Shown here one piece after another: positions 1 to 64,000 of a DNA stretch of 64,000 nt; the first letter of the stretch is position 1, and the number at the start of each line of letters is the position of its first letter. The stretch is from NCBI GenBank assembly GCA_013289585.1, contig JABCZR010000005.1, positions 46,117 to 110,116 of the forward strand, given 5' to 3'. This DNA is from Acidobacteriota bacterium. GTDB lineage: Bacteria; Acidobacteriota; Terriglobia; Acidiferrales; UBA7541. The position numbers and the translations under genes were made by a program. The notes beneath the pieces were generated by a model. The model had not been told where the DNA came from and did not search any database. It worked only from the letters and a program-made list of their open reading frames with translations.

Positions 1-2
1 CT

Positions 3-179
3 AAGCAGACGGAATTTTGCACCTACCTGTCGGCCATTTTGCTTCTGGGCTTGCTGCTGAACGCGTTCTTCGGACTGTGGTGGGCCGACCCAGTTGCAGC
101 CCTCATCATGGTTCCTATCATCGCGAAAGAGGGGATTGAAGGATTGCAGGGTAAAGCCTGCGATGAATGCCGCTCGTGA
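3..179 (+). CDS. C-terminal end of a cation transporter (CDF-like), truncated by the window start
   Basis: Manual translation KQTEFCTYLSAILLLGLLLNAFFGLWWADPVAALIMVPIIAKEGIEGLQGKACDECRS*. The hydrophobic helices and WWADPVAAL motif resemble CDF-type transporters. Confidence 0.65.
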   Translation, partial: KQTEFCTYLSAILLLGLLLNAFFGLWWADPVAALIMVPIIAKEGIEGLQGKACDECRS

Positions 180-225
180 TAACTACTGGTATTGAATCTA
201 GGCCTTGCCCTGACGCTCCTGGCTG

Positions 226-729
226 TTAGCCGGGGAGGCGCTCCGAGCCGACCCAGAGTTGAGCCAGATCTCTGAGATTATGTTTGTATGTCCGCGTTAC
301 CAAGTATTCTTTCCCACCCGTTACACGGAGCCTGTACTCTCCCGTCGATAGAGGTTGGACTTTTTCCACTGCCGAAATATTCACGAGGACCGAGCGGTGG
401 ATGCGAATAAAACCGTAGGGCCTGAGCTTCTCCGCCATAGACGAGAGGGACTCGCGCACCAAATAGGGACTCGGTCGGTATCGCAGCGAAACGTAATTAC
501 CTTCGGCTTGCACTGCCACGATCTCGGCTAAATCCAAGAATACGATGCTACCGTTTGCCTTGAACGCGATTCGTGGCGCCTGTCGTTTTACTTGAAGAAC
601 CATCTCACGTGCAATGGCCTTCTGATCCTGAATCTCGCGGGCGCTCATGATGGAACCCTCGCATTGCTCTCTCGCTTCGGCTGCCTGCTCACGAAGCGAG
701 ACTGACGATTGCACTGCTCCTAATCGCAA
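226..729 (-). CDS. LytTR DNA-binding domain protein with no receiver domain; true start may be downstream
   Basis: AVQAEGNYVSL, RESLSSMAEKL, FIRIHRSVLVN and VTRTY are typical LytTR motifs. Confidence 0.8.
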   Translation of the reverse strand: MRLGAVQSSVSLREQAAEAREQCEGSIMSAREIQDQKAIAREMVLQVKRQAPRIAFKANGSIVFLDLAEIVAVQAEGNYVSLRYRPSPYLVRESLSSMAEKLRPYGFIRIHRSVLVNISAVEKVQPLSTGEYRLRVTGGKEYLVTRTYKHNLRDLAQLWVGSERLPG

Positions 730-783
730 TCCTCGATTTATTCATGAAAAGTACCAGCGCCTTGGATCAGCCGGCCCATCGGC

Positions 784-1266
784 TTACTTCTGCCCAGTGC
801 TCACCGCTGAGGGAAAGCTGGATTGTGCGCCGAAATAACACTCAATCGATTCGAGCCGTCCGTTCTTGATGCGGAGATACTCCACGTTCCGGAACGATTT
901 ACCGTTCTTGGTGTGGCAAAGATATTTCACAAAAGCATCCTCCGCGCCAGTGGTGACTCGCTCGAGGTCAAAGTGTGCAATGAAATCAACCTGTGTGTCC
1001 CAGCATTGCGTTTTGAAAGTGCTCTTGCTGATGTGGTCGTCGCCGGCCGCGCTCGAAAACGTGAAGTTGTCGGCGAGCAGCATATTGAACGTGCCCAAAT
1101 CCTTCTTTTCCCACGCCGCGTACCACTTACGGATGATCTCCTCGTTCGCTAAGTCAGGCCCTCCCAATGCGCTGGCCCTTGCCAGTCCGGGTAGGGTCGC
1201 CGCACCGACCAGCGCGCAGGCTCCCGTCGCGAGCAGATTTCTGCGCGGCATCGTGATCCTTGTCAT
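784..1266 (-). CDS. SnoaL/NTF2-like fold protein with a Tat-like signal peptide
   Basis: N-terminal RRNLL plus hydrophobic stretch; IIRKWYAAWEKKD, LLADNFTF and C-terminal IECYFG fit the NTF2-like family. Confidence 0.75.
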   Translation of the reverse strand: MTRITMPRRNLLATGACALVGAATLPGLARASALGGPDLANEEIIRKWYAAWEKKDLGTFNMLLADNFTFSSAAGDDHISKSTFKTQCWDTQVDFIAHFDLERVTTGAEDAFVKYLCHTKNGKSFRNVEYLRIKNGRLESIECYFGAQSSFPSAVSTGQK

Positions 1267-1321
1267 TGTTCGTTCTCCTTTTCATGATGTGTTTTAAACG
1301 CTTAGCCCGATCGCGATATGG

Positions 1322-1957
1322 TCAGCCCCGCTTGTAGTTGTCCGGCCGAAGAGACCTCAGCCATCCGACGATACTTCTGATTCCCGCTTTCCACGCCTTC
1401 GCATCCTGAGCATTCTTGGCTAACGTGGCGTAGCCCTCGACCGTGGCGATCAGAAACCTGGCAGCCTCGTTTGGATTCAGGTCGCTGCGAACTGTTCCTT
1501 GAGACTTCCCCCTCCGCAAAAGCGTTGCAACACCTTCCTGCCAGTCAAGGAATATCCTTTCCAGTCGCTTGCGGAATTGCTCGTCCAGTGGAGACATCTC
1601 CTGTGACAAAAGTAGCAGCGGACAACCGGCCCGAACGTCTTGCGGACTATCTGGTATCCGCCGAACAACTCCGATCAAAATGTCGATGGCTTCCCCCTCG
1701 CCCCGCATAGGACGCAGCCACCTGTCGTGCGTAAGTTTTGCGACCTTCTCTTCGACCACCGCATAGCCTAAGGTTTCCTTGCTCTCAAAGTGGTAATAGA
1801 GCGCTCCCCTGGTGACGTTGGTGGCGGCGAGAATTGCATCGATGCTGGCACTCTGAAAGCCTGATCTGTGGATCTCTCGGAAGGCGGCTTGCAGCAACCG
1901 TTCCCGGGTACGCTCGGGATCACGGGCCCTTCGCTTCTTCTCGTGAGCGGGTAACAT
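1322..1957 (-). CDS. TetR/AcrR family transcriptional regulator
   Basis: TRERLLQAAFREIHRSGFQSASIDAILAATNVTRGALYYHFESKE helix-turn-helix; C-terminal GCPL motif. Confidence 0.92.
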   Translation of the reverse strand: MLPAHEKKRRARDPERTRERLLQAAFREIHRSGFQSASIDAILAATNVTRGALYYHFESKETLGYAVVEEKVAKLTHDRWLRPMRGEGEAIDILIGVVRRIPDSPQDVRAGCPLLLLSQEMSPLDEQFRKRLERIFLDWQEGVATLLRRGKSQGTVRSDLNPNEAARFLIATVEGYATLAKNAQDAKAWKAGIRSIVGWLRSLRPDNYKRG

Positions 1958-1978
1958 ACCAATCGTTAGGTATGTTAC
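1951..1978. promoter_or_regulatory. Perfect 10-8-10 palindrome, probable TetR operator
   Basis: GTAACATACC-AATCGTTA-GGTATGTTAC overlaps the tetR start codon (1955-1957). Confidence 0.7.
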
Positions 1979-2324
1979 ACCATTCTAAAGATCAAAGGTC
2001 AATCGAAAAGCCTGCCCGTGGGTTGCTCCGTGTTCTCGGATTTCGTATGAGAAGTTGGAGAAACAGTCGCTCTGGTCGTTTGTGGCTCGTCCCAAGCGGT
2101 TGTTAATCCGTCACTCGTCTTCGAACTCTGCACTGTTGGGCCTGTTGTGTCACGTACTCGTCGTGAACGTGGAACACCACCTGCTTCCTCAGTTGTCACT
2201 CAGCAGGACTTTTGTGGAGTTGTGTCTCAACTCTGCTCTGAACTGCTGGAGCGTCGGGCGATGCGTTATGTAGATCGACGAGTCACCTCGCCACGGCGAC
2301 TTTCATGGGAGGAAAAGAGGATAC

Positions 2325-3575
2325 ATGAACACGCTAAAACGGTTGCGGAATCTCTGGATACCGTGGGTTGCGACGATTGTTCTGGGTTGCTTCAGCGATG
2401 CGGTCGCGCAAGTCAGGTACCACGTTGAAGATTTGGGTACTCTGGAGGATGGGTTTTTCGGCTGTACGATGGGCGTCAACAATCACGGGTGGACGGAGAC
2501 TCAGTACGGGTTGTTAGAGGCAGGGAAGCTTCTAAAAGGACGGGTCGCGATAAACTTCGACGGATTCACCTTCCCCATCCCCACTCTCGGAGGACCGAAT
2601 AATTGGGACAACCCCTTTGGCGGCGAGATAAACGATCGAGGGGAGGCGGTAGGTTTTTCCGAAACGGATGTCCTGGACCCGAACGGCGAAGACGTTTGCG
2701 GCTTCGGCACACACCTTACGTGCAGTGCGTTTCTTTGGCGAAAGGGCCACTTGAGCGCTCTCCCGACGCTCGGCGGAAATAACGGGCAGGCCACCGCCAT
2801 CAATAACCGCGGACAAATCACAGGGTTTGCGGAAAACGGTACCGTAGACTCCTCATGCTCCGCTAACGCAACTAATACACGGATTCAGCTGCCGGTGATA
2901 TGGGAAGATGGCAAAGCCCGAGCTCTTCGTACAGTGGGTAAAGATCCAGACGGGGTAGCAAACGCTATCAACGATCACGGTCAAGCCGTAGGCTCCTCGG
3001 GAAACTGCGCCGGAGGGCTGCACGCCGTACTGTGGGATAAAAACGGCACTGCTCGTGACCTCGGTGCGGGCGCCGCCGCTTTCGGGATTAACAACCAGGG
3101 CCAAATTGTTGGGTTAGCCCCCAGCGTTGACGGCTCAACCTTCTCTGCTGCTCTTTGGCAGGACGGCGCAATCAAAGACCTCGGCACTGCCGGAGATCAT
3201 GCCGCCATAGCCAGCGGCATCAACAACAAGGGCCAAGTGGTAGGAAGCACCCTGGACTCCACCTTCAACTGGGTCCATGCCTTCATCTACGAGGAAGGCA
3301 AGATGATCGACCTTAATACGCTGTTTCCTGCAGAATCCAACCTCTTCCCCACCATGGCTAACCAGATCAACGACCGCGGACAAATCGTGGGAATGGCGAC
3401 GGTTCTCAGCGGGCCGCATGAGGGCGAGACCCACGCCTTTCTGGCAACCCCTGTGGAGGAGAGAGAAGGCAGGTCGGTTGCAGACGTGGCACCTGGACAC
3501 CCAAAATCCAATTTACCCGCAAATGCTGGCAAACAGCTTTTGCAGAGACTCGGGCGGGGCCGATTCGACCAATAA
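2325..3575 (+). CDS. Secreted HAF-repeat protein
   Basis: Signal peptide; repeated DLGTL/LPTLGG...A.AINN.GQ(I/V)(T/V)G units; HAFIY and HAFLA motifs. Confidence 0.85.
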   Translation: MNTLKRLRNLWIPWVATIVLGCFSDAVAQVRYHVEDLGTLEDGFFGCTMGVNNHGWTETQYGLLEAGKLLKGRVAINFDGFTFPIPTLGGPNNWDNPFGGEINDRGEAVGFSETDVLDPNGEDVCGFGTHLTCSAFLWRKGHLSALPTLGGNNGQATAINNRGQITGFAENGTVDSSCSANATNTRIQLPVIWEDGKARALRTVGKDPDGVANAINDHGQAVGSSGNCAGGLHAVLWDKNGTARDLGAGAAAFGINNQGQIVGLAPSVDGSTFSAALWQDGAIKDLGTAGDHAAIASGINNKGQVVGSTLDSTFNWVHAFIYEEGKMIDLNTLFPAESNLFPTMANQINDRGQIVGMATVLSGPHEGETHAFLATPVEEREGRSVADVAPGHPKSNLPANAGKQLLQRLGRGRFDQ

Positions 3576-3660
3576 AGGCACTCGTTCCTCGGAGTGTGTG
3601 CCTGATCTCTGCCCCGTTTGAGATCTCCCGGACCCGACGGCATGCACGATCAGGAGCACG

Positions 3661-3704
3661 AACCCGTGGGGCGTGTTAAACCGCACGCCTCACGGGTTCT
3701 TTTT
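3661..3704 (+). terminator. Intrinsic terminator after the HAF-repeat gene
   Basis: 15-bp stem AACCCGTGGGGCGTG / CACGCCTCACGGGTT (one G-T pair), 8-nt loop, then CTTTTT. Confidence 0.75.
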
Positions 3705-4058
3705 CGGTACGAAAATTTAAATGGATACCAAGTTCGACGCGGCGGATAACCCAAATATTGAGCTGCCGAGTTCTCAATCCTTCGCGGGATCATTGCCCTG
3801 CAAGCATCTTTTGGTAACTGCTTGAAACTACGCGGCACGGATGGCTACCAAAACCGCGCTTTGCAACCTCAAGTAGCAATTATAGGACCATGAATGGACC
3901 AAGAAATGGACTCTGCCGTCGAGCGGCAGAAGCCCACGAATGAAAGAGCGACGGCTGACTAGACTGCGCTTTGACGTACTTGCGCAAATCCGTTGAAACT
4001 ACTCACTTCTCCAAACTCTTTGACCGTAACGTGATCTTATCTATGCCGAATTCCCCCA

Positions 4059-6131
4059 TTAGACCGTCGCGTGTTGCAACTTAAGCCCGCGAAGCAGCTG
4101 AGCATTCGCGGCTACGATGATGGTGGACAGGCTCATCGCGACCGCCCCCACACTCATTGGCAGATCGAATCCCCAGTGGACGAGAAGACCCGCCGCGACC
4201 GGGATAGCGATTAGGTTATACGCAGTCGCCCAGACAAGATTCTGGATCATCTTTCTGTAGGTAGCGCGTGAAAGCTCGATTGCCCCGACAACATCGCGTG
4301 GGTCACTACGCACGAGCACAATTCCGGCGGATTCGATCGCAACGTCAGTTCCTGCCCCAATGGCGATCCCTACATCTGCGGTTGCCAGGGCGGGGGCATC
4401 GTTCACGCCGTCACCTACCATTGCGACCTTCTTGCCGCCGGCCTGAAAGCGCTTCACCGCCGAAGCCTTGTCAACGGGTAGAACCTCCGCTGCGACTTCA
4501 TCGATCCCGATGCGACGTGCGACCGAATCGGCCACTGTTTTCGAATCTCCAGTGATCATCGCGACGCGAAGTCCAAGCCGATGCAGTTCGGCGACGGCTT
4601 CATTCGATTCGGGCCGGATCTCATCTTCCACTGCGAAAGCTCCGAGCAGTTGGTCCTGAGCGACAGCATAGAGAACCGTCTTTCCGTCTGTTGCCCATGC
4701 GGTTGTCAGTTTTTCAACTTCTGGAGGTACCGCTACGTTGGCCTCGATTAACAGGCGAGGTCCGCCGACTACGAGGGTCTCGCCTTCGACCAACGCCTTC
4801 GCGCCACGACCAGCAAGCGCTTCGAAATTCGCGGCGGGCAATTGGGTCACGTTTCGGCGTTTGGCTTCGGTGACGATTGCTTTGGCAAGTGGGTGTTCGG
4901 AGTTGGATTCGACCGCGGCGGCGCGCGCAATCAGATTGTCTTCGGTGGTGCCGGGTGCAGCCGCGACTCCCGACACCGCAGGGGAGCCGCGGGTAAGGGT
5001 TCCAGTCTTGTCGAAAATGACCATATCCAAATTGCGAGCACGTTCGAGTGCGAGCCTGTCCTTAACGAGGAGACCGTTTTGAGCGCCTATGGATGTGGAG
5101 ATTGCGATTACTAGCGGAATCGCCAGTCCAAGGGCGTGCGGGCAAGCAATGATGAGGACCGTTGCTGTTCTGATCAGGGCGTGTTCTCTGTCGCCTGCAA
5201 ACCACCAGTAGGTGAAAGTAATAGCGCCAGATACGACTGCCACGTAAAAAAGGATCGCGGCCGCACGGTCGGCAAGAGCTTGCGCGCGAGACCCCGAAGC
5301 CTGCGCTGTGGCGACGAGCCGCATGATTCCAGAGAGCGCAGTCTTATCTCCAACTGCCGTAATTCTGACGTGAAGGCTTCCGCCACTGGCAACTGTTCCA
5401 GCAACAACTCGGGCTCCAGCTACCTTCGGTACCGTCTTGGACTCGCCGGTGATCATGGACTCGTCAACGTCGGCAGAGCCTTCAGCGACGACGCCATCTG
5501 CAGGAATGCGGGCTCCGGGCCGAACGAGAACGATATCGCCAACGCGCAACTCCGAGAGTGGAACGGATTGAGTGTCTGCGCCGTTTACGCGTTCAGCGGT
5601 GTCGGGGAGCAAGGTGGCGAGCGCATTGAGCGCACCACGAGCCTGAGAAATGGCCCGCATTTCCAGCCAGTGACCGAGGACCATGATCGTAATCAGCGAA
5701 GCGAGTTCCCACCAAACGTCAATCTCGAAGAGGCCGAATGTCGCGGCGAGCGAAGTTCCAAAAGCAACGACGATCGCCAAGCTGATGAGCGTCATCATGC
5801 CGGGTTTGCGGTCGGCAAGTTCACCCCAGGCTCCGCGGACAAAGACCAGTCCGCCATAGACGAAGACGATTGTTCCGAGAATCGCGGGAATAAACTTCGA
5901 ACCGGGAAAGGAAGGGGCGATGTAACCGAGCCAATGCTGAACGTCGGTTGACCAGAACACGACAGGAATTGTGAGGGCGAAACTCAGCCAAAATTTGTCG
6001 CGAAACATAGCAACGGAATGCCCGGCATGACGGTCGTGACTTCCTTGCATGTCTGACATCTTGTGCCCGGTGTGTGGATCGTCCGTCGCTTGGTGACCAC
6101 TGTGGCTCATATTGTTCACATTGAACTCCAA
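4059..6131 (-). CDS. copB: Heavy-metal P1B-type ATPase, CopB-like (P1B-3)
   Basis: His/Met-rich N-terminus, TGES, CPHALGLAIP (CPH), DKTGTLT, SEHPLA, GDGVNDAPAL and YNLIAIP. Start may be the GTG or ATG slightly downstream. Confidence 0.9.
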   Translation of the reverse strand: MEFNVNNMSHSGHQATDDPHTGHKMSDMQGSHDRHAGHSVAMFRDKFWLSFALTIPVVFWSTDVQHWLGYIAPSFPGSKFIPAILGTIVFVYGGLVFVRGAWGELADRKPGMMTLISLAIVVAFGTSLAATFGLFEIDVWWELASLITIMVLGHWLEMRAISQARGALNALATLLPDTAERVNGADTQSVPLSELRVGDIVLVRPGARIPADGVVAEGSADVDESMITGESKTVPKVAGARVVAGTVASGGSLHVRITAVGDKTALSGIMRLVATAQASGSRAQALADRAAAILFYVAVVSGAITFTYWWFAGDREHALIRTATVLIIACPHALGLAIPLVIAISTSIGAQNGLLVKDRLALERARNLDMVIFDKTGTLTRGSPAVSGVAAAPGTTEDNLIARAAAVESNSEHPLAKAIVTEAKRRNVTQLPAANFEALAGRGAKALVEGETLVVGGPRLLIEANVAVPPEVEKLTTAWATDGKTVLYAVAQDQLLGAFAVEDEIRPESNEAVAELHRLGLRVAMITGDSKTVADSVARRIGIDEVAAEVLPVDKASAVKRFQAGGKKVAMVGDGVNDAPALATADVGIAIGAGTDVAIESAGIVLVRSDPRDVVGAIELSRATYRKMIQNLVWATAYNLIAIPVAAGLLVHWGFDLPMSVGAVAMSLSTIIVAANAQLLRGLKLQHATV

Positions 6132-6144
6132 TCATTCAGAACTT

Positions 6145-9100
6145 TCATTGCTGTTCACCTGCTTGGTTCGCGTCCAGCTTCTGTTCTAACTTTAGCGTTC
6201 CTCGCCTGAGGGCCCTTTCTTTCATAAGGGCAAAGAACACAGGCACCAAAATCAGAACGTGGATCGTGGACGTGATCATGCCGCCCACGAGAGGAGCGGC
6301 AATGGGTTTCATCACGTCGGCTCCGACACCGGTTTCCCAGAGAATCGGAATCAGGCTCGCGAGCACAACGCAGACCGTCATTAGTTTTGGCCTGAGGCGA
6401 TGGACAGCCCCTTCGATCACTGCCGCTTCGATGTCCTCGTGACGCAGAGGAACACCGGACTTGAGCCGGTGATCCAGGGCTTCATGGAGATACACAACCA
6501 TGACGACTCCGGTTTCAACGGCAATGCCGAAGAGCGCGATGTAGCCGACCCACACCGCTACGCTGAAGTTGTAGCCGAGCAGCTTCTGCAGAATCAGGCC
6601 GCCCGTCAACGCATAGATCGTCGGGAAAATGAGAACAGTCGCCTCGGCGACGGAGTGAAACACCACGTACAGCAGTAGGAAGATGACAAAAAAGACGATC
6701 GGCAGAATGAGTTGCAGCCGTTCTTTGGCCCGCAACTCAAACTCGTACTCGCCGGACCATTTGTAAGTAAAGCCGGGAGGCAAGGCGAGTTTTTGCTTGA
6801 GTAAGTTGCTCGCGCGCGTGACGAAGCCGCCGTAGTCTTTGGTGTTCAGATCAATGTACACATAGCCTGTGAGCGCACCGTCTTCATCGCGGATCATGGA
6901 CGGCCCTCGAGAGAACGAGAGTTTCGCTACATCAGAGATTGGAATCTGGGCACCAGAGGGCGTGCCGATCAGGACCCGCCGCAATTCCTCGACGTTGTCC
7001 CGGAAGTCGCGGTTATACCGGACATTCACGGGATACCGCTCGCGGCCCTCCACGTTCTCAGCGACCATTTCGCCGCCAATCCCCGAACTGACCGCTTGCT
7101 GCACGTCGGCAATCGTCAGCCCATAGCGAGCCGCTTCTGCGCGGTTCACTTCGATGTTGAGATAGAAGCCTTGCGAAACGCGTTCCGCAAAGATGGAGCG
7201 CATTTCAGGAATCGCAGACAGTATCTGCTGCACCTGCGCGCCAACCTGCTGGACGCCCTCCAGGTTTGGTCCCTGAATCTTCAAACCGAGAGGCGTCTTG
7301 ATTCCCGTTAATTCCATATCGAGACGGTTTTCGACCGGCATGGTCCAAGTGTTGGACAACCCAGGAAACTGGAGTTTCGCGTCCATTTCCTGAATGAGTT
7401 TTTCGTAGGTCATCCCCGGACGCCACTGGTTGCGCGGCTTGAGCATGAGCGTCGTGTCATACATGTCGAGGGGCGCATTATCGGTCGCGCTGTCGGAACG
7501 TCCAACGGCACCGAACACAGTCTCAACCTCTGGAAATGTGCGAATGATCCTGTCTTGTTCCTGGAGCAATTGCGACGCCTGTCCGATGGAGATTCCGGGC
7601 AACGCTGTCGGCATGTAGAGAGCCGAACCTTCGTAGAGGGGCGGCATGAATTGACTGCCAATGTGAAGCGCCAGCGGAAGTGTGACGACCAGAAAAACCA
7701 AATTGAGCAGCAATGTGGTTTTGCGGAACCGCAAGCACAGACGCAGGATCGGCAGATAGACCGCTTGGGTGATTCTTGAAATGGGATTTCGCGATTCAGG
7801 TATCAGCCTTCCGCGAATGAATAGAACCATCAGTACAGGCACGAGCGTGATTGCCAAGACAGAGGAGAACCCAACGGCCAGCGTCTTGGTCCACGCCAAC
7901 GGACGAAACATACGTCCCTCCTGTGCTTCGAGTAAAAAGACAGGCAGGAAAGAAACCACGATGATCACCAGAGAGAAGAAAATTGCGGGACCAACTTGTT
8001 TCGCTGCATCCAGCAGGATTCTCCGTCTCTGTGGCTCGGGGAGAGGCTCGGATTGCGAGGATTGGTGCTCTGAAAGCTGCCGGTATCCGTTTTCGACCAT
8101 GACAATGGCGGCGTCCACGAGGACGCCAATCGCTAGAGCCAAACCGCCGAGCGACATGATGTTCGAAGTGACATGGAGGTAGTACATAGGGATGAAGGCG
8201 GCGAGCACGGCGATAGGCAAGGTCAGAATTGGAATCAATGCGGAACGGAAGTGGAATAAGAAGATGATGATGACTACGCTGACGATGGCGGCTTCTTCGA
8301 GCAGGTCGCGTTGTAGCGTTTCGATGGAGGCGTGAATCAATCCGGAGCGGTCGTATCCGGCGACCACTTCCACTCCCGGAGGCAGCGAGGGTTTGATTTC
8401 CAGAAGTTTCTGTTTGACGCGATTGATGACACTGAGGGCATTCATCCCATCGCGCATCACGACAATCCCGCCAACGGTTTCCCCTTCGCCTTGCCACTCG
8501 GCAACACCCTCACGAATGTCGGGCCCGAACGTGACGGTTCCCAAATCTCGGACGAGAACCGGCGTGCCGTTCTTGGTTGCAACGGGTACGGTTTCGAGGT
8601 CGCTCAGCGAATGCAAATAGCCGAGTCCACGAATCATGTATTCCGCTCCACCCATTTCCAGCAGTCGTCCACCCACTTCGTTCGTACTGGCGCGAACTCT
8701 TTCGATGACCGTTGAGAGGGGAATCCCGTAAGCGCGAAGTTTGTCGGGGTCCACGTTGACCTGGTACTGCTTGACGAATCCGCCGATGGTGGCTACCTCG
8801 GCCACTCCGGAAACCGTGTCGAGCTGATAGCGCAGATACCAGTCTTGAAGACTGCGCAACTCGGCCAAACTGCGTTGATGGCTGTGGTCCACGAGCGCGT
8901 ATTCATAGACCCACCCTGCTCCCGTCGCATCCGGCCCGATGACGGGATGCACGCCTGAGGGCAAACGACCCGTGATCTGCTGCATGTACTCCAAAACACG
9001 CGAGCGAGCCCAGTACAAATCGGTTCCGTCCTCAAAGACAACAAAGACGTAGGAATCCCCAAACATGGTTTGCGCCCGCACGGCCTTTACGTGCGGTGCG

Positions 9101-9324
9101 GCGAGAAGGGTAGTGACAATAGGATACGTGACCTGGTCTTCGATGAGGCTGGGAGGCTGACCGGCCCAAGGCGTGTGGATAATTACTTCCACGTCGGAAA
9201 TGTCGGGCAACGCGTCGAGCGGAATGTGACGCAGGGCCCAGATTCCCGTGAGCACCAGCAGGATTGTTCCCATGAAGACGAGGAAACGATTTTGCGCGCA
9301 CCAATCAATCCATCGGGAAATCAC
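6145..9324 (-). CDS. cusA: CusA/CzcA family heavy-metal RND efflux pump
   Basis: 1059 aa; DALPDISDVEVII, GPDATGAGWVYEYAL, IMSLGGLALAIGVLVDAAIVMVEN, RLRPKLMT and MKPIAAPLVGG. Confidence 0.93.
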   Translation of the reverse strand: MISRWIDWCAQNRFLVFMGTILLVLTGIWALRHIPLDALPDISDVEVIIHTPWAGQPPSLIEDQVTYPIVTTLLAAPHVKAVRAQTMFGDSYVFVVFEDGTDLYWARSRVLEYMQQITGRLPSGVHPVIGPDATGAGWVYEYALVDHSHQRSLAELRSLQDWYLRYQLDTVSGVAEVATIGGFVKQYQVNVDPDKLRAYGIPLSTVIERVRASTNEVGGRLLEMGGAEYMIRGLGYLHSLSDLETVPVATKNGTPVLVRDLGTVTFGPDIREGVAEWQGEGETVGGIVVMRDGMNALSVINRVKQKLLEIKPSLPPGVEVVAGYDRSGLIHASIETLQRDLLEEAAIVSVVIIIFLFHFRSALIPILTLPIAVLAAFIPMYYLHVTSNIMSLGGLALAIGVLVDAAIVMVENGYRQLSEHQSSQSEPLPEPQRRRILLDAAKQVGPAIFFSLVIIVVSFLPVFLLEAQEGRMFRPLAWTKTLAVGFSSVLAITLVPVLMVLFIRGRLIPESRNPISRITQAVYLPILRLCLRFRKTTLLLNLVFLVVTLPLALHIGSQFMPPLYEGSALYMPTALPGISIGQASQLLQEQDRIIRTFPEVETVFGAVGRSDSATDNAPLDMYDTTLMLKPRNQWRPGMTYEKLIQEMDAKLQFPGLSNTWTMPVENRLDMELTGIKTPLGLKIQGPNLEGVQQVGAQVQQILSAIPEMRSIFAERVSQGFYLNIEVNRAEAARYGLTIADVQQAVSSGIGGEMVAENVEGRERYPVNVRYNRDFRDNVEELRRVLIGTPSGAQIPISDVAKLSFSRGPSMIRDEDGALTGYVYIDLNTKDYGGFVTRASNLLKQKLALPPGFTYKWSGEYEFELRAKERLQLILPIVFFVIFLLLYVVFHSVAEATVLIFPTIYALTGGLILQKLLGYNFSVAVWVGYIALFGIAVETGVVMVVYLHEALDHRLKSGVPLRHEDIEAAVIEGAVHRLRPKLMTVCVVLASLIPILWETGVGADVMKPIAAPLVGGMITSTIHVLILVPVFFALMKERALRRGTLKLEQKLDANQAGEQQ

Positions 9325-9325
9325 G

Positions 9326-10888
9326 TTACATGCCTCCCGTGGCGTTCACGCTGAGTTGCTTGGTTGCGATCGGCTGGCCATTCTTTTTTGCGAGGATGGT
9401 GACTTGCCAGGTTCCGCCGTTTTCCAGCAGGCCCGAACCTTCATACAGACCGTTGCCTTTGTCGCTGAGAGTAACGGGCACGCGCATCGACGCCATGCCC
9501 ATCGCGGGCATCGCCGGCATGGAAAACGTCACGCTGACTTCCGCACCGGAGATAGGCGCTCCACCCGCATCTGTGAGTTTCACGCGGAAGACATTGCTTC
9601 CTTTCCGCGGTGTGCTCGGGTCAGAACTCAATTCGACATTTCCTTGCGGAGAACTTGAAGCGGAAGCCGCGCTTGCACCTGGTGGAGGTGGAACGAATGA
9701 ACCGAGTGCAGCCTGAAGCTGGCTTTCGGAATCGATCAGGAAGTTTGCGGAGGTGATAATTTGCTCACCCACCTTCAATCCCTTCAGCACGATAAAATCA
9801 TCACCCACGCGGGTGCCTAACTGCACTTCGCGCGGCTCGATGTAACCGTCGCTACGCTCGACAAAAGCAATCTCGCGAGTGCCAGACTGCAGGACACCGC
9901 TTGCGGGGATGACTAGCTGGTTTCCCATCGAGACCTTCAGACTTACGTTGACGAACATGCCGGGTTTGAGTTGCAACCCAGGATTCGAAAAGACAACGCG
10001 CACTTTGGCCGTTCGCGTATCCATATCCACTTGCGGATAGATAAAGTCCACGCGGCCCGTGAACGTCCGGCCGGCATAGGTATTCACCGTGAGCATTGCG
10101 GGAGCGCCGATCTTGATACGTTCGAGATCGTTCTGGAAGACCTGCGCCTGAACCCAAACGGTCGAAAGGTCCGCAATGGTGTAGAGGCGCATTTCCGGTT
10201 GAACGGCAACGCTGGGCAGAGCATTGCGTTCGGTGATGTACCCAGAGGCCGGCGAATCGACTTCCAGTTCCTGCTGCGCTTGGCCGGTGGATTCGAGCCG
10301 GTCGATTTCTTTTTGTGGAACACCCCACTGTTTGAGACGCTCTGCAGTCGCGTCGAGCAGCGATGTTGCACTGAACGCAACACCTTGCACGGTACTCTGT
10401 GCCACTTGCCGCTGATTCTGCCTGGCCACCAAATATTCCCGTTCGGTGGCCACTAGCTCCGGGCTGTAAACTGTGAAGAGCGGCTGCCCTTTTCTGACGT
10501 ATTGGTACGTGGCATCGGCAAACACCTTTTGGATATAGCCGGAAAACCGCACTTGGACATAGGCCAGCCGCCTTTCATCCACAGCGACACTGCCGGTAGT
10601 GCGAATCTCGTCTGTGACCAATTTCCGTTCGACTTTGCCAGTCTTCACACCGATGCTCTGCAACCGTTGTGGAGAGATCTGCACTGGAACGAGCGACGCC
10701 TCGGTCGCCGCAGGGGGCGCAGCCATCGAGGTGGCCATAGAATCCTGCGCGGTGGAATTCGGCGACTTGGTTTCCAGGTTCGCCGTCGTCTTCGATGCGC
10801 GATAGTGCAGCCACAATCCGACGAGCACGACCGCGAGCACGATGTTTCCAATCAATGCCAGCAAAAATCTTGTGCGATACGCTTTCAT
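9326..10888 (-). CDS. cusB: CusB-like periplasmic adaptor with an extra C-terminal Met-rich beta-domain
   Basis: RFSGYIQKV, KGQPLFTVYSPELVATEREYL, LKPGMFVNV and SANFLIDSESQL, followed by about 110 extra residues containing FSMPAMPAMGM and GTWQVTI. Confidence 0.85.
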   Translation of the reverse strand: MKAYRTRFLLALIGNIVLAVVLVGLWLHYRASKTTANLETKSPNSTAQDSMATSMAAPPAATEASLVPVQISPQRLQSIGVKTGKVERKLVTDEIRTTGSVAVDERRLAYVQVRFSGYIQKVFADATYQYVRKGQPLFTVYSPELVATEREYLVARQNQRQVAQSTVQGVAFSATSLLDATAERLKQWGVPQKEIDRLESTGQAQQELEVDSPASGYITERNALPSVAVQPEMRLYTIADLSTVWVQAQVFQNDLERIKIGAPAMLTVNTYAGRTFTGRVDFIYPQVDMDTRTAKVRVVFSNPGLQLKPGMFVNVSLKVSMGNQLVIPASGVLQSGTREIAFVERSDGYIEPREVQLGTRVGDDFIVLKGLKVGEQIITSANFLIDSESQLQAALGSFVPPPPGASAASASSSPQGNVELSSDPSTPRKGSNVFRVKLTDAGGAPISGAEVSVTFSMPAMPAMGMASMRVPVTLSDKGNGLYEGSGLLENGGTWQVTILAKKNGQPIATKQLSVNATGGM

Positions 10889-12231
10889 TGCTTCACTCCT
10901 TCTTCCTGCAACGACAGTCCCGTGAGTTGTTCGAGCCGAGCGATGGCGGTCTCATATTCGGCGACGTTCTGCCAGTAGTCCTCGTCCAGATGCAGGACAT
11001 CGAGAAACGCTGTCAGTACCGCCTGAAAATCTTGTTTGTTCGATTGGTAAGCGGCGAGGCCCGATTGAAATTCCGACCGCGCCTGCGGAGACAGCCCTTC
11101 GCGGTGAATCTTGAGCAGTTCGGAGGTCTGCTGCACGATCACATATTGCGAGCGTAGTTCGGAGGCGAGTTGCTGCGCTTGGACCTGGAGTTCGCTTCCC
11201 GCCCGAAGCCTTTCGGATTCGGCCTGGGCCAGTTCGGGACGCTGTTTGCGGCTGCGATAGATCGGGACTTTGATGCCAACGCTGAGCATGTAATAGGCGC
11301 GGAATTGCGCGGGGTCGGTCCGTTGCCACATGTACTGCACGTTGAAGTCAGGATAGAAGTCTTTGCGTGCCAGGTTTACCTGTAACGACTGCTTTTCAAT
11401 CGTTTTCTGCGCGGCAGTGATTTCTGGATTCTGTACTTGCGCTGCGGCTAGGAGATCGGCGTAGGTTTGCGCAAGAGGCGTTTCGAGGAGATCGGCCGGC
11501 TCAATGTCCGGTGATTCCTGTGGACGATTGAGGAGCTGTTTGAGCTGGACTTCGAGCTTGCCAGCCTGCAGGTGATGCATGGCGATTTCGCGAAGCAGTT
11601 TGGTTTTTTGGAGTTGCGCCTGGAGGACGTCCTGCTGCGTTCCCATGCCGGAGCGGTAGCGGGCGTCGGCGGCCTGTTCCACTTGCTTGAGCAGCTTGCC
11701 GTCCTCTTCGAGGAGCGTGAGTGTTTTAGAGAGGTACGCTAGCTGGAAGTAGGTGCTTTTGACCTCAGTGAGGACGGCGCGCCGCACGGACTCGATTTGT
11801 TGCTGTGAAACATCCGCGTCGCGCTTTGCAATCTCGCCTTTCAAGCGCAGCTTGCCTGGGTACGGAATGTCTTGTGAAACACCGAAGCCGAGATAGGCGA
11901 AGTCGCTGTTGGTGTAGCCGGCAAAGGGACGAGGGCTTCCGACGCTGACATGCTGCAAATTGAATTGTGGGTCGGGAAGCGTCGAGACTTGTGTCGGCAC
12001 TTGCTTTGCTGCTTCCCAGCCGTGTCGCGCCGCTTCGATTTGCGGATTGTTTTTCTCCGCTTCCGTGAGCAACTCGGAGAGTGGAGTTGCCACTCCCGCG
12101 TGCGAGGATGCCGGTTCTTGGGCAAAGGCGCTTCCACCGAACGCAACAAAAAGCAAAAGCGCAGAAATACTTCGACTCAGAGCTACGCACGACAAGCGCG
12201 CAGCGAAGATCCATTTCGCTATCGAAAACAT
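10885..12231 (-). CDS. TolC family outer membrane efflux protein
   Basis: NNPQIEAAR, PYPGKLRL, ARYRSGMGTQQDVLQAQ and YPDF motifs. ATG at 12231 follows CAGGAG. Stop overlaps the cusB start. Confidence 0.88.
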   Translation of the reverse strand: MFSIAKWIFAARLSCVALSRSISALLLFVAFGGSAFAQEPASSHAGVATPLSELLTEAEKNNPQIEAARHGWEAAKQVPTQVSTLPDPQFNLQHVSVGSPRPFAGYTNSDFAYLGFGVSQDIPYPGKLRLKGEIAKRDADVSQQQIESVRRAVLTEVKSTYFQLAYLSKTLTLLEEDGKLLKQVEQAADARYRSGMGTQQDVLQAQLQKTKLLREIAMHHLQAGKLEVQLKQLLNRPQESPDIEPADLLETPLAQTYADLLAAAQVQNPEITAAQKTIEKQSLQVNLARKDFYPDFNVQYMWQRTDPAQFRAYYMLSVGIKVPIYRSRKQRPELAQAESERLRAGSELQVQAQQLASELRSQYVIVQQTSELLKIHREGLSPQARSEFQSGLAAYQSNKQDFQAVLTAFLDVLHLDEDYWQNVAEYETAIARLEQLTGLSLQEEGVKQ

Positions 12232-12348
12232 CTTTTTCTCCTGAACGTGGACCACGAAGCCGTAGATAGTCGGCGAGTCGCCAATTGGGTCTCGACCGAA
12301 ATCACATCGGGGGTTTAAAGGAACAGCAGAAACACAACAAGAGACAGG

Positions 12349-12368
12349 ACGGTGCGCCGCCGCACCGT
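12349..12368 (-). terminator. GC-rich hairpin just after the leader ORF (possible attenuator)
   Basis: ACGGTGCG-CCGC-CGCACCGT, 8-bp perfect stem. The minus-strand downstream tract is C/U-rich but not a clean U run. Confidence 0.4.
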
Positions 12369-12379
12369 GGAGAAGCGGA

Positions 12380-12730
12380 TCAGATCAGGAGAGAAGAATG
12401 AAGAGTGTACAGCTCTGGAGGTGAATGCTGAGGAGCCTCGAAATCCAAGCGAGAAACTTCGGCGTAAGGCGTCGCCTGGGGCGAAGCATTAACATCGGTG
12501 ACAACCATCACCGGCGCATGAAGCGTTATGTGAGCGACCGGCAACACGCTTGGAGATTGAGGCGAAACCATGCCCTTGCAGCAATCGTGACTTTGGTTCG
12601 ACGGATCGCAGGGCATGGAGCCGCAGCATTGCATACTCCGCTGATCCTGCGTCGTCGCGGACATGCAGTCCGCAAATTGCAGACCCAACAAGGCGACCAG
12701 CGCCACGAAGATGAGTAGTTTCTTGCTCAT
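12380..12730 (-). CDS. Small exported Cys-rich hypothetical protein (putative leader of the copper efflux operon)
   Basis: Signal peptide MSKKLLIFVALVALLGLQFA, six Cys (including CC..C and CC) and C-terminal QHSPPELYTLHSSLLI. First gene of the operon. Confidence 0.7.
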   Translation of the reverse strand: MSKKLLIFVALVALLGLQFADCMSATTQDQRSMQCCGSMPCDPSNQSHDCCKGMVSPQSPSVLPVAHITLHAPVMVVTDVNASPQATPYAEVSRLDFEAPQHSPPELYTLHSSLLI

Positions 12731-13040
12731 TGCCCTATTTGGACTCTAGGTGGATTAGACGCTTGAGTCAACGAAAGGATACAGCGCAGGTCGCACTCAT
12801 CGCACGCGTGACCGAGAGCTGAATGAAGCCCTGATTTTTGTTTGAAGTCGCGAAACTCCGCGTCATTTCTTCCCGAAGGGACGCTGTCAGGAAACTGTAA
12901 CGGTAGTCGTGGAAAATTCGTGAGAACTTGCGAATAAAAGGTGAATAAAGAGGAGAAGTTGACGCTCACGTTTCATCGCAACTTGCTGATTCTCCTCGGA
13001 AAACTCCCGCTCCGGAAAATCATTAATAAGTAACTCCAGT

Positions 13041-13090
13041 GGCTGTTAACCGAAGGGCTGCTCGTTTGAATCTCGCCCGTGAAGGAGCCA
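13041..13090 (+). pseudogene. Degenerate 3' half of a tRNA-Asn(GTT), probable att remnant
   Basis: GGCTGTTAACCGAAGGGCTGCTCGTTTGAATCTCGCCCGTGAAGGAGCCA: anticodon loop CTGTTAA, mutated T-loop (TTTGAAT) and GCCA end. No D-arm or acceptor 5' strand upstream. Confidence 0.75.
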
Positions 13091-13338
13091 AATTCTTCAC
13101 GTCCCACTGACAATACTGTCCATTTCAGATGTGCGGAACTAATCGAAGGCGATCTTCTGGGTTCTCTGGCCCCGGAGCTTTCCTAGGTCCGTCAATCTCC
13201 ATCGCAACGTCGTCGGCGCGATGCCCGAAGCCGTGCCTGTGTGTAGAAGGGGAGCCGAGTTTGCGCGGCGAACGAATCGGAAACGCGAGCAAGAAAACGA
13301 GCCGCTCAATTCGCGACAAGGGAAGGAGCGAGAAGTCC

Positions 13339-13378
13339 TGTTGCACAAAATTCTGCGTGTTGCACATTCTGTTGCACA
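13339..13378. repeat. Three direct 9-bp repeats TGTTGCACA (arm-type integrase site candidates)
   Basis: Exact copies start at 13339, 13358 and 13370, about 100-135 bp from the tRNA-Ser fragment end. Confidence 0.65.
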
Positions 13379-13432
13379 AAACGCTGCCAAGACCGCCCAA
13401 AACACCCCATTTCGATGTAGTACTGTGTACCG

Positions 13433-13445
13433 TAAGTTGTTGATT
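13433..13445 (-). promoter_or_regulatory. IHF-type binding site
   Basis: Minus strand AATCAACAACTTA is a perfect match to WATCAANNNNTTR and lies between the arm repeats and the tRNA core. Confidence 0.6.
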
Positions 13446-13474
13446 TGTTTCAGGTGGGGGTACTACCTAACGAA

Positions 13475-13513
13475 TTTCAAGACCGCCGGTTTCAACCGCT
13501 CACCCACTCCTCC
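13475..13513 (-). pseudogene. 5' half of tRNA-Ser(TGA) ending at the anticodon loop (att site)
   Basis: Minus strand GGAGGAGTGGGTGAGCGGTTGAAACCGGCGGTCTTGAAA, then TTCGTT where the stem requires ACCGC. Confidence 0.85.
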
Positions 13514-13517
13514 GTTT

Positions 13518-13682
13518 CTAATTATAACCAACTGTATTTAGTGGGCTTATTGGTGACACTTTCGGCTTCGATTGCTGCAATTTGGTGCATAGTGTCACCA
13601 AATTGTCACTAAAACCTTCCAGTTTTTGCTTCGCATTTCGCTTGGCGTCGAGATTTGTGTGCGTGTAGTGCAAGGTTACGGT
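13518..13682 (-). pseudogene. C-terminal remnant of a tyrosine integrase
   Basis: Manual translation TVTLHYTHTNLDAKRNAKQKLEGFSDNLVTLCTKLQQSKPKVSPISPLNTVGYN*. The YTH catalytic-Tyr-like motif and the stop 4 bp before the tRNA-Ser 5' end fit; upstream sequence is not integrase-like. Confidence 0.65.
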
Positions 13683-13907
13683 GGGTGCTTCTCGACTCTG
13701 CCGAATTGAATTAGTGGCTATGTGAGCGACGCTTGACGACGCACCCTTCCAATTCCATTTTGACCTTCTGGTTTACTTCTCGGTACGAGCGGGAGTAACA
13801 TGAGCTCCAACCCGGGTCTGGCGACCTGCATCTTGGCACCACGCAGGAGCCTTCCGATTTCCCAGTGCAGCTAGAACGGTCCACTGGGGCTAGGTGCTAC
13901 TCTTCCA

Positions 13908-16541
13908 ATGGCCGAGCCCCGCATGCAATCCGACATTGCCGTGACTTCCGCTCGGGATCTGAGCGGAACAACCATCGGTAGATTTGCGATCCAGGAGCTG
14001 CTTGGCAAGGGCGGCATGGGCGAAGTCTACCGTGCAAGTGATCTTCGTTTGAAGCGTCAAGTGGCTCTCAAGCGCATTGCGCCACACCTCCGTGGTGACA
14101 AGCGCTCCCGAGAGCGGCTTTGGAAAGAAGCGGAATGGGCATCTCGCCTCAGCGATCCTCACATCGCTGCAGTTCACGACGTCATCGAGGAAGAAAGCGA
14201 ACTTTTCATCGTCATGGAGTACGTCGAAGGGCAGACACTGCGTCGGCGCCTTGCGGAGCCGATCCCAGTCCTCGAATTCTTGCCCATCGCTACGGAGTGC
14301 GCCCTGGCCCTGGCGGCGGCACACAATGCGGGTGTCGTTCATCACGACATCAAGCCGGAAAATATCATGTTGACTACATCAGGCCAAGTCAAGGTCTTGG
14401 ACTTTGGTGTGGCCAAAAACCTTCCCAGCCGGCCTGAATCTTCGACTTTGAGCACGCAAACCTGCACGGAGTTTGCGGGGACATTGAATTACATGGCGCC
14501 TGAAGCCGTTCGCGAGGAGGAATCCGATTCTCGTGCCGATATCTTTTCTCTTGGTATAGTTTTTTACGAGGCAATTGCAGGGAGCAATCCTTTCCGCGCC
14601 AAGAGCTTTCTCGAGACCAGCGATCGCATCTTGCACCATGACCAGGTTCCATTGTGCGAATTGAATCCGAAGTTGCCTGCGGAGTTCGACCGCATCGTAG
14701 GCAAGATGTTAGCTAAGGACTCCGCACGGAGGTACTCAACGGCAGCCGATTTGGCGGTTGACCTGCGCGCTCTGGAACGCTCACTCACCGAGTCAGGAGT
14801 ACACGTTATCAGACAGCTGCCTGTTGCAAGACGTCGATGGGTCATGCCCTGGGGCCCACTCATTCTGGCGGCAGCGTCCTTAGTCGCAATCGCGGTATAT
14901 ACCCCCGCTCGACAGCAGCTCAAGGCTTGGCTGGGTATTAGTTCAATACCCCGTACAAAACAGGTCGCCGTATTGCCGCTCAGCGTTGCAGATGGCGATG
15001 CGCAAACTGCAGCGTTCGGGGCCGGCCTTACTGAGACGCTTACCGCCAAGCTCACGCAACTCACCGGAGATCCCTCGTTGCAAGTGGTTCCCGCAACTGA
15101 GATACGCGGCAAGCATGTCAGCACGGTGGACGACGCACGCAAGGAGTTCGGCGTAAATCTAGTACTCGAAGGCAGCCTGCATAAATCGGGCCAACAAGTA
15201 CGCGTCAATTACATTTTGGTGGATGCTCGGACGCGCCGCCAATTGGGCGCTGAGAGTCTGACTCTTGCCGAGATGGATTCCTTTGCGGCCGAAGACGCGG
15301 TCGTGAATGGGGCAATACAGATGCTCGAGCTCGAGATCCAGGGTCGCCAACGAAAAACTCTTGAGAGTCACGGGACACAGGTAGTCGGAGCTTATGACTA
15401 TTACCTGCAGGGGAGAGGATATCTTCAAAACTATGACCGGGTGGAGAATCTCGATAGTGCCATCCAAGTCTTCAAACGCGCCCTGGCTCTCGATCCCAGC
15501 TACGCCTTGGCTTACGCGGGTCTGGGCGACGCTTATTGGAAGAAATACCGGAGCAACAAAGAACCCTCATGGATTGAAAAAAGTCGCGAAGCCTGCCAAC
15601 AGGCCAGTCGTTTGGACAGCAGGTTGTCTTCCGCCCATTCCTGTTTAGGGACGCTATCCGCGGGAACGGGAAACTATCAGGAGGCGGCGCGAGAATTCGA
15701 ACAGGCCGCTGAGACCGAACCAACTAATGACGACGCATTTCGCGGTCTGGCCGGAGCCTACGAGCATTTAGGCAAGCTCGAAGAGGCAGAAAATACATAT
15801 CGCAGGGCGATTCAGCTACGGCCTCACTATTGGGCTGGTTATAATTGGCTGGGGGCATTTTACTATCGACATGTGCGTTTCCCGGACGCTGCCGAGATGT
15901 TCAATCAAGTAGTGGCCCTTGCTCCTGACAGTTTCCTCGGCTATTCCAACCTGGGTGCCACCTACGTTGAGCAGGCCCGCTATGCAGACGCAATTAAAGT
16001 TCTTGAGCAGTCTATCGCGATACGTCCCTCCGACTATGGCTACACCAATCTCGGCAATGCTTACTTCTTCTTGCGGCGCTATGATGAAGCCGATCAGGCC
16101 TACGAACAGGCAATTAAGCTTGCGGAAAAGGATTCGCTCCTCTGGTGGAATCTGGGGGACGGATACTATTGGACACCAGGAAAACGTAGCCAATCAGTGG
16201 CTGCATATCGGCAAGGTATCACCATTGCGGAGGAAGAGCTCCGTGTCAATCCGAAGAATTCATATTCGTATGGCGTCCTCGCCATCTGCCACGCGATGCT
16301 CGGGGAGAAAAAATTGGCATTGAACGCCCTAGGGAGCGGACTCCGGCTCTCGCCGGCCGATCCGTTCCTGCTCTTTCAAGCCGCGTTGGTTTACAACCAG
16401 ATCGGTCAGTCAGATGAGGCTATCGCTTGGTTGAAGAAGGCACAGACTGCAGGGTATTCCCAGGCGCGCATACAAGACTACCCAAACTTTGATTCATTGT
16501 GGGCAAATCCGCGATCTAAGGAATTGCTCCGCGAGAAATAA
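13908..16541 (+). CDS. Hanks-type Ser/Thr kinase with TolB-like middle domain and C-terminal TPRs
   Basis: LGKGGMGEVY, VALK, HHDIKPEN, DFG, GTLNYMAPE and DIFSLG; VAVLPL and LVLEGS middle domain; multiple TPR motifs. Confidence 0.92.
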   Translation: MAEPRMQSDIAVTSARDLSGTTIGRFAIQELLGKGGMGEVYRASDLRLKRQVALKRIAPHLRGDKRSRERLWKEAEWASRLSDPHIAAVHDVIEEESELFIVMEYVEGQTLRRRLAEPIPVLEFLPIATECALALAAAHNAGVVHHDIKPENIMLTTSGQVKVLDFGVAKNLPSRPESSTLSTQTCTEFAGTLNYMAPEAVREEESDSRADIFSLGIVFYEAIAGSNPFRAKSFLETSDRILHHDQVPLCELNPKLPAEFDRIVGKMLAKDSARRYSTAADLAVDLRALERSLTESGVHVIRQLPVARRRWVMPWGPLILAAASLVAIAVYTPARQQLKAWLGISSIPRTKQVAVLPLSVADGDAQTAAFGAGLTETLTAKLTQLTGDPSLQVVPATEIRGKHVSTVDDARKEFGVNLVLEGSLHKSGQQVRVNYILVDARTRRQLGAESLTLAEMDSFAAEDAVVNGAIQMLELEIQGRQRKTLESHGTQVVGAYDYYLQGRGYLQNYDRVENLDSAIQVFKRALALDPSYALAYAGLGDAYWKKYRSNKEPSWIEKSREACQQASRLDSRLSSAHSCLGTLSAGTGNYQEAAREFEQAAETEPTNDDAFRGLAGAYEHLGKLEEAENTYRRAIQLRPHYWAGYNWLGAFYYRHVRFPDAAEMFNQVVALAPDSFLGYSNLGATYVEQARYADAIKVLEQSIAIRPSDYGYTNLGNAYFFLRRYDEADQAYEQAIKLAEKDSLLWWNLGDGYYWTPGKRSQSVAAYRQGITIAEEELRVNPKNSYSYGVLAICHAMLGEKKLALNALGSGLRLSPADPFLLFQAALVYNQIGQSDEAIAWLKKAQTAGYSQARIQDYPNFDSLWANPRSKELLREK

Positions 16542-16571
16542 CGTCATCTTTTTACGAGGAGGAGGTACAAA

Positions 16572-16934
16572 ATGTCTACCCCAGTACTCGGTCAAGTCAG
16601 TCGAGAGGAAGTCAGTCGAGAGGTTATCGTCAATGTTGGGCTGGATAGTAAAGAGAGCATCGAGGTATTTCCGCCTTATTTTCAAGTCAGCAAGAGCAAG
16701 AACGAAGAGGTGAGGTGGGTCTGCGCTCAGAAGCACGATCACACCAAGGATCGGCCTTGCTTCACCGTGGACTTCGAGAAAAACGGCTCGCCGTTCTACG
16801 AGTCCCAATTCAGCAGTGATGCTCCCGTTTCCGGTCTTGCAAAGCGCAGTGTCCTGCCAGGGCCGAAGATATACAACTACACCGTAAGGGTGGGCGACAA
16901 GACCTTGGACCCAGGCGGCGGCGTCAAAGAGTAA
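16572..16934 (+). CDS. Small hypothetical beta-rich protein, co-oriented with the kinase
   Basis: Strong RBS GGAGGAGGT before the ATG; ends YNYTVRVGDKTLDPGGGVKE. Confidence 0.75.
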   Translation: MSTPVLGQVSREEVSREVIVNVGLDSKESIEVFPPYFQVSKSKNEEVRWVCAQKHDHTKDRPCFTVDFEKNGSPFYESQFSSDAPVSGLAKRSVLPGPKIYNYTVRVGDKTLDPGGGVKE

Positions 16935-17181
16935 GCCAATCGAGTGCACGCAACCTGTCTGGCGTTGAGTAGCGGTTGGATTTGTGCCTTGTCGATGTCT
17001 GGCACCGCGAATGACCTAAGCACTGCACCGCAACATTAATAATGGCTGAATTGGCTGAATTTTGTTCAAGCATCCCCTGGGAAGGGCCGCTCGCCCGAGG
17101 AGGCCGTTCGATGCCTTCGGTGCAAATGGCGTGTGGCCTGAGTTTGTGGCACTCAAGTTTGCGAAGGGACTGAGCCACTAC

Positions 17182-17200
17182 TGTCACCAAATTGGCACTA
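17182..17200. repeat. 19-bp near-copy (18/19) of 13593-13611, probable element-end arm sequence
   Basis: TGTCACCAAATTGGCACTA versus TGTCACCAAATTGTCACTA, same orientation. Confidence 0.6.
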
Positions 17201-17251
17201 CAATTGACGCAAAATAAGCAAAACCGGGCAAATCCAGAAAACAGAAATTGG

Positions 17252-18598
17252 CTAGGACTTGGCGTACCGCTCGCTGTTAGGCTTCGAACCACTAAGCGCG
17301 AAAAATAAAATGTAAAGATAGCAGATGGCAGGCACGATCAAGGCATAGTGAAGCCCCTGACCCCAGATTGCGCCGCCGTAAGATTTTGCATTGATAAGAT
17401 CACCGATCTTTCCGACCGCCCACGGGATCGCCGCGCCCCCGACGATGGCCATGATCAGGACTCCGGAGCCGTCGCCCGTCAGGGGGCCAAGTTCCGCAAC
17501 ACCCAGTGTGAAGATGCTCGGGAACATGATCGAATTGAACAAGCCGACCAAGAGAATGGACCACATGGCCAATGGGCCATTGCTTAGAACGGAGACCGTT
17601 ACGAGGAGTGCCGCCATCACCGCGCAGAACGAGAGCACCGGTCTGGTTTTTATCTTCTGGAGGACGGCCGATCCGATGAAGCGGCCAATCATTGCGCCTC
17701 CCCAATAGAGTGAAATGTATTTGGCCGCAGCCCGCAATGCTTCCTGATAGCGAAGCGCGGTGTCTGGAATGCTGGTACTTGATACGAGGTGGCCGATGTT
17801 GTCCAAAGCGAGGTAATTTGCGATGGAGCTTCCAATGGCGACTTCCCCGCCGACGTAAAGGAATATCGCGATCGCGCCGAAGCTGAGATTGGGGTGCTTC
17901 CAAATGGAGTCGTTCACCTTTTCGCCGAGAGAGTGGGCGGCCGATGTAATCTTGGGAAGCTTAAAGCTTCCAATCACCACCGCCAGTAGAGCCAGCGCGA
18001 TGCCCAGTCCAACATACGGCTTGATAACAGAGGCGGCCTGCTGCGCCGGGTCTTCCGTAACGGCGGCAGCAGCGGATTTCAAAATAAACAGGCCACCGAT
18101 CCAGGGAGCAATCGTAGTTCCCAACGAGTTGAACGCCTGCGTCAGGTTCAGACGGCTTGAGGCGGTTTCCGGCTTGCCGAGAACCGTTACGTAGGGATTT
18201 GCGGCTACTTGAAGAATCGTTATTCCAGCTGCAAGCACGATGAGCGCCGTCAGGAAGAGTCCGAACGAAGGGATTCTCGCCGCCGGAACAAACAGGAATG
18301 CCCCAGCACCCATGGTCAGAAGACCGGCCACCATTGCTTTCTGATAACCCATCCAGTCGATGATTTTGGCGGAGGGGATCGAGAACACGAAGTATGCCGA
18401 GAAAAATGCCGTCTGAACCAGCATGCTCACCGCGAGCTTGAGATGGAAAACATGTTGGAAATGGGGAATCAGCACATCATTTAACGATGTCAGCGAGCCC
18501 CACATGAAAAACAGCGTCGTGACGATCGCCAACGCGCCGCCGTAGGAGGCTGCTACGTTGTTTCTGGCTGTTGGGCTGTTCACGGTCACACTGGTCAT
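17252..18598 (-). CDS. Sugar MFS transporter (FucP/GluP family)
   Basis: TTLFFMWG, LNDVLIPHF, ANPYVTVLG, RLNLTQAFNSLGTTIAP, YVGGEVAIGS and NSIMFPSIF. Confidence 0.9.
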   Translation of the reverse strand: MTSVTVNSPTARNNVAASYGGALAIVTTLFFMWGSLTSLNDVLIPHFQHVFHLKLAVSMLVQTAFFSAYFVFSIPSAKIIDWMGYQKAMVAGLLTMGAGAFLFVPAARIPSFGLFLTALIVLAAGITILQVAANPYVTVLGKPETASSRLNLTQAFNSLGTTIAPWIGGLFILKSAAAAVTEDPAQQAASVIKPYVGLGIALALLAVVIGSFKLPKITSAAHSLGEKVNDSIWKHPNLSFGAIAIFLYVGGEVAIGSSIANYLALDNIGHLVSSTSIPDTALRYQEALRAAAKYISLYWGGAMIGRFIGSAVLQKIKTRPVLSFCAVMAALLVTVSVLSNGPLAMWSILLVGLFNSIMFPSIFTLGVAELGPLTGDGSGVLIMAIVGGAAIPWAVGKIGDLINAKSYGGAIWGQGLHYALIVPAICYLYILFFALSGSKPNSERYAKS

Positions 18599-18929
18599 CG
18601 GTTCTCCTGTCCATCCTCTTGAAGAATCTATCTCACACGTCTCGCCACGGGAGCTGTCATGTCTATTCTCTTGTTCCCTTGGTTAAGGGGCTTCGGATAT
18701 TGACATACTCGGTGGGGAAACCAAACCGCCCCCGAATCATTCCGAGGCCACCAGCCTGGTTGTTGATCTCACCTGCCACCGCGACCCTGTCTGTAACCTT
18801 TCCGCATGCGAAGACTCTTACTGCGAGAGGGCAGAAAGCTCGTTCGGTTAACTTCCTGCATCCAATCCAATTAGACTTACGTAAGATAAAAGAGAAGCTG
18901 AGCCGTCACGGAACCTTCGGAGGAAAGAG

Positions 18930-19892
18930 ATGTTGATCCGCAAAGCCCCAGATTTGACCTACGCCGACGTGACGCCCAGGTGCGTGTACCTGGACCGGCG
19001 GAAGTTCCTCCAGGCCATGGGGATTGCCGGCGCCGCGGCAGTCGCGGGGAAAGGTTTGTTCGAACTGGCGTTGCCTTCGGATATCGCATTCGCCGCGACG
19101 AAATTGACCAGTTTGGTGAAAAGCCCCTACAGCACCACCGAAAAGCAGAACTCTTTTGAAGATGTGACCCACTACAACAACTTCTACGAATTCGGCACGG
19201 ACAAGAGCGACCCCGCTAAGAACTCGCAAAATTTCAAGACTTCACCGTGGACCGTCTCCGTGGAGGGCGAAGTCGCAAGACCACGCAAGTTCACCATGGA
19301 CGAAATCCTCAAGGTCGCGCCGCTCGAAGAACGCATCTACCGTCACCGCTGCGTCGAAGCCTGGTCCATCGTCGTGCCGTGGATTGGATTTTCGTTCAGC
19401 AACATCATCAACCTTGTGGAACCCGGGCCGAAAGCCAAGTTTGTCGCGTTCGAAAGCTACTTCGACCCCCGGCAAATGCCCCAGGCGAAATACGCAGGCA
19501 TCGATTTTCCGTACGTTGAAGGCCTGCGCCTCGATGAAGCCATGAATCCCCTCGCGCTTCTCTGCGTCGGCATGTACGGCGAGACGCTTGCCAACCAGGA
19601 TGGCGCTCCCGTACGCATGATCCTCCCGTGGAAATACGGTTTCAAGAGCGTCAAGTCCATCGTGAAAATCCGCTTCCAGGAGAAAATGCCGCCGACTACC
19701 TGGAATCGCCTCGCTCCCAATGAGTACGGCTTTTACTCCAATGTGAATCCCAATGTCGACCACCCGCGCTGGACGCAGTCGAAGGAACGCCGCCTGGGCG
19801 AAATCTTCAAGCGCCCCACGCTCATGTTTAACGGTTATGGCGATCAGGTTGCCAGCTTGTATACCGGCATGGACCTGAAGAAAAATTACTGA
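18930..19892 (+). CDS. msrP: Protein-methionine-sulfoxide reductase catalytic subunit MsrP
   Basis: Tat motif DRRKFL; THYNNFYEFGTDK, YRHRCVEAWS, PWKYGFKSVKSI and NEYGFYSNVNP. Confidence 0.95.
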   Translation: MLIRKAPDLTYADVTPRCVYLDRRKFLQAMGIAGAAAVAGKGLFELALPSDIAFAATKLTSLVKSPYSTTEKQNSFEDVTHYNNFYEFGTDKSDPAKNSQNFKTSPWTVSVEGEVARPRKFTMDEILKVAPLEERIYRHRCVEAWSIVVPWIGFSFSNIINLVEPGPKAKFVAFESYFDPRQMPQAKYAGIDFPYVEGLRLDEAMNPLALLCVGMYGETLANQDGAPVRMILPWKYGFKSVKSIVKIRFQEKMPPTTWNRLAPNEYGFYSNVNPNVDHPRWTQSKERRLGEIFKRPTLMFNGYGDQVASLYTGMDLKKNY

Positions 19893-19905
19893 GCGAGTCC
19901 TTCGC

Positions 19906-20550
19906 GTGCGAAGAATCCTCACCGGCAAATGGACCAAAGTCCTCGTATTTCTGCTTTGCCTCGTCCCGTTTTTCGAATTGCTCGATCGCGCCCTGCACAA
20001 CCGGCTGGGCGCCAATCCTGTCGAATTCCTCCAGCACGCCACGGGCGACTGGATTCTACGCTTTCTTATTTTCACGCTGGCCATCACCCCGCTCCGCAAA
20101 CTATTCAAGCAGCCCGATCTCATCCGTTTCCGGCGCATGCTCGGTCTCTTTGCCTTTTTTTACGCGTGCCTGCATTTCCTCACTTACATCGGCCCCGATC
20201 AATCTTTCGACTTTTCCGCCATGCTGAAGGATGTCGCCAAGCGCCGCTATATCGCCGTTGGCTTCACGGCTTTCGTCTTGCTCATCCCGCTGGCGATTAC
20301 TTCCACGACGGGATGGATTCGCCGCCTCGGCGGAAAGCGCTGGCAGATACTTCATCGCGCCATTTATGTCTCCGCTGTGCTCGGCGTCATACATTATTAT
20401 TGGCTGGTAAAATCCGACGTCCGCAAGCCACTATTCTACGGCGCGCTCGTCGCTATTCTTCTGTTGTGGAGATTGGGAAGCTGGATTTCGAAGCGCAGGA
20501 GCCAGGCGCCTGTCCGGGCCGCAGCGCCGCCCGTTTCAGTGAGTGGCTGA
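19906..20550 (+). CDS. msrQ: Heme-binding membrane subunit MsrQ
   Basis: GANPVEFLQHATGDW, RRMLGLFAFFYACLH, WQILHRAIY and HYYWLVK; follows msrP. Confidence 0.93.
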   Translation: MRRILTGKWTKVLVFLLCLVPFFELLDRALHNRLGANPVEFLQHATGDWILRFLIFTLAITPLRKLFKQPDLIRFRRMLGLFAFFYACLHFLTYIGPDQSFDFSAMLKDVAKRRYIAVGFTAFVLLIPLAITSTTGWIRRLGGKRWQILHRAIYVSAVLGVIHYYWLVKSDVRKPLFYGALVAILLLWRLGSWISKRRSQAPVRAAAPPVSVSG

Positions 20551-20889
20551 AGAGTTTTCCGCCGGCGAATCGTTGAATTCCAGGCCCCAGAAATGCGGCG
20601 CAGGCGTAAGAAATTCCACTCCCACGCGCTGACCTTTGTCCACCGGTTCACCCAGGTAGACCACGCGGCATTCTTGTTCTTCCAGCGTCAATGGGTTAGT
20701 AATCACCAGCATTTCGCCCGCGTCAATCTCGTGCTGCAGGAATAGCAAGCCACCATGGCCGTTGACCACCACGGTTTCGCAAGTCTCGCGGAACTTTTTG
20801 CCGTTGTGCGCGCGGCCTTGCGCCAGAATGCGCATTTTGTGGAAGACGCGAGAGCTCCGCCGGGGAGAGGCTGCAGTGATTTCGCTCAT
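20536..20889 (-). CDS. PilZ domain protein
   Basis: RRSSR motif followed by TVVVNGHGG, and GVEF near the C-terminus. ATG chosen at 20889. Confidence 0.75.
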   Translation of the reverse strand: MSEITAASPRRSSRVFHKMRILAQGRAHNGKKFRETCETVVVNGHGGLLFLQHEIDAGEMLVITNPLTLEEQECRVVYLGEPVDKGQRVGVEFLTPAPHFWGLEFNDSPAENSSATH

Positions 20890-20918
20890 AGCCCCATCTT
20901 CAAGGGCCCCCGCTACAC

Positions 20919-20959
20919 CGTCAATCTGTCCCTCCGTACAGGTGTTCCCCATCCGCAAC
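20919..20959. repeat. Repeat B (41 bp), exact copy at 24827-24867
   Basis: CGTCAATCTGTCCCTCCGTACAGGTGTTCCCCATCCGCAAC in both places. Confidence 0.92.
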
Positions 20960-21199
20960 TTCGCCCTCTGAACCCGCGAAAGAATCAACTGACCCTCGTG
21001 TGCCCGCTCGGCGGCCATGCCCTGGGCAAGCCCGCTACTGCCCAATGAGCGTTTCGTACGCGATGGCGAGAAGTTTCAGGCAGCAATAGATTTGCCGGTG
21101 GCCAAAGACACCGGACCGCCGCTCCGCATCTTCATCGCTGATAGGTCGTGAAGAATATCTATTGAAGTGTAATAATCGCTAACGGTAGGCCCAGAGGCT

Positions 21200-23014
21200 A
21201 TGGCTTGGTTCGCTAGTCGTTCACCCGTGTGTGCGCTCCCGCAGCCGATTTTTTGGCTCCGCGCCCTTGCCTCGGCAATCCTGCTCCTGTGGCTTATGCC
21301 CACCAGCTTTGCGATTGCACAGTCGAATCAGCAGTCTGCTACTCCAGAGAAGGGTCCATCTTCGGTTCGCGGCACAGTCCTGAATCGTCTTACACACGAA
21401 CCGATCGCCCGCGCCCTCGTGTATTCCCAGGACCAGCAATACGCCACGATGACGGACAGCATTGGCCACTTCGAGTTTAAGTTCTTGCCTCGAAAGCCCG
21501 AACCCGCACAGAATCTGAAGGCCGCGACCAATGCTGGTGCGATTGGCCCTCAGAATATTCCCTCCTCGCCATATTTTCTGCCGACAGAATTCCTGGCGCG
21601 CAAACCAGGTTTTCTGCAAGACCCGGGCACTCCCTACGATGCCCGCACCGGTTCTGATTCGCCGGCACTTACCATCTACCTGGATCCAGAATCTTTGATC
21701 ATCGGTCATGTCAGCATCCCGGGCTTGGAAGGCTACCTCCGTTTCGATTTGCAGCTTTACCGCCGCGATATCAGTGGCGGGCGGGAACATTGGAATTCAG
21801 TGCGCGCGGTTACCACTTGGACCGACGGCGAGTTTCGTTTCTTCGATCTTGCGGCTGGCACCTACAAGCTCGTGACCGAAGAGCAACTCGATCGGGATCC
21901 GCTGACCGCAATTCCCGGCGGACAGCTCTTTGGTTACCCGCCTGTTTTTTTCCCCGGAGTTTCGGATTTCGCGGCAGCCGGCGCGATTCAGCTTGCCGCA
22001 GGCGCAACGTTTCAGGCCAATGTCTCTCCAGCTCGCCGCCAGTATTACCCCGTCAAGATTCCAGTTGCGAATCCGGCTTTGGGTCAATTGACTAACATCC
22101 GCGTCTATCCGCTTGGGCATCCCGGCCCCGGCTATTCTCTTGGATATGATTCCGCGGAGCAGCTGATTCAGGGCAGTCTTCCAGACGGTAGTTACACGCT
22201 GCAGGCGGAGACCCAGGGCCAGCCGGGTTCAGCGGGAATTCTGAATTTCTCAGTGCGCGGCGCGCCGCTGGATGGACCCGCCTTTAACCTGATTCCGAAC
22301 GCCTCGTTGCTCGTGAACGTGAGGGAAGAATTCGAATCCGCGCAGAGCGTTTTTGTGGAAGGAACGAGCGAAACTTCGCCCGGTTCGTCGAACATTGAAG
22401 CGATCCGGCAGGTAAACCTTCAGGTCATACTCACGCCGATCGAGGAATTTGGTTTGTCGCGTGCCCGTTCATCGGAGCCGATACAGGGCACTCGGGACCA
22501 TGCGGTGATCATCCAAAATGTTTCTCCGGGCCGTTACCGCGTGGAGATAAACTCTGGCGTCGGTTACGCTGCCAGCGCCCTCTCCGGTGGGACGGACGTT
22601 TTGCATGAACCACTGATAGTCGGAATGGGCGGCGCGGCTTCCGCGCTTCAGGTCACTTTGCGCGATGATGGAGCCTCTGTGGATGGCACCGTCGAGAACG
22701 AACCAAGTGAAGACCCACGGCCACCGCAAAGCCATGGCTCCCGGCCTTCGTGTTATATCTATTTTTTGCCTGTCGCAGGGAGCAGTGCGCAATTTCGCCA
22801 ATCGAATAGCAATTCCGAGGGAACATTTTCACACTGGCAGTTGCCGCCGGGTTCCTATCTTGTTCTCGCTTTTGATCGCGCTCAGAACGATCTTGAATAC
22901 TCCAACACGGAAACGGTGCACAAGCTTGAGTCCAAGGGACAAGTTATCCATGTCGAACCCGGCGACAAAGTGCATCTGCATTTAACCGTAGTTCCCGGGA
23001 GCAATCCGCGATGA
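21200..23014 (+). CDS. Secreted carboxypeptidase-regulatory-like domain protein
   Basis: Signal peptide; SSVRGTVLN, TDSIGHFEF, GEFRFFDLAAGTY, YPPVFFPG and PPGSYLVLAF. Confidence 0.8.
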   Translation: MAWFASRSPVCALPQPIFWLRALASAILLLWLMPTSFAIAQSNQQSATPEKGPSSVRGTVLNRLTHEPIARALVYSQDQQYATMTDSIGHFEFKFLPRKPEPAQNLKAATNAGAIGPQNIPSSPYFLPTEFLARKPGFLQDPGTPYDARTGSDSPALTIYLDPESLIIGHVSIPGLEGYLRFDLQLYRRDISGGREHWNSVRAVTTWTDGEFRFFDLAAGTYKLVTEEQLDRDPLTAIPGGQLFGYPPVFFPGVSDFAAAGAIQLAAGATFQANVSPARRQYYPVKIPVANPALGQLTNIRVYPLGHPGPGYSLGYDSAEQLIQGSLPDGSYTLQAETQGQPGSAGILNFSVRGAPLDGPAFNLIPNASLLVNVREEFESAQSVFVEGTSETSPGSSNIEAIRQVNLQVILTPIEEFGLSRARSSEPIQGTRDHAVIIQNVSPGRYRVEINSGVGYAASALSGGTDVLHEPLIVGMGGAASALQVTLRDDGASVDGTVENEPSEDPRPPQSHGSRPSCYIYFLPVAGSSAQFRQSNSNSEGTFSHWQLPPGSYLVLAFDRAQNDLEYSNTETVHKLESKGQVIHVEPGDKVHLHLTVVPGSNPR

Positions 23015-24672
23015 TTTTCATTCCGCACATTTTCCGCCTGATCTTCTTCATGTGTGGTCTCGCGTTTCTGCATCCCGGCATCGGGCTTGCTACGCAGAAT
23101 CGGAATCCTGAGACGCGAACAGATTCCCAACCCGGGCAATCGTTCAAGATCGCGGGAACGGTCGTGAATGCCAATACTGGCACGCCTCTCGCGCAGGCCC
23201 GTATCTCCATAGCACGCGCCAAGGATCCCGGAAAGTTTACTTCGATCGTCACCTCCGAAGACGGCCACTTCGAGTTTTCGCAACTAGCGGCTGGAAAATA
23301 TACCTTGCAGGGGGCGAAACGCGGTTTCATTTCCGCTGCCTACGAACAACATGAACAATTCTCCACGGCAATCGTTACCGGACCGGACTTCTCGACCGAA
23401 AATCTGCTGCTTCGTTTGACACCAATGGCAATAATCACGGGCCACGTGTTTGATGAATTTGGCGATCCGGTCCGTAACGCGAACATTTATCTATTCCAGG
23501 AACGGCATACAGGGGGAGGCAGCCGTATCGTCCGTATGGCTTTCTCCATAAGTGATGATCGGGGTTTTTACGATATCGCTCTTTTGCGGCCCGGCAACTA
23601 TTATCTTTCCGTCGCCACTAAACCTTGGTACGCGGTTCATTCGGTCACTGCTCTAGATCCCGCACTTGATGTGGCTTACCCCGTTACTTTTTACGATGGC
23701 GCGACCGAAGCGGACCGTGCCACTCGCATCGAATTGAACGGCGGTGATCGTCTCCAAATTGACATACATCTCAATCCGGTACCCGCATTACACATCTTTT
23801 TTCGAATCCCTGAGAATGGCCCCGACCCGCAGAATCAATTCACCGTGCCGACCTTGCAAAAGTCCGTCTTCGACTCTCCGGAGTTAGTACAGCCGGAAGG
23901 CACCCGCCAGGTGGCGCCGGGCTTGTATGAGTTGTTTGGTATTCCACCGGGGCGCTACACCACCAGAATAAAAAACTCGGGCTCAGGCCAACTCGAGCAA
24001 TCCACAGACCTCGACATTACCCGCGACGGGCAGGATCTGAACGATACTCGCGGCGAGCCGCTTGGCTCTCTGAAGTTGTCCTTCAGATTGCCAGGTGATG
24101 AAACGCTTCCAAAGCAATATACCGTCGGCCTGCAGGATTCCGGGCGGCGGTTCGTGGGCTTCCGGCGAGGAGATTCCTCTGGGCAGGTCGCATTCGAAGA
24201 TCTGGCCCCGGGAAAGTATGCGATTCTCATCCTCTCCGCGACGAAACAACTTTCCGTTGTGCGAACCACTTCACCGTCAAGCGACTCCCCTGGTCATGAC
24301 GTAACCATTACGCCTGGAACCGCGCTTGAACTTACAGCTTCTCTGGCCGTGGGCATTGTCAATATTGAGGGAATAGTGAAAAAGAAGGATAGACCACTCG
24401 CCGGCATCATGGTTGCTCTGGTGCCGAAAAATCCGGAAGCACATATTGAATTGTTTCGCAGGGATCAAAGCGACTTTGATGGGACCTTCCTCTTGCAGGG
24501 AGTGATTCCCGGGTCCTACACGATCGTCGCCGTGGAAGATGCCTGGGGGTTTGAGTGGTTACAACCCGGCGCCCTCGCCCGATATGTCCAACACGGACAG
24601 AATCTGATCGTAGGTAATCTGATGCTTGGAACTGTGCACCTCCCCGATCCGGTCGAAGTACAGCCGCATTGA
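23011..24672 (+). CDS. Second secreted carboxypeptidase-regulatory-like domain protein
   Basis: FKIAGTVVNA, SEDGHFEF, GHVFDEFGDPV, YPVTFYDG and RDQSDFDGTF. ATGA overlap with the upstream paralog. Confidence 0.8.
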   Translation: MIFIPHIFRLIFFMCGLAFLHPGIGLATQNRNPETRTDSQPGQSFKIAGTVVNANTGTPLAQARISIARAKDPGKFTSIVTSEDGHFEFSQLAAGKYTLQGAKRGFISAAYEQHEQFSTAIVTGPDFSTENLLLRLTPMAIITGHVFDEFGDPVRNANIYLFQERHTGGGSRIVRMAFSISDDRGFYDIALLRPGNYYLSVATKPWYAVHSVTALDPALDVAYPVTFYDGATEADRATRIELNGGDRLQIDIHLNPVPALHIFFRIPENGPDPQNQFTVPTLQKSVFDSPELVQPEGTRQVAPGLYELFGIPPGRYTTRIKNSGSGQLEQSTDLDITRDGQDLNDTRGEPLGSLKLSFRLPGDETLPKQYTVGLQDSGRRFVGFRRGDSSGQVAFEDLAPGKYAILILSATKQLSVVRTTSPSSDSPGHDVTITPGTALELTASLAVGIVNIEGIVKKKDRPLAGIMVALVPKNPEAHIELFRRDQSDFDGTFLLQGVIPGSYTIVAVEDAWGFEWLQPGALARYVQHGQNLIVGNLMLGTVHLPDPVEVQPH

Positions 24673-24778
24673 ACCCAACTCGTTGCGCTGCTGGCCGCGT
24701 CCTCGAATCGGGGCCGCAGGTCCTGTGGCTTCGTTTGCCCTGTCTGTCATCGCCAAACTGAAGAACATTCGACGCCCC

Positions 24779-24867
24779 GTGCGCTTGTACTTGACGATGG
24801 GCCAGTCATAGAATAATGACTAGCGGCGTCAATCTGTCCCTCCGTACAGGTGTTCCCCATCCGCAAC
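24779..24867. repeat. A|B junction: repeat A (24779-24828) fused to repeat B (24827-24867) with a shared CG
   Basis: The first 50 bp match 33192-33241 at 48/50; the last 41 bp match 20919-20959 exactly. Confidence 0.9.
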
Positions 24868-24915
24868 CTTGCGGTTGACCGCGACGGCGGCGTGTACCTG
24901 AAGCTGATACCGCTC

Positions 24916-25512
24916 CTAAACTTGTTCATCGAGAATTTGGATGTAGGTTTTGCCGTAGGGATAGAAGAGTTCCTTGCGGCCTTCCTGCCACGCCGCTTTG
25001 AGTTCGGGCGTGGTGATGTCCCAGTCCGGCCGGCATTTCTTCGTAACGGCACGCAGGTCCTGGCGGAGATCTTCCAGAGTGGGACGGCCGAAGAACCAAT
25101 AGCCGTTGTAAATCTTATAAATGACAAGGCCGGGCTCGAGGACAATCACATGAGGGATCATGGGATTGTGGAGTGGATCGGTGTATTCGGCGATGTCGAG
25201 ATCTTTTTGGACCGTACGCCCCGCGTCGGAGAGAAAAGGCTAGTGGGCGCCAACTCCGCTGCGATATTCATTTGTCTCGGTGATATTGTCGGTGCTGATG
25301 GTGACAAGCCGACAATAGGCAACCTCGAGTTCACGATGGAGTTGAACAAGCAGCTCAGCCTGGCGGCGGTCCTTCGGGCAAAAACCTCCGCGGCTGAGGA
25401 CGAGAACCATAGGATGTTGTCCTTGCAATTCGGAGAGTTTGCGGCGCTTCGCGATGTGGTCGGAAAGCTCATAGTCGGGGAAGATAGCCCCTGGAACCAG
25501 GTCAGATCGCAT
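24916..25512 (-). pseudogene. Redoxin/peroxiredoxin-like gene interrupted by an in-frame TAG
   Basis: FPDYELSD and SRGGFCPKD. The frame reads GVGAH-TAG-PFLSDAGRTVQKDLDIAEYTDPLHNPMIPH and continues to 24916. Confidence 0.8.
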
Positions 25513-25694
25513 AGGAAACCCTCCATTCGTCGGTTCTGCGTCGCTAGTTTACGCTCAATAGTCAGTGGCCTGGCGTTCTCGTAGTGACCTCGCGTATGTG
25601 CCAGGCCAGCCGCTGTGTCCGAACCCCGATACTTTGGCGCAGTAAGGTGATGGGGGTCGGAAAGTTATTCAGTGGGTTGCGATGTTGGTCCCCT

Positions 25695-26729
25695 TCACAT
25701 CGTCAGAACGACGCGAAACTGGGCGTTTCCGCTCATCATGCGCGCGTAAGCCTCGGCAGCTTTTTCGAGCGGATAGGTTTCAATCATCGGGCGCACGCCG
25801 GTTAGTTCGGCGAAACGCAGCGTGTCCTCGGCATCCGCTGGTGTTCCCGTGGCCCACCCTTGAATCGTTCGGCGGCCATTGATTAATTGTGCCGGAGTGA
25901 CCGCGAGGGGCTCCATGTCCGCGCCCACGACAATGAGCTCGCCGTTCGGCCCCAGGCCGTCAAACACCTCGGACATCGCTTTGGAGCTTGGAGCTGTCGC
26001 CAGGATGACCTTTGCGCCGCCCAGTTTTTGCAATTCCTGGGCTGCGTTCGTCGCTTTGTTATCGATGTACATGCTCGCGCCGAGTTTTTTTGCAAGCGCA
26101 GCGCTTTCCGACCCGCGCCCGACGGCCGCGACCTTATAACCAAACTTGTTCGCGAATTGAATTCCCAGGTGACCCAGACCGCCGATACCCAGCACGGCAA
26201 CGAGGTCGCCGGGCATCGTACCGCTGTGCCGCAGCGCGTTGTATGTCGTGATTCCGGCGCAGAGCAGTGGCGCGGCGTCGACGTCGCTTAGACTTTCCGG
26301 TATCGCCGTCAGCGCCTCCATGGGAGCTACCATGTATTGCTGGTATCCGCCGTCATAGCTGATGCCCGCTATTTTCATATTCTGGCAATTGCCAAAATCC
26401 CCGCGCCGGCACTGGAGACACGTATTGTCGTGTCCGCCGTGCCAGCCAACTCCCGCGCGCTGTCCCTGTTTCCATCCGGACACACCGGCGCCCAGCTCAT
26501 CGATAATGCCAGCGACTTCGTGTCCCGGCACGCGTGGGTATTGGATGCCCGGCCACAGGCCTTCTTTAGTGAACATGTCGCTGTGGCAGACGCCACAGGC
26601 CTGCACCTTGATGCGCACTTCTCCCGCACCCGGCTTGGGAATCTCGCGCTCGACAATCTCGAAATCGGCTCCCGGTTTAGGAATCTGCGCCGCCTTCATT
26701 GGTGCTATCGCGACTTTCGAAGTTGCCAT
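25695..26729 (-). CDS. Zinc-dependent alcohol dehydrogenase
   Basis: CGVCHSD, GHE, CLQCRRGDFGNC, APLLCAGITTY and GIGGLGH. Confidence 0.93.
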   Translation of the reverse strand: MATSKVAIAPMKAAQIPKPGADFEIVEREIPKPGAGEVRIKVQACGVCHSDMFTKEGLWPGIQYPRVPGHEVAGIIDELGAGVSGWKQGQRAGVGWHGGHDNTCLQCRRGDFGNCQNMKIAGISYDGGYQQYMVAPMEALTAIPESLSDVDAAPLLCAGITTYNALRHSGTMPGDLVAVLGIGGLGHLGIQFANKFGYKVAAVGRGSESAALAKKLGASMYIDNKATNAAQELQKLGGAKVILATAPSSKAMSEVFDGLGPNGELIVVGADMEPLAVTPAQLINGRRTIQGWATGTPADAEDTLRFAELTGVRPMIETYPLEKAAEAYARMMSGNAQFRVVLTM

Positions 26730-27283
26730 AAACCCTCCCTTGAAATTTCAATTGCTGTTGAAAAAGCGCTAACTGCTAGTACCTGTTTACCTCAGGTGGC
26801 ATTCCGCGAAAATGTAGTCTTTTGCCGTTACGATCGTGTGGTTCTCGCCTAACTTCGAGCGTCTTCGGCTGCTGGAGCGCAGAGACAGATGTGGGCTGGC
26901 GGCATCGGTGACGATAGGAAATCGATTCACGCGATTTCTCGTCCACATCGATTCCACCTCTGAGTTCAGAAAGTGATTTGCTGGAAGGCCAAGGTGGGGA
27001 GCCAAGGACTTACTGCACTCTCCCTTAGCAACTGCCAATTTTACTTAGGTAATCCTTCCTGTCAAGAGTAGGCCTCTGAGCACTCCATTGCCGTAAGGTC
27101 GCAGTAGTTGTTCTGTTCCCATTATTGGCTCGGCAGCCATCTTCATCTGGTTTTACCGATCGGGGAAACAATGGCATCGCACAATGGGCCGATTCGGTAA
27201 GATATGCAAGCTCCAGCCTGATGGACGCGGGAATATCCGCGATCTTGTCATTTTGTTTTGCCGAGTCTGTGAGGAACGCCTGT

Positions 27284-29641
27284 ATGTTTTCGCTCCGAAT
27301 CTGTCGGCTCGTTCTCTTGCTTTCTGCACTGCTGTACACGCCGGTGTCCGCCCAAAGGAAGCCGCTCTTCACTTCGCCGCTGCCGACTGGTGTGAGTCTC
27401 GATCCCGCCGGCGAAGCGGTTGACCTCGGTAGCTTGCCGATCAATCTCGTACTCACGCCTGAAAAGGACGGAGCCGTGGTCGTGCTCAGCGGCTGGCGCG
27501 AGCAGGGCGTTCAGGTCGTCGATCTGAAGACGCGGAAAGTCACGCAGAAGCTGCTCCAGGATGGCGCATTCTACGGCGCCGCCTTCTCGCCCGATGGCCA
27601 TCACCTCTGTGTCTCCGGCGGCAACACGGACACAATCTTCGTCTACACATGGAAAGACGGCGCCGCCACTCTCGAGAACAAGTTCGAACTGGCGAAAACA
27701 AAAACGGCGGATGCCACCGGCACAAGCTATCCGGCGGGACTGGCGTTTTCGTCCAACGGAAAATTCCTTTATGTCGCCGAGGACGTCGGCGATCGGCTCG
27801 CAGTGGTGAACGCTGCGACCGGCGAGATCAAGCAACGGTTTTCTACAGACCATTATCCCTATGGCGTCGTGCTCACGGCGGAAGGTCAAGTGTTCGTTTC
27901 GGCTTGGGGCGGCAGCACGCTGTCGCAGTTCCGCGTTTTGGCAGACGGAACGCTCGCCTATCTCGGACGGATCGAGGTCGGTCCGCATCCGTCGGCGCTG
28001 GCGGTCAGTGGAACGAGTATGTACGTCACGCTCGCGGGTAGCGACCGTGTGGCCGTCGTCGACACGAAGCAGCGGAAGGTCGCGCGCTATCTGCACGATG
28101 CCGCGCCTGGTGCCCCGCCCGAGGGCAGCACACCCAACGCCGTCGCACTTACCTCCGATGGCAAGCGTCTGCTGATAGCAGAAGCCGACAACAACGCCGT
28201 CGCAGTCTTCGATGTGACTACCGGCAAGTTGCTCGGGCGCGTTCCGACCGACTGGTATCCCACTGCGATCGCCGAAGTAGGTGGCCAACTCCTCGCCCTC
28301 TCCGGGAAAGGACACGGCACCCAGGCCAACCCCGACGGCCCCGTACCGCTCACGAACTGGCCGAACGAGAAACCGACAGCATACGCACTCGGACAGTTGA
28401 ATGGCACACTGCGCGTGCTCTCCGCTTCACTCCCGCCGCCGCTACTGGCTAGCTTCACCGAGCGCGTCGTCGCCGCTAATAACTGGCAGCATAAGCCCGC
28501 GGCGCGGCGTTATCCGCCGTTCCGCCACGTCGTCTACATCATCAAAGAGAATCGCACCTATGATCAGGTACTCGGAGACATGAAAGAAGGCGACGGTGAC
28601 GCGAGCCTCGTCTATTTCCCCGACATCACCATCACCCCAAATCACCACGCGCTCGCGCGGCGCTTCGGCCTGTTCGATCGTTTTTTCGTGAATGCCGAGG
28701 TCAGTTCGCAAGGACACATCTGGTCCACCGCCGCTTACGTCACGAACTACGGTGAGAAGATGGTGCCCTCCGGTTACGCAGGCAAGCGGGCCGACATGGA
28801 TGGCGAAGAGAGCGACGAGCCGGAACGCGGCTTCCTCTGGACACTCGCAATCCGAGAGGGCATCACTTTCCGCGACTACGGCGAAATGGTCAAGGGGAAT
28901 CCCGGCTGGCCGGTGACGCAACGCGGCTTGGGCGCCGACGTGAATCCTGACTACGTCCCGATGGATTTCGTTACGCAGGATCAAAAGCGCGCTGATGTTT
29001 GGATCGCCGAACTCCAGCGCTACGTTCACGACGGCAACATGCCACAGCTCGAAATCATGTGGCTGCCGATGGACCACCTTGCCGCCGGGCGTCCGGGCAA
29101 ATGCGCGCCGCGCGCGTGCATGGCCGACAACGACCTCGCACTTGGGCGGATCGTGCAGGCGCTCTCGCATAGCCCGTATTGGAAGGACACGGTGATCTTC
29201 GTCGTTGAAGACGACGCGCAGGCGGGGCCCGACCACACCGATTCTCACCGCGCGCCGTTCTATGCCATCTCGGCCTACAACCGGTCGGGCACGGTGCATC
29301 GCTTCATCAACACGACGGACGTGATCGCGGCGATCGAGGACATCCTCGGCATGGGTCGGCTCTCCAAGTTCGATTACTTCAGCCGATCCCTGGTGGACAT
29401 CTTCGCACCGGCGCCCGACCTGACGCCTTACGATCCAATCATTCCCACGCAAGACTTGAATGAAAAAAATCCGCAGAATACTGCAGCCGCACGCTTGTCG
29501 GAGAGTCTGGATCTCAGCGCTCCCGATCGCGTGGACGATCAGCTCTATAACCGCATTCTGTGGCTGATGTTGAAGGGTGATGTTCCGCCACCGGTTGCAC
29601 AGAGCCGCGCGGCTCTGCATGCACTGCAATCGAGCAAATGA
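27284..29641 (+). CDS. Secreted YVTN/YncE beta-propeller fused to a phosphoesterase/alkaline-phosphatase-like domain
   Basis: Propeller repeats (GPHPS, GSTPNAVAL, TDWYPT); HVVYIIKENRTYDQVLGD, EDDAQAGPDH. ATG at 27284 precedes a signal peptide. Confidence 0.85.
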   Translation: MFSLRICRLVLLLSALLYTPVSAQRKPLFTSPLPTGVSLDPAGEAVDLGSLPINLVLTPEKDGAVVVLSGWREQGVQVVDLKTRKVTQKLLQDGAFYGAAFSPDGHHLCVSGGNTDTIFVYTWKDGAATLENKFELAKTKTADATGTSYPAGLAFSSNGKFLYVAEDVGDRLAVVNAATGEIKQRFSTDHYPYGVVLTAEGQVFVSAWGGSTLSQFRVLADGTLAYLGRIEVGPHPSALAVSGTSMYVTLAGSDRVAVVDTKQRKVARYLHDAAPGAPPEGSTPNAVALTSDGKRLLIAEADNNAVAVFDVTTGKLLGRVPTDWYPTAIAEVGGQLLALSGKGHGTQANPDGPVPLTNWPNEKPTAYALGQLNGTLRVLSASLPPPLLASFTERVVAANNWQHKPAARRYPPFRHVVYIIKENRTYDQVLGDMKEGDGDASLVYFPDITITPNHHALARRFGLFDRFFVNAEVSSQGHIWSTAAYVTNYGEKMVPSGYAGKRADMDGEESDEPERGFLWTLAIREGITFRDYGEMVKGNPGWPVTQRGLGADVNPDYVPMDFVTQDQKRADVWIAELQRYVHDGNMPQLEIMWLPMDHLAAGRPGKCAPRACMADNDLALGRIVQALSHSPYWKDTVIFVVEDDAQAGPDHTDSHRAPFYAISAYNRSGTVHRFINTTDVIAAIEDILGMGRLSKFDYFSRSLVDIFAPAPDLTPYDPIIPTQDLNEKNPQNTAAARLSESLDLSAPDRVDDQLYNRILWLMLKGDVPPPVAQSRAALHALQSSK

Positions 29642-29809
29642 TGATGAACCCGCGCATCTTATGGGCAAATATTCACTCGATAAGCCAGGTTGGAGAGAAC
29701 GCGTTGCTCGGCGGCCAGAGAACACTGCCCCGGTTCCTCTCTCCGATTAATATCGGGAAACGCGCCAGCTGTGACCAACCATTTGCCTTGACATGTAATT
29801 CGGCTCTGC

Positions 29810-29824
29810 CATAGTCTGACTATG
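29810..29824. promoter_or_regulatory. Perfect 7-1-7 palindrome over the -10 of the padR promoter (probable PadR operator)
   Basis: CATAGTC-T-GACTATG; TTGACA at 29788-29793 and TAGTCT at 29812-29817. Confidence 0.6.
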
Positions 29825-29838
29825 TCAGAGGTGATGCC

Positions 29839-30168
29839 TTGCATCGAAACGAAATTCCTCCGGGAACGCTCTATCTGCTGATTTTGAGAACGTTGGCGCG
29901 CTCCGGCGAAATGCATGGGTATGAGATTGCCAATTCCATTCAGCGGATATCGGATGACGTTCTGCAAGTCGAAGAAGGCTCGTTGTACCCCGCGTTGCAG
30001 CGGATGCTCATCAAGGGATGGGTGACCGCGGAGTGGGGCACGACGGCTGGCAACCGCCGCGCTCGTTACTACAAGCTGACTGCAGCAGGCCGCAAACAAT
30101 TGACCGTCGAGATGTCGCAGTTCGAACGCGTCATTGGCGCGATCACGCGTGTGATCGAGGCTGTCTGA
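29839..30168 (+). CDS. PadR family regulator (acidobacterial type)
   Basis: [26 protein letters not shown] and [10 protein letters not shown]. Confidence 0.9.
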
Positions 30169-30181
30169 AAGGAACTCCTTT

Positions 30182-32806
30182 ATGGACTGGCTGCGCGAAT
30201 TGGCAAGACGCCTCAGCATGCTGATGCATCGCCGACAATTTGATGCCGACCTCGAAGAGGAAGTGCGCCTGCATTTGGAATTGCGGCAAGAGGAACAGTT
30301 CGAGTCCGGCATGACTGCAAACGAGGCTCGGGCCGCTGCTCGGCGCCGGTTTGGCAACGCAACGTACCTGAAGGAAGAAAGCCGCATCGCGTGGGGCTGG
30401 GAATGGTTCGAGAACTTGGCGCAGGATGTTCGTTACGGCGCGCGCATGTTGCGCAAGTCCCCAGGCTTCACGGCTGTCACCATCCTCACACTCGCTCTCG
30501 GCATCGGCGCAAACACCGCGATATTCAGTGTGATCAATGGAGTGTTGCTCACTCCGCTTCCCTACAAGGATCCGAAGCAACTCGTCGTCATCAAGGAACA
30601 CGATTCGCTCCCGAACGTGATGGATATCCAGAGACAGACGCGCGCATTCTCACAGGGCGGCGGAATCAACGTCGAGAAGATGGACTACATAGGCGCAACC
30701 GAACCTGTGCAAGTCCGTGTCGGGCTCATCGATGCGGGGTTTCTCGAAACGCTAGGCGTGCAGCCGATGCTGGGTCGGATCATTTCACCCGGGGAAGATG
30801 TGCAAGGCGGGCCGCGTTTCGCCATGGTCAGCAATCATTTCTGGCAAGACTACCTTGGCAGCGATCCATATGCGGTGGGCAACACGATTCAGCTGGGCGG
30901 AAACTCTTATACGGTGATCGGCGTAATGCCCGCGAGTTTTGCTCTGCCAGCGGAGCATGCCGACGTTTTCGTTTCACTCATGGTCCGCGACCCGGGGGCG
31001 GGTGCGGAGCGCGATCTGCACTTCATGCATACCTACTGGCGATTGAAAGCGGGCGTCACGCTCGCACAGGCGCAGGCCGATATGGCCGCGATCGACCGCC
31101 GGCTCGCGGAGCAGTATCCGGCCGAAGAAAAAGAACGGAAGAGCCAATTAGTTCCGCTGCAGGAATGGCTCGTAGGAGACGTGCGGTCGGCATTGCTGGT
31201 GCTCTTCGGAGCTGTAGGCCTCGTGCTGCTGATTGCGTGCGCGAATTTCGCGAGCTTGCTGATGGTGCGCGCGTTTGCGGGGCACCAGGAATTGGTGATC
31301 CGGGCGGCGCTGGGCGCGGGACGCGGCCGGCTGATCCGGAAAACGCTGACTGAGAGCGTACTGTTGTCGGTCCTCGGCGGTGCGACCGGCTTGCTGTTGG
31401 CGCAGTTGGGTACGAGCGTGCTCCTGGCCATGAGGCCGGAGAATCTGGCGCGGCTGAGCGGGATTCACATGGATGCACGAGTGCTGCTGTTCGCCCTCGT
31501 GGTCTCGTTGCTGACCGGCATCGCCTTCGGAATGGCGCCGGTATGGATCTCGGCTGGCCCGGACGTTGCCCAAGCCCTGAAAGAGAGCGGGCGGAGCACA
31601 ACGGCGAGCACGATGGGGCATACCGTGCGGCAAGTTCTGGTCACATCCGAGCTGGCCCTTGCTTTGGTGCTGCTCGTCGGTGCCGGCTTGTTGATCAAAG
31701 GCTTCTCACGCCTGCGCTCGGTCAACCCCGGTTTCAATTCTTCGGGCGTAATAACGATGTATCTCCAATTGCCTGAGACGCGGTACGGAGAAATCCCTAA
31801 ACAAACCCAGTTCCGCCGCGAGTTGCTCACGCGCTTGGATACTGTGCCGGGCGTGCAAGTGGCGATGGTGAGTGACATACCCCTCGGCGGCAATTATGTA
31901 GGCCACCGTTTGGTCATCGACGGACGCCCGCCGGTCGCGGTGGGAGGTGAGCCGCTAGTGCAAACCCTTTCCGTGATGGGCGATTACTTCCACGTGATGC
32001 AGATTCCGCTGCGCGCAGGTCGCAAGTTCACCCCGTTGGACCGCGAAGGGCAGCCACTCGTCGCCATTGTGAACGAAGAAATCGTGCGGGAATTCTTCCC
32101 GCATAAAGACCCAATCGGCGTGCGCATCTGCTGGGCGGGCGACGTAGGACCGCCGCGATGGATGACCGTCATCGGCGTGATGGCCGACGTGAAACACTCA
32201 GGATTGAATCAACCGACGGATCCCGCTGTGTATACCCCTTTTTCGCAGAACGACGAGCGCTGGAGACGATTTATGACGCTCGCCATCCGGGCTCGGGATG
32301 CGTCTCCTGGGCTCGTTGCAGAAGTGAAGAAGCAGATCTGGAGCTTGGACGCGCAGATTCCGGTGGACGACGTGCGCCCTATGGACGAGCTCATAGCGGT
32401 GTCGGTTGCCCAGCAACGTTTCAACATGTTGCTCCTCGGACTGTTCGCGGCGCTCGCGTTGATCTTGGCTGCGGTGGGAATTTACGGCGCGATGGCTTAT
32501 GCCGCGAACCAGCGAACGCATGAGATCGGCATACGGACAGCGCTGGGGGCGCAGCGACGCGACGTGCTGCGCCTCGTTATGAGAGATGGAGCGAAAATCG
32601 CGCTCTTCGGCATCGCCTCCGGGATTGCAGGAGCGCTGGCGCTGACTCGCCTGATGGCCAGTCTGCTTTTCGAGGTGAAACCGACGGACCCCGCGACATT
32701 CGCGGGTGTCGCAATCCTGCTCGCTTTCGTTGTACTCGCGGCTTGCTACCTCCCGGCGCGCCGCGCAATGCGCGTGGATCCTATGGTCGCCTTGAGATAC
32801 GAGTAG
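30182..32806 (+). CDS. Duplicated orphan ABC permease (ADOP, two MacB/FtsX halves)
   Basis: [62 protein letters not shown] and [10 protein letters not shown]. Confidence 0.92.
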
Positions 32807-33191
32807 TCCTTCGCGCAAGTGACCGCCAACCCTTCCTTAGAACAAGCTCGCATAAACGTGTAGGACTTCTGAAGCCCTCAGCCGCACGCATGTACACGCA
32901 CAGTCCGCAAGTTTTATTTGTGGACATTACTGCCGACTGTTCCCGAGTGACGAGCAAACCGGAAGTAATGCCTCCGGGTTGGCACATTGCTCCCGATAAA
33001 CGCGCTTGTATTGATTAATCGGGGCAAATTGCCTGCTGGCCGGCCACTCGGGAACTAAGCCGGTGCCTTGCAGCTACAGCGTGGAATTCCATCACGCGGC
33101 CGGGCGGATAAGTCTTCCAAGTCTGAGCCGTGGATCCCACCTTTCCCCTTCTTCTGAGGCCGACCCTTTCATCATGCAACAACCGTGCGGG

Positions 33192-33241
33192 GTGCGCTTG
33201 TACTGGACGATGAGCCAGTCATAGAATAATGACTAGCGGCG
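33192..33241. repeat. Repeat A (50 bp); contains a sigma70-like promoter and a 9-6-9 imperfect palindrome
   Basis: 48/50 identical to 24779-24828; TTGTAC-N18-TAGAAT; GCCAGTCAT-AGAATA-ATGACTAGC. Confidence 0.88.
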
Positions 33242-33344
33242 GCAGGTCATCCATCGTGGGGCCCTTCTTTCCGCGGCCGCAAACTTTCGTACACGTTTTG
33301 CGTATTCCTATTCGAAAGGACTTTTTCGTCCCCAAAGGGCCCTT

Positions 33345-34709
33345 ATGAATCTTGCTGAGCTTATCGAAAGTCGCCGCGACCAACATCTGGCGGAGCTGTG
33401 CGAGTTTCTGCGCATTCCCAGTGTCAGCGCCAAGAGCGAACACAAACCGGATATCGAGCGCGGTGCACGCTGGGTGGCTGACAACATCCGCGCTGCGGGG
33501 TTTAAGACGGTTGAAATCGTTCCCACGAACCTGCACCCGCTGGTGTACGCGGAATCTCTCGAAGCCCCCGGTAAACCGACGATTCTTTTTTACGGGCACT
33601 ATGACGTGCAGCCCGCCGAGCCGCTCGAATTGTGGACTTCTCCGGCCTTCGAACCCACCGTACGCGACGGAAATCTTTTTGGCCGCGGCACCGCAGACGA
33701 CAAAGGCCAGGTTCACATCCATTTGAAGGCGCTCGAATCCCTCCAAAAAGTGAACGGCAAACTTCCCATCAACGTTAAGATTTTGATCGAAGGGGAGGAA
33801 GAAGTCGGCAGCGTCAGCCTCTGGGACTACGTCCAGAAAAACAAGGAAAAACTCAAAGCCGATGCCTTGGTGGTTTCCGATACTTCCATGCTCGGCAAGG
33901 GCGTGCCCTCCATCACTTATGGATTGCGCGGTCTGAACTATTATCAGATTGAGCTGACCGGTCCGGCGCGCGATCTGCACTCCGGTGTTTACGGGGGCGC
34001 GGTGCCGAATCCGCTTACGATTCTGACGGAGCTCTTCGCCAAACTTCACGACAAGCATTTTCGCGTCAACGTGCCCGGTTTTTATGATCAGGTGGCGAAC
34101 GTTTCGAAAGCCGAGCGCAAATCGCTGAACGCGCTGCCCTGGAGGAAAAAAGATTTTGAAAAGGCCGTGGGCGCGCCAGGATACTTTGGAGAAAAGGGTT
34201 TTACCATTGTCGAGCGGCTATGGACGCGGCCAACGCTCGAATTGAACGGTATCTGGGGCGGCTACCAGGGCGAAGGGGCGAAGACCGTCATCCCTGCGAA
34301 AGCCTATGCGAAATTTTCGACGCGCCTTGTTCCCAATCAAGACCCGCACAAGATCGCCAGGCTCGTCGAAAAACACGTTCGAAAGCTGCTGCCGAAAACA
34401 GTTCACTGCAAATTTGATGTTTTGAGCATGGGCAAACCGTGGGTGGCTCCGTTCCACGCGCCGATTTTTCTGAAAGCCCAATCCGCGCTCGAAAAAGGCT
34501 TCGGCAAAAAAGCTTCGTTCATTCGCGAGGGTGGCTCCATTCCTTTTGTCACCCAGATGCATGACACTTTCAAAGTGCCGTGCGTGTTGATCGGTTTCGG
34601 TCTGCCCGACGAAAACGCGCACGCTCCCGATGAGCATATCGCGCTGGAAAATTACTTCGGCGGCATCAAGGCCATCGCGCACTTCTACGCCGATCTGGCC
34701 AGTCTCTGA
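33345..34709 (+). CDS. M20/M25/M40 family dipeptidase
   Basis: YGHYDVQP, GRGTADDKGQ, EGEEEVGS, DLHSG, REGGSIP and HAPDE. Confidence 0.92.
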   Translation: MNLAELIESRRDQHLAELCEFLRIPSVSAKSEHKPDIERGARWVADNIRAAGFKTVEIVPTNLHPLVYAESLEAPGKPTILFYGHYDVQPAEPLELWTSPAFEPTVRDGNLFGRGTADDKGQVHIHLKALESLQKVNGKLPINVKILIEGEEEVGSVSLWDYVQKNKEKLKADALVVSDTSMLGKGVPSITYGLRGLNYYQIELTGPARDLHSGVYGGAVPNPLTILTELFAKLHDKHFRVNVPGFYDQVANVSKAERKSLNALPWRKKDFEKAVGAPGYFGEKGFTIVERLWTRPTLELNGIWGGYQGEGAKTVIPAKAYAKFSTRLVPNQDPHKIARLVEKHVRKLLPKTVHCKFDVLSMGKPWVAPFHAPIFLKAQSALEKGFGKKASFIREGGSIPFVTQMHDTFKVPCVLIGFGLPDENAHAPDEHIALENYFGGIKAIAHFYADLASL

Positions 34710-34865
34710 GCAGATTGTCGTTCTAGGTGCGAGCTCTGGGGACCAGCGCGTTCGAATCGCACGGCGCTTCGCTGAGCGGCCTTCGTTCGAACCGCAATTT
34801 CAGCGGCGATTTCCACACGCCTCCAAAAAAAGCCGCATTTTTCCAGCCTTTTTTGCGATTTTTAC

Positions 34866-34894
34866 TTGCGTTCTCCTTTTTCCTTGGCTATAGT
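34866..34894 (+). promoter_or_regulatory. Sigma70-like promoter of the HU gene
   Basis: TTGCGT-N17-TATAGT, about 105 bp upstream of the ATG. Confidence 0.55.
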
Positions 34895-34999
34895 CGGTGA
34901 CGGCCCGGGTTTTTCGCAGCAAAACATGGGGAAGTGGACTCGCGGCCTGCTTCGATCTTATCGGAGTGGAAAGACAAATCAGGAGGATAAGCAGACTAG

Positions 35000-35293
35000 A
35001 TGGCAGCCAAGCCAATGAGCAAGACCAAGACCGTGTCGCACATCGCCGAGAAACTCGGCACACCGAAGAAAACCGCCGCACTCTTCTTTGAAGAGCTCTT
35101 CAAGCTCGCAGTGAAGGAAGCCAAGGGCGCTGCGGGCAAGTTCGTAATCCCGGGCATCGGCCGCGTCGTCAAGGCGCACCGCAAGGCGCGCATGGGCCGC
35201 AATCCGCAGACCGGCGAAGCGATCAAGATCAAGGCGAAGACCGTAGTCCGTCTGCGTCCGTCGAAGGCGTTCAAGGATGCAGTACTGAAGTAG
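35000..35293 (+). CDS. hup: HU family DNA-binding protein
   Basis: FVIPGIG and RKARMGRNPQTGEAIKIKAKTVVRLRPSKAFKDAV; strong RBS. Confidence 0.93.
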   Translation: MAAKPMSKTKTVSHIAEKLGTPKKTAALFFEELFKLAVKEAKGAAGKFVIPGIGRVVKAHRKARMGRNPQTGEAIKIKAKTVVRLRPSKAFKDAVLK

Positions 35294-35318
35294 TCGTAGA
35301 TTTACGATTTGCTTTTTG

Positions 35319-35362
35319 GCCCCTGGCAGGCTGAGTGATCAGACTGTCGGGGGCTTTTCTCT
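35319..35362 (+). terminator. Intrinsic terminator after the HU gene
   Basis: GCCCCTGGCAG...CTGTCGGGGGC stem followed by TTTTCTCTT. Confidence 0.7.
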
Positions 35363-35374
35363 TCTACGGCGCCT

Positions 35375-35752
35375 TTATAGCGTCTTGACGTACGCGACGA
35401 CGTCCTTAATTTGTTGAGGCTCGAGGGTTTCCTTCATTCCGGGCATGAGGGAGTCGCCGTTTTCAATCCACGTGGTGAGGGCTTCCGTCGTCACTTTGTT
35501 CCCGTTCACGGTGAACGTGCCGCGCTTGGAAATGCCTTTCAGGCCGGGACCGATTTTCTTGGTGTCTTTATCCGCGTAATGGCAGATGGCGCATTTCTGG
35601 TCGAAGACGGCTTTGCCATTTTCCGCGGATGCCGCGGAGGTTTTGTGGCTCGTCGCTTTCGGCGCGCTGGTTTTTGCCGGCGGATCCTGAGCGAGCACGG
35701 CTCCGGCGACAGCGAGAGTTGCCATCCCAAGAATCAGATAATTCCGTTTCAC
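35375..35752 (-). CDS. Monoheme cytochrome c
   Basis: Signal peptide; CAICH, KIGPGLKG and MPG. GTG start after GAGGGG chosen. Confidence 0.85.
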   Translation of the reverse strand: MKRNYLILGMATLAVAGAVLAQDPPAKTSAPKATSHKTSAASAENGKAVFDQKCAICHYADKDTKKIGPGLKGISKRGTFTVNGNKVTTEALTTWIENGDSLMPGMKETLEPQQIKDVVAYVKTL

Positions 35753-35922
35753 GATACCCCCTCGTTTTTGCGAGCGATCAGTCTCCCTAACACTTCCATT
35801 CTCTTCGTTTGGTGACTGTATTTCTACTCTAATACCCGGCACAAAGTACAGGTTCATGTGATGCACGGCCCGGCCGTTCGTACTTTTGACCCGGGCAAAA
35901 ACGTGTGCTAACTATCTTAATT

Positions 35923-36405
35923 ATGAGCATGGAGACCCTCACGCGGGCGTGGGAAGTGCTTCAGGACGCGTACCAGGCGCAGATGGAAGGCGACTACGAT
36001 CGCGCCGTCGAGCTATATCAGTCTTCCTTGGAGTTGCACCCCACGGCTGAAGCTCACACTTTCCTGGGCTGGACGTATCATTTTCAAGGCCGCATTGACG
36101 ATGCGATCGCCGAATGCAAGCGGGCCATCGAGCTCGATCCGGAATTTGGCAATCCTTACAACGATATTGGCGCGTACCTGATCGAGCAGAATCGCTTCGA
36201 TGAAGCGATTCCGTGGCTGGAGCGCGCGGTCGAAGCGCGGCGCTACGAGCCGCGCCACTTTCCGCATTACAACCTGGGACGTGCGTACCTGGGCAAGGAA
36301 ATGTACGCCAACGCGATGCGCAGCTTCCAGGAAGCGCTGGAAATCGAGCCGCGCTATTCGCTGGCGCGGCAGGCGCTGGCATCGCTTCGCCGCCTCGTAA
36401 ATTGA
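35923..36405 (+). CDS. Tetratricopeptide repeat protein
   Basis: AEAHTFLGWTY, GNPYNDIGAYL and PHYNLGRAY. Confidence 0.88.
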   Translation: MSMETLTRAWEVLQDAYQAQMEGDYDRAVELYQSSLELHPTAEAHTFLGWTYHFQGRIDDAIAECKRAIELDPEFGNPYNDIGAYLIEQNRFDEAIPWLERAVEARRYEPRHFPHYNLGRAYLGKEMYANAMRSFQEALEIEPRYSLARQALASLRRLVN

Positions 36406-36471
36406 ACAAGTGACTGGCGAAAAGCACCTGGCACAATCTCGAACGCGCGCGCATTTTCTGAAACACGTCCT

Positions 36472-37755
36472 TCATTCCGCCGATCCTGCAGTTTTTTCCT
36501 CTCCTGGCTTAATGATTCGGTCATAGATCCACAATAAGAGCGCGGTCAGGATGCCAACACCGGAAATGACCCACCAGGCGCGCTGTGGCTGGTGCAGGAC
36601 TTCGCCGAACTGGTGCATGACACGGCCGCCGAACCATCCGCCGATGAGCGAGCCGATGCCAATGGGGAGAAATGCAAATCCCATATAGGTGCCTTGTTGT
36701 CCGGCAGGCGCGAGGCGCGAAATATATTCATAGTAGCGCGGCGCCTGAATCATTTCGCCGAGAGCGAGGACGAGGATGGAGACAACCGCACCTGGGACCG
36801 TGGGCCAAAAGGAAACAATAAACCAGGAAAGAGCCGTGACGAGAGTGCCGAGAATAACGGCTTGAAACGCCGGGAGTTTGCGGATGAGGTAGTTAATGAT
36901 GAGGGTGAGGCAGATAACGGCGAGCGGCGCGGTAATCAAGATGAGCTCGACGTCGGCGCCGGGGCTGATGTAGTTGTGAATGTAACCGGGTAGCGAGATG
37001 AACTGCTGCCAGTAGACGACCCAATAGCCGGTGAAGATCAAGAGAAAAAGTATGAAGCGCGCGTTGGCGAGCACGGTGAAGAAATTCTTCAGCATGGCCG
37101 CCATGCTGGGCGCGGGTTCGCCGGTTTGACGCTTGGGCTCCTTGAAAAACAGGAGCACCACGAAGAACATCGCGAAGACGCTCAGTGCCGAAACACGAAA
37201 GACTTTTTCGACACCGAGATGGCGGTGGGCCCAGGAAGCAATGAACGGGCCAGCGGTGCCGCCGATGTTCACCATGGTGTAGTAGATGGAATAGCCGATG
37301 GAGCGGACGTTTTCCCTGGAGGCGCGGGCGGTGGTACCGACGACGGACGGTTTGACAAGGGCGACGCCGAGGGCGGGAAGCATCAAAATGCAGCCGACAA
37401 AGAGACCGAGCGGAATGGCATTGCGAACGGGCGCAAGCCAGGAAGCTCCAATCGAGCCAATCAGGAAATAGGCCGCAGCGAGGATCAGGTAAGCAAGCGA
37501 GAGGGCACGGCGAAAGCCGAGACGGTCGGCCGCGGCTCCGCCGAAAATCGCGAGGAACCACACCATGCCGCCGAAGATACCGGTGAGCGTGCCGGTCTGC
37601 TGAGTGGAGAAATTGAGCTTTTCCTGGAGGTAGAGGGCTAAGGAGGCGAAAGCGCCATAATAAGCGAGGCGCTCAAAGATCTCCGTGATGTTGGCGACCC
37701 AGAAAGGGCGCTCGAAGCCTTCGCGGATTTCCTGGAGCCGATTGCTAAAGCTCAT
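36472..37755 (-). CDS. MFS transporter (POT/peptide-transporter-like)
   Basis: EIFERLAYYG, GYSIYYTMVNIGG, GEMIQAPR and YMGFAFLP. Confidence 0.88.
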   Translation of the reverse strand: MSFSNRLQEIREGFERPFWVANITEIFERLAYYGAFASLALYLQEKLNFSTQQTGTLTGIFGGMVWFLAIFGGAAADRLGFRRALSLAYLILAAAYFLIGSIGASWLAPVRNAIPLGLFVGCILMLPALGVALVKPSVVGTTARASRENVRSIGYSIYYTMVNIGGTAGPFIASWAHRHLGVEKVFRVSALSVFAMFFVVLLFFKEPKRQTGEPAPSMAAMLKNFFTVLANARFILFLLIFTGYWVVYWQQFISLPGYIHNYISPGADVELILITAPLAVICLTLIINYLIRKLPAFQAVILGTLVTALSWFIVSFWPTVPGAVVSILVLALGEMIQAPRYYEYISRLAPAGQQGTYMGFAFLPIGIGSLIGGWFGGRVMHQFGEVLHQPQRAWWVISGVGILTALLLWIYDRIIKPGEEKTAGSAE

Positions 37756-38231
37756 GAGGCCTCCGAGGTGCGAGGCGGGATGATAGCAGAAAAGGGGATA
37801 CCACCCCCGGCATTTGTAAGGATGTCAAAGGAAAGGGGTTGCGGGAGGGGGCATTTGTAAGTGTATGAAAGGAAAAGGGATTGGTTTGGGGCCTTGTGCG
37901 AATGCTTGTAAGGATTGAAGGTGGAGACATGGGAAGCCGAGACGCCACCCCCCCCCTGTTTTTTGTAAGTGTTGCATTTAAAGGAGTTAGCTTTGCAGCA
38001 AGTCTTTTGTTTGCAACACTTACGGAGAGATCCACAAGTGTTACCGCTAAAGGACTTACGGGGACGGACTGTTGGCGAGAAGGTAACCAGCAAGGATGGA
38101 AAGATGCTGGGGGAGTTAGAAAGACTAGCTGGCGGGCACGCATAGAAGTGGGGCACGGAAGGATCATGCCGCATTAAGACCTCTATTATACCACATTGGT
38201 ATAACTCGTCAAGTGATTACTTGTAAGTATA
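37752..38231 (-). repeat. Repeat-rich element with recurring TTGTAAG / CTTAC motifs; carries a 140-codon ORF (37752-38174)
   Basis: GGCATTTGTAAG at 37809 and 37850; TTGTAAG again near 37906, 37963 and 38221; inverted ACTTACGG near 38018 and 38054. Confidence 0.6.
38185..38212 (-). promoter_or_regulatory. Near-consensus sigma70 promoter with an overlapping 8-3-8 palindrome
   Basis: Minus strand TTGACG-N16-TATAAT with extended -10 TG; TTATACCA-CAT-TGGTATAA at 38186-38204. Confidence 0.7.
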
Positions 38232-38300
38232 ATCTATAAGTGCTGCGTTTGCTGATAAATAGCCAACTCTCTACAAATTGAGAGGAGAAAAAATGACCTG

Positions 38301-39155
38301 CTAGCCCGCCTGGCGGAGTTGGAACACGGGGATTTCCGGGCGCACGTTGAAGCGAACGCGGAGGAGGTGGCCAACGCCGCGGCTGATGTACATTCGGCGG
38401 TTCTCGGACAATTCGAATTTACCCGAGGTGTAGCGTTTGTTGAGTACCGGCAAGAGCGGCGGCGGTAGAAATGGCGGCTTTCACTGGCCCCCGTGGGTGT
38501 GGCCGGCAAGAATCCAGCCTTGGTAACTGCCCCGGATCGAGCGATCGGCGGCATCGGGATTGTGGCAGAGCACGACGGTGGAACTGTCCTGGCCTTTTTG
38601 CGCGAGTAGGTCCAGAGGATCGAACCGTGGTCCCCACAAGTCGTCAAGCCCGAGGAACTGCAGTCCCTCGAAGGTCGAGGCTTCATTGCGAAGCAGTGTG
38701 ATACCCGAGGCGCGAACGATCCGGGAGACCTCTTCCGCCACGTCAGCCATCCGCCAGCCGAATCCGTAATCGTGGTTACCGAGAATGCCGATAGTTCCGA
38801 AGCGACCGCGAGGAGCATGCATCAGAATACGACAAAGCTGCTCGAATTGGCGCGGGCTGCGATACGTGATCCAGTCGCCGGTGAAAACCACGAAGTCGGG
38901 AGCGAGTTGCTGAGTTCTGCGGAAGGACTCGATGATGTAGTTGTCGTCGACCTTGGGGCCAACATGCAGATCACTGAGCTGCGCGAGAGTGCGGCCCTCG
39001 AGTTCGCGTGGGAGTCCCGAGATTGGTAGCAAGGAGTAGGTGAATTGGAGCCAGTGAGGCTCGATGCGCCATGTGTACAGCCCTACCAAGGCCGTGCCAG
39101 CTCCGGCTATTGTCAGCGCTCTCAGGGCGTGACGTCGAGTCAGCTTTTTCATCAT
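38301..39155 (-). pseudogene. Metallophosphoesterase (YaeI/YkuE-like) with an in-frame TGA at 38481-38483
   Basis: SDLH, TGD, GNHD, HNPD and GHTHGGQ; then TGA followed by KPPFLPPPLLPV...SRGVG...RFNVRPEI to a TAG at 38301. Confidence 0.82.
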
Positions 39156-39423
39156 CAGCGGACAAGCTCTTGGTTTGAGACTCCCATAATCGCGGCGTAG
39201 CGGATATCTTATTATATGTGCAACGCTGGCTTGCTTAAGATGTTGCCATGTGTAGCTGCCAACAGGGACGAGCCGGGCTCAAACCAGGCCCCTGCGCAGG
39301 CGGGAGCCGGCGCTTGTGGAAGTGCGGGTACAATATTGCGCGGCGACTGATTGACGGCCTGGTGAGCGGCTCGCCTAGGAAGGCGAGCCCTACAGAAGAT
39401 GTGGCGGCCGAAGAGGGGCACGT

Positions 39424-39954
39424 ATGAAAAGGGGTTCTCGTGTAGGAGTTAGCTTGTTCACGGCGATTTGCTTTGTGTTGGGGATCGGCTCGCTGACGCG
39501 TACAAAGACACATTCGGCGAGTGCGAATGCGGGATCGAAGGGGGCGGGCGTGGCGACACAGGCGAAGGGGACGTTTGAAGTGAAAGTGGTTCCTCAGGCG
39601 GCGGAGGACAAGGTGGGCGACCCGACGGTGGGGAGGATGTCGATCGACAAACAGTTTCGCGGCGATCTTGAAGGGACGAGCAAGGGGCAGATGCTGGCGG
39701 CGATGACGGAAGTGAAAGGGTCGGCGGGGTATGTGGCGATGGAGCGGGTGGATGGAACGCTGCAAGGACGTAAAGGTACGTTTGCATTGCAGCACAGCGG
39801 AACCATGAATCGCGGAGTGCCGCAACTGAGCGTAACTGTGGTGCCGGATTCCGGGACCGGGCAATTGATAGGACTCGCGGGCAAGATGACGATCATCATC
39901 ACCGAGGGAAAGCATTCCTACGAATTCGAATACACGCTTCCCGAAGCCCCCTGA
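39424..39954 (+). CDS. DUF3224 family protein
   Basis: [38 protein letters not shown] and HSYEFEY. Confidence 0.85.
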
Positions 39955-40050
39955 GCATGACCGCGCTTCCGGGCCACATCCTGCTGAAGCGCGGACCAAA
40001 GTGACGCAGAAATCCGGTGATGAAATGGAGGGAGCGTTTTGGCGCCAACT

Positions 40051-41088
40051 TCAGGCCGGAATTCCTTCCACGATGGATTCGGGGACGGTGGTGGGGATGA
40101 CACGGCTTAACCGCCAGCCCGACGCGGCGAAGAGTTCGCGGAACTGTTTTTCGTTACGCTCGCAGCCACCGGGAAAAATCAGCATTTGCAAATCGAGGAA
40201 TTTTCCAGGGGCGAAGTCGTTGCCGGCTTGAATCACGTTGTCCACGACGAGGAGTTTGCCGCCGGGATTTACGGCTTCGCGGCAAGCTTTAAGGATCTTG
40301 ATGCACACGTCATCGGGCCAGTCGTGAATGATGTGTTTCATGATGTAGGCGTCGGCGCTCGCGGGAACCGAAGAGAACATATCGCCGGACGCGAGGGTGC
40401 AGCGGTCCATGACGGGCTTGAGCGGACCGTTCTTGGCGCCTTCCACGACGTGCGGCATATCGTAGAGCGTGCCTTTCAAATGCGGATTCCTTGCCAGGAT
40501 GGTCGCCAGAAGAAGTCCGTGCCCGCCGCCCACATCCACGATCGAATGAATTTCGCCGAACGAATAAGCGTCCGCCGCGGCTGGACTGTCGATGGTGGAT
40601 AAATCGCTCATGGCTTGATTGAAGAGTTTCCCATCCTCGGGGCGCTGCTCGAAAAATTGAAAGATGGGCATGCCGTAAATTTTGTCGAGGGCCGGCTTTC
40701 CCGTGCGCACACAATACTCGAGATTGGACCAGCCGAGCCCGTGCCAGTCCAGGCCGTGCATGATCGCGAACGCTCGCAAGCTGGGATTTGCGTTGCTGCG
40801 CAGGACGGCGGACAGCGGTGTTTCCGAGAACTTTCCATCGGGGCTTTCGGAAAGCACTCCTACGGAGGCAGTCGCGCGCAGCAACCGGTAGAGCGCACGC
40901 GGATCCGCTCCGGTCGGCGCGGCAAGCTCGTCCGCCGTCTTCGGTCCGTGTTCGACGAGATCGGGAATGCCGAGCCGAGCGAGGCAGGCAATCGCGCCGG
41001 TAATGAAGACCCCATTCAATAATTGAAACATGCCGACGTGGGCGGGAGGCTTCTGGGCTTGTGGGGTTGATGCAGTCATAGTGGTCAT
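40051..41088 (-). CDS. Class I SAM-dependent O-methyltransferase with dimerisation domain
   Basis: VDVGGGHG, GDMF, YIMKHIIHDW and GGCER. ATG at 41088 chosen. Confidence 0.9.
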   Translation of the reverse strand: MTTMTASTPQAQKPPAHVGMFQLLNGVFITGAIACLARLGIPDLVEHGPKTADELAAPTGADPRALYRLLRATASVGVLSESPDGKFSETPLSAVLRSNANPSLRAFAIMHGLDWHGLGWSNLEYCVRTGKPALDKIYGMPIFQFFEQRPEDGKLFNQAMSDLSTIDSPAAADAYSFGEIHSIVDVGGGHGLLLATILARNPHLKGTLYDMPHVVEGAKNGPLKPVMDRCTLASGDMFSSVPASADAYIMKHIIHDWPDDVCIKILKACREAVNPGGKLLVVDNVIQAGNDFAPGKFLDLQMLIFPGGCERNEKQFRELFAASGWRLSRVIPTTVPESIVEGIPA

Positions 41089-41218
41089 CCTGGATTGCTT
41101 GATTGGGTTCCGGAGTTGGGGACATTGTACACGCAACGGCACCGCAGCAAGGGTTTTTAGCCGGTACTTGGGGAAGACGTCGTGCCCAATATGGAGGCAG
41201 ATTGGCAGGGCGGAGTGC

Positions 41219-42157
41219 TCAGGGAAACTGCTGGGAGTGGAAAGAGAGGGAGGCTTCGAGATGGGAGGCGAAGTAGGACCAGTCGTGGCGACCGGGATAG
41301 AGATGGAATTCGTGGGGAATTTTACGGGAAGTGAGGATTTTGTCGAGAGCCGCAGCGCCGGCTTCGAAGCCGAAATCGTCTTCTGAGCCGCAGTCGAAAT
41401 AAATTTTCAAGCCGGAGAGAGAAGCGGTGCGGGCCAAAGTGAGCGGGCTGTTGCGCTCCCAGAACGCAGGATCGGGAGGCAGGCCGAAGACGCCGCCGAG
41501 AACGCGTGCGCGGCCGGTGGCGGGGGAGCCGCCATTTCCGGAGAGGAAGGCGGGAAGTTTTTCGATGAGGGCGGGGCTGTGGGCACTGACGGAAGAAAAT
41601 AATTGGGGATGCGCGAAACCGAGATGGAGCGCGCCGTAGCCGCCCATGGAAATTCCGGAGATGGCCCGATTGGCGCGGCCGGGGCGAGCGCGGTAGCGGC
41701 GTTCAATGAAGGGGAAAAACTCCTGAAGAAGGAAATCCTCGTAGCGGACTTTGCCGTCGCGGGAATTGATGTAGAAGGTGGCATCGCCGGCGGGAGTGAC
41801 GATTAGAAAATCCTTGAGGTGGCCTTTTTCGCGGAGATCTTCGATGAGGTTCCAGCCGCCGGTGTGAAGGAAGGTCTGCTCGTTGTCGCCGAGGCCGTGG
41901 AGGAAATAGAGGATGGGGAACCGTAGCGTTTTGTCGGCGTCAAAGCTGGCAGGCAGGAGGACGCAATAAGGCACGGGGTGAGCGAGGATTTTGCTGGGGA
42001 CGGAGTTGCACTCGACGCGGCCGGAGGCGGTGGCGGAGGGGAGGTAAAGGAAGTAGAGAACAGTAAGGAGGTAAAGGAAAAAGAAAAAGCGGATCCCTCG
42101 CTGCGCTCGGGATGACAGGTGATGGTAACGGCCGAGGAGAGTCACGCGAAGAGACAC
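41219..42157 (-). CDS. Exported alpha/beta-hydrolase (putative esterase family)
   Basis: YFLHGLG, GISMGGYGA nucleophile elbow, FDCG.ED and GRHDW. Confidence 0.88.
   Translation of the reverse strand: MSLRVTLLGRYHHLSSRAQRGIRFFFFLYLLTVLYFLYLPSATASGRVECNSVPSKILAHPVPYCVLLPASFDADKTLRFPILYFLHGLGDNEQTFLHTGGWNLIEDLREKGHLKDFLIVTPAGDATFYINSRDGKVRYEDFLLQEFFPFIERRYRARPGRANRAISGISMGGYGALHLGFAHPQLFSSVSAHSPALIEKLPAFLSGNGGSPATGRARVLGGVFGLPPDPAFWERNSPLTLARTASLSGLKIYFDCGSEDDFGFEAGAAALDKILTSRKIPHEFHLYPGRHDWSYFASHLEASLSFHSQQFP
42089..42117. repeat. REP-like short palindrome
   Basis: Minus strand TGTCATCCCGAGCGCAGCGAGGGATCCGC with an ATCCC/GGGAT stem. It resembles the TGTCATCC-type extragenic palindromes; one copy in this window. 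Confidence 0.55.
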
Positions 42158-42166
42158 ACAAACATT

Positions 42167-43528
42167 CTACTCATAACGGAGGGCTTCGACGGGATTGAGA
42201 CGGGCGGCGCGGGAGGCGGGGTAAAGGCCAGCGACGAGGCTGACGAGAACCGCGAAGCCGATGGAGAAGAGTACCAACCACCAGGGAACGGAGGAAATAT
42301 CCACACTGGGAAGATCCCGCCGGTGGAGGTAGAAGTTCGTGCCGAAATTGAGGGCGCGACCGATGAGCCAGCCGAGAAAAAGGCCGAAAATGCCGCCGAA
42401 GAGACCCATGACACCAGCTTCGAAGAAGAAAAGCTGTTTGACGTCGCGGTCAGAGGCGCCCAGGGCCTTGAGGACGCCGATTTCGCGGCGGCGTTCGAGG
42501 ATGGCCATGACCAAGGTATTGACGATGCCGAGCGTGGCGACGAAGAGTGCGAGGCTGCTAAAGATGCCAAGCAGCATATCGAGCACGCGAAAAAATGTGG
42601 CCAGGCTCTTGGAGGCGTCCAGGAGTGAAAATGCGCCGAAGCCCATGTTCTTGACGGAGGCTTCCAGGGCTTCGACGTAAGCCGGGCCCTTGGCGCGCAC
42701 GGTGAGGCTGGCGAAAGTGGGAGCGGAGGAAGTGCCGCGAACGATGTCGCGGAGATCGTTGACCTGGGCGGCGCGAAGGGTCATGGCGACTTGCAGGGGA
42801 ATGAGCAGGCGGCCGTTGCCATAGCCGCCGAAGCCTGAGGCAGGCTCGGTGTCCACGACGCCAACGATGCGCAGGCGCATTTCCTTGGGAACGACGGAGA
42901 AACCGCCGGGGAGGGATTCGGAATTGCTGGCGGAAGTGGCCTTGGAGTCCATCGGATTTGGCGGGATCGATTGGCGTTCGGCGTAACGGAGGACGAGGTC
43001 TTTTCCGATGAGAGTGGAAGTTTGCGCATTGAGCTCCTTGGCGAACTCGCTTTGGAGAATGGTTTCGTAAGCGGCGTCGCCGGAGAAGAAGGAACCCTGC
43101 ATACCGTCAAAGGAGCCGCTGGCTTTTGAAGATGCAGGCATGCCGGCGACCATGGTCGCGAAGGGCTTGCCATCGAATCGAACTTCGGTGAAAAAACGAA
43201 CCTGGGGATAGACTTCGACGACGTTGGGGAGACGGGAGATTTCCTGGCGCGCGGATTCGTCGAGGAGGCGCGGCGCTTGGTCCGAAGAAGGAGGCATGGC
43301 GGCGCGGCCCATACCGCGAAGATTCACGCGTGGGGTGACGAAAACGGAGTCGAAGAGGCCGCTTTGCGAAAGGCGTTTGGAGGCGAGCTGCTGGAGGCCG
43401 ACGCCGAGGGAAAGCATGGCGACGAGCGAGGCCACACCGACAGCGATGCCGAGAGTTGTGAGCGAATTGCGGAGAATGGCTTCGCGCAGATTGCGGAGCG
43501 CGAGGTCGCTGAGGTCGCGGGGCTTCAT
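42167..43528 (-). CDS. ABC transporter permease (MacB/FtsX family)
   Basis: LTTLGIAVGVASLVAM, ERRREIGVLKALGA and LNPVEALRYE. Confidence 0.9.
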   Translation of the reverse strand: MKPRDLSDLALRNLREAILRNSLTTLGIAVGVASLVAMLSLGVGLQQLASKRLSQSGLFDSVFVTPRVNLRGMGRAAMPPSSDQAPRLLDESARQEISRLPNVVEVYPQVRFFTEVRFDGKPFATMVAGMPASSKASGSFDGMQGSFFSGDAAYETILQSEFAKELNAQTSTLIGKDLVLRYAERQSIPPNPMDSKATSASNSESLPGGFSVVPKEMRLRIVGVVDTEPASGFGGYGNGRLLIPLQVAMTLRAAQVNDLRDIVRGTSSAPTFASLTVRAKGPAYVEALEASVKNMGFGAFSLLDASKSLATFFRVLDMLLGIFSSLALFVATLGIVNTLVMAILERRREIGVLKALGASDRDVKQLFFFEAGVMGLFGGIFGLFLGWLIGRALNFGTNFYLHRRDLPSVDISSVPWWLVLFSIGFAVLVSLVAGLYPASRAARLNPVEALRYE

Positions 43529-44253
43529 CGGGCGGCTCCGTTCGAAAGGAGTTTGCCGTCACCCATGACGGCGAGGCGATCGGCAAAGCGCTCAGCGAGT
43601 GGACGCTCGTGGGTGACCATGACGATGGTCATGCCGGGGTTTTTCTGGATTTCTTTAAGAAGCATGAGGATGGATTCGCCAGTCGCGCTGTCGAGATTTC
43701 CGGTGGGCTCATCGGCGAGGAGGATTTTTGGGCGGTTGACGAGGGCGCGAGCGATGGCGGCGCGCTGTTGCTCGCCGCCGGAGAGTTCGCCGGGGCGATG
43801 AGTGATGCGTTTGCCGAGGCCGACGCGCTCAAGAGCTTCGTGGACGCGGGCGGCGCGGTCGCTGCGGTCGACTTCGGCGAGGCGGAGAGGGAGCTCGACA
43901 TTTTCCTCGAGAGTCATGCGCGGGAGGAGATTGAAAGATTGGAAGACCATGCCGACGGTTTGACGGCGGTAGCGCGCCAGTTCGAGTGATGAAACGGTAG
44001 AGAGATCCTGGCCGTGCGCGATGACTGCGCCGGAGGTGGGGCGGTCGAGGCCGGCGATGAGATTGAGAAGCGTGGATTTTCCGGAGCCGGAGCTGCCGAG
44101 AAGGGCGAGGAATTCGCCGGAAGGGAGATCGAGAGAAACATCATCCACCGCGCGGATAACGGCTTCGCCCATGGTGTAGTGGCGGGAGATATGGTCGAGA
44201 CGGATGGCGGGTTGGCCATTCGGCATAGTGGATGGCGGCATCGTAGTTGGCAC
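43525..44253 (-). CDS. ABC transporter ATP-binding protein (LolD/MacB-like)
   Basis: GSSGSGKST, LSGGEQQR, LLADEPTG and VTHE. Confidence 0.93.
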   Translation of the reverse strand: MPTTMPPSTMPNGQPAIRLDHISRHYTMGEAVIRAVDDVSLDLPSGEFLALLGSSGSGKSTLLNLIAGLDRPTSGAVIAHGQDLSTVSSLELARYRRQTVGMVFQSFNLLPRMTLEENVELPLRLAEVDRSDRAARVHEALERVGLGKRITHRPGELSGGEQQRAAIARALVNRPKILLADEPTGNLDSATGESILMLLKEIQKNPGMTIVMVTHERPLAERFADRLAVMGDGKLLSNGAAR

Positions 44254-44424
44254 ACATCATAGTACGTAGAAACGGTGGGGAAAATTGCAGAAGTCGGGCG
44301 GGAAGAGAGAATCGCGGGAAGGGTGTCAGGCCGCGCGGTGGAAGATGCTGGCATCAGCTATTGTCAGCGGAAGATTGCGGCTAGAATGCCGGGCGGAAGC
44401 GAGAGCGGCATCACGGAGGCGTGC

Positions 44425-46632
44425 ATGAAAAAGATTCTGACGTTAATGGCGGCGGGGTGCTTCTCGACTGCGGCGTGGGCGCAGAAGCCGCCGCTCCTGC
44501 CGGAGAAGGATGTGGCGGCGCTGGCGAATGAGTTGAGCGGGGAGACGGCAAAACGGAATCTGGAAGTGATTGCGACGTTTCACAGGCAGCGGGGGTCGCA
44601 GGGGTTTCATGCGGCGGCGGAGCTGGTGGCGGAGCGCGCGCGGGCGTATGGGTTGAGCGATGTGGCGATACTGCAGTTTCCGGCGGATGGGAAGATTTTT
44701 TATGGCACGCAGAGATCGCGGCCGGCGTGGGACGCCGAGAGGGGTGAATTAACCGAATACCCGGATATTTCCTCGCCACTCTGTCAGGGATGGCAAAAGA
44801 CTGTGGAGGAAGCCCACAAGGAAGGAAAGGTGGGGGTCTTGATAATTTGCCTCAATGTGCTCGCGAACTATCAGGCAGAGCCGATTGTCCTCGCGGAAGA
44901 CAGCGAGTCGGCGGATGTGACGGCGCAACTGTTGGATGTGGGCGAGGGTACGAAGGAGAGCGACTACGCGGGCAAGGAGGTGAAAGGAAAGATTGTTTTG
45001 GTGAGTGCGCAGCCGGGGACGGTGCAGGATTTGGCGGTGGGGAAATTTGGGGCGGCGGGGATTGTGAGTTATGCGCAGAACCAGAAGACGGCTTGGTCGG
45101 GCGAAGATGAGAATTTAATTCGGTGGGGGCATCTGGAGACGTTTTCGGCGAACAAGACGTTTGCGTTCATGGTGTCGTTGAAGACGGCGCGGGGATTCAA
45201 AGAGCGGCTGGCGAAGGGAGAAAAGATCACGCTGCATGCGGTGGTGAAGGCGGGGCAGCATGCGGGGAATTATGAGGTGGTGACGGCGACGATTCCGGGG
45301 ACGGACCCGAAGCTGAAGGAGGAGGAGATTGCGTTTTCGTGCCACCTGGATCATCAGCGGCCGGGGGCCAATGACAATGCCAGCGGGTGCGTGACGATTC
45401 TGGAGGTGGCGCGGACGCTGCAGAAATTGATCAGTGAGGGGAAGCTGGCGCGGCCGGCGCGGACGATTCGGTTTATTTGGCCGCCGGAAATTGAAGGGAC
45501 ACTGGCGCTGCTGAATGGGCCGGGTTACATCGAGAATCCTCCGCATGAACGTCAGCCAGGTGAACCACCAAAGGCGCTTTTCCCTAGGGCGCCGTTTGAG
45601 AAAGATCTCACGAAGCGGATCAAAGCGGTGGTGCACATGGACATGGTGGGCGGGGGGCCGGAGACGAAGGCGGTGTTCCACGTGACACGCGGGCCGATGA
45701 GTTTGCCGAGCTTTGTGCATGACGTGGCGTGGGCGTTTGCGGAGTTTGTGAATGAGGAGTCGTACAAATTTGCTGCGACGGGTGAGGCGAAATTTCCGTT
45801 TGTGGCGCTCGAGGGCGGGAAGGAGCCGCTGCGGGCGGAGTATTCGGCGTTCACGATGGGAAGCGACCACGATGTGTACCAAGATTCGTCGTACGGCATA
45901 CCGGCGATTTATTTGAATGACTGGCCGGACCGCTACATTCATACGAATTTCGATACCGCGGCGAATATCGATCCGACGAAATTGAAGAGGGCAGCATTTA
46001 TCGGGGCGGCGAGCGGGTATTTTTTGGCGGGAATGAATGTTTCGGGCGCATTGGGGGTGACGGGAGTTATCGCGGAGCAGGCTGGACAGATGAGAATGGT
46101 CGAGAACATTCGAAGAATGAGAGCACTGAACGATCTGGATCAATCGAGTTCGCCGATCAATGAACACGATGTTTTCGTTGTTCAAACCTCTAAGTGTGAG
46201 TCGCAGGTTCGGCCTTCGGTCAAGCGCATTGTGCCCCAGGTTTCAGAACTTCAGGACTCCTGGGACATCAATGGAGACCCGGAGAAGCGGGCGCACACCG
46301 CCAAGGCAGAAAGAAGGCCAGCTGGCGATGGCTTACTGAAATTCAAGCGTCGAACAGAACCAAAAGGGCCGCTGGCGGTTTTTGGGTATGACTATTTTGC
46401 GGAGCATGCGAGAGCAGCCGGAGTGGCGACGCCGAAGCTGTTGAGTTATGAAGGATTGTGGGGAGCGGGGGAAGAATACGCGTATGAGGTGTTGAATTTT
46501 GCGGATGGGAAGCGGAATGTGCAGGAGATTCGAGATGCGGTTTCGGCGGAGTATGGGCCGGTGCCGCTGGAGATGGTGGTGGAGTATTTGAAGGCGCTGG
46601 AGAAGATTGGAATTGTAGAAACTGTGAAGTGA
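44425..46632 (+). CDS. Secreted M28 family peptidase with PA domain
   Basis: Signal peptide; CHLDH, GANDNASG, PPEIEG, HMDMVG, GSDH and YIHT. Confidence 0.85.
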   Translation: MKKILTLMAAGCFSTAAWAQKPPLLPEKDVAALANELSGETAKRNLEVIATFHRQRGSQGFHAAAELVAERARAYGLSDVAILQFPADGKIFYGTQRSRPAWDAERGELTEYPDISSPLCQGWQKTVEEAHKEGKVGVLIICLNVLANYQAEPIVLAEDSESADVTAQLLDVGEGTKESDYAGKEVKGKIVLVSAQPGTVQDLAVGKFGAAGIVSYAQNQKTAWSGEDENLIRWGHLETFSANKTFAFMVSLKTARGFKERLAKGEKITLHAVVKAGQHAGNYEVVTATIPGTDPKLKEEEIAFSCHLDHQRPGANDNASGCVTILEVARTLQKLISEGKLARPARTIRFIWPPEIEGTLALLNGPGYIENPPHERQPGEPPKALFPRAPFEKDLTKRIKAVVHMDMVGGGPETKAVFHVTRGPMSLPSFVHDVAWAFAEFVNEESYKFAATGEAKFPFVALEGGKEPLRAEYSAFTMGSDHDVYQDSSYGIPAIYLNDWPDRYIHTNFDTAANIDPTKLKRAAFIGAASGYFLAGMNVSGALGVTGVIAEQAGQMRMVENIRRMRALNDLDQSSSPINEHDVFVVQTSKCESQVRPSVKRIVPQVSELQDSWDINGDPEKRAHTAKAERRPAGDGLLKFKRRTEPKGPLAVFGYDYFAEHARAAGVATPKLLSYEGLWGAGEEYAYEVLNFADGKRNVQEIRDAVSAEYGPVPLEMVVEYLKALEKIGIVETVK

Positions 46633-46703
46633 ACGAAGAAGGAGAGAAATTGACCGAGCACTGCGCTTCATAGCGAAAGACGACGGATTTCAGGAGGAAC
46701 AAC

Positions 46704-47132
46704 GTGCCAACCATTGAAGGGAAAGCAGGGCGGTTGTGGATCGATGCGTACGTCAAGAAGGCGGGCAAGCTTCGAGGCGTGGCAAAGTCTGCGCGGGCGC
46801 TGGTGAAGAAGACAGCGGCGGGCTGCGAAGAATATGTGAGCCCATGGAAGAATCCGGCGTTTGATTCGAATGGACCGCTGTGCGTCATCGTGCTGGGGAA
46901 AGAACATCTGACGCTGGCATTCCTGCGTGGAGCGGCACTTCCCGACCCGGGGAAGTTGCTGGAGGGCGCGGGGAAGGGCGTACGTCACGTCAAGTTGCGG
47001 AGCTTGGCGGATGTGAAGCGGCCGGGGGTGAAGAAGCTGATAGCGGAAGCGGCGAAGTTGAACAAAAAGGATCCACCGTCTGGGAAGATGGTAGGAATGG
47101 ACAAGAGGCGCACGAAAGAGAGCAAGAAATAG
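46704..47132 (+). CDS. DUF1801 / YdhG-like protein
   Basis: WKNPAF, HLTLAFLRGAALPDPGKLLEG.GK.VRHVK. Confidence 0.8.
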   Translation: MPTIEGKAGRLWIDAYVKKAGKLRGVAKSARALVKKTAAGCEEYVSPWKNPAFDSNGPLCVIVLGKEHLTLAFLRGAALPDPGKLLEGAGKGVRHVKLRSLADVKRPGVKKLIAEAAKLNKKDPPSGKMVGMDKRRTKESKK

Positions 47133-47230
47133 CGGGGAGGATAGGAAGACGGGCGGACTAATGTCCGTGTTTCTGGTGTGCTAGCATCGAACTGCAGCGG
47201 CGCGTGGGTAGCACGACGCGGCAAGCGAAC

Positions 47231-48289
47231 ATGATGACAACCAACATGAAGGCGTTGCGGAAAATGCAGGCGGCGAAGGGCCTGCAGATGGATACGGTGG
47301 CGGTGCCGGCGGTGGGGCCGACGGACGTGCTGGTGCGAGTGAAGACGGCTTCGATCTGCGGGACCGATTTGCATATTTATGGATGGGACCGGTGGTCGCA
47401 GGGGCGCATCAAGCCGCCGTTGACGCTGGGGCACGAATTCTGCGGGATCGTGGAGCGCGTGGGCGACGAAGTGCGGGCGGTCAAGCCGGGGGATTTTGTC
47501 AGCGCGGAGATGCATGTGAATTGCGGGCACTGCCACCAGTGCCGGGTGGGTGAAGCGCACATTTGCCAGAATTTGCGGATTATCGGGATCGATCAGGACG
47601 GGGCGTTCGCGGAGTTCGTGAAAATTCCGGCGCCTAATATTTGGAAGCTCGATCCGGCGATTCCGGAGCACTACGGAGCGATTCTCGATCCGCTGGGGAA
47701 CGCGGTGCACACAGTGCTCGCGGGGCCGATCGCGGGGCAGACGGTTCTGGTTACGGGCTGCGGGCCGATTGGGTTGATGGCTATCGCGGTGGCCAAGGCT
47801 TGCGGCGCTTCGAGAGTTTTTGCCACGGAGACGAACGAGCAGCGGCGCGCGATGGCGAAGAAAATGGGCGCGGGCCTGGTGTTGAATCCCGTGACGGAAA
47901 ATGCGGTCGCGACAATTCTTGCAGAAACGGGCGGCACGGGCGTGGATGCGCTTTTGGAGATGAGCGGGAATCCGACGGCGATTCAGCAAGGTTTCAAGGC
48001 GCTGCGAGCGGGAGGCCGAGCGTCGCTACTGGGGATTCCAACGGAGAATGTTCCGCTCGATCTGGTGAATGACGTGATTTTCAAGGGCGCGACGGTGCAG
48101 GGGATTTACGGGCGGCGAATGTACGAGACGTGGGTGCAGATGACGGCGTTGCTGAAGGCGGGGAAGCTGAATTTGGAGCCGCTTTTCGGAGAGCGCACCT
48201 CACTGGATAAATTTGAGAACGCGTTTTCGCTTTTGCAGGGCGGACTTGCGGGAAAAGTTTTGATGTATCCGAATGGATTGCCGCATTGA
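47231..48289 (+). CDS. tdh: L-threonine 3-dehydrogenase
   Basis: SICGTDLHI, GHEF, VSAEMH..CGHCHQC, DPLGNAVH and GCGPIG; adjacent to kbl. Confidence 0.92.
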   Translation: MMTTNMKALRKMQAAKGLQMDTVAVPAVGPTDVLVRVKTASICGTDLHIYGWDRWSQGRIKPPLTLGHEFCGIVERVGDEVRAVKPGDFVSAEMHVNCGHCHQCRVGEAHICQNLRIIGIDQDGAFAEFVKIPAPNIWKLDPAIPEHYGAILDPLGNAVHTVLAGPIAGQTVLVTGCGPIGLMAIAVAKACGASRVFATETNEQRRAMAKKMGAGLVLNPVTENAVATILAETGGTGVDALLEMSGNPTAIQQGFKALRAGGRASLLGIPTENVPLDLVNDVIFKGATVQGIYGRRMYETWVQMTALLKAGKLNLEPLFGERTSLDKFENAFSLLQGGLAGKVLMYPNGLPH

Positions 48290-48292
48290 GAA

Positions 48293-48322
48293 GTGATCAG
48301 CGATCAGTTATCAGTGATCAGT
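48293..48322. repeat. Heptamer tandem repeat (GTGATCA-like, four units)
   Basis: GTGATCA GCGATCA GTTATCA GTGATCA GT, between tdh and kbl. Confidence 0.7.
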
Positions 48323-48393
48323 AAGAAGTAACAACGAGAGATTGAATGAATGCACGCGAGGAACAGCGAGCCTAAGAAACTGGGAGATCGAGC

Positions 48394-49608
48394 ATGAGTG
48401 ACATGGGAGCACAGACTACGAAGCAGAATCCGCTGCAATATGTGAGTGACCAGTTGAATGATTTGCGCTCAAGGGGAGTGGCGCCAAGGCTGCGCGTGTT
48501 GGAAGGCGAGCAGAAGCCGGTTTGCATTTTTGACGGGCGAGAGGTGATCAACCTCGCTTCGAACAATTATCTGGGGCTGACCACGCACAAGGCGCTGCGC
48601 AAAGCTTCGCTGGACGCGGTGAAGCGTTATGGAGCGGGCGCGGGGGCGGTTCGAACGATCGCCGGGACGATGAAGATCCACATGGAGCTGGAGGAGCAGA
48701 TCGCAGCGTTCAAGAACGTGGAAGCTTGCGTGGTTTTTCAATCCGGATTTACGGCCAACGCGGGAACGGTTTCGGCGGTGCTCGGCAAGGAAGACCTGAT
48801 TATTTCCGACGAGCTGAATCACGCGTCGATCATTGACGGGGCGCGGCTTTCGCGGGCGACGATCAAAGTTTTCAAGCACAAGGACGTGAAAGACTGCGAA
48901 CGCATTTTGCAAGAGAGCGTGAGCTTTCCGGGCAAGAAGCTGATCATTACGGATGGCGTTTTCTCCATGGACGGCGACATTGCGCCGCTGCCGGAACTTT
49001 GCGACCTCGCGGAAATATACAACTGCATCATGATGGTGGATGATGCGCACGCTTCGGGAGTGCTGGGGCGCGGCGGGCGGGGGACGGTGGACCATCACCA
49101 GTGCCACGGGCGCGTGCACATACAGGTGGGGACGCTGAGCAAAGCAATCGGAGCGATGGGCGGGTACGTTTGCGGTTCGCGGGACCTGATCGATTTTCTG
49201 TATCTGCGCGCGCGGCCGTTTCTTTTCTCGACTTCGCATCCGCCGGCTACGGCGGCGGCTTGCCAGGCGGCATTTGCGCTGCTGGATTCACCGGAAGGCG
49301 AAAAGCTGGTGAAGAAACTGTGGGCCAACACGAAAATGTTCAAGCGCGAACTGAAGAAACGCGGATTTCAATTCAAGGCGAGCGAGACACCGATTATTCC
49401 GATCCACGTGGGAGACGCGGCGAAAGCGTTCGAATTCTCGAAGAAGCTTTTTGAGGCAGGAGTGTTCGCTCCCGCGGTCGGCTACCCGACTGTGGCGGAA
49501 GGAAGAGCGCGGCTTCGCGCGATCGTCAGCGCGACGCACAAGCGAGAACAACTACTGCGCGCGGCGGACATTCTTGCTGAAGTGGCAAAGCCTCTGGGTA
49601 TCGTCTAG
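48394..49608 (+). CDS. kbl: Glycine C-acetyltransferase (2-amino-3-ketobutyrate CoA ligase)
   Basis: ASNNYLGL, DELNHASIIDG, TDGVFSMDGD, DDAH and GTLSKA; follows tdh. Confidence 0.88.
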   Translation: MSDMGAQTTKQNPLQYVSDQLNDLRSRGVAPRLRVLEGEQKPVCIFDGREVINLASNNYLGLTTHKALRKASLDAVKRYGAGAGAVRTIAGTMKIHMELEEQIAAFKNVEACVVFQSGFTANAGTVSAVLGKEDLIISDELNHASIIDGARLSRATIKVFKHKDVKDCERILQESVSFPGKKLIITDGVFSMDGDIAPLPELCDLAEIYNCIMMVDDAHASGVLGRGGRGTVDHHQCHGRVHIQVGTLSKAIGAMGGYVCGSRDLIDFLYLRARPFLFSTSHPPATAAACQAAFALLDSPEGEKLVKKLWANTKMFKRELKKRGFQFKASETPIIPIHVGDAAKAFEFSKKLFEAGVFAPAVGYPTVAEGRARLRAIVSATHKREQLLRAADILAEVAKPLGIV

Positions 49609-49662
49609 CCGGATGTGGGGGTAGGTCGGGGCTTGGTCTCCCCCTTTGCTATACTCGCCCGC

Positions 49663-52293
49663 ATGCCTTCTGCACCGAAAAAACTGTTTCTCGTTGATGC
49701 CATGGCGCATGTTTACCGGGCCTTCTTTGCGCCTATGCCTCAGCGGCTCACGGGTCCCGGCGGCGTCCCCACGAACGTGCCCTTTTTGTTCGGAAATATC
49801 CTGCGACGGTTGATCAAGGACTACCAGCCGGACTACATCGGAATTGTCTTTGATCCACCTGGAGCGACATTCCGCGACAAGCTTTTCGAGAAATACAAAG
49901 CGCAGCGGCAGCCCATGCCTGACGAAATGCGTGTGCAATTGCCGTTCGTTCGCCGGTTGTGTGAAGCGATGCGCCTGCCGATTCTCGAAGTCAAGGGCTA
50001 CGAAGCAGACGATGTGATCGGAACGATGGCGGTCAAGGCCGGCAAGCACAACCTGGAAGTGCTGATCGTGTCCAACGACAAAGACATGATGCAGCTCGTC
50101 GGCAAAAACGTTCGAACGCTGCGCACCGGCTCCGGCGGCGCCAAGGGCGACATCATCGTGGACGAAAAGAAGGTTGAAGAGTTACTCGGTGTGCCGCCGG
50201 ATAAAGTCGTGGACTACATGGCGCTGCTCGGCGACACGATTGACAACATCCCCGGCGCAAAGGGAATCGGCGAAAAAGGCGCAGCGGAATTGATCAAGAA
50301 GTACGGGAGCGTCGAGAATGCGCTTGATCATGCCGATGAAGTGCCTAACAAGCGATACCGTGAAGCTTTGCAGCAGCAGCGCGAACAAGTGCTGATGTCC
50401 AAGCAACTGGCGGAGATCGCCAAGGACGCGCCGATTGAGCTCAAGCTTCAAGAACTGGAGATGCGACCACCAAACGGCGCGGCGCTTGCCGAATTCTATC
50501 GAGAGCTGGGCTTCAGCTCGCTGCTGAAGGAGCTAGGTTCGGAAGCGGTGGCGTCGTCGGCGCCGGCGAATGCAGAGTCCGCCGCGGGGACGGATTATGC
50601 GCAATTCGCAACGGTTGTGGAATTCCGCGAGTATCTCGCGGAGCTTCCCGCGAAGCAGCCGCTGGCGATCTGGCTGAATCTGGAATTGGGAGAACGCGAA
50701 TCGGAAGGGTTTGGGACGCGCATCGCTTCGATTGAGGTTTCGCCGAAAGCCGGAGAAGGGCGCTCCGTCTGGCTGGATGAAAAAGGAGAGGCGCTGAAAG
50801 CACTCGCGCCGGTGCTTGAGGACCGCAAGCGCCCAAAAATTGTCCACGATCCCAAATTATTTCAATTGCTGACGGGCCGGGTCACTCATATCGCGGACGC
50901 GACGCAACTGTACTCGTATCTATTGCGCCCGACAACGGCAAACCACAATTTTAACGATGTGGTGATGCGGCAATTCAACTCGATGCTCGGGGGCGGGGCG
51001 GGCGAGCACGCGGATTATCTGCAACGGCTTGCGCCGGCACTGCGCGAGCAAATCGAAGAGCAGAAACTTGAGAGCGTTTACGAGAAAATTGATCTGCCGC
51101 TTGCGCCGGTGCTCGCAGACATCGAACGCGTGGGGATCCGCGTGGATCGCAAAGAGCTGGACAAGATGTCGCAGTCGATGGAGAAAGAGGTCCGGCGGCT
51201 GGAAAAAGAGATCTGGAAGCTGGCGGGTTCGGAATTCAACGTCAACTCGCCGACGCAGCTGGCGGAAATTCTTTTCGACAAGCTGAATCTGCAGCCAAAC
51301 CCGCGGCGGGGAAAAGCGAAGGCGCGATCGACGGCGGTGGATATCCTCGAAGAACTCTCCGCGCAGCATGAGCTGCCGGCGAAAATCATCGAGTACCGCG
51401 AAATCGCCAAGCTGAAATCGACGTATGTGGACGCGCTGCCAAAACTCATCCATCCGGAGACGGGACGGCTGCACACCAGTTTTTCGCAGACCGGGACGGC
51501 TACGGGCCGGCTCAGCTCCAGCGATCCGAATTTGCAGAATATTCCGATTCGCACCGAACTGGGCCGTGAAATTCGAGCCGCGTTTGTGGCGGAAAAAGGG
51601 AAAATCCTGCTTTCCGCGGATTACTCACAGATCGAGCTGCGCATCATGGCGCATTTTTCGAAAGATCCAGTGCTCACCGATGCCTTTCGAAACGGCGAAG
51701 ACATTCACGCGCGCACGGCGCAGGAAGTCTTCGGCGTCGGACCGCTGGCGCAGACAGCGGAGCACCGGCGCGCGGCGAAGGCCATCAATTTCGGCATTAT
51801 TTACGGGCTCTCGCCGTTCGGGCTGGCGCAGCAACTGGCCATCGAGCAAAAAGAGGCGGCGAAATTCATCAATGCGTATTTCACCCGCTATCGCGGCGTG
51901 AAAGAGTATCTCGACAACATTATTGCCGAGACGCGCAAGACCAGCATGGCGAAAACGCTATTCGGAAGAATCCGCCCGATCCCCGAAATCAATTCGCCGC
52001 AGATGCAGCTTCGCAATTTTGCGGAGCGCACGGCGCTGAATTCACCGCTTCAGGGAACGGCCGCGGATCTGATCAAGCTGGCGATGATTCGAATCGACGG
52101 GCGCCTGGCGGCGGAAAGATTCGAAGCAAAAATGATCCTGCAGGTCCACGACGAGCTGCTGTTCGAAGCGCCGGCGAGAGAGCGCGGGAAACTCGAGAAA
52201 CTGGTGCAAGAAGAGATGGAAGGAGTCCACAAGCTCGACGTTCCGCTGGTGGTGGAAGTCGGCGTGGGCCCCAACTGGCGCGACCTGGACTGA
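49663..52293 (+). CDS. polA: DNA polymerase I
   Basis: 5'-3' exonuclease (LVDAMAHVYRAFF, EADDVIGT); polymerase motifs TGRLSSSDPNLQNIP, ADYSQIELR, KAINFGIIYG and QVHDEL. Confidence 0.97.
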   Translation: MPSAPKKLFLVDAMAHVYRAFFAPMPQRLTGPGGVPTNVPFLFGNILRRLIKDYQPDYIGIVFDPPGATFRDKLFEKYKAQRQPMPDEMRVQLPFVRRLCEAMRLPILEVKGYEADDVIGTMAVKAGKHNLEVLIVSNDKDMMQLVGKNVRTLRTGSGGAKGDIIVDEKKVEELLGVPPDKVVDYMALLGDTIDNIPGAKGIGEKGAAELIKKYGSVENALDHADEVPNKRYREALQQQREQVLMSKQLAEIAKDAPIELKLQELEMRPPNGAALAEFYRELGFSSLLKELGSEAVASSAPANAESAAGTDYAQFATVVEFREYLAELPAKQPLAIWLNLELGERESEGFGTRIASIEVSPKAGEGRSVWLDEKGEALKALAPVLEDRKRPKIVHDPKLFQLLTGRVTHIADATQLYSYLLRPTTANHNFNDVVMRQFNSMLGGGAGEHADYLQRLAPALREQIEEQKLESVYEKIDLPLAPVLADIERVGIRVDRKELDKMSQSMEKEVRRLEKEIWKLAGSEFNVNSPTQLAEILFDKLNLQPNPRRGKAKARSTAVDILEELSAQHELPAKIIEYREIAKLKSTYVDALPKLIHPETGRLHTSFSQTGTATGRLSSSDPNLQNIPIRTELGREIRAAFVAEKGKILLSADYSQIELRIMAHFSKDPVLTDAFRNGEDIHARTAQEVFGVGPLAQTAEHRRAAKAINFGIIYGLSPFGLAQQLAIEQKEAAKFINAYFTRYRGVKEYLDNIIAETRKTSMAKTLFGRIRPIPEINSPQMQLRNFAERTALNSPLQGTAADLIKLAMIRIDGRLAAERFEAKMILQVHDELLFEAPARERGKLEKLVQEEMEGVHKLDVPLVVEVGVGPNWRDLD

Positions 52294-52489
52294 CAGAATC
52301 TCTCTTGGGCCGGTGAGCGCAAGCCATTGGCCAACATTGGATTCCATTCACGCTCACGTTTGATTGGAGACCGTCAACGTACCTGTACTTTGGTACAGGG
52401 ATACGTTTGGTTACGCAGCCCGAGATATAGAAACCGGTAATTTTAACCTCATGCTACTTTGAAGCCTGGAAGCATCTCTGGGGGGAATC

Positions 52490-54370
52490 ATGCGCCGCGT
52501 TCACTTTTCTTTGCTTTGCACGGTCGTCATTCTGGTTCTTGCTGCTTGCAGCGGACCGATCCGCACCACGACCGGTGGCGGCGGAGGCGGTGGCGGCATC
52601 ACCGTTTCGCTGAATCTGAGTACCGCGACGGTGAACGTTTTCGGAACACAACAGTTCTCTGCGACCGTCAATGGTTCTTCGAATCAAGCGGTCACTTGGC
52701 AGGTGAATAGTGTCACCGGGGGAAGCAAAGCCACGGGATTTGTCTCCAGCACTGGATTGTACGTGGCGCCGAGCGGTGTGCCGGTGAAGTCGGATGGGAA
52801 TGGCGGCGTTCTGCTTGCCACAGTGACGGTCTCGGCGGTGTCTGTGGCCAACACAGGAGCATCAGGCTCCGCAATCGTCACGATTAAAGCGCAAACGAAT
52901 CAGAATGCACAGACGGGAGCGGTTAAGCTGGGCACTTCGGGAGGCAACTCGACCGATATCGCGGGAGGCATGTGCTGCGGCGGGACGCTAGGGTCTTTGT
53001 TGACCCGGGGCGGCACGAAGTACATCCTGAGCAACAATCACGTCCTGGCAAAGAGTGATTTTGGCACCGTCGGCGATCCGGTCACGCAGCCAGGGATTAT
53101 CGACGTTCCGCAGACGTGCTCAACCAACGGAACGACCACGGTAGCGAATCTCTCTGAGTTTTATAATTTGCAGACCGGATCGCTTCCCAAAGTAGATGCG
53201 GCGATGGCGCAGATTGTGAACGGCGCGGTCGATCCAACCGGTAGCATCTTGCTGCTGGGCTCGACGATGACAAACGGAGTTCCTGATCCGGCGCCACCGG
53301 CCGCCGGTGCGGGCATATCGCCGACCGCGGCGCAGGGAGGTCCGCACAATGGCCTCGTCGCGAAGGTTGGCCGAACGACGGGCCTCACGTGCGCGAGCAT
53401 TCTGACGATAAATTTTACGACCACCATCACCTACACGCAAAACTGCGATGGAACGGGGACGAGCTTCCCGGTGACCTACAACGACATGGTGCAAGTTAGC
53501 GGAGGGCAGTTTGGCGCGCCAGGCGATTCGGGGTCACTGATTGTGACGCAGGACACAGCGGAGGGAGTGGCGATACTCGTGGGAGGAAACGATCAGGACA
53601 CGGTAGGGAATGCGATTACCGACGTCCTCACTTTTTTCACGAACAACGGCGGCAGCACGACTACGATTGTTGGAGGAGCCACGCACAGCGTCCTCGGATG
53701 CTCCCTGCCGACTGCGCCTGCGAACGCGGTTCAGACTTTGTCTGCGTCGGCCCTCGCCGGCGACACACTGCAGAAGGCCCTAGCGGTTCGAGACGCACAC
53801 GGACCGCAGTTGATGGGGTATCCCGAAGTACAAGCGGTGGGAGTGGGAGCGAGCTACGACAATCCAGCCGAGGCGGCGATTGTGTTTTTCGTGATCAAGG
53901 GACAGCCACGCAGCAACCTGCCGCAGCAAGTCGATGGCGTGAGAACACGCATTGTTGAAAACGATGCGTTCGCGGCGCGAGGCTTGGTTACCGCGGCAGA
54001 AAGCGCAGTGCTGGAAAAGTCGGCGGCAGCTCCGCAGCTGGTTTATCCACTTTCGTCGGAAGAAATCGCCCGGGCGAAGGTGGTTGAAACTGCACACATG
54101 GCAGAGCTCTTGAAGCAGCCGGGAGTGCAGGGCGTGGGCATCAGCTCCAGCGCTGATTCCGCGGGAGAGGCGGCGCTCCTGATTTATTTCATTCGCGGCG
54201 TTGAGCATGGCTCAGTTCCGCAGGTCATTGATGGACTGCGTACGCGCGTACGCGAGGGCAGCCGGTTCCGCGGGGATTATGGCGGTGTGCATCCGAAACG
54301 TGGATGCTCGGTGCCCGCCCCGAAGACGGCGCAGGCGGGAACAGCGCCCATCGCCAAGCCCAAACCGTAG
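52490..54370 (+). CDS. Lipoprotein with an Ig-like domain, a trypsin-like (S1/Nal1-like) protease domain and two C-terminal repeats
   Basis: Lipobox LAAC; QFSATVNG..VTWQVN; SNNHV, VDAA and GDSGS. Confidence 0.78.
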   Translation: MRRVHFSLLCTVVILVLAACSGPIRTTTGGGGGGGGITVSLNLSTATVNVFGTQQFSATVNGSSNQAVTWQVNSVTGGSKATGFVSSTGLYVAPSGVPVKSDGNGGVLLATVTVSAVSVANTGASGSAIVTIKAQTNQNAQTGAVKLGTSGGNSTDIAGGMCCGGTLGSLLTRGGTKYILSNNHVLAKSDFGTVGDPVTQPGIIDVPQTCSTNGTTTVANLSEFYNLQTGSLPKVDAAMAQIVNGAVDPTGSILLLGSTMTNGVPDPAPPAAGAGISPTAAQGGPHNGLVAKVGRTTGLTCASILTINFTTTITYTQNCDGTGTSFPVTYNDMVQVSGGQFGAPGDSGSLIVTQDTAEGVAILVGGNDQDTVGNAITDVLTFFTNNGGSTTTIVGGATHSVLGCSLPTAPANAVQTLSASALAGDTLQKALAVRDAHGPQLMGYPEVQAVGVGASYDNPAEAAIVFFVIKGQPRSNLPQQVDGVRTRIVENDAFAARGLVTAAESAVLEKSAAAPQLVYPLSSEEIARAKVVETAHMAELLKQPGVQGVGISSSADSAGEAALLIYFIRGVEHGSVPQVIDGLRTRVREGSRFRGDYGGVHPKRGCSVPAPKTAQAGTAPIAKPKP

Positions 54371-54510
54371 TGTTGCGGGCGGGGCTGGGCCCCGGCGTTC
54401 CTGCTATTCAAATTTTTGATTCTTTCCTTCTGCGATTCGCGGGCGTAGAATCCGCTCACGATCAAGCCGAATTCGCTCGTTCGGCCGGCCCTTCCTGACA
54501 GGAGGAAGTT

Positions 54511-54942
54511 ATGCGCTGGACCATCCTTGTTCCGGGTGCGTTTGTGCTTGCGGGTTTAGGGATTTCAAACGTCAAGCCCAACGCGACTCAGGAAAAACCG
54601 GCCTCCGCAGAACCCAAGATGACGGCTGAAGATGCCGCGAAGAAAAATCCCGTGCCGCCAACGCCGGAGGGTCTGGCGGAGGTGCGCAAACTGTATGGCT
54701 ACAATTGCGCGATGTGCCATGGAAAAACAGGTGACGGCAAGGGCGATCTTGCCGCGGATATGAAGCTTGAACTGCGCGACTGGCGCGACCCGGCTTCGCT
54801 CGAGAAAATGACCGATGGCGAACTCTTCTGGATGATCAGCAACGGCAAAGGAAAGATGCCCGGGGAAGGCGACCGCACCCCGGAAAAAATGCGTTGGAAT
54901 TACGTGAACCTGGTGCGTTCGTTTGCCAAAAAGGCCAGCTAG
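54511..54942 (+). CDS. Monoheme cytochrome c
   Basis: KNPVP, CAMCHG..GDGKG, TDGELFW.I.NG and MP. Confidence 0.88.
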   Translation: MRWTILVPGAFVLAGLGISNVKPNATQEKPASAEPKMTAEDAAKKNPVPPTPEGLAEVRKLYGYNCAMCHGKTGDGKGDLAADMKLELRDWRDPASLEKMTDGELFWMISNGKGKMPGEGDRTPEKMRWNYVNLVRSFAKKAS

Positions 54943-55102
54943 GGGGCAGGGATCGAAGGCTCACTGATACAGAAAGCTTGGATTTTCCGCACCGGGCGGC
55001 GATATCAAAAAATCATGCTAGCGCGATGGCCGCGGCGGTGAATGGGCCCCGCGGCCTCTGTGTTATCCTCATTTCGAATCCATTCCTGCAAGGAGTTTTC
55101 CC

Positions 55103-55471
55103 ATGGCACATGCACCACAATTCCTGAAACTTGTTAACGAAGCGAAAAGTAGAGTGAAGGAAACCAACGTCGCCGACGTGAAGCGCCGCCGCGAAGCCGG
55201 CGAGAAATTCATCCTGGTGGACGTCCGCGAGGACAATGAGTGGGCCAACGGCCATCTGCCCGGCGCAGTGCATTTGGGCAAGGGAATCATCGAACGGGAC
55301 ATCGAGCAGCGCGTGCCGGACAACAACTCGAAAGTCGTTCTTTATTGTGGCGGGGGATTTCGTTCGGCGCTGGTGGCGGACAACCTGCAGAAAATGGGCT
55401 ACACCAACGTTGAATCCATGGACGGCGGCTGGAAAGGGTGGCTGGACGCGGGTTTGCCCACGGAGAAATAG
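55103..55471 (+). CDS. Rhodanese-like domain protein
   Basis: VDVRE, GHLPGA, YCGGGFRSAL and MDGG..GW. Confidence 0.92.
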   Translation: MAHAPQFLKLVNEAKSRVKETNVADVKRRREAGEKFILVDVREDNEWANGHLPGAVHLGKGIIERDIEQRVPDNNSKVVLYCGGGFRSALVADNLQKMGYTNVESMDGGWKGWLDAGLPTEK

Positions 55472-55504
55472 TAAAGAGGAAGCTCGCTTCGCTTGCGCAG
55501 AAAA

Positions 55505-55528
55505 TTGGCTGGGGCGGAAGGATTCGAA
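55505..55528 (-). repeat. 24-bp duplication of the tRNA-Asn 3' end (att site)
   Basis: TTGGCTGGGGCGGAAGGATTCGAA is identical to 59112-59135. Confidence 0.92.
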
Positions 55529-56041
55529 GATTAACCCCGTATGCTCAAAAGCCGCTGAAATCGCTGGTTTCCAGTGTTCCCAACGACTTAGCACGTTTCC
55601 TGTCTAAGCCACAGGAAGCGATTTTAAGCATTTTTATATTCCAATCGGTATTAAAACGGTAGTAGGAGACGGTACGTCGCACCAGTATCAGAAACTTGAT
55701 GCTGCTTCCGACCTAGTCGGCAGCGGTAGCCAAGGGTGTCAGATCCTTGCGTTTCTCTTGGGCATCTTGAGCAATGACCAAGAGGAGGGATTCTGTCCAA
55801 GCACCCTAAGAAATTCCCAGTGGCGATGGTAAAATCTAACTCCTTTTGTAGTCAATGAGAGAAAAGCGGAAAAACGGTTTTGCCAGTGTTAGCAGAAAAT
55901 CGAGGTTTGGATTCTCGCTGGGAGTCTTAGGAAAGCTTAGGAAGGCACAACGACTACCGCAGTATTTTCGTTTGAGCGAGCACCGCCGCTTCCGTAAGTC
56001 CGGTAGCAATCCACTAGGGGTGGCGCTCGATCAGGCGGCTC

Positions 56042-56920
56042 TTAGTTCACACTTCTCAGAAGTTCCTTCTCCTGAGGCGAAAAATAGCTATAGGAACCCG
56101 TTTCGATTTCCCGCTCGCGAGCAAACGGAGGCATCTCGCGCAATCTTTGCAATGCTTTTTGCATTTCTGGTCGAAGCGCCACATTTGCTTGCTGAGTGCC
56201 CCGCTCCGTTGTGGCCCGCTCCGGGATCGAAAGTGCGTCTCGGTAACTGCTCGGCGTCACGCTCATCCTGTTAACGGAGTGAACCGACCCACGCGGCGCA
56301 ACGGCCGCGACGTTGCTGTTTGCGGAGTTCGCGTCGAGTGAGCCTCCCGGTACCGGGGGTCTCCAGAATCTTGCCGGGCCGTTCTGATTGGGCTGGGGCC
56401 GTGCGTTGGGATCTGCCGGTGGAGGATCGTCATTCCCCTTGTCAGGATCCGGATAGGCCGGGGGATAATCCGAAGGACCGTAGTACGGGTAAGAATAATA
56501 AGGATCGGGCGCGTAATACCACGGGCTGTAGTAGTAGGCATACGGATATCCCCATCCCCAACCCCAATACGGCCACCCAAAGCCAAATCCCCATCCGTAA
56601 CCGTATCCTCGGCCCCAATATCTTCCGCCCCAGCCGTAGCCGCCGCGCCCTCCGTAGTACCCACGCCCTCCATAGTAGCCGCCACGATACCCGCCGTAAG
56701 AGCGTCCGCCGCCGTACCCAGAGTGGCCTCCGGCGTAGAAACCTCCACCCCCGTGAAACCCTCCTCCGCCGCCTCCGTGAAATCCTCCGCCACCGCCGCC
56801 GTGGAATCCTCCTCCCCCACCGTGACCTCCATGTTGGGCAAGCACCGGCTGCGGCAACCAACTGTGCGCAATCATCGCGACGAGGACAAAAACTACTCGA
56901 AATAAGATGGCTTTCTTCAT
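56042..56920 (-). CDS. Exported Gly/Tyr/Pro-rich low-complexity protein
   Basis: Signal peptide; GGGGFHG repeats, GYGWG/YYG region, Pro-rich linker and short C-terminal domain. Confidence 0.75.
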   Translation of the reverse strand: MKKAILFRVVFVLVAMIAHSWLPQPVLAQHGGHGGGGGFHGGGGGGFHGGGGGGFHGGGGFYAGGHSGYGGGRSYGGYRGGYYGGRGYYGGRGGYGWGGRYWGRGYGYGWGFGFGWPYWGWGWGYPYAYYYSPWYYAPDPYYSYPYYGPSDYPPAYPDPDKGNDDPPPADPNARPQPNQNGPARFWRPPVPGGSLDANSANSNVAAVAPRGSVHSVNRMSVTPSSYRDALSIPERATTERGTQQANVALRPEMQKALQRLREMPPFAREREIETGSYSYFSPQEKELLRSVN

Positions 56921-57076
56921 ATCACTATCCTCGGTTCCAGGCCCCTCAATCCTTAGATGACAAATGCGCTTCCAAGGGTTCCAAACTCGTACTCGACTCT
57001 TGGGGATGACAGGAACACCGTACGCGACACAAGCCCGTCCGCTTCCATCTCGCGCACCGTCTTGGCCAGCCCAGTG

Positions 57077-58915
57077 CTACTTGCCGCCGAGGGTGCGGTC
57101 GAGGTTGAAGGCAGCGCTGATTAGAGCTAGGTGCGTGAAGGCTTGTGGGAAATTGCCTAGGGCTTGGCCTTGCGCGCTGGTTTGTTCGGCGTAGAGTCCG
57201 AGGTGATTGGCGTAGCCGAGCATGCGTTCGAAGAGGAGTCGCGCTTTGTCGAGCCAGGCGGGATTAGCCTGGCCGGCGCGAGTGAGTGCTTCCACGAGCC
57301 AGAAGGAGCACATGTTGAAGGTGCCCTCTTCGCCGGGTAGGCCGTCGACGCGGGGCTGCGGTGGATAACGATAGACGAGGCCGTCGCTGACGAGTCCGCC
57401 CTGGCGCGGATTCTCAAGGATGGCTTTGAGGGTGGTGATCATGCGTGGATCGGTGGGCGCCATGAAAAAAACGAGCGGCATCATCAAGACGGAAGCGTCG
57501 AGGTCTTCGCTGCCGTAGTATTGCGTGAAGGCGTGGCGGGTTTCGTTCCAGCCGCGGGTCATGACTTCTTCGTAGATGGCGTCGCGCTCGCGGAGCCATC
57601 GCTGGAGGTCGGCGGGGAACGAGCGCCGGTTGGCGAGGCGGATGCCGCGATCGAGCGCTACCCAATTCATTAATTTCGAATAGACGAAATTTTGTTTGCC
57701 GCTGCGCATCTCCCAGATGCCTTCGTCGGGCGCTTGCCAATTGTCGCAAACCCAATCGAGACGCCGGCGGATGCGAACCCAGAAATCGTAGGCGATCGGG
57801 CCGACGTATTTGTTGTAGAGATAGAGCGAATCCATGAGCTCGCCGTAGATGTCGGCCTGATATTGCTCGGCGGCGGCGTTGCCGATGCGGACGGGAGCGG
57901 AACCGAAGTAGCCCTCCCAATGATGGAGAGATTCTTCGGCGGGGACAGGCTCGCCATAGATTGTGAAAACGGTGGGGAGTGGGTGACCGGTGCGAGGGTG
58001 CTTGGCGACGTAGTGCTGCATCCAGTTCACGAAGCCGGCGGCTTCGTCGGTGAAGCCGAGGCGGACAAATGCGTAGACGGTGAAGGCGGCGTCGCGGATC
58101 CAGGCGAAGCGATAATCCCAGTTGCGAGAGCCGCCGATGACTTCGGGGAGACTGGTTGTAGGCGCAGCAATGATCGCGCCGGTGGGCTCGAAGGTGAGGA
58201 GCTTGAGGACGAGAGCGGAGCGCTCGACACGCTCGCGCCAGCGGCCGCGATAGGTGCAGTTGGTAAGCCAACCCTGCCAAAATTTCACGGTGCGCTGGAA
58301 GGGCTCTTCGGCTTCGCGTTCGGAGGTTGGCGCGGGCAGTGGCGTCGATTGGTCGTCGTGCTGGAAGACGAACGTCCTGGATTGACCTTCCTCGAGGACA
58401 AATTCGGCGGTGACGCCGCCTTGGTTGTCGATTTTGAGGGGAACGTGGGCGGAAAGGCTGAAGTGGAAATTGTTGGCGTGGAAGCTGGCGCCGCCGTCAA
58501 CGAGCTGGACTTGGTGAGGCTGGCGGCCGTAGTCGAAGGCGGGGCGGCACACAGCGGAGAGACGTACGGGACCGCGGACGCAACGGACTCGGCGATGGAG
58601 CTGATGATAGGACATGGAGTCGGAGGAGAAACCAACAGGCATGAAATCTTCTAGCTCGACGATGCCGTCTTCGTGTGAGAAACGTGTGACGAGAATGTTT
58701 GTGGAGGGCCAGTAAAATTGTTTGCGGCGGACTTGGTCGGCGATGGGTGCGATTTGGAAGCTGCCGCCTTTGGCGTCGTCGAGCAACGCGCCGAAAACGC
58801 TGGGGGAGTCGAAGTTGGGCGAGCAATGCCAATCGATGGAACCGTTCATGCCGACGAGGGCGACGGTGCGCATGTTGCCGATGATTCCGTAGTCTTCGAT
58901 GGGTTGGTAGGGCAC
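57077..58915 (-). CDS. Glycoside hydrolase family 15 (trehalase/glucoamylase-like)
   Basis: [40 protein letters not shown] and GNFPQAFTH. Confidence 0.93.
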
Positions 58916-59112
58916 CCCAATTTTCTCCCGGAATCGTATGTTCTCACGTTACAGCTAAGAATAGGAGGAAGCGATCGAGGGTTTGGTGTTGTAGCGCACT
59001 AACACTTTGCAAAAAGTTGGATGGAAGGCTCGACGTGTTCGGCAAAATCCTGGCCATACTCGAAGGCAAATTCCTCCTGCCCGCTTTTCTTGGCAGGTCT
59101 TATTGGCGAATT

Positions 59113-59188
59113 TGGCTGGGGCGGAAGGATTCGAACCTTCACCGTCCTCATTAACAGTGAGGTGTCCTACCAGTTGGACCACGCCCCA
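59113..59188 (-). tRNA. tRNA-Asn(GTT), 76 nt with encoded CCA
   Basis: Full cloverleaf: acceptor TGGGGCG/CGCCCCA, D GTCC/GGAC, anticodon CCTCA-CTGTTAA-TGAGG, T GAAGG-TTCGAAT-CCTTC, then G73 and CCA. Confidence 0.95.
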
Positions 59189-59604
59189 GCGGGTGTTCCG
59201 GCCCAGATTCATTCGGGACCCCCGAAAACCAGGTAGGCTCCGCCGCTAAAAGAGCGGCCGAGGGTGTATCTAAGATACCACGCTGGTATCTCCCGCCTGC
59301 CTAAGAAAAATTTATGCCCAACAAACGAAAAGCTTTACACATCCGCATGCCCTTTCCTCCGATTCGAACGCGGTTTCAACCGGCGCAAACGAATTTTTCG
59401 AAGAATTCGTTGCATCGAGCAAATTTGTTGCATTCAAATGGGCAGTAAATTCATCAATGAACATGTAGGCGAGGTTGCATTCCGGAATGTTTTAGTGGAA
59501 ACTATCGCGTTCATAACACCCGGGCCCGCACTTCCCGGTTAAAGCGTGGGAGGCCCTGACTTCGGCGCACTTATGGTGTGCTCCCCCGACTAGCGCAGAC
59601 GGAC

Positions 59605-60263
59605 ATGGCTCAGATTTTTCATCGCAGTACGAATTTCATCGCTCGGTTCAGTGTGTTCTCCGCTATTTTTCTGGGAGGATTGGCGCTAATCGCGGTGCTT
59701 GCAGTGGCGCGTTCGCCGTATATGACGCGCCAGAACGTGACGCGTGAGCAGCCGGTGCAGTTCAGCCACAAGCACCATGTGGGCGACGACGGGATCGACT
59801 GCCGGTATTGTCATACCGGAGTGGAAACCTCGGCGTTTGCAGGCATTCCTCCCACAAAAACGTGCATGAACTGCCATTCGGTGCTGTTCAACAATGCAAG
59901 TTATTTGGAGCCGGTGCGCGCGAGCTACAGCAGCGATAAATCGATCGAGTGGGTAAAGGTGCACCGGCTAGCGGATTTCGCTTATTTCAACCACAGCATT
60001 CACGTGAATAAAGGCGTTGGCTGCTCGACGTGCCATGGACAGGTGAATCAGATGCCGCTGGTTTTCCAGGCGAATACGCTGCTGATGCAATGGTGCCTGG
60101 ACTGCCATCGCAACCCGGAGCAGGCGCTGCGTCCCAAAGACCAGGTTTTCAATATGGACTGGAAAGCGCCCAGCAATCAGGCGGAAATCGGCGCCAAGTT
60201 GCGGGCTGACTACAAGATTCGGACAACGGAAGAGCTGACGAGTTGTTCGACCTGTCATCGCTG

Positions 60264-60264
<1 letters not shown>
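59605..60264 (+). CDS. actA: Alternative complex III pentaheme cytochrome c subunit
   Basis: QPVQFSHKHH, five CxxCH motifs and FNHSIH; upstream of actB. Confidence 0.88.
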
Positions 60265-63424
<3,160 letters not shown>

Positions 63425-63428
<4 letters not shown>

Positions 63429-64000
63429 GCGCCGGGCAACCGCCACTCGATTCTCCTGAGATTCGGCGCCTCTCGCCGGTGCTGGGGCCGGGGTATACCT
63501 TCGGCTCGGTCACGGACAAGATCAGCGCCATCGTTTTGACGCGTCCCACTTCTCTGGGCTGGTTTATTGGTTTTTCGATTGCGTTCAGCCTGATGGGCTT
63601 GATGACCATCGCGATCGGCTGGCTCATCATCAAAGGCACCGGCATCTGGGGCATCAACATTCCGGTTGGCTGGGGCTTCGCGATCGTCAACTTCGTGTGG
63701 TGGATCGGTATCGGCCATGCAGGCACGCTGATCTCCGCGATTCTCTTTTTGCTGAATCAGAAGTGGCGCACGTCCATCAATCGTTTTGCCGAAGCCATGA
63801 CGCTTTTCGCGGTGGCGTGCGCCGGAATTTTTCCGTTGATTCACACCGGCCGGCCGTGGATGGCGTTTTATATGTTTCCGTATCCCAGCACTATGGGGCT
63901 TTGGCCACAGTTTCGCAGCCCGCTGATCTGGGACGTTTTTGCGGTTTCGACTTACGGCACGGTGTCACTGCTCTTCTGGTACGTGGGGCTGATTCCCGAT
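63425..64000 (+). CDS. actC: Alternative complex III NrfD/PsrC-type quinol oxidase subunit, truncated by the window end
   Basis: Manual translation includes [48 protein letters not shown] and [15 protein letters not shown]. Confidence 0.9.

Follow-up and report, generated by a model that had tools for sequence, protein, structure and literature searches.

The window analysed here is a 64,000-nt stretch of contig JABCZR010000005.1 from an Acidobacteriota bacterium. On its minus strand lies an operon in which a short open reading frame (sORF) precedes genes for an outer-membrane factor, a membrane-fusion protein, a heavy-metal RND pump and a P1B-type ATPase (Table 1). A preliminary description of this DNA had proposed that the leader ORF encodes a signal peptide, six Cys and an HSPP...SLLI tail, and that it is the first gene of an efflux operon; all of these parts are present on the minus strand, and the TolC/OEP-, CusB- and CusA/CzcA-like genes behind the sORF bear out its position. 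The membrane-fusion protein matches both the CusB and the CzcB models of NCBIfam, and the CopB-like ATPase has a His-rich N-terminus (HSGHQ...HDRHAGH) and a CPH motif (in IIACPHALG). Because a CopB-type ATPase and a CusA-type RND pump are linked here, copper (or silver) is likely to be the metal of the operon. No CusF homologue was found in the operon by Pfam or NCBIfam, and no dedicated metal regulator gene was found beside it. The pump genes overlap or sit within 13 nt of each other, unlike the sORF and the first pump gene, which are separated by a long gap. The likely start of tolC is the ATG at 12231, which is preceded by AGGAG, and not the GTG at 12255, so the intergenic region measures 148 nt (12379..12232). 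The extent first given for the feature, 12256-12730, thus takes in the sORF correctly, but its left edge truncates this intergenic region.

The sORF product starts with MSKKLLIFVALVALLGLQFADC and ends with APQHSPPELYTLHSSLLI. Among 13 orthologues, pN/pS was 0.24 overall, 0.10 for residues 22-64, 0.39 for residues 65-98 and 0.12 for residues 99-116, while synonymous divergence for the Cys block and the tail lay between 0.44 and 0.61 (pS of 0.44 for residues 99-116). A pN/pS close to 0.1 over these two parts shows the sORF to be a real, translated gene under purifying selection. It is present in single copy, and no paralogue was found in the host genome. A clear Shine-Dalgarno (SD) sequence of the sORF itself was not found, and its 5' UTR appears to be very short or absent, because the candidate promoter ends so close to the ATG. 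A block of about 50 nt containing this promoter is the only upstream stretch conserved among related loci. ARAGORN reported no tRNA between 12700 and 14000, where a half-tRNA would lie beyond its detection.

Table 1. Features of the leader sORF, the intergenic region behind it and the downstream operon (aa, residues of the sORF product).
Feature	Position	Strand	Remarks
Sigma-70-like promoter, TTGACT-17 nt-TAGAGT	12743..12771	(-)	Consensus scan; ends 12 nt before the sORF ATG
Leader sORF	12380..12730	(-)	116 codons and TGA stop; first gene of the operon
Export signal, aa 1-21	12668..12730	(-)	MSKK, then hydrophobic core; by inspection and AlphaFold helix 2-38; kept in the family
Cys cluster, aa 22-52	12575..12667	(-)	C22, then C35-C36-x4-C41-x8-C50-C51-K
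Linker ("ruler"), aa 53-101	12428..12574	(-)	Length fixed, sequence variable
H102-S-P-P105 motif	12416..12427	(-)	Family consensus H-[AS]-P-P
C-terminal tail, ELYTLHSSLLI	12383..12415	(-)	Family end always [LF]-[LR]-[IV], then stop
Anti-SD, UCUCCUGA	12385..12392	(-)	Within the last sORF codons
GC-rich hairpin, 8 bp, GCGG loop	12349..12368	(-)	Starts 11 nt after the sORF stop
GUCUCUU box	12339..12345	(-)	Lies in the C/U-rich tract; hardly varies within the close clade
tolC ribosome-binding site	12229..12244	(-)	SD UCAGGAGA at 12244..12237 and ATG at 12231..12229
TolC/CusC-like outer-membrane factor	10885..12231	(-)	Pfam OEP, E = 4.8e-48
CusB-like membrane-fusion protein with C-terminal YtkA-like domain	9326..10888	(-)	HlyD_D23, 2.7e-78; YtkA, 7.2e-17
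CusA/CzcA-family heavy-metal RND pump	6145..9324	(-)	TIGR00914, 1097 bits, above cut-off
CopB-like P1B-type ATPase	4059..6131	(-)	Pfam E1-E2_ATPase and Hydrolase; start codon uncertain; last gene of the operon

At the protein level, the product shows the n/h/c layout of a signal peptide by eye, with MSKK followed by a 15-residue hydrophobic core and ADC. The columns of the Cys cluster are invariant or nearly invariant in two family alignments (A1 and A3), and the cluster is a putative periplasmic metal or redox sensor. It is followed by a linker that is unconserved in sequence, yet in 94 of 111 members the second CC pair and the PP stand 51-54 residues apart. Almost no variation is seen at P104 and P105 in the family alignment; these prolines lie 13 and 12 residues from the C-terminus, 12 codons before the stop, and the distance from the PP to the end is 13-14 residues in 95 of the 111. 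In one subfamily, named here PLRI after its C-terminus, the eight residues between HAPP and PLRI vary freely. The last residues, L-[LR]-I, are kept whichever codons encode them. The AlphaFold model has a pTM of 0.30, no strands and no secondary structure in residues 53-116, with a pLDDT of 65-83 along the chain, so that no globular fold is predicted. A linker that is free in sequence and fixed in length, together with a PP that is fixed relative to the stop, has the signature of a ruler rather than that of a domain. Four modules are conserved throughout the family, namely an export signal, CC-x4-C-x8-CC, a linker of fixed length and H-[AS]-P-P ahead of a Leu-[Leu/Arg]-Ile end.

The sORF has 1550 homologues at E<=0.01, and the family forms 249 clusters at 50% identity (E<=1e-3), mostly from soil Acidobacteriota. 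Metagenomes were scanned with a single protein, P0233, as query. The signal peptide, Cys motif and PP tail, whose conservation had been named as a check on the early reading, are kept across these clusters. Against Pfam (cut-off E<=1) and NCBIfam the sORF gave no match. The link to the DUF2946 proteins CutF and CruR had been put forward as an analogy only, a caveat that proved correct: PF11162 (DUF2946) matches 0 of 85 family members at E<=10, and its search of the whole host genome gave no match. A profile-profile comparison by hhalign of family alignment A3 with a small set of seven acidobacterial DUF2946 sequences returned a probability of 3.5% with eight aligned columns, which fall around x-x-x-H-S-P-P in one and x-x-x-R-A-P-P in the other. 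True DUF2946 genes are present elsewhere in some genomes that bear the family (for example G099, on another contig), and acidobacterial DUF2946 members carry H-C-x-x-C. The single CXXC or CxxxC metal motif of DUF2946 was not found in the sORF product, which has C22 and CC-x4-C-x8-CC instead, and a RAPP or PPP within about three residues of the C-terminus is likewise absent, H-[AS]-P-P being 13-14 residues away. What the family does share with the DUF2946/CruR-like proteins is a conserved spacing from Cys to the Pro motif. The marks of a CusF-type metallochaperone, a match to the CusF profile and a compact beta-barrel, were looked for and not found, there being no Pfam or NCBIfam match, no strands in the AlphaFold model and a pTM of 0.30.

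Wherever the family occurs, its sORF lies directly upstream of metal-homeostasis genes and on the same strand, as the early reading had anticipated for metal transporters, with an intergenic region that is unusually long at 66-150 nt. It has never been seen except as the first cistron. At least three types of metal operon are headed in this way: TolC-CusBA; operons with CusA first; and operons in which an outer-membrane barrel-like protein is accompanied by an HMA protein and, in some cases, by a TlpA-like protein as well.

The intergenic RNA contains two nested structures. The GC hairpin of 8 bp placed 11 nt after the stop by the preliminary description is there exactly (12368..12349), as is the C/U-rich tract before tolC (12348 to about 12310). 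The hairpin, ACGGUGCG-GCGG-CGCACCGU, folds with an energy of -14.1 kcal/mol and is built from eight pairs, of which six are G-C; related loci retain it, with G-C to C-G changes in both arms, and equivalent hairpins of different sequence are found in distant subfamilies. The anti-SD at the end of the sORF and the tolC SD form a perfect 8-bp duplex (-13.5 kcal/mol), a pairing predicted both by RNAalifold and by single-sequence folds, and every close locus keeps the tolC ribosome-binding site. An anti-SD:SD clamp anchored at the stop codon is predicted as the main RNA element, with the hairpin nested inside. Within the C/U-rich tract, the GUCUCUU box has G56, C58, U59 and U61 invariant and U57 and C60 at least 90% conserved in alignment A2; it is a weaker second complement of the SD and pairs with it when the primary anti-SD is masked in the fold. 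No known RNA family was recognised by Rfam between 11500 and 14500 at E<=1.

The clamp was followed across the family by SD pairing. Of 39 loci, 37 had at least five SD bases paired between -24 and +22 relative to the stop, compared with 31% of controls (400 gene pairs from the host genome). With long flanks, the pairing was found in 72-74% of family loci and in 7-13% of control gene pairs, and it holds in 10-11 of 14 independent sequence clusters. In the distant PLRI subfamily, it was found in 61 of 74 loci, the non-coding helix ACCUCCAG:CUGGAGG is 97.9% paired among 55 distinct sequences (an explicit pair count for the post-stop register), and both arms of the inner hairpin have changed. RNAalifold, applied to the PLRI intergenic alignment, gave another register, in which the L-R codons CUYCG pair with UGGAG; both registers flank the stop. 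In CusA-first loci that have no SD, the start region itself pairs with positions +2..+16 after the stop. SD pairing was not predicted in five loci (L009, L034, L038, L042 and L044). Altogether, nucleotides -15 to +17 around the stop are predicted to pair with the downstream SD region in most lineages. The distance from the PP to the anti-SD varies between 26 and 50 nt. The stop codon is fixed within subfamilies and differs between them (TGA in the clade of the window, TAG in 67 of 79 PLRI loci). A stop-codon bias as a sign of slow termination was considered and dropped, TAA not being depleted among independent groups relative to the genome (25% TAA).

Several small upstream ORFs with a regulatory role offer points of comparison. 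In CutF, encoded by cutFOG of Rhodobacter capsulatus, copper-induced stalling melts a stem-loop that shields an SD (10.1101/2022.11.11.516240 = PMC9973294; 10.1101/2025.02.05.636593). Like CutF, the sORF product is a small protein with a Sec-type export signal, encoded by the first gene of a copper-detoxification operon, whose Cys motif would be exposed to the periplasm during synthesis and whose PP lies in the C-terminal region; an intergenic stem with an anti-SD shields the SD of the next gene in both. The family also shows a CutF-type trait in its predicted anti-SD, which adjoins the 3' end of the leader and sequesters the downstream SD. Mature CutF peptide is reportedly undetectable or rapidly degraded. 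No similarity in sequence or profile to CutF was detected by Pfam, by the PF11162 search or by hhalign, and the motifs differ as well, CutF having CxxxC where this acidobacterial family has CC-x4-C-x8-CC, and PPP where the family has H-[AS]-P-P 12 codons before the stop, followed by an L-[LR]-I end. The survey of CutF-like proteins by Ozturk et al. (2023) admitted proteins shorter than 150 aa that have an N-terminal signal peptide and a PP among their last 15 residues, and whose gene is followed on the same strand by another less than 1000 nt away (PMC9973294). The sORF falls within these filters with its 116 aa, its PP placement, a signal peptide by inspection and tolC 148 nt away, and OEP/RND genes are the commonest neighbours in the survey (PMC9973294). 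However, Acidobacteriota are never mentioned in its main text (PMC9973294), and it is doubtful that the family would be reached by jackhmmer from the CutF-like seeds (list D of the survey), since the Pfam and hhalign results are negative.

CruR (Bp2923 of Bordetella pertussis, DUF2946/PF11162) has a ruler of 45 residues, +/-1-2, from Cys to RAPP, and Rho-dependent termination turns an importer off when copper is present (PMC9426467). Both CruR and the sORF are upstream ORFs that head metal operons and encode an export signal, a Cys motif and an x-A-P-P-type motif (H-[AS]-P-P in the family) at a strict distance from the Cys (45 residues in CruR, 51-54 in the family), and both are followed by a long intergenic region (162 and 148 nt). 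In contrast, RAPP lies 3 residues from the end of CruR and the family motif 13-14, an importer is switched off by termination in one case and a conserved SD sequestration precedes exporters in the other, and the profile to which CruR belongs matches none of the 85 family members searched. In Cupriavidus metallidurans, CzcI, SilD and CusD are encoded by small ORFs before czcCBA, silCBA and cusCBA; they have been proposed as metal-sensing regulators and grouped with CutF-like sequence clusters by iterative sequence search, and CzcI is without a C-terminal proline motif (PMC9973294). By description only, they resemble the sORF in being small exported ORFs placed right before the outer-membrane-factor gene of a heavy-metal RND operon.

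If the arrest were to occur at the stop codon, the family would also resemble TnaC and PepNL (PMC8450073, PMC11890864) in having a key residue about 12 positions up the tunnel and defined last residues, in a blocked release, and in a parked ribosome that controls the downstream gene. These peptides are cytoplasmic, have 24 and 14 aa and sense tryptophan, whereas members of the family are exported, have about 116 aa and are associated with metals. In TnaC, the relevant spacing runs from W12 to P24, which parallels P104-I116 in the sORF product. SecM, VemP and MifM are force-sensitive arrest peptides encoded upstream of Sec/YidC genes. The likeness here would be an exported nascent chain whose arrest is tuned by the pull of the translocon, with a stalled ribosome that opens an SD-sequestering structure; the differences are that they monitor export capacity with no periplasmic ligand, are without a Cys cluster and have arrest points at most 5 codons from the stop.

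Because the RNA around its stop hides the ribosome-binding site of the next gene, the sORF is most likely a built-in metal switch of the CutF/CruR kind. We consider it probable, at roughly 55%, that it encodes an exported leader peptide acting in cis, through which translation of the copper/silver efflux operon is controlled in a CutF-like manner, and the suggestion of an acidobacterial analogue controlling an efflux operon is supported by every computational check that the preliminary description had proposed. While the end of the sORF is free of ribosomes, the clamp would hide the pump ribosome-binding site; a ribosome dwelling on the last codons or the stop would melt it, so that a 30S subunit could start on tolC. 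During export through SecYEG, the Cys cluster would have just emerged in the periplasm at that moment, and its state (metal-bound or disulfide-bonded) might alter the pull on the nascent chain and hence how long or how often the ribosome sits at the end of the ORF. The wiring must differ from that of CutF and CruR, since the PP stands 12 codons before the stop and not at the C-terminus. Two placements of the stall can be envisaged. The ribosome might arrest at termination, with the PP about 12 residues up the exit tunnel, in which case arrest would mean ON. Alternatively, the PP codons might be the arrest site; they lie 36 nt ahead of the stop, beyond the reach of the clamp, and arrest would then mean OFF and a metal-triggered release ON. 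In fold predictions for the window, a ribosome placed at the PP codons leaves the clamp intact, and the published CutF geometry is not directly transferable, because a ribosome stalled at the PP cannot reach an anti-SD that far downstream.

The first of these placements would define a new class, an exported arrest peptide that blocks termination and not elongation under the control of a periplasmic Cys cluster. We regard this proposal as tentative, with the odds clearly against it. At the stop, Pro-Pro would sit near the constriction, the Leu-[Leu/Arg]-Ile end would lie at the peptidyl-transferase centre, and the Cys cluster would by then be outside SecYEG at a distance of about 65 residues, where binding of metal or formation of a disulfide would determine any delay in release; a ribosome waiting on the stop would then unzip the anti-SD clamp and turn the metal operon on. 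Such termination arrest would be the reason why the distances from PP to stop and from stop to anti-SD are fixed while that from PP to anti-SD is variable. If true, it would amount to a TnaC/PepNL-like arrest controlled across a membrane.

Other explanations have to be weighed against the leader peptide. The sORF product might be an ordinary exported periplasmic chaperone or buffer for copper or silver that replaces CusF and is translationally coupled for stoichiometry, an explanation that we find unlikely, though it deserves to be taken seriously. The six conserved Cys of an exported product speak for it, as do the lack of a CusF homologue in the operon, the moderate pLDDT along the chain and the conservation of L-[LR]-I regardless of codons, which fits a function at the protein level; the tail could serve for docking or mark the mature protein for degradation, for instance through a hydrophobic-x-hydrophobic C-terminus that a PDZ protease reads. 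SD-sequestering coupling is also found in 7-31% of ordinary control gene pairs, which counts both for the chaperone and against the leader peptide; it likewise counts against the leader that so small and Cys-rich a product might be a stable metal-binding protein whose fold is out of reach for AlphaFold. However, a chaperone fits poorly with a pTM this low, with the missing secondary structure after residue 52, and with a sequence-free linker of fixed length followed by a PP fixed relative to the stop. Nor would it be expected that the gene is only ever the first cistron, always before a long structured intergenic region. The family also heads operons without any RND pump and so is no pump-specific chaperone.

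The hairpin itself raises the question of transcriptional attenuation, in which the hairpin and the U/C-rich tract would act as an intrinsic terminator, or the C-rich, G-poor tract as a Rho loading site, and the position of the ribosome at the end of the sORF would set read-through into tolC in the manner of CruR or TnaC. This would be compatible with a translational clamp; as the explanation of the locus we hold it to be improbable. A terminator scan flags the hairpin with the tail CCTGTCTCTT, compensatory changes preserve the hairpin, a hairpin with a U-rich tail recurs in several further subfamilies (for example L033, L037 and L042), and CruR works through Rho-dependent termination within its intergenic region (PMC9426467). 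The U-tract, however, is poor, beginning with CC and broken by G and C, and many subfamilies (L028, L040 and L041) have no U-run after the hairpin. The first base of the hairpin lies just beyond the footprint of a ribosome positioned on the stop, and termination would therefore leave the hairpin free to form. What all subfamilies conserve is the SD pairing and no terminator. Owing to its weak U-tract, unconserved across subfamilies, the hairpin was set aside as a canonical intrinsic terminator and kept as a minor rival only. The GUCUCUU box counts against the leader peptide from another side, since in this clade it might hold part of the SD in a duplex even while a ribosome occupies the stop codon. 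Finally, a chance ORF or a non-coding leader RNA, whose frame would be irrelevant and whose structure alone would regulate, agrees with the lack of Pfam and NCBIfam matches and of a clear SD before the sORF. It is nevertheless effectively refuted by the strong purifying selection on the amino acids, which stands beside diverged synonymous sites, and by hundreds of divergent homologues that keep frame, length and motifs.

To our knowledge, periplasmic copper sensing by a nascent exported chain has been shown experimentally for two DUF2946 proteins only, both from Proteobacteria. The present family would be a large, unannotated and apparently unrelated addition that follows the same logic as CutF and CruR with other motifs and another geometry, which suggests that the strategy arose more than once or diverged beyond recognition. 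It also offers natural variation, with two fixed rulers, two anti-SD positions and three operon types, that may be used for studying how a signal is transmitted from outside the membrane to the ribosome. Thousands of "hypothetical proteins" would gain a testable name, and a post-transcriptional layer is flagged in the metal resistance of abundant soil bacteria.

The sORF that opens the efflux operon encodes the signal-peptide-like N-terminus (judged by eye), six Cys and HSPP...SLLI tail ascribed to it in the preliminary description, and its stop is followed by a hairpin and, directly after it, a pyrimidine-rich tract, both likewise found in the sequence. For tolC, the ATG at 12231 with AGGAG ahead of it is the most likely start, which makes the sORF-tolC intergenic region 148 nt long; start codons of some downstream genes were assigned heuristically. 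This is the sole long junction of the operon, the pump genes overlapping or being separated by gaps within 13 nt. The P1B ATPase, with its CPH motif and His-rich N-terminus, is presumably of the CopB type, and we take the RND pump motif ...VDAAIVMVEN... to mark the monovalent Cu/Ag type; because of these features, the operon most likely encodes a copper/silver exporter. No metal regulator gene is adjacent to the window operon, and a CusF gene is absent from it. In the CusB-like adaptor (9326-10888, minus strand), a YtkA-like/FixH-like domain at aa 417-498 follows a Pro/Ala/Ser-rich linker and may have a role in periplasmic metal delivery.

Leader, RNA elements and efflux genes in the window
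Feature	Position	Strand	Details
Leader sORF	12730..12380	minus	116 codons, MSKKLLIFVALVALLGLQFADCMSATTQDQRSMQCCGSMPCDPSNQSHDCCKGMVS...APQHSPPELYTLHSSLLI, TGA stop
Clamp, anti-SD arm	12392..12385	minus	UCUCCUGA
8-bp hairpin	12368..12349	minus	ACGGUGCG-GCGG-CGCACCGU, -14.1 kcal/mol, 11 nt past sORF stop
GUCUCUU box	12339-12345	minus	nearly invariant in close clade
Clamp, SD arm	12244..12237	minus	UCAGGAGA
TolC/OEP-like gene	12231 to 10885	minus	
CusB-like adaptor	10888..9326	minus	C-terminal domain YtkA-like
CusA/CzcA-family RND pump	9324..6145	minus	TIGR00914, 1097 bits
P1B ATPase	6131..4059	minus	CPH motif, His-rich N-terminus

A promoter-like TTGACT-17-TAGAGT has its 3' end 12 nt from the sORF ATG. 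It lies in a block of ~50 nt that is the only upstream sequence conserved among related loci, so the unit begins with promoter and sORF, and the 5' UTR of the sORF is, as read from the sequence, very short or absent. Across related loci (alignment A5; window 12730-12748), the TAGAGT -10 hexamer ends 4-12 nt ahead of the start codon and no Shine-Dalgarno (SD) precedes the sORF, which suggests that the mRNA translated into the leader peptide may be leaderless or nearly so. Upstream similarity stops ~50 nt before the sORF ATG (window 12731-12783 compared with loci L002-L016 from related MAGs). The neighbourhoods of the promoter-leader-pump unit differ between genomes, and copies ~80-90% identical are present in MAGs labelled Verrucomicrobia, Limnocylindria and Baltobacteraceae, which points to a mobile module or mis-binned contigs. 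An ARAGORN scan of 12700-14000, upstream of the unit, detected no intact tRNA.

The sORF protein has zero Pfam or NCBIfam matches. At E<=0.01, 1550 homologues were retrieved from a large protein collection, all without a name, and searching 1.84 billion representatives with a profile gave 249 clusters at 50% identity (E<=1e-3), nearly all members being 110-125 aa long. The family occurs in 27 of 401 sampled genomes of the phylum (21 of 228 genera), some of which carry two or three copies; close relatives were found at 16 public MAG loci, labelled mostly Candidatus Acidoferrum or Acidobacteriota. Among 13 orthologues with a synonymous divergence of 0.40-0.61, pN/pS is low in the Cys block (0.10) and tail (0.12) and higher in the linker (0.39) and signal peptide (0.44), which argues that the peptide itself, and not the RNA alone, is under selection. 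A non-coding reading of the sORF is excluded by this pattern.

Homologs were to be checked for the signal peptide, Cys and PP tail, and these are kept across the family. The export signal often closes with a conserved Cys, in a lipobox-like context in some subfamilies (VLAC, AMAC) and as FADC in the window, and is followed by a common cluster, CC-x4-C-x8-CC(K). The linker beyond it is fixed in length with no conservation of sequence, the second CC standing 51-54 residues from PP in 94 of 111 members. The distance of H-[AS]-P-P from the C-terminus is 13-14 residues for 95 of the 111 (HAPP 36, HSPP 30, HGPP 6 and YSPP 5 among all 111), and the protein invariably ends in [LF]-[LR]-[IV] before the stop (LLI 50, LRI 31, FLI 10 of 99). 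In the distant branch ending HAPP...PLRI (the PLRI subfamily), the 8 residues between these motifs vary freely at constant spacing. AlphaFold2, run on an 85-sequence alignment, predicts an N-terminal helix at residues 2-38, no secondary structure in residues 53-116 and no globular domain; the pTM of the model is 0.30.

The position ahead of metal genes is also conserved: at every locus examined, envelope metal genes come directly after the sORF and on the same strand. The sORF is followed by TolC-CusB-CusA as in the window, by CusA first (L009, L034, L035, L043), by a ~285-330-aa barrel-like protein and an exported HMA/CopZ-like protein (plus, at some loci, a TlpA-like thiol-disulfide oxidoreductase), or by an unknown ~410-aa protein (L036, L042). 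The intergenic region to the next gene is 66-150 nt and constant in length inside each subfamily.

In operons without an RND pump, the first gene after the leader encodes the conserved exported ~285-330-aa protein (HGPVFGYATP... or APETAPPLFPGGG...; loci L019, L025, L026, L027, L029, L047 and L068-L147), which has no Pfam or NCBIfam match and appears to represent a copper-gene-linked family of outer-membrane beta-barrels that is still unannotated. The HMA/CopZ-like gene of PLRI-led operons (soil-metagenome loci L068-L147, e.g. L070:3898-4422) reads ...IEMRVEGMT-TGA-N-F-TGA-AYGVKQHL... in 57 loci. Because both Cys of its GMxCxxC metal site are replaced by in-frame TGA, its product may be a U-x-x-U selenoprotein, with a possible SECIS element ~35 nt downstream in the form of a perfect hairpin, GGACGCC-AGUCU-GGCGUCC. 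With TGA read as U, the translation has a Pfam HMA match and scores below the cut-off for NCBIfam NF041115, 'UxxU metal-binding (seleno)protein' (36.8 vs 95 bits). A 2026 review includes UxxU metal-binding selenoproteins, and this protein would appear to be a divergent, exported example of that known kind. Cys versions (GMDCAPC) are found at L019, L025, L027 and L047.

At the RNA level, a hairpin had been described behind the leader. It is real but is not the whole element, being the apex of a larger fold whose base is a clamp, formed at the stop codon between the SD of the next gene and its complement (anti-SD). In RNAalifold predictions for 17 close loci, the last sORF codons CUCCUG pair with the tolC SD CAGGAG, and the hairpin is retained with two-sided G-C to C-G changes; in the window, the clamp is a perfect 8-bp duplex (-13.5 kcal/mol). 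When segments from stop-24 to start+6 were folded at 39 loci with well-defined downstream starts, at least 5 SD bases paired within -24..+22 of the stop in 37. Since segment folding favours pairing of segment ends, 400 co-directional gene pairs of the window genome (intergenic 60-160 nt) were put through the same test, of which 31% scored. With long flanks of 60/30, 100/60 and 150/100 nt, pairing was predicted for 72-74% of the family vs 13%, 10% and 7% of controls. Many loci are mutually related, so that per-locus counts overstate independence; SD pairing recurs in 10-11 of 14 independent sequence clusters. All these folds are thermodynamic predictions. The anti-SD lies in the last five codons in the window clade and four further ones, and elsewhere at +3..+17 past the stop. 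Two CusA-first loci have no SD; there, +2..+16 past the stop pairs with the 15 nt ahead of the start codon. In the PLRI subfamily (80 soil-metagenome loci), the SD pairs with +2..+15 past the stop in 61 of 74 loci with long flanks. There, the non-coding helix ACCUCCAG:CUGGAGG is 97.9% paired over 55 distinct sequences, its changes being one-sided and wobble-preserving only, and in the inner hairpin both arms have changed (G-C to C-G).

Just past the hairpin, a GUCUCU box (alignment A2, columns 56-61) is nearly invariant in all 17 close loci, even in L009 and L016, where flanking sequence differs; most have a second UGUCUC-like copy ~12 nt further on (UGUUUC in the window). For this clade it complicates the picture: in a constrained fold of the window, the box acts as a weaker second SD complement, replacing the primary anti-SD when this is masked. 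It could just as well be a protein-binding or pause site.

The sORF is most likely a cis-acting leader with an occupancy-gated clamp, modulated by the periplasmic Cys cluster. It is read so because a selected, exported peptide with two fixed rulers, the stop-anchored clamp and the exclusive placement before metal genes together match the logic established for CutF, in which an SD-shielding stem is melted by the ribosome as the exported nascent chain stalls in a Cu-dependent manner (PMC9973294). A ribosome at the stop codon has the 5' arm of the clamp in its footprint, so one on the last sORF codons would open the tolC ribosome-binding site, and the Cys cluster would modulate this occupancy. 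The geometry differs from CutF, however: the PP codons are 36 nt ahead of the stop and the anti-SD is 26-50 nt past them, the clamp stays intact in a constrained fold of the window with the ribosome at P104, and on such models a PP-stalled ribosome cannot reach the clamp to melt it. Two wirings are possible. Arrest could occur at termination with PP ~12 residues up the tunnel, as in documented arrests of the TnaC/PepNL type (PMC8450073, PMC11890864), and this wiring accounts for the constancy of both the PP-to-stop and the stop-to-anti-SD distance. Or PP arrest could be the OFF state, ended by a pull on the chain as the Cys cluster binds metal or folds; a release of this kind has been proposed for CruR, which has a conserved ruler between its Cys and Pro motifs (PMC9426467); the freed ribosome would then reach the stop and open the clamp. 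The latter would give an exporter a metal-ON logic and leave the fixed tail length without explanation.

The main alternative is that the product is a periplasmic metal-binding accessory protein whose gene is joined to the next by ordinary translational coupling. We regard this as less likely, since no fold is predicted, the linker is ruler-like, and the sORF is strictly the first cistron and heads varied operons. Transcription attenuation by the hairpin and U/C tract, adding to the control, is less probable still, as the U-run is poor and subfamilies do not share it.

The link to CutF and CruR had been drawn by analogy only, and it stays so. No match to PF11162 (DUF2946) was found among 85 family members at E<=10, hhalign of the family against DUF2946 gives a probability of 3.5%, and the Cys motif differs and the Pro motif is placed differently; the family is thus not a detectable DUF2946 member. 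True DUF2946 genes (HCxxC...RAPP-x3-stop) are found at other loci in a few genomes of the phylum. The family falls within the operational filters of Ozturk et al. for 'CutF-like proteins', in whose survey OEP/RND genes are the commonest neighbours, taxa are mostly Pseudomonadota and Bacteroidota, and Acidobacteria are unmentioned in the main text. The kind of system is already known, and what is new is an unannotated family variant with different wiring.

Follow-up and report, generated by a model that had tools for sequence, protein, structure and literature searches.

Many bacterial hot spots of horizontal gene transfer (HGT) contain no mobile-element genes, and the route by which genes enter them is largely inferred. 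Such MGE-free hot spots place variable accessory genes between core genes and are maintained through recombination that affects those flanking genes (Oliveira et al. 2017, PMC5635113); the exchange of content is thought to be due to housekeeping recombination. A second described class comprises T6SS effector-immunity arrays and Rhs/CDI orphan modules, which are displacement arrays that arise through homology-facilitated illegitimate recombination (HFIR) (PMC5361080). Their joints are ascribed to a homologous crossover paired with an illegitimate one, with no dedicated recombinase.

The locus described here lies in a 64,000-nt window of an Acidobacteriota genome (GCA_013289585.1, contig JABCZR010000005.1, positions 46,117 to 110,116) and stacks two gene blocks whose ends are marked by two repeats, A and B. 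As in MGE-free hot spots, the interval is fixed by a pair of persistent core genes, turnover of its content is high, and integrase, transposase and tRNA are lacking. In contrast to them, its insertion point is resolved to a ~20-nt spacer between putative divergent promoters, and one lineage keeps an A|B scar that would record the addition of a second block. With HFIR arrays it shares alternative modules in tandem, each with a fragment of the conserved flank (here the internal copies A1 and B2), and an illegitimate joint, here at a 2-bp CG microhomology. However, HFIR arrays keep a conserved coding 5' piece and push the old module downstream, whereas here fragments of both promoters are retained and the joint is intergenic. 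The cargo here consists of ordinary metabolic and regulatory genes, the event appears single rather than serial, and, whereas the modules of HFIR arrays also occupy their locus singly in other strains, the modules stacked here were not encountered in that state. Tandem duplication and Campbell integration likewise give head-to-tail units, a joint at short microhomology and duplicated unit ends, but the unit interiors here are unrelated, so this is not the duplication of one resident segment. Integrons and integrase islands (attL-attI-attR) also stack at one chromosomal site with repeats at every boundary; here, by contrast, there is no integrase, attC/attI or tRNA target, and the internal joint is a composite A|B rather than a repeated att core.

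Results

A repeat search of the window, together with direct reading, located repeat B at 20919-20964 and again at 24827-24872 (41 nt exact, 44/46 overall) and repeat A at 24779-24831 and 33192-33244 (48/50 up to the junction, 50/53 overall), in agreement with the initial annotation. That annotation had also described A as running straight into B, and direct reading bore this out: at 24827-24828 the two repeats overlap by CG only, a 2-bp microhomology, with A ending in ...GACTAGCGGCG and B starting with CGTCAATC... The layout is B-b1-A|B-b2-A, where b1 and b2 denote block 1 and block 2. Similarity breaks off sharply at each of the four repeat edges, with no residual similarity relative to shuffles. 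As first noted, the block interiors have no visible sequence in common; repeat search and sequence comparison found zero shared sequence or genes, and classical tandem duplication was rejected since the units are not copies of each other. Genome-wide, the repeats are low-copy: the 4.73-Mb assembly holds two copies of A and two of B, all other matches being at noise level, which rules out dispersed repeats. A transposon or MITE was also rejected, because the repeats are direct and 41-50 nt long, the repeat pairs of the window include no inverted repeats at the termini of the blocks and a transposase domain is absent. Neither a special DNA fold nor an Rfam match was detected at the A|B junction, and a structured RNA or DNA element there was discarded as a candidate.

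Block 1 (20965-24778, + strand) contains two co-directional genes resembling CarboxypepD_reg in Pfam, at 21200-23014 and 23011-24672. Block 2 (24873-33191) is a mosaic of five genes, likewise assigned by Pfam: an AhpC/TSA redoxin (24916-25512, -), a Zn-ADH (25695-26729, -), a beta-propeller/phosphoesterase (27125 or 27284 to 29641, +), a PadR gene (29839-30168, +) and a MacB/FtsX permease (30182-32806, +). The redoxin family assignment of the initial annotation holds, but the gene is a pseudogene, not intact, since it carries an in-frame TAG at 25240-25242. The block-1 gene pair (window 21213-24686) occurs with 86-88% nucleotide identity in JGI contigs in unrelated context, as does its closest relative at the amino acid level (89%). 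The block-2 phosphoesterase gene has, on its own, a 91% nucleotide orthologue at a different locus in the related genome G072, and its closest relative (93% amino acid identity) again lies in unrelated context. The genes flanking these relatives are not adjacent in the window genome, and an ancestral locus is therefore not definable.

The A|B junction is genuine. An identical 94-nt A|B sequence was found at 16 loci in 13 independent JGI/ENA metagenome assemblies; flanking sequence there is 99.55-100% identical to the window (0-0.45% divergence). In other runs, the junction is crossed by two Logan unitig contigs, over 29 nt. The window comes from a metagenome-assembled genome, in which an assembler might have concatenated two strain alleles, and false haplotype duplications may show such a layout. 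Against this, the same junction recurs in independent assemblies with differing pipelines and samples, including strains 0.45% diverged, as well as in the unitigs, and repeats of 41 and 50 nt with mismatches misfit a k-mer overlap. We regard the probability of an artefact as negligible and this explanation as effectively refuted. The B-b1-A|B-b2-A arrangement is fixed in the sampled species; exact-protein look-ups and two metagenome-contig scans, which required exact matches and may omit records near the window genome, returned no deletion variants of the locus.

The left core flank consists of an MsrP-like molybdopterin oxidoreductase (18930-19892, +; Pfam Oxidored_molyb) and an MsrQ-like ferric-reductase-type membrane protein (19906-20550, +; Pfam Ferric_reduct), both syntenic in relatives. 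The left boundary of the slot is a 117-aa gene at 20536-20889 (-). The initial annotation had called it PilZ; the motif resemblance in its translation stands, but PilZ identity has no Pfam support at E<=0.01, and the label PilZ-like therefore denotes motif resemblance only. Its orthologues adjoin the slot in 53/61 genus genomes. The right boundary is an M20 dipeptidase core gene (33345-34709, +; Pfam Peptidase_M20, M20_dimer), with orthologues at 80-92% identity in 55/61 genus genomes.

Position and conservation point to A and B as conserved promoter regions of these two divergent core genes. The resident copy B1 (20919-20964) lies 30-76 nt upstream of the ATG of the PilZ-like gene, and its core is conserved across the genus as ...CTG(G/T)CCC..G(G/T)ACAGGTGTTCCCCA..GCAAC, with conservation stopping ~5 nt past GCAAC; B is probably the promoter or operator of this gene. 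The internal copy B2 (24827-24872) lacks the 30 nt linking B1 to the PilZ-like ATG. The resident copy A2 (33192-33241, +) lies ~100 nt upstream of the M20 ATG. In genus relatives, the only invariant blocks at A are CTTGT(A/G)C and TAGAAT, separated by a variable 17-18-nt spacer, and this phylogenetic footprint underlies the predicted assignment of A as the M20 promoter. A simple sigma-70 scanner called neither A nor B, A2 being missed because it scores 8/12. The internal copy A1 (24779-24828, +) has a -35 TTGTAC, an 18-nt spacer and a -10 TAGAAT followed by 11 nt, and is now directed into B2. It differs from A2 at 2/50 positions, and A2 matches the nearest relatives, G072 and G060, at both; A1 therefore carries the derived changes.

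The initial annotation had proposed that the interval between the two boundary genes is a variable slot, and relatives confirm this, carrying a single B-x-A unit in which x takes many different forms, or no insert at all. The interval is bounded by the PilZ-like and M20 genes in at least 50 genus genomes and in more distant Acidoferrales. Among 52 genus genomes, ~31 slots are empty (225-410 bp) and ~21 are filled (1.1-9.7 kb); all more distant relatives have an empty slot, and the ancestral state is an empty site with B beside A. The filled slots hold at least 12 non-homologous contents that share modules in mosaic fashion and always have an intact B and an intact A at their ends. Every insertion in the genus lies in the ~20-nt spacer separating the back-to-back promoters, demonstrating that this spacer is a gene-insertion hot spot without mobile-element genes in an Acidoferrales genus. 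The inner edges of A1 and B2 lie within a few nt of where cross-species promoter conservation ends, and the edges of every other filled slot are likewise close to these limits.

With regard to mobility genes, none of the interval's ORFs gave a Pfam hit to a recombinase or transposase, and the relatives' slots yielded no mobility domain in a scan of their large ORFs. The tRNA scan detected no tRNA in the interval or within 25 kb, the sole window tRNA being at 59113, and no intact integrase ORF occurs in or beside the slot or about 7 kb to its left. The initial observation that tRNA, integrase and transposase are absent from the interval was thus upheld. Integrase-mediated island accretion was rejected on the tRNA and integrase results, and an integron because there is no recombinase domain, the only repeats are A and B, and no Rfam or structured element is present. 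The window genome encodes Ku and ComEC.

The initial annotation had further envisaged a route of cassette accretion, in which the slot content leaves as a circle joined A-to-B and enters a related chromosome. As a dedicated, recurrent mechanism, this would bring the circles in at the B/A promoters, perhaps with the help of an unrecognised trans-acting recombinase. The architecture is as expected from Campbell-type integration of an A-to-B circle, every genus insertion lies within the same short spacer, and modules change context without visible mobility genes. However, motif and self-BLAST scans of ~22 filled slots detected no A|B junction in relatives, at the same CG or elsewhere, leaving the window as one case in ~22. 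The internal repeats in G066 and L024 were rejected as candidates, the former being a REP/MITE-like hairpin element and the latter an intra-insert repeat. Multi-module slots such as G012, in which module X stands beside module Y with ~31 nt between them, have no junction remnant. Neither block was found alone in the slot in genus genomes, exact-protein look-ups or metagenome scans, a weak negative. In addition, neither A nor B occurs elsewhere in the genome, every slot and its immediate surroundings are free of recombinases, the junction lacks both a special fold and an Rfam match, nothing points to a circular intermediate, and selection for intact promoters is by itself enough to explain the common insertion point. 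We therefore consider such a system improbable, and equally so a variant in which A-to-B circles are stacked through short promoter homologies, without a recombinase or with an unrecognised one, the window being the sole sampled case whose junction was not erased. The recurrent route is not supported.

Discussion

Our analysis favours one tandem-duplication-type illegitimate join at a 2-bp microhomology, stacking two differently filled copies of the locus, as the leading explanation, to which we assign about an even chance. In an ancestor of the species, two locus copies would have been joined illegitimately once at the CG, one end lying just right of promoter A in the copy holding block 1 and the other just left of B in the copy holding block 2. 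The geometry would be that of a tandem duplication, though between non-identical copies. The join may have arisen by end-joining, which fits since the genome encodes Ku, or by HFIR, with the other end of the incoming fragment resolved homologously in the A-M20 flank. Alternatively, a B-block2-A circle might have integrated through one crossover within A or B; by sequence, the product would be indistinguishable. The product, B-b1-A|B-b2-A, would subsequently have been fixed, leaving A1 and B2 as face-to-face decoy promoters, with decay of A1 already begun.

The 2-bp microhomology, the presence of Ku and ComEC, the derived state of A1 and the lack of BA|BA in 25 empty or near-empty sites all speak for such a join. 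If each block once occupied its own functional slot, the inner edges of A1 and B2 would be expected at the limits of promoter conservation, where they are found. Against it, single-block alleles were not found, and the nearest relatives of block 1 and of the phosphoesterase lie at other loci. No closer relatives of the locus were found between 92% M20 identity and the species' own M20 cluster, and because no lineage closer than 92% was sampled, both parental alleles are hypothetical. A donor-derived flank, and the phylogenetic incongruence of flanking core genes that would accompany elevated recombination there, were sought through flank phylogenies. MsrP and M20 have the same nearest relatives, and since the left and right flanks share them, there is no sign of such a flank; the PilZ-like gene and MFS rank relatives differently, but these genes are short or possibly paralogous. 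The event is unique and the mechanism therefore rests on one scar; we regard the join as a one-off event rather than a dedicated accretion system. Of the initial proposal, the tandem addition of a differently filled second slot copy survives as the favoured reading, without the recurrent route.

The initial annotation had also offered a simpler alternative, an old spacer duplication later filled by insertions. Here, a ~105-bp B-spacer-A would have been doubled in an empty ancestor, through either slippage or an illegitimate exchange at CG, to yield B-s-A|B-s-A, with blocks 1 and 2 later entering separate spacer copies independently. Tandem duplication of short stretches at microhomology is a common event, insertions demonstrably concentrate in this spacer, no single-block allele was found and the repeat copies differ by just 2-4%. 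Both blocks are moreover mosaics of modules located elsewhere in relatives, so their assembly in situ is plausible. This history nevertheless needs at least three events rather than one. Although the intermediate s-A1-B2-s (~130 nt) would be neutral throughout, both insertions spared the full 91 nt of A1|B2, and 0/25 empty or near-empty sites carry BA|BA. Both insertions would also have to fall at the same relative position beside the promoter edges, a coincidence of roughly 5% by target size for random double insertion into a duplicated spacer. These edge positions and the missing BA|BA sites weaken the alternative to a tentative second place, clearly less probable than the single join.

Alternatively, a whole slot, B-b1-b2-A, may have been doubled, after which the first copy would have lost b2 and the second b1. 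Classical tandem duplication within one genome would yield the A|B joint, and redundancy would favour loss. Both deletions, however, must end precisely at the non-functional A1/B2 promoter edges and at the b1/b2 boundary, no residual similarity is left at the edges, and b1 adjoins b2 in no relative found; we consider this history very unlikely, slightly more so than dedicated accretion.

In summary, the locus is a clear example of known genome plasticity, not a new cassette system. It provides an unusually well-resolved natural example of a hot spot in an uncultured soil acidobacterium lineage, with empty and differently filled states in dozens of relatives and, in one species, a base-pair-resolved scar. 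In the likeliest reading, itself about evenly balanced, that scar would mark a duplication-type illegitimate join through which a whole second block was gained, both promoter edges being copied along with it. In the Acidobacteriota genomes studied, gene-sized modules change loci without visible mobility genes, and the locus offers a testable model in which hot spots may grow without mobile elements, through end-joining or HFIR between alleles.

Repeat architecture and gene content of the interval

A repeat search together with direct reading of the sequence bore out the architecture proposed in the initial annotation, in which two gene blocks each begin with repeat B and end with repeat A (B-block 1-A|B-block 2-A). 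Repeat B lies at 20919-20964 and 24827-24872 (41 nt exact, 44/46 overall) and repeat A at 24779-24831 and 33192-33244 (48/50 identical up to the joint). A ends in ...GACTAGCGGCG and B starts with CGTCAATC..., and the internal copies, A1 and B2, share just the CG at 24827-24828. Similarity is lost abruptly at all four repeat edges, where the adjoining 80 nt align no better than shuffled sequences in local alignment. The 4.73-Mb, 32-contig assembly containing the window carries exactly two copies of each repeat, ruling out A and B as dispersed high-copy repeats.

On the left flank, MsrP-like and MsrQ-like genes are followed by a PilZ-like gene (20536-20889, minus strand), whose 117-aa product has no Pfam match at E<=0.01. 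Block 1 comprises two CarboxypepD_reg-like genes. Block 2 carries an AhpC/TSA gene interrupted by a single in-frame TAG, a Zn-dependent alcohol dehydrogenase gene, a beta-propeller/phosphoesterase gene, and a PadR gene with a MacB/FtsX permease gene. The right flank consists of an M20 dipeptidase gene and then HU, cytochrome c, TPR and MFS genes. As first noted, the interval is free of tRNA, recombinase and transposase genes, which was confirmed by a tRNA scan and by Pfam searches on ORFs.

The AhpC/TSA redoxin gene adjoining the joint (24916-25512, minus strand) is interrupted at codon 25240-25242 (...GVGAH*PFLSD...). Gene calls in other assemblies split it identically into 90-aa and 81-aa products, so the stop codon is no sequencing error and the gene is a real pseudogene or a readthrough candidate. 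A paralogue matching its C-terminal part at 80% identity is found on contig C1 (~23.9 kb). For the phosphoesterase ORF, a TTG start at 27125 is possible (838 aa); the gene callers of other assemblies choose 27284 (785 aa). Outside the interval, the same-species strains ERZ27253555 and ERZ27253736 differ left of the Ser/Thr kinase gene (window ~13.3-13.9 kb; positions 1-3400 of the fetched loci L121 and L122), one having an RND efflux operon there and the other an ABC transporter plus histidine kinase, which marks a second strain-variable boundary.

The A|B joint in independent assemblies

Contigs from other public assemblies were found via exact-protein look-ups with genes on both sides of the joint. 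The 94-nt A|B sequence is identical at every base in 16 fetched loci from 13 independent JGI/ENA assemblies, with flanks diverging by 0-0.45% from the window, and two Logan unitig contigs from other runs reach 29 nt across the joint, confirming that the junction is genuine. No B-B or A-A deletion product was present in contigs carrying the joint, nor in two scans of JGI metagenome contigs, a weak negative because only exact matches are found and records close to this genome may be missing from the set. The identical joint across independent assemblies, with no deletion products among their contigs, shows that the B-block 1-A|B-block 2-A structure is fixed in a natural population.

A variable slot between two divergent genes

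In relatives, the interval is bounded by the same core genes. In ~31 of 52 informative genus genomes, the PilZ-like and M20 genes adjoin each other divergently, with 175-410 bp between them, and all more distant relatives (M20 75-80% identity) have this same empty site, at which A begins <=~20 nt after B. In ~21 genus genomes, 1.1-9.7 kb separate B from A, the largest slot being that of the window (12.3 kb). Slot contents in relatives are ordinary genes, encoding a BNR/sortilin-like protein, qNOR, DUF488, a CarboxypepD_reg outer-membrane barrel, a Ser/Thr kinase, an M48 peptidase, a hybrid histidine kinase, Crp regulators and PadR-FtsX pairs, with no mobility domains detected by Pfam. Sharing is mosaic: module X recurs in six genus genomes (G003, G056, G058, G008, G012 and G050) and the fetched locus L022, module Y in G012 and locus L021, and a kinase module in G008 and G012. 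The suspected variable slot between two divergent genes is thus strongly supported.

Across species, A retains the invariant hexamers CTTGT(A/G)C and TAGAAT around a variable 17-18-nt spacer and is the footprint of the M20 promoter; a simple sigma-70 scanner does not call it (score 8/12). B is conserved too; it lies 30-76 nt before the ATG of the PilZ-like gene and presumably serves that gene as promoter or operator. The joint region has no Rfam family match and no unusual fold. At its right end, B carries the motif CCGCAAC(N)TT(C)G (20950-20964 and 24858-24872), which reappears at 33268-33289 in the conserved M20 5' leader, as GGCCGCAA(A/C)(C/A)TTCG in the window and relatives, and may be a shared operator of the two divergent genes, the similarity alone being not significant (P about 0.09).

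On the B side of every filled slot, interspecies homology extends through GCAAC and at most 7 nt further; on the A side it restarts just 5' of the -35 hexamer. Since the spacer is the sole place where insertion leaves both promoters intact, a common insertion point requires no site-specific enzyme, and the slot fits the known class of HGT hot spots without mobile-element genes (PMC5635113).

Uniqueness of the joint and origin of the blocks

When all fetched slots were scanned by motif and by self-BLAST, an internal copy of A or B appeared in the window only, so that the further A|B junctions at the same CG anticipated in relatives did not materialize. This uniqueness contradicts a dedicated system of recurrent accretion, which we consider highly improbable, and the evidence does not support the proposed new route of cassette accretion. 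In G012, modules X and Y are adjacent, ~31 nt apart, without an A|B remnant, so that accretion in the slot usually proceeds by other joins.

Internal repeats of the genus genome G066 and of L024, another Acidoferrales MAG, were rejected as A|B junctions, being a REP/MITE-like hairpin element and an intra-insert repeat, respectively. The ~55-nt G066 element (locus L147; GAGCATCCGA(T)CAAGGATGCGA..CCTGAGCGA...GAGTCGAAGG) occupies oriented slot positions 437-488 and 3317-3369, one copy directly at the B edge and the other 2.9 kb further in; it resembles a REP/MITE-type repeat and may point to one means by which DNA enters the slot. The 75-nt direct repeat of L024 (84% identity; 4742-4816 and 9666-9740) lies upstream of M20, with one copy ~110 nt before promoter A.

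The block-2 phosphoesterase has an orthologue in genus genome G072 (93% aa, 91% nt), where the gene occurs on its own, on another contig and in a different neighbourhood; identity is only about 40% in all other genus members. This homology spans window 27125-29765 and positions 3557-6195 of L142 (G072:C29), the alignment covering both candidate starts, 27125 and 27284. For the block-1 gene pair, JGI contigs carry a relative at 86-88% nt identity, with homology spanning window 21213-24686 and positions 1248-4721 of locus L163; orthologues of the genes beside this relative lie on two other contigs of the window's genome. Homology of the relocated genes ends ~15-125 nt from the coding sequences, and no mobility genes lie near them in the sister lineages. 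Because these relatives occupy unrelated contexts, both blocks are assemblies of gene-sized modules that seem to relocate without visible mobility genes.

Origin of the tandem structure

The layout has a tandem-duplication topology, but with interiors that differ between the two units. As its favoured origin, to which we assign about an even chance, we propose that a single illegitimate join connected two copies of the locus carrying different contents. A join at the 2-bp microhomology would link the two copies, and the other end would be resolved by homologous recombination (homology-facilitated illegitimate recombination, HFIR); equivalently, a circularised fragment would enter by a single crossover. 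Such a join needs one event, the 2-bp microhomology fits it, the genome encodes Ku and ComEC, and T6SS/Rhs displacement arrays provide a precedent (PMC5361080). However, the parental alleles are hypothetical and flank phylogenies carry no donor signal.

Although A1 (24779-24828) and B2 are non-functional, their inner edges coincide with the promoter edges at every functional slot, which the join also explains. Duplication of the whole slot followed by reciprocal deletions would demand deletion endpoints at those promoter edges, and we find it scarcely credible. Duplication of an empty 105-bp spacer followed by two insertions is possible though rather unlikely: it requires at least three events, both insertions must spare all 91 nt of the neutral A1|B2, and the BA|BA intermediate was observed at 0 of 25 empty or near-empty sites.

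Under the favoured join, the earlier idea of alternative alleles stacked in tandem stands as the best available explanation of one scar. Neither block was found as the sole occupant of the slot. The 5.8-billion-protein collection holds no lineage with >92% M20 identity to the species, and intermediates are therefore unsampled. At the positions that distinguish A1 from A2, the nearest relatives agree with A2, consistent with A1 being a released copy in decay, and we infer that A1 and B2 face each other as convergent decoy promoters. Collectively, the locus represents a known phenomenon in a well-resolved variant form, a hot spot free of mobile genetic elements that has grown by illegitimate or homology-facilitated recombination.
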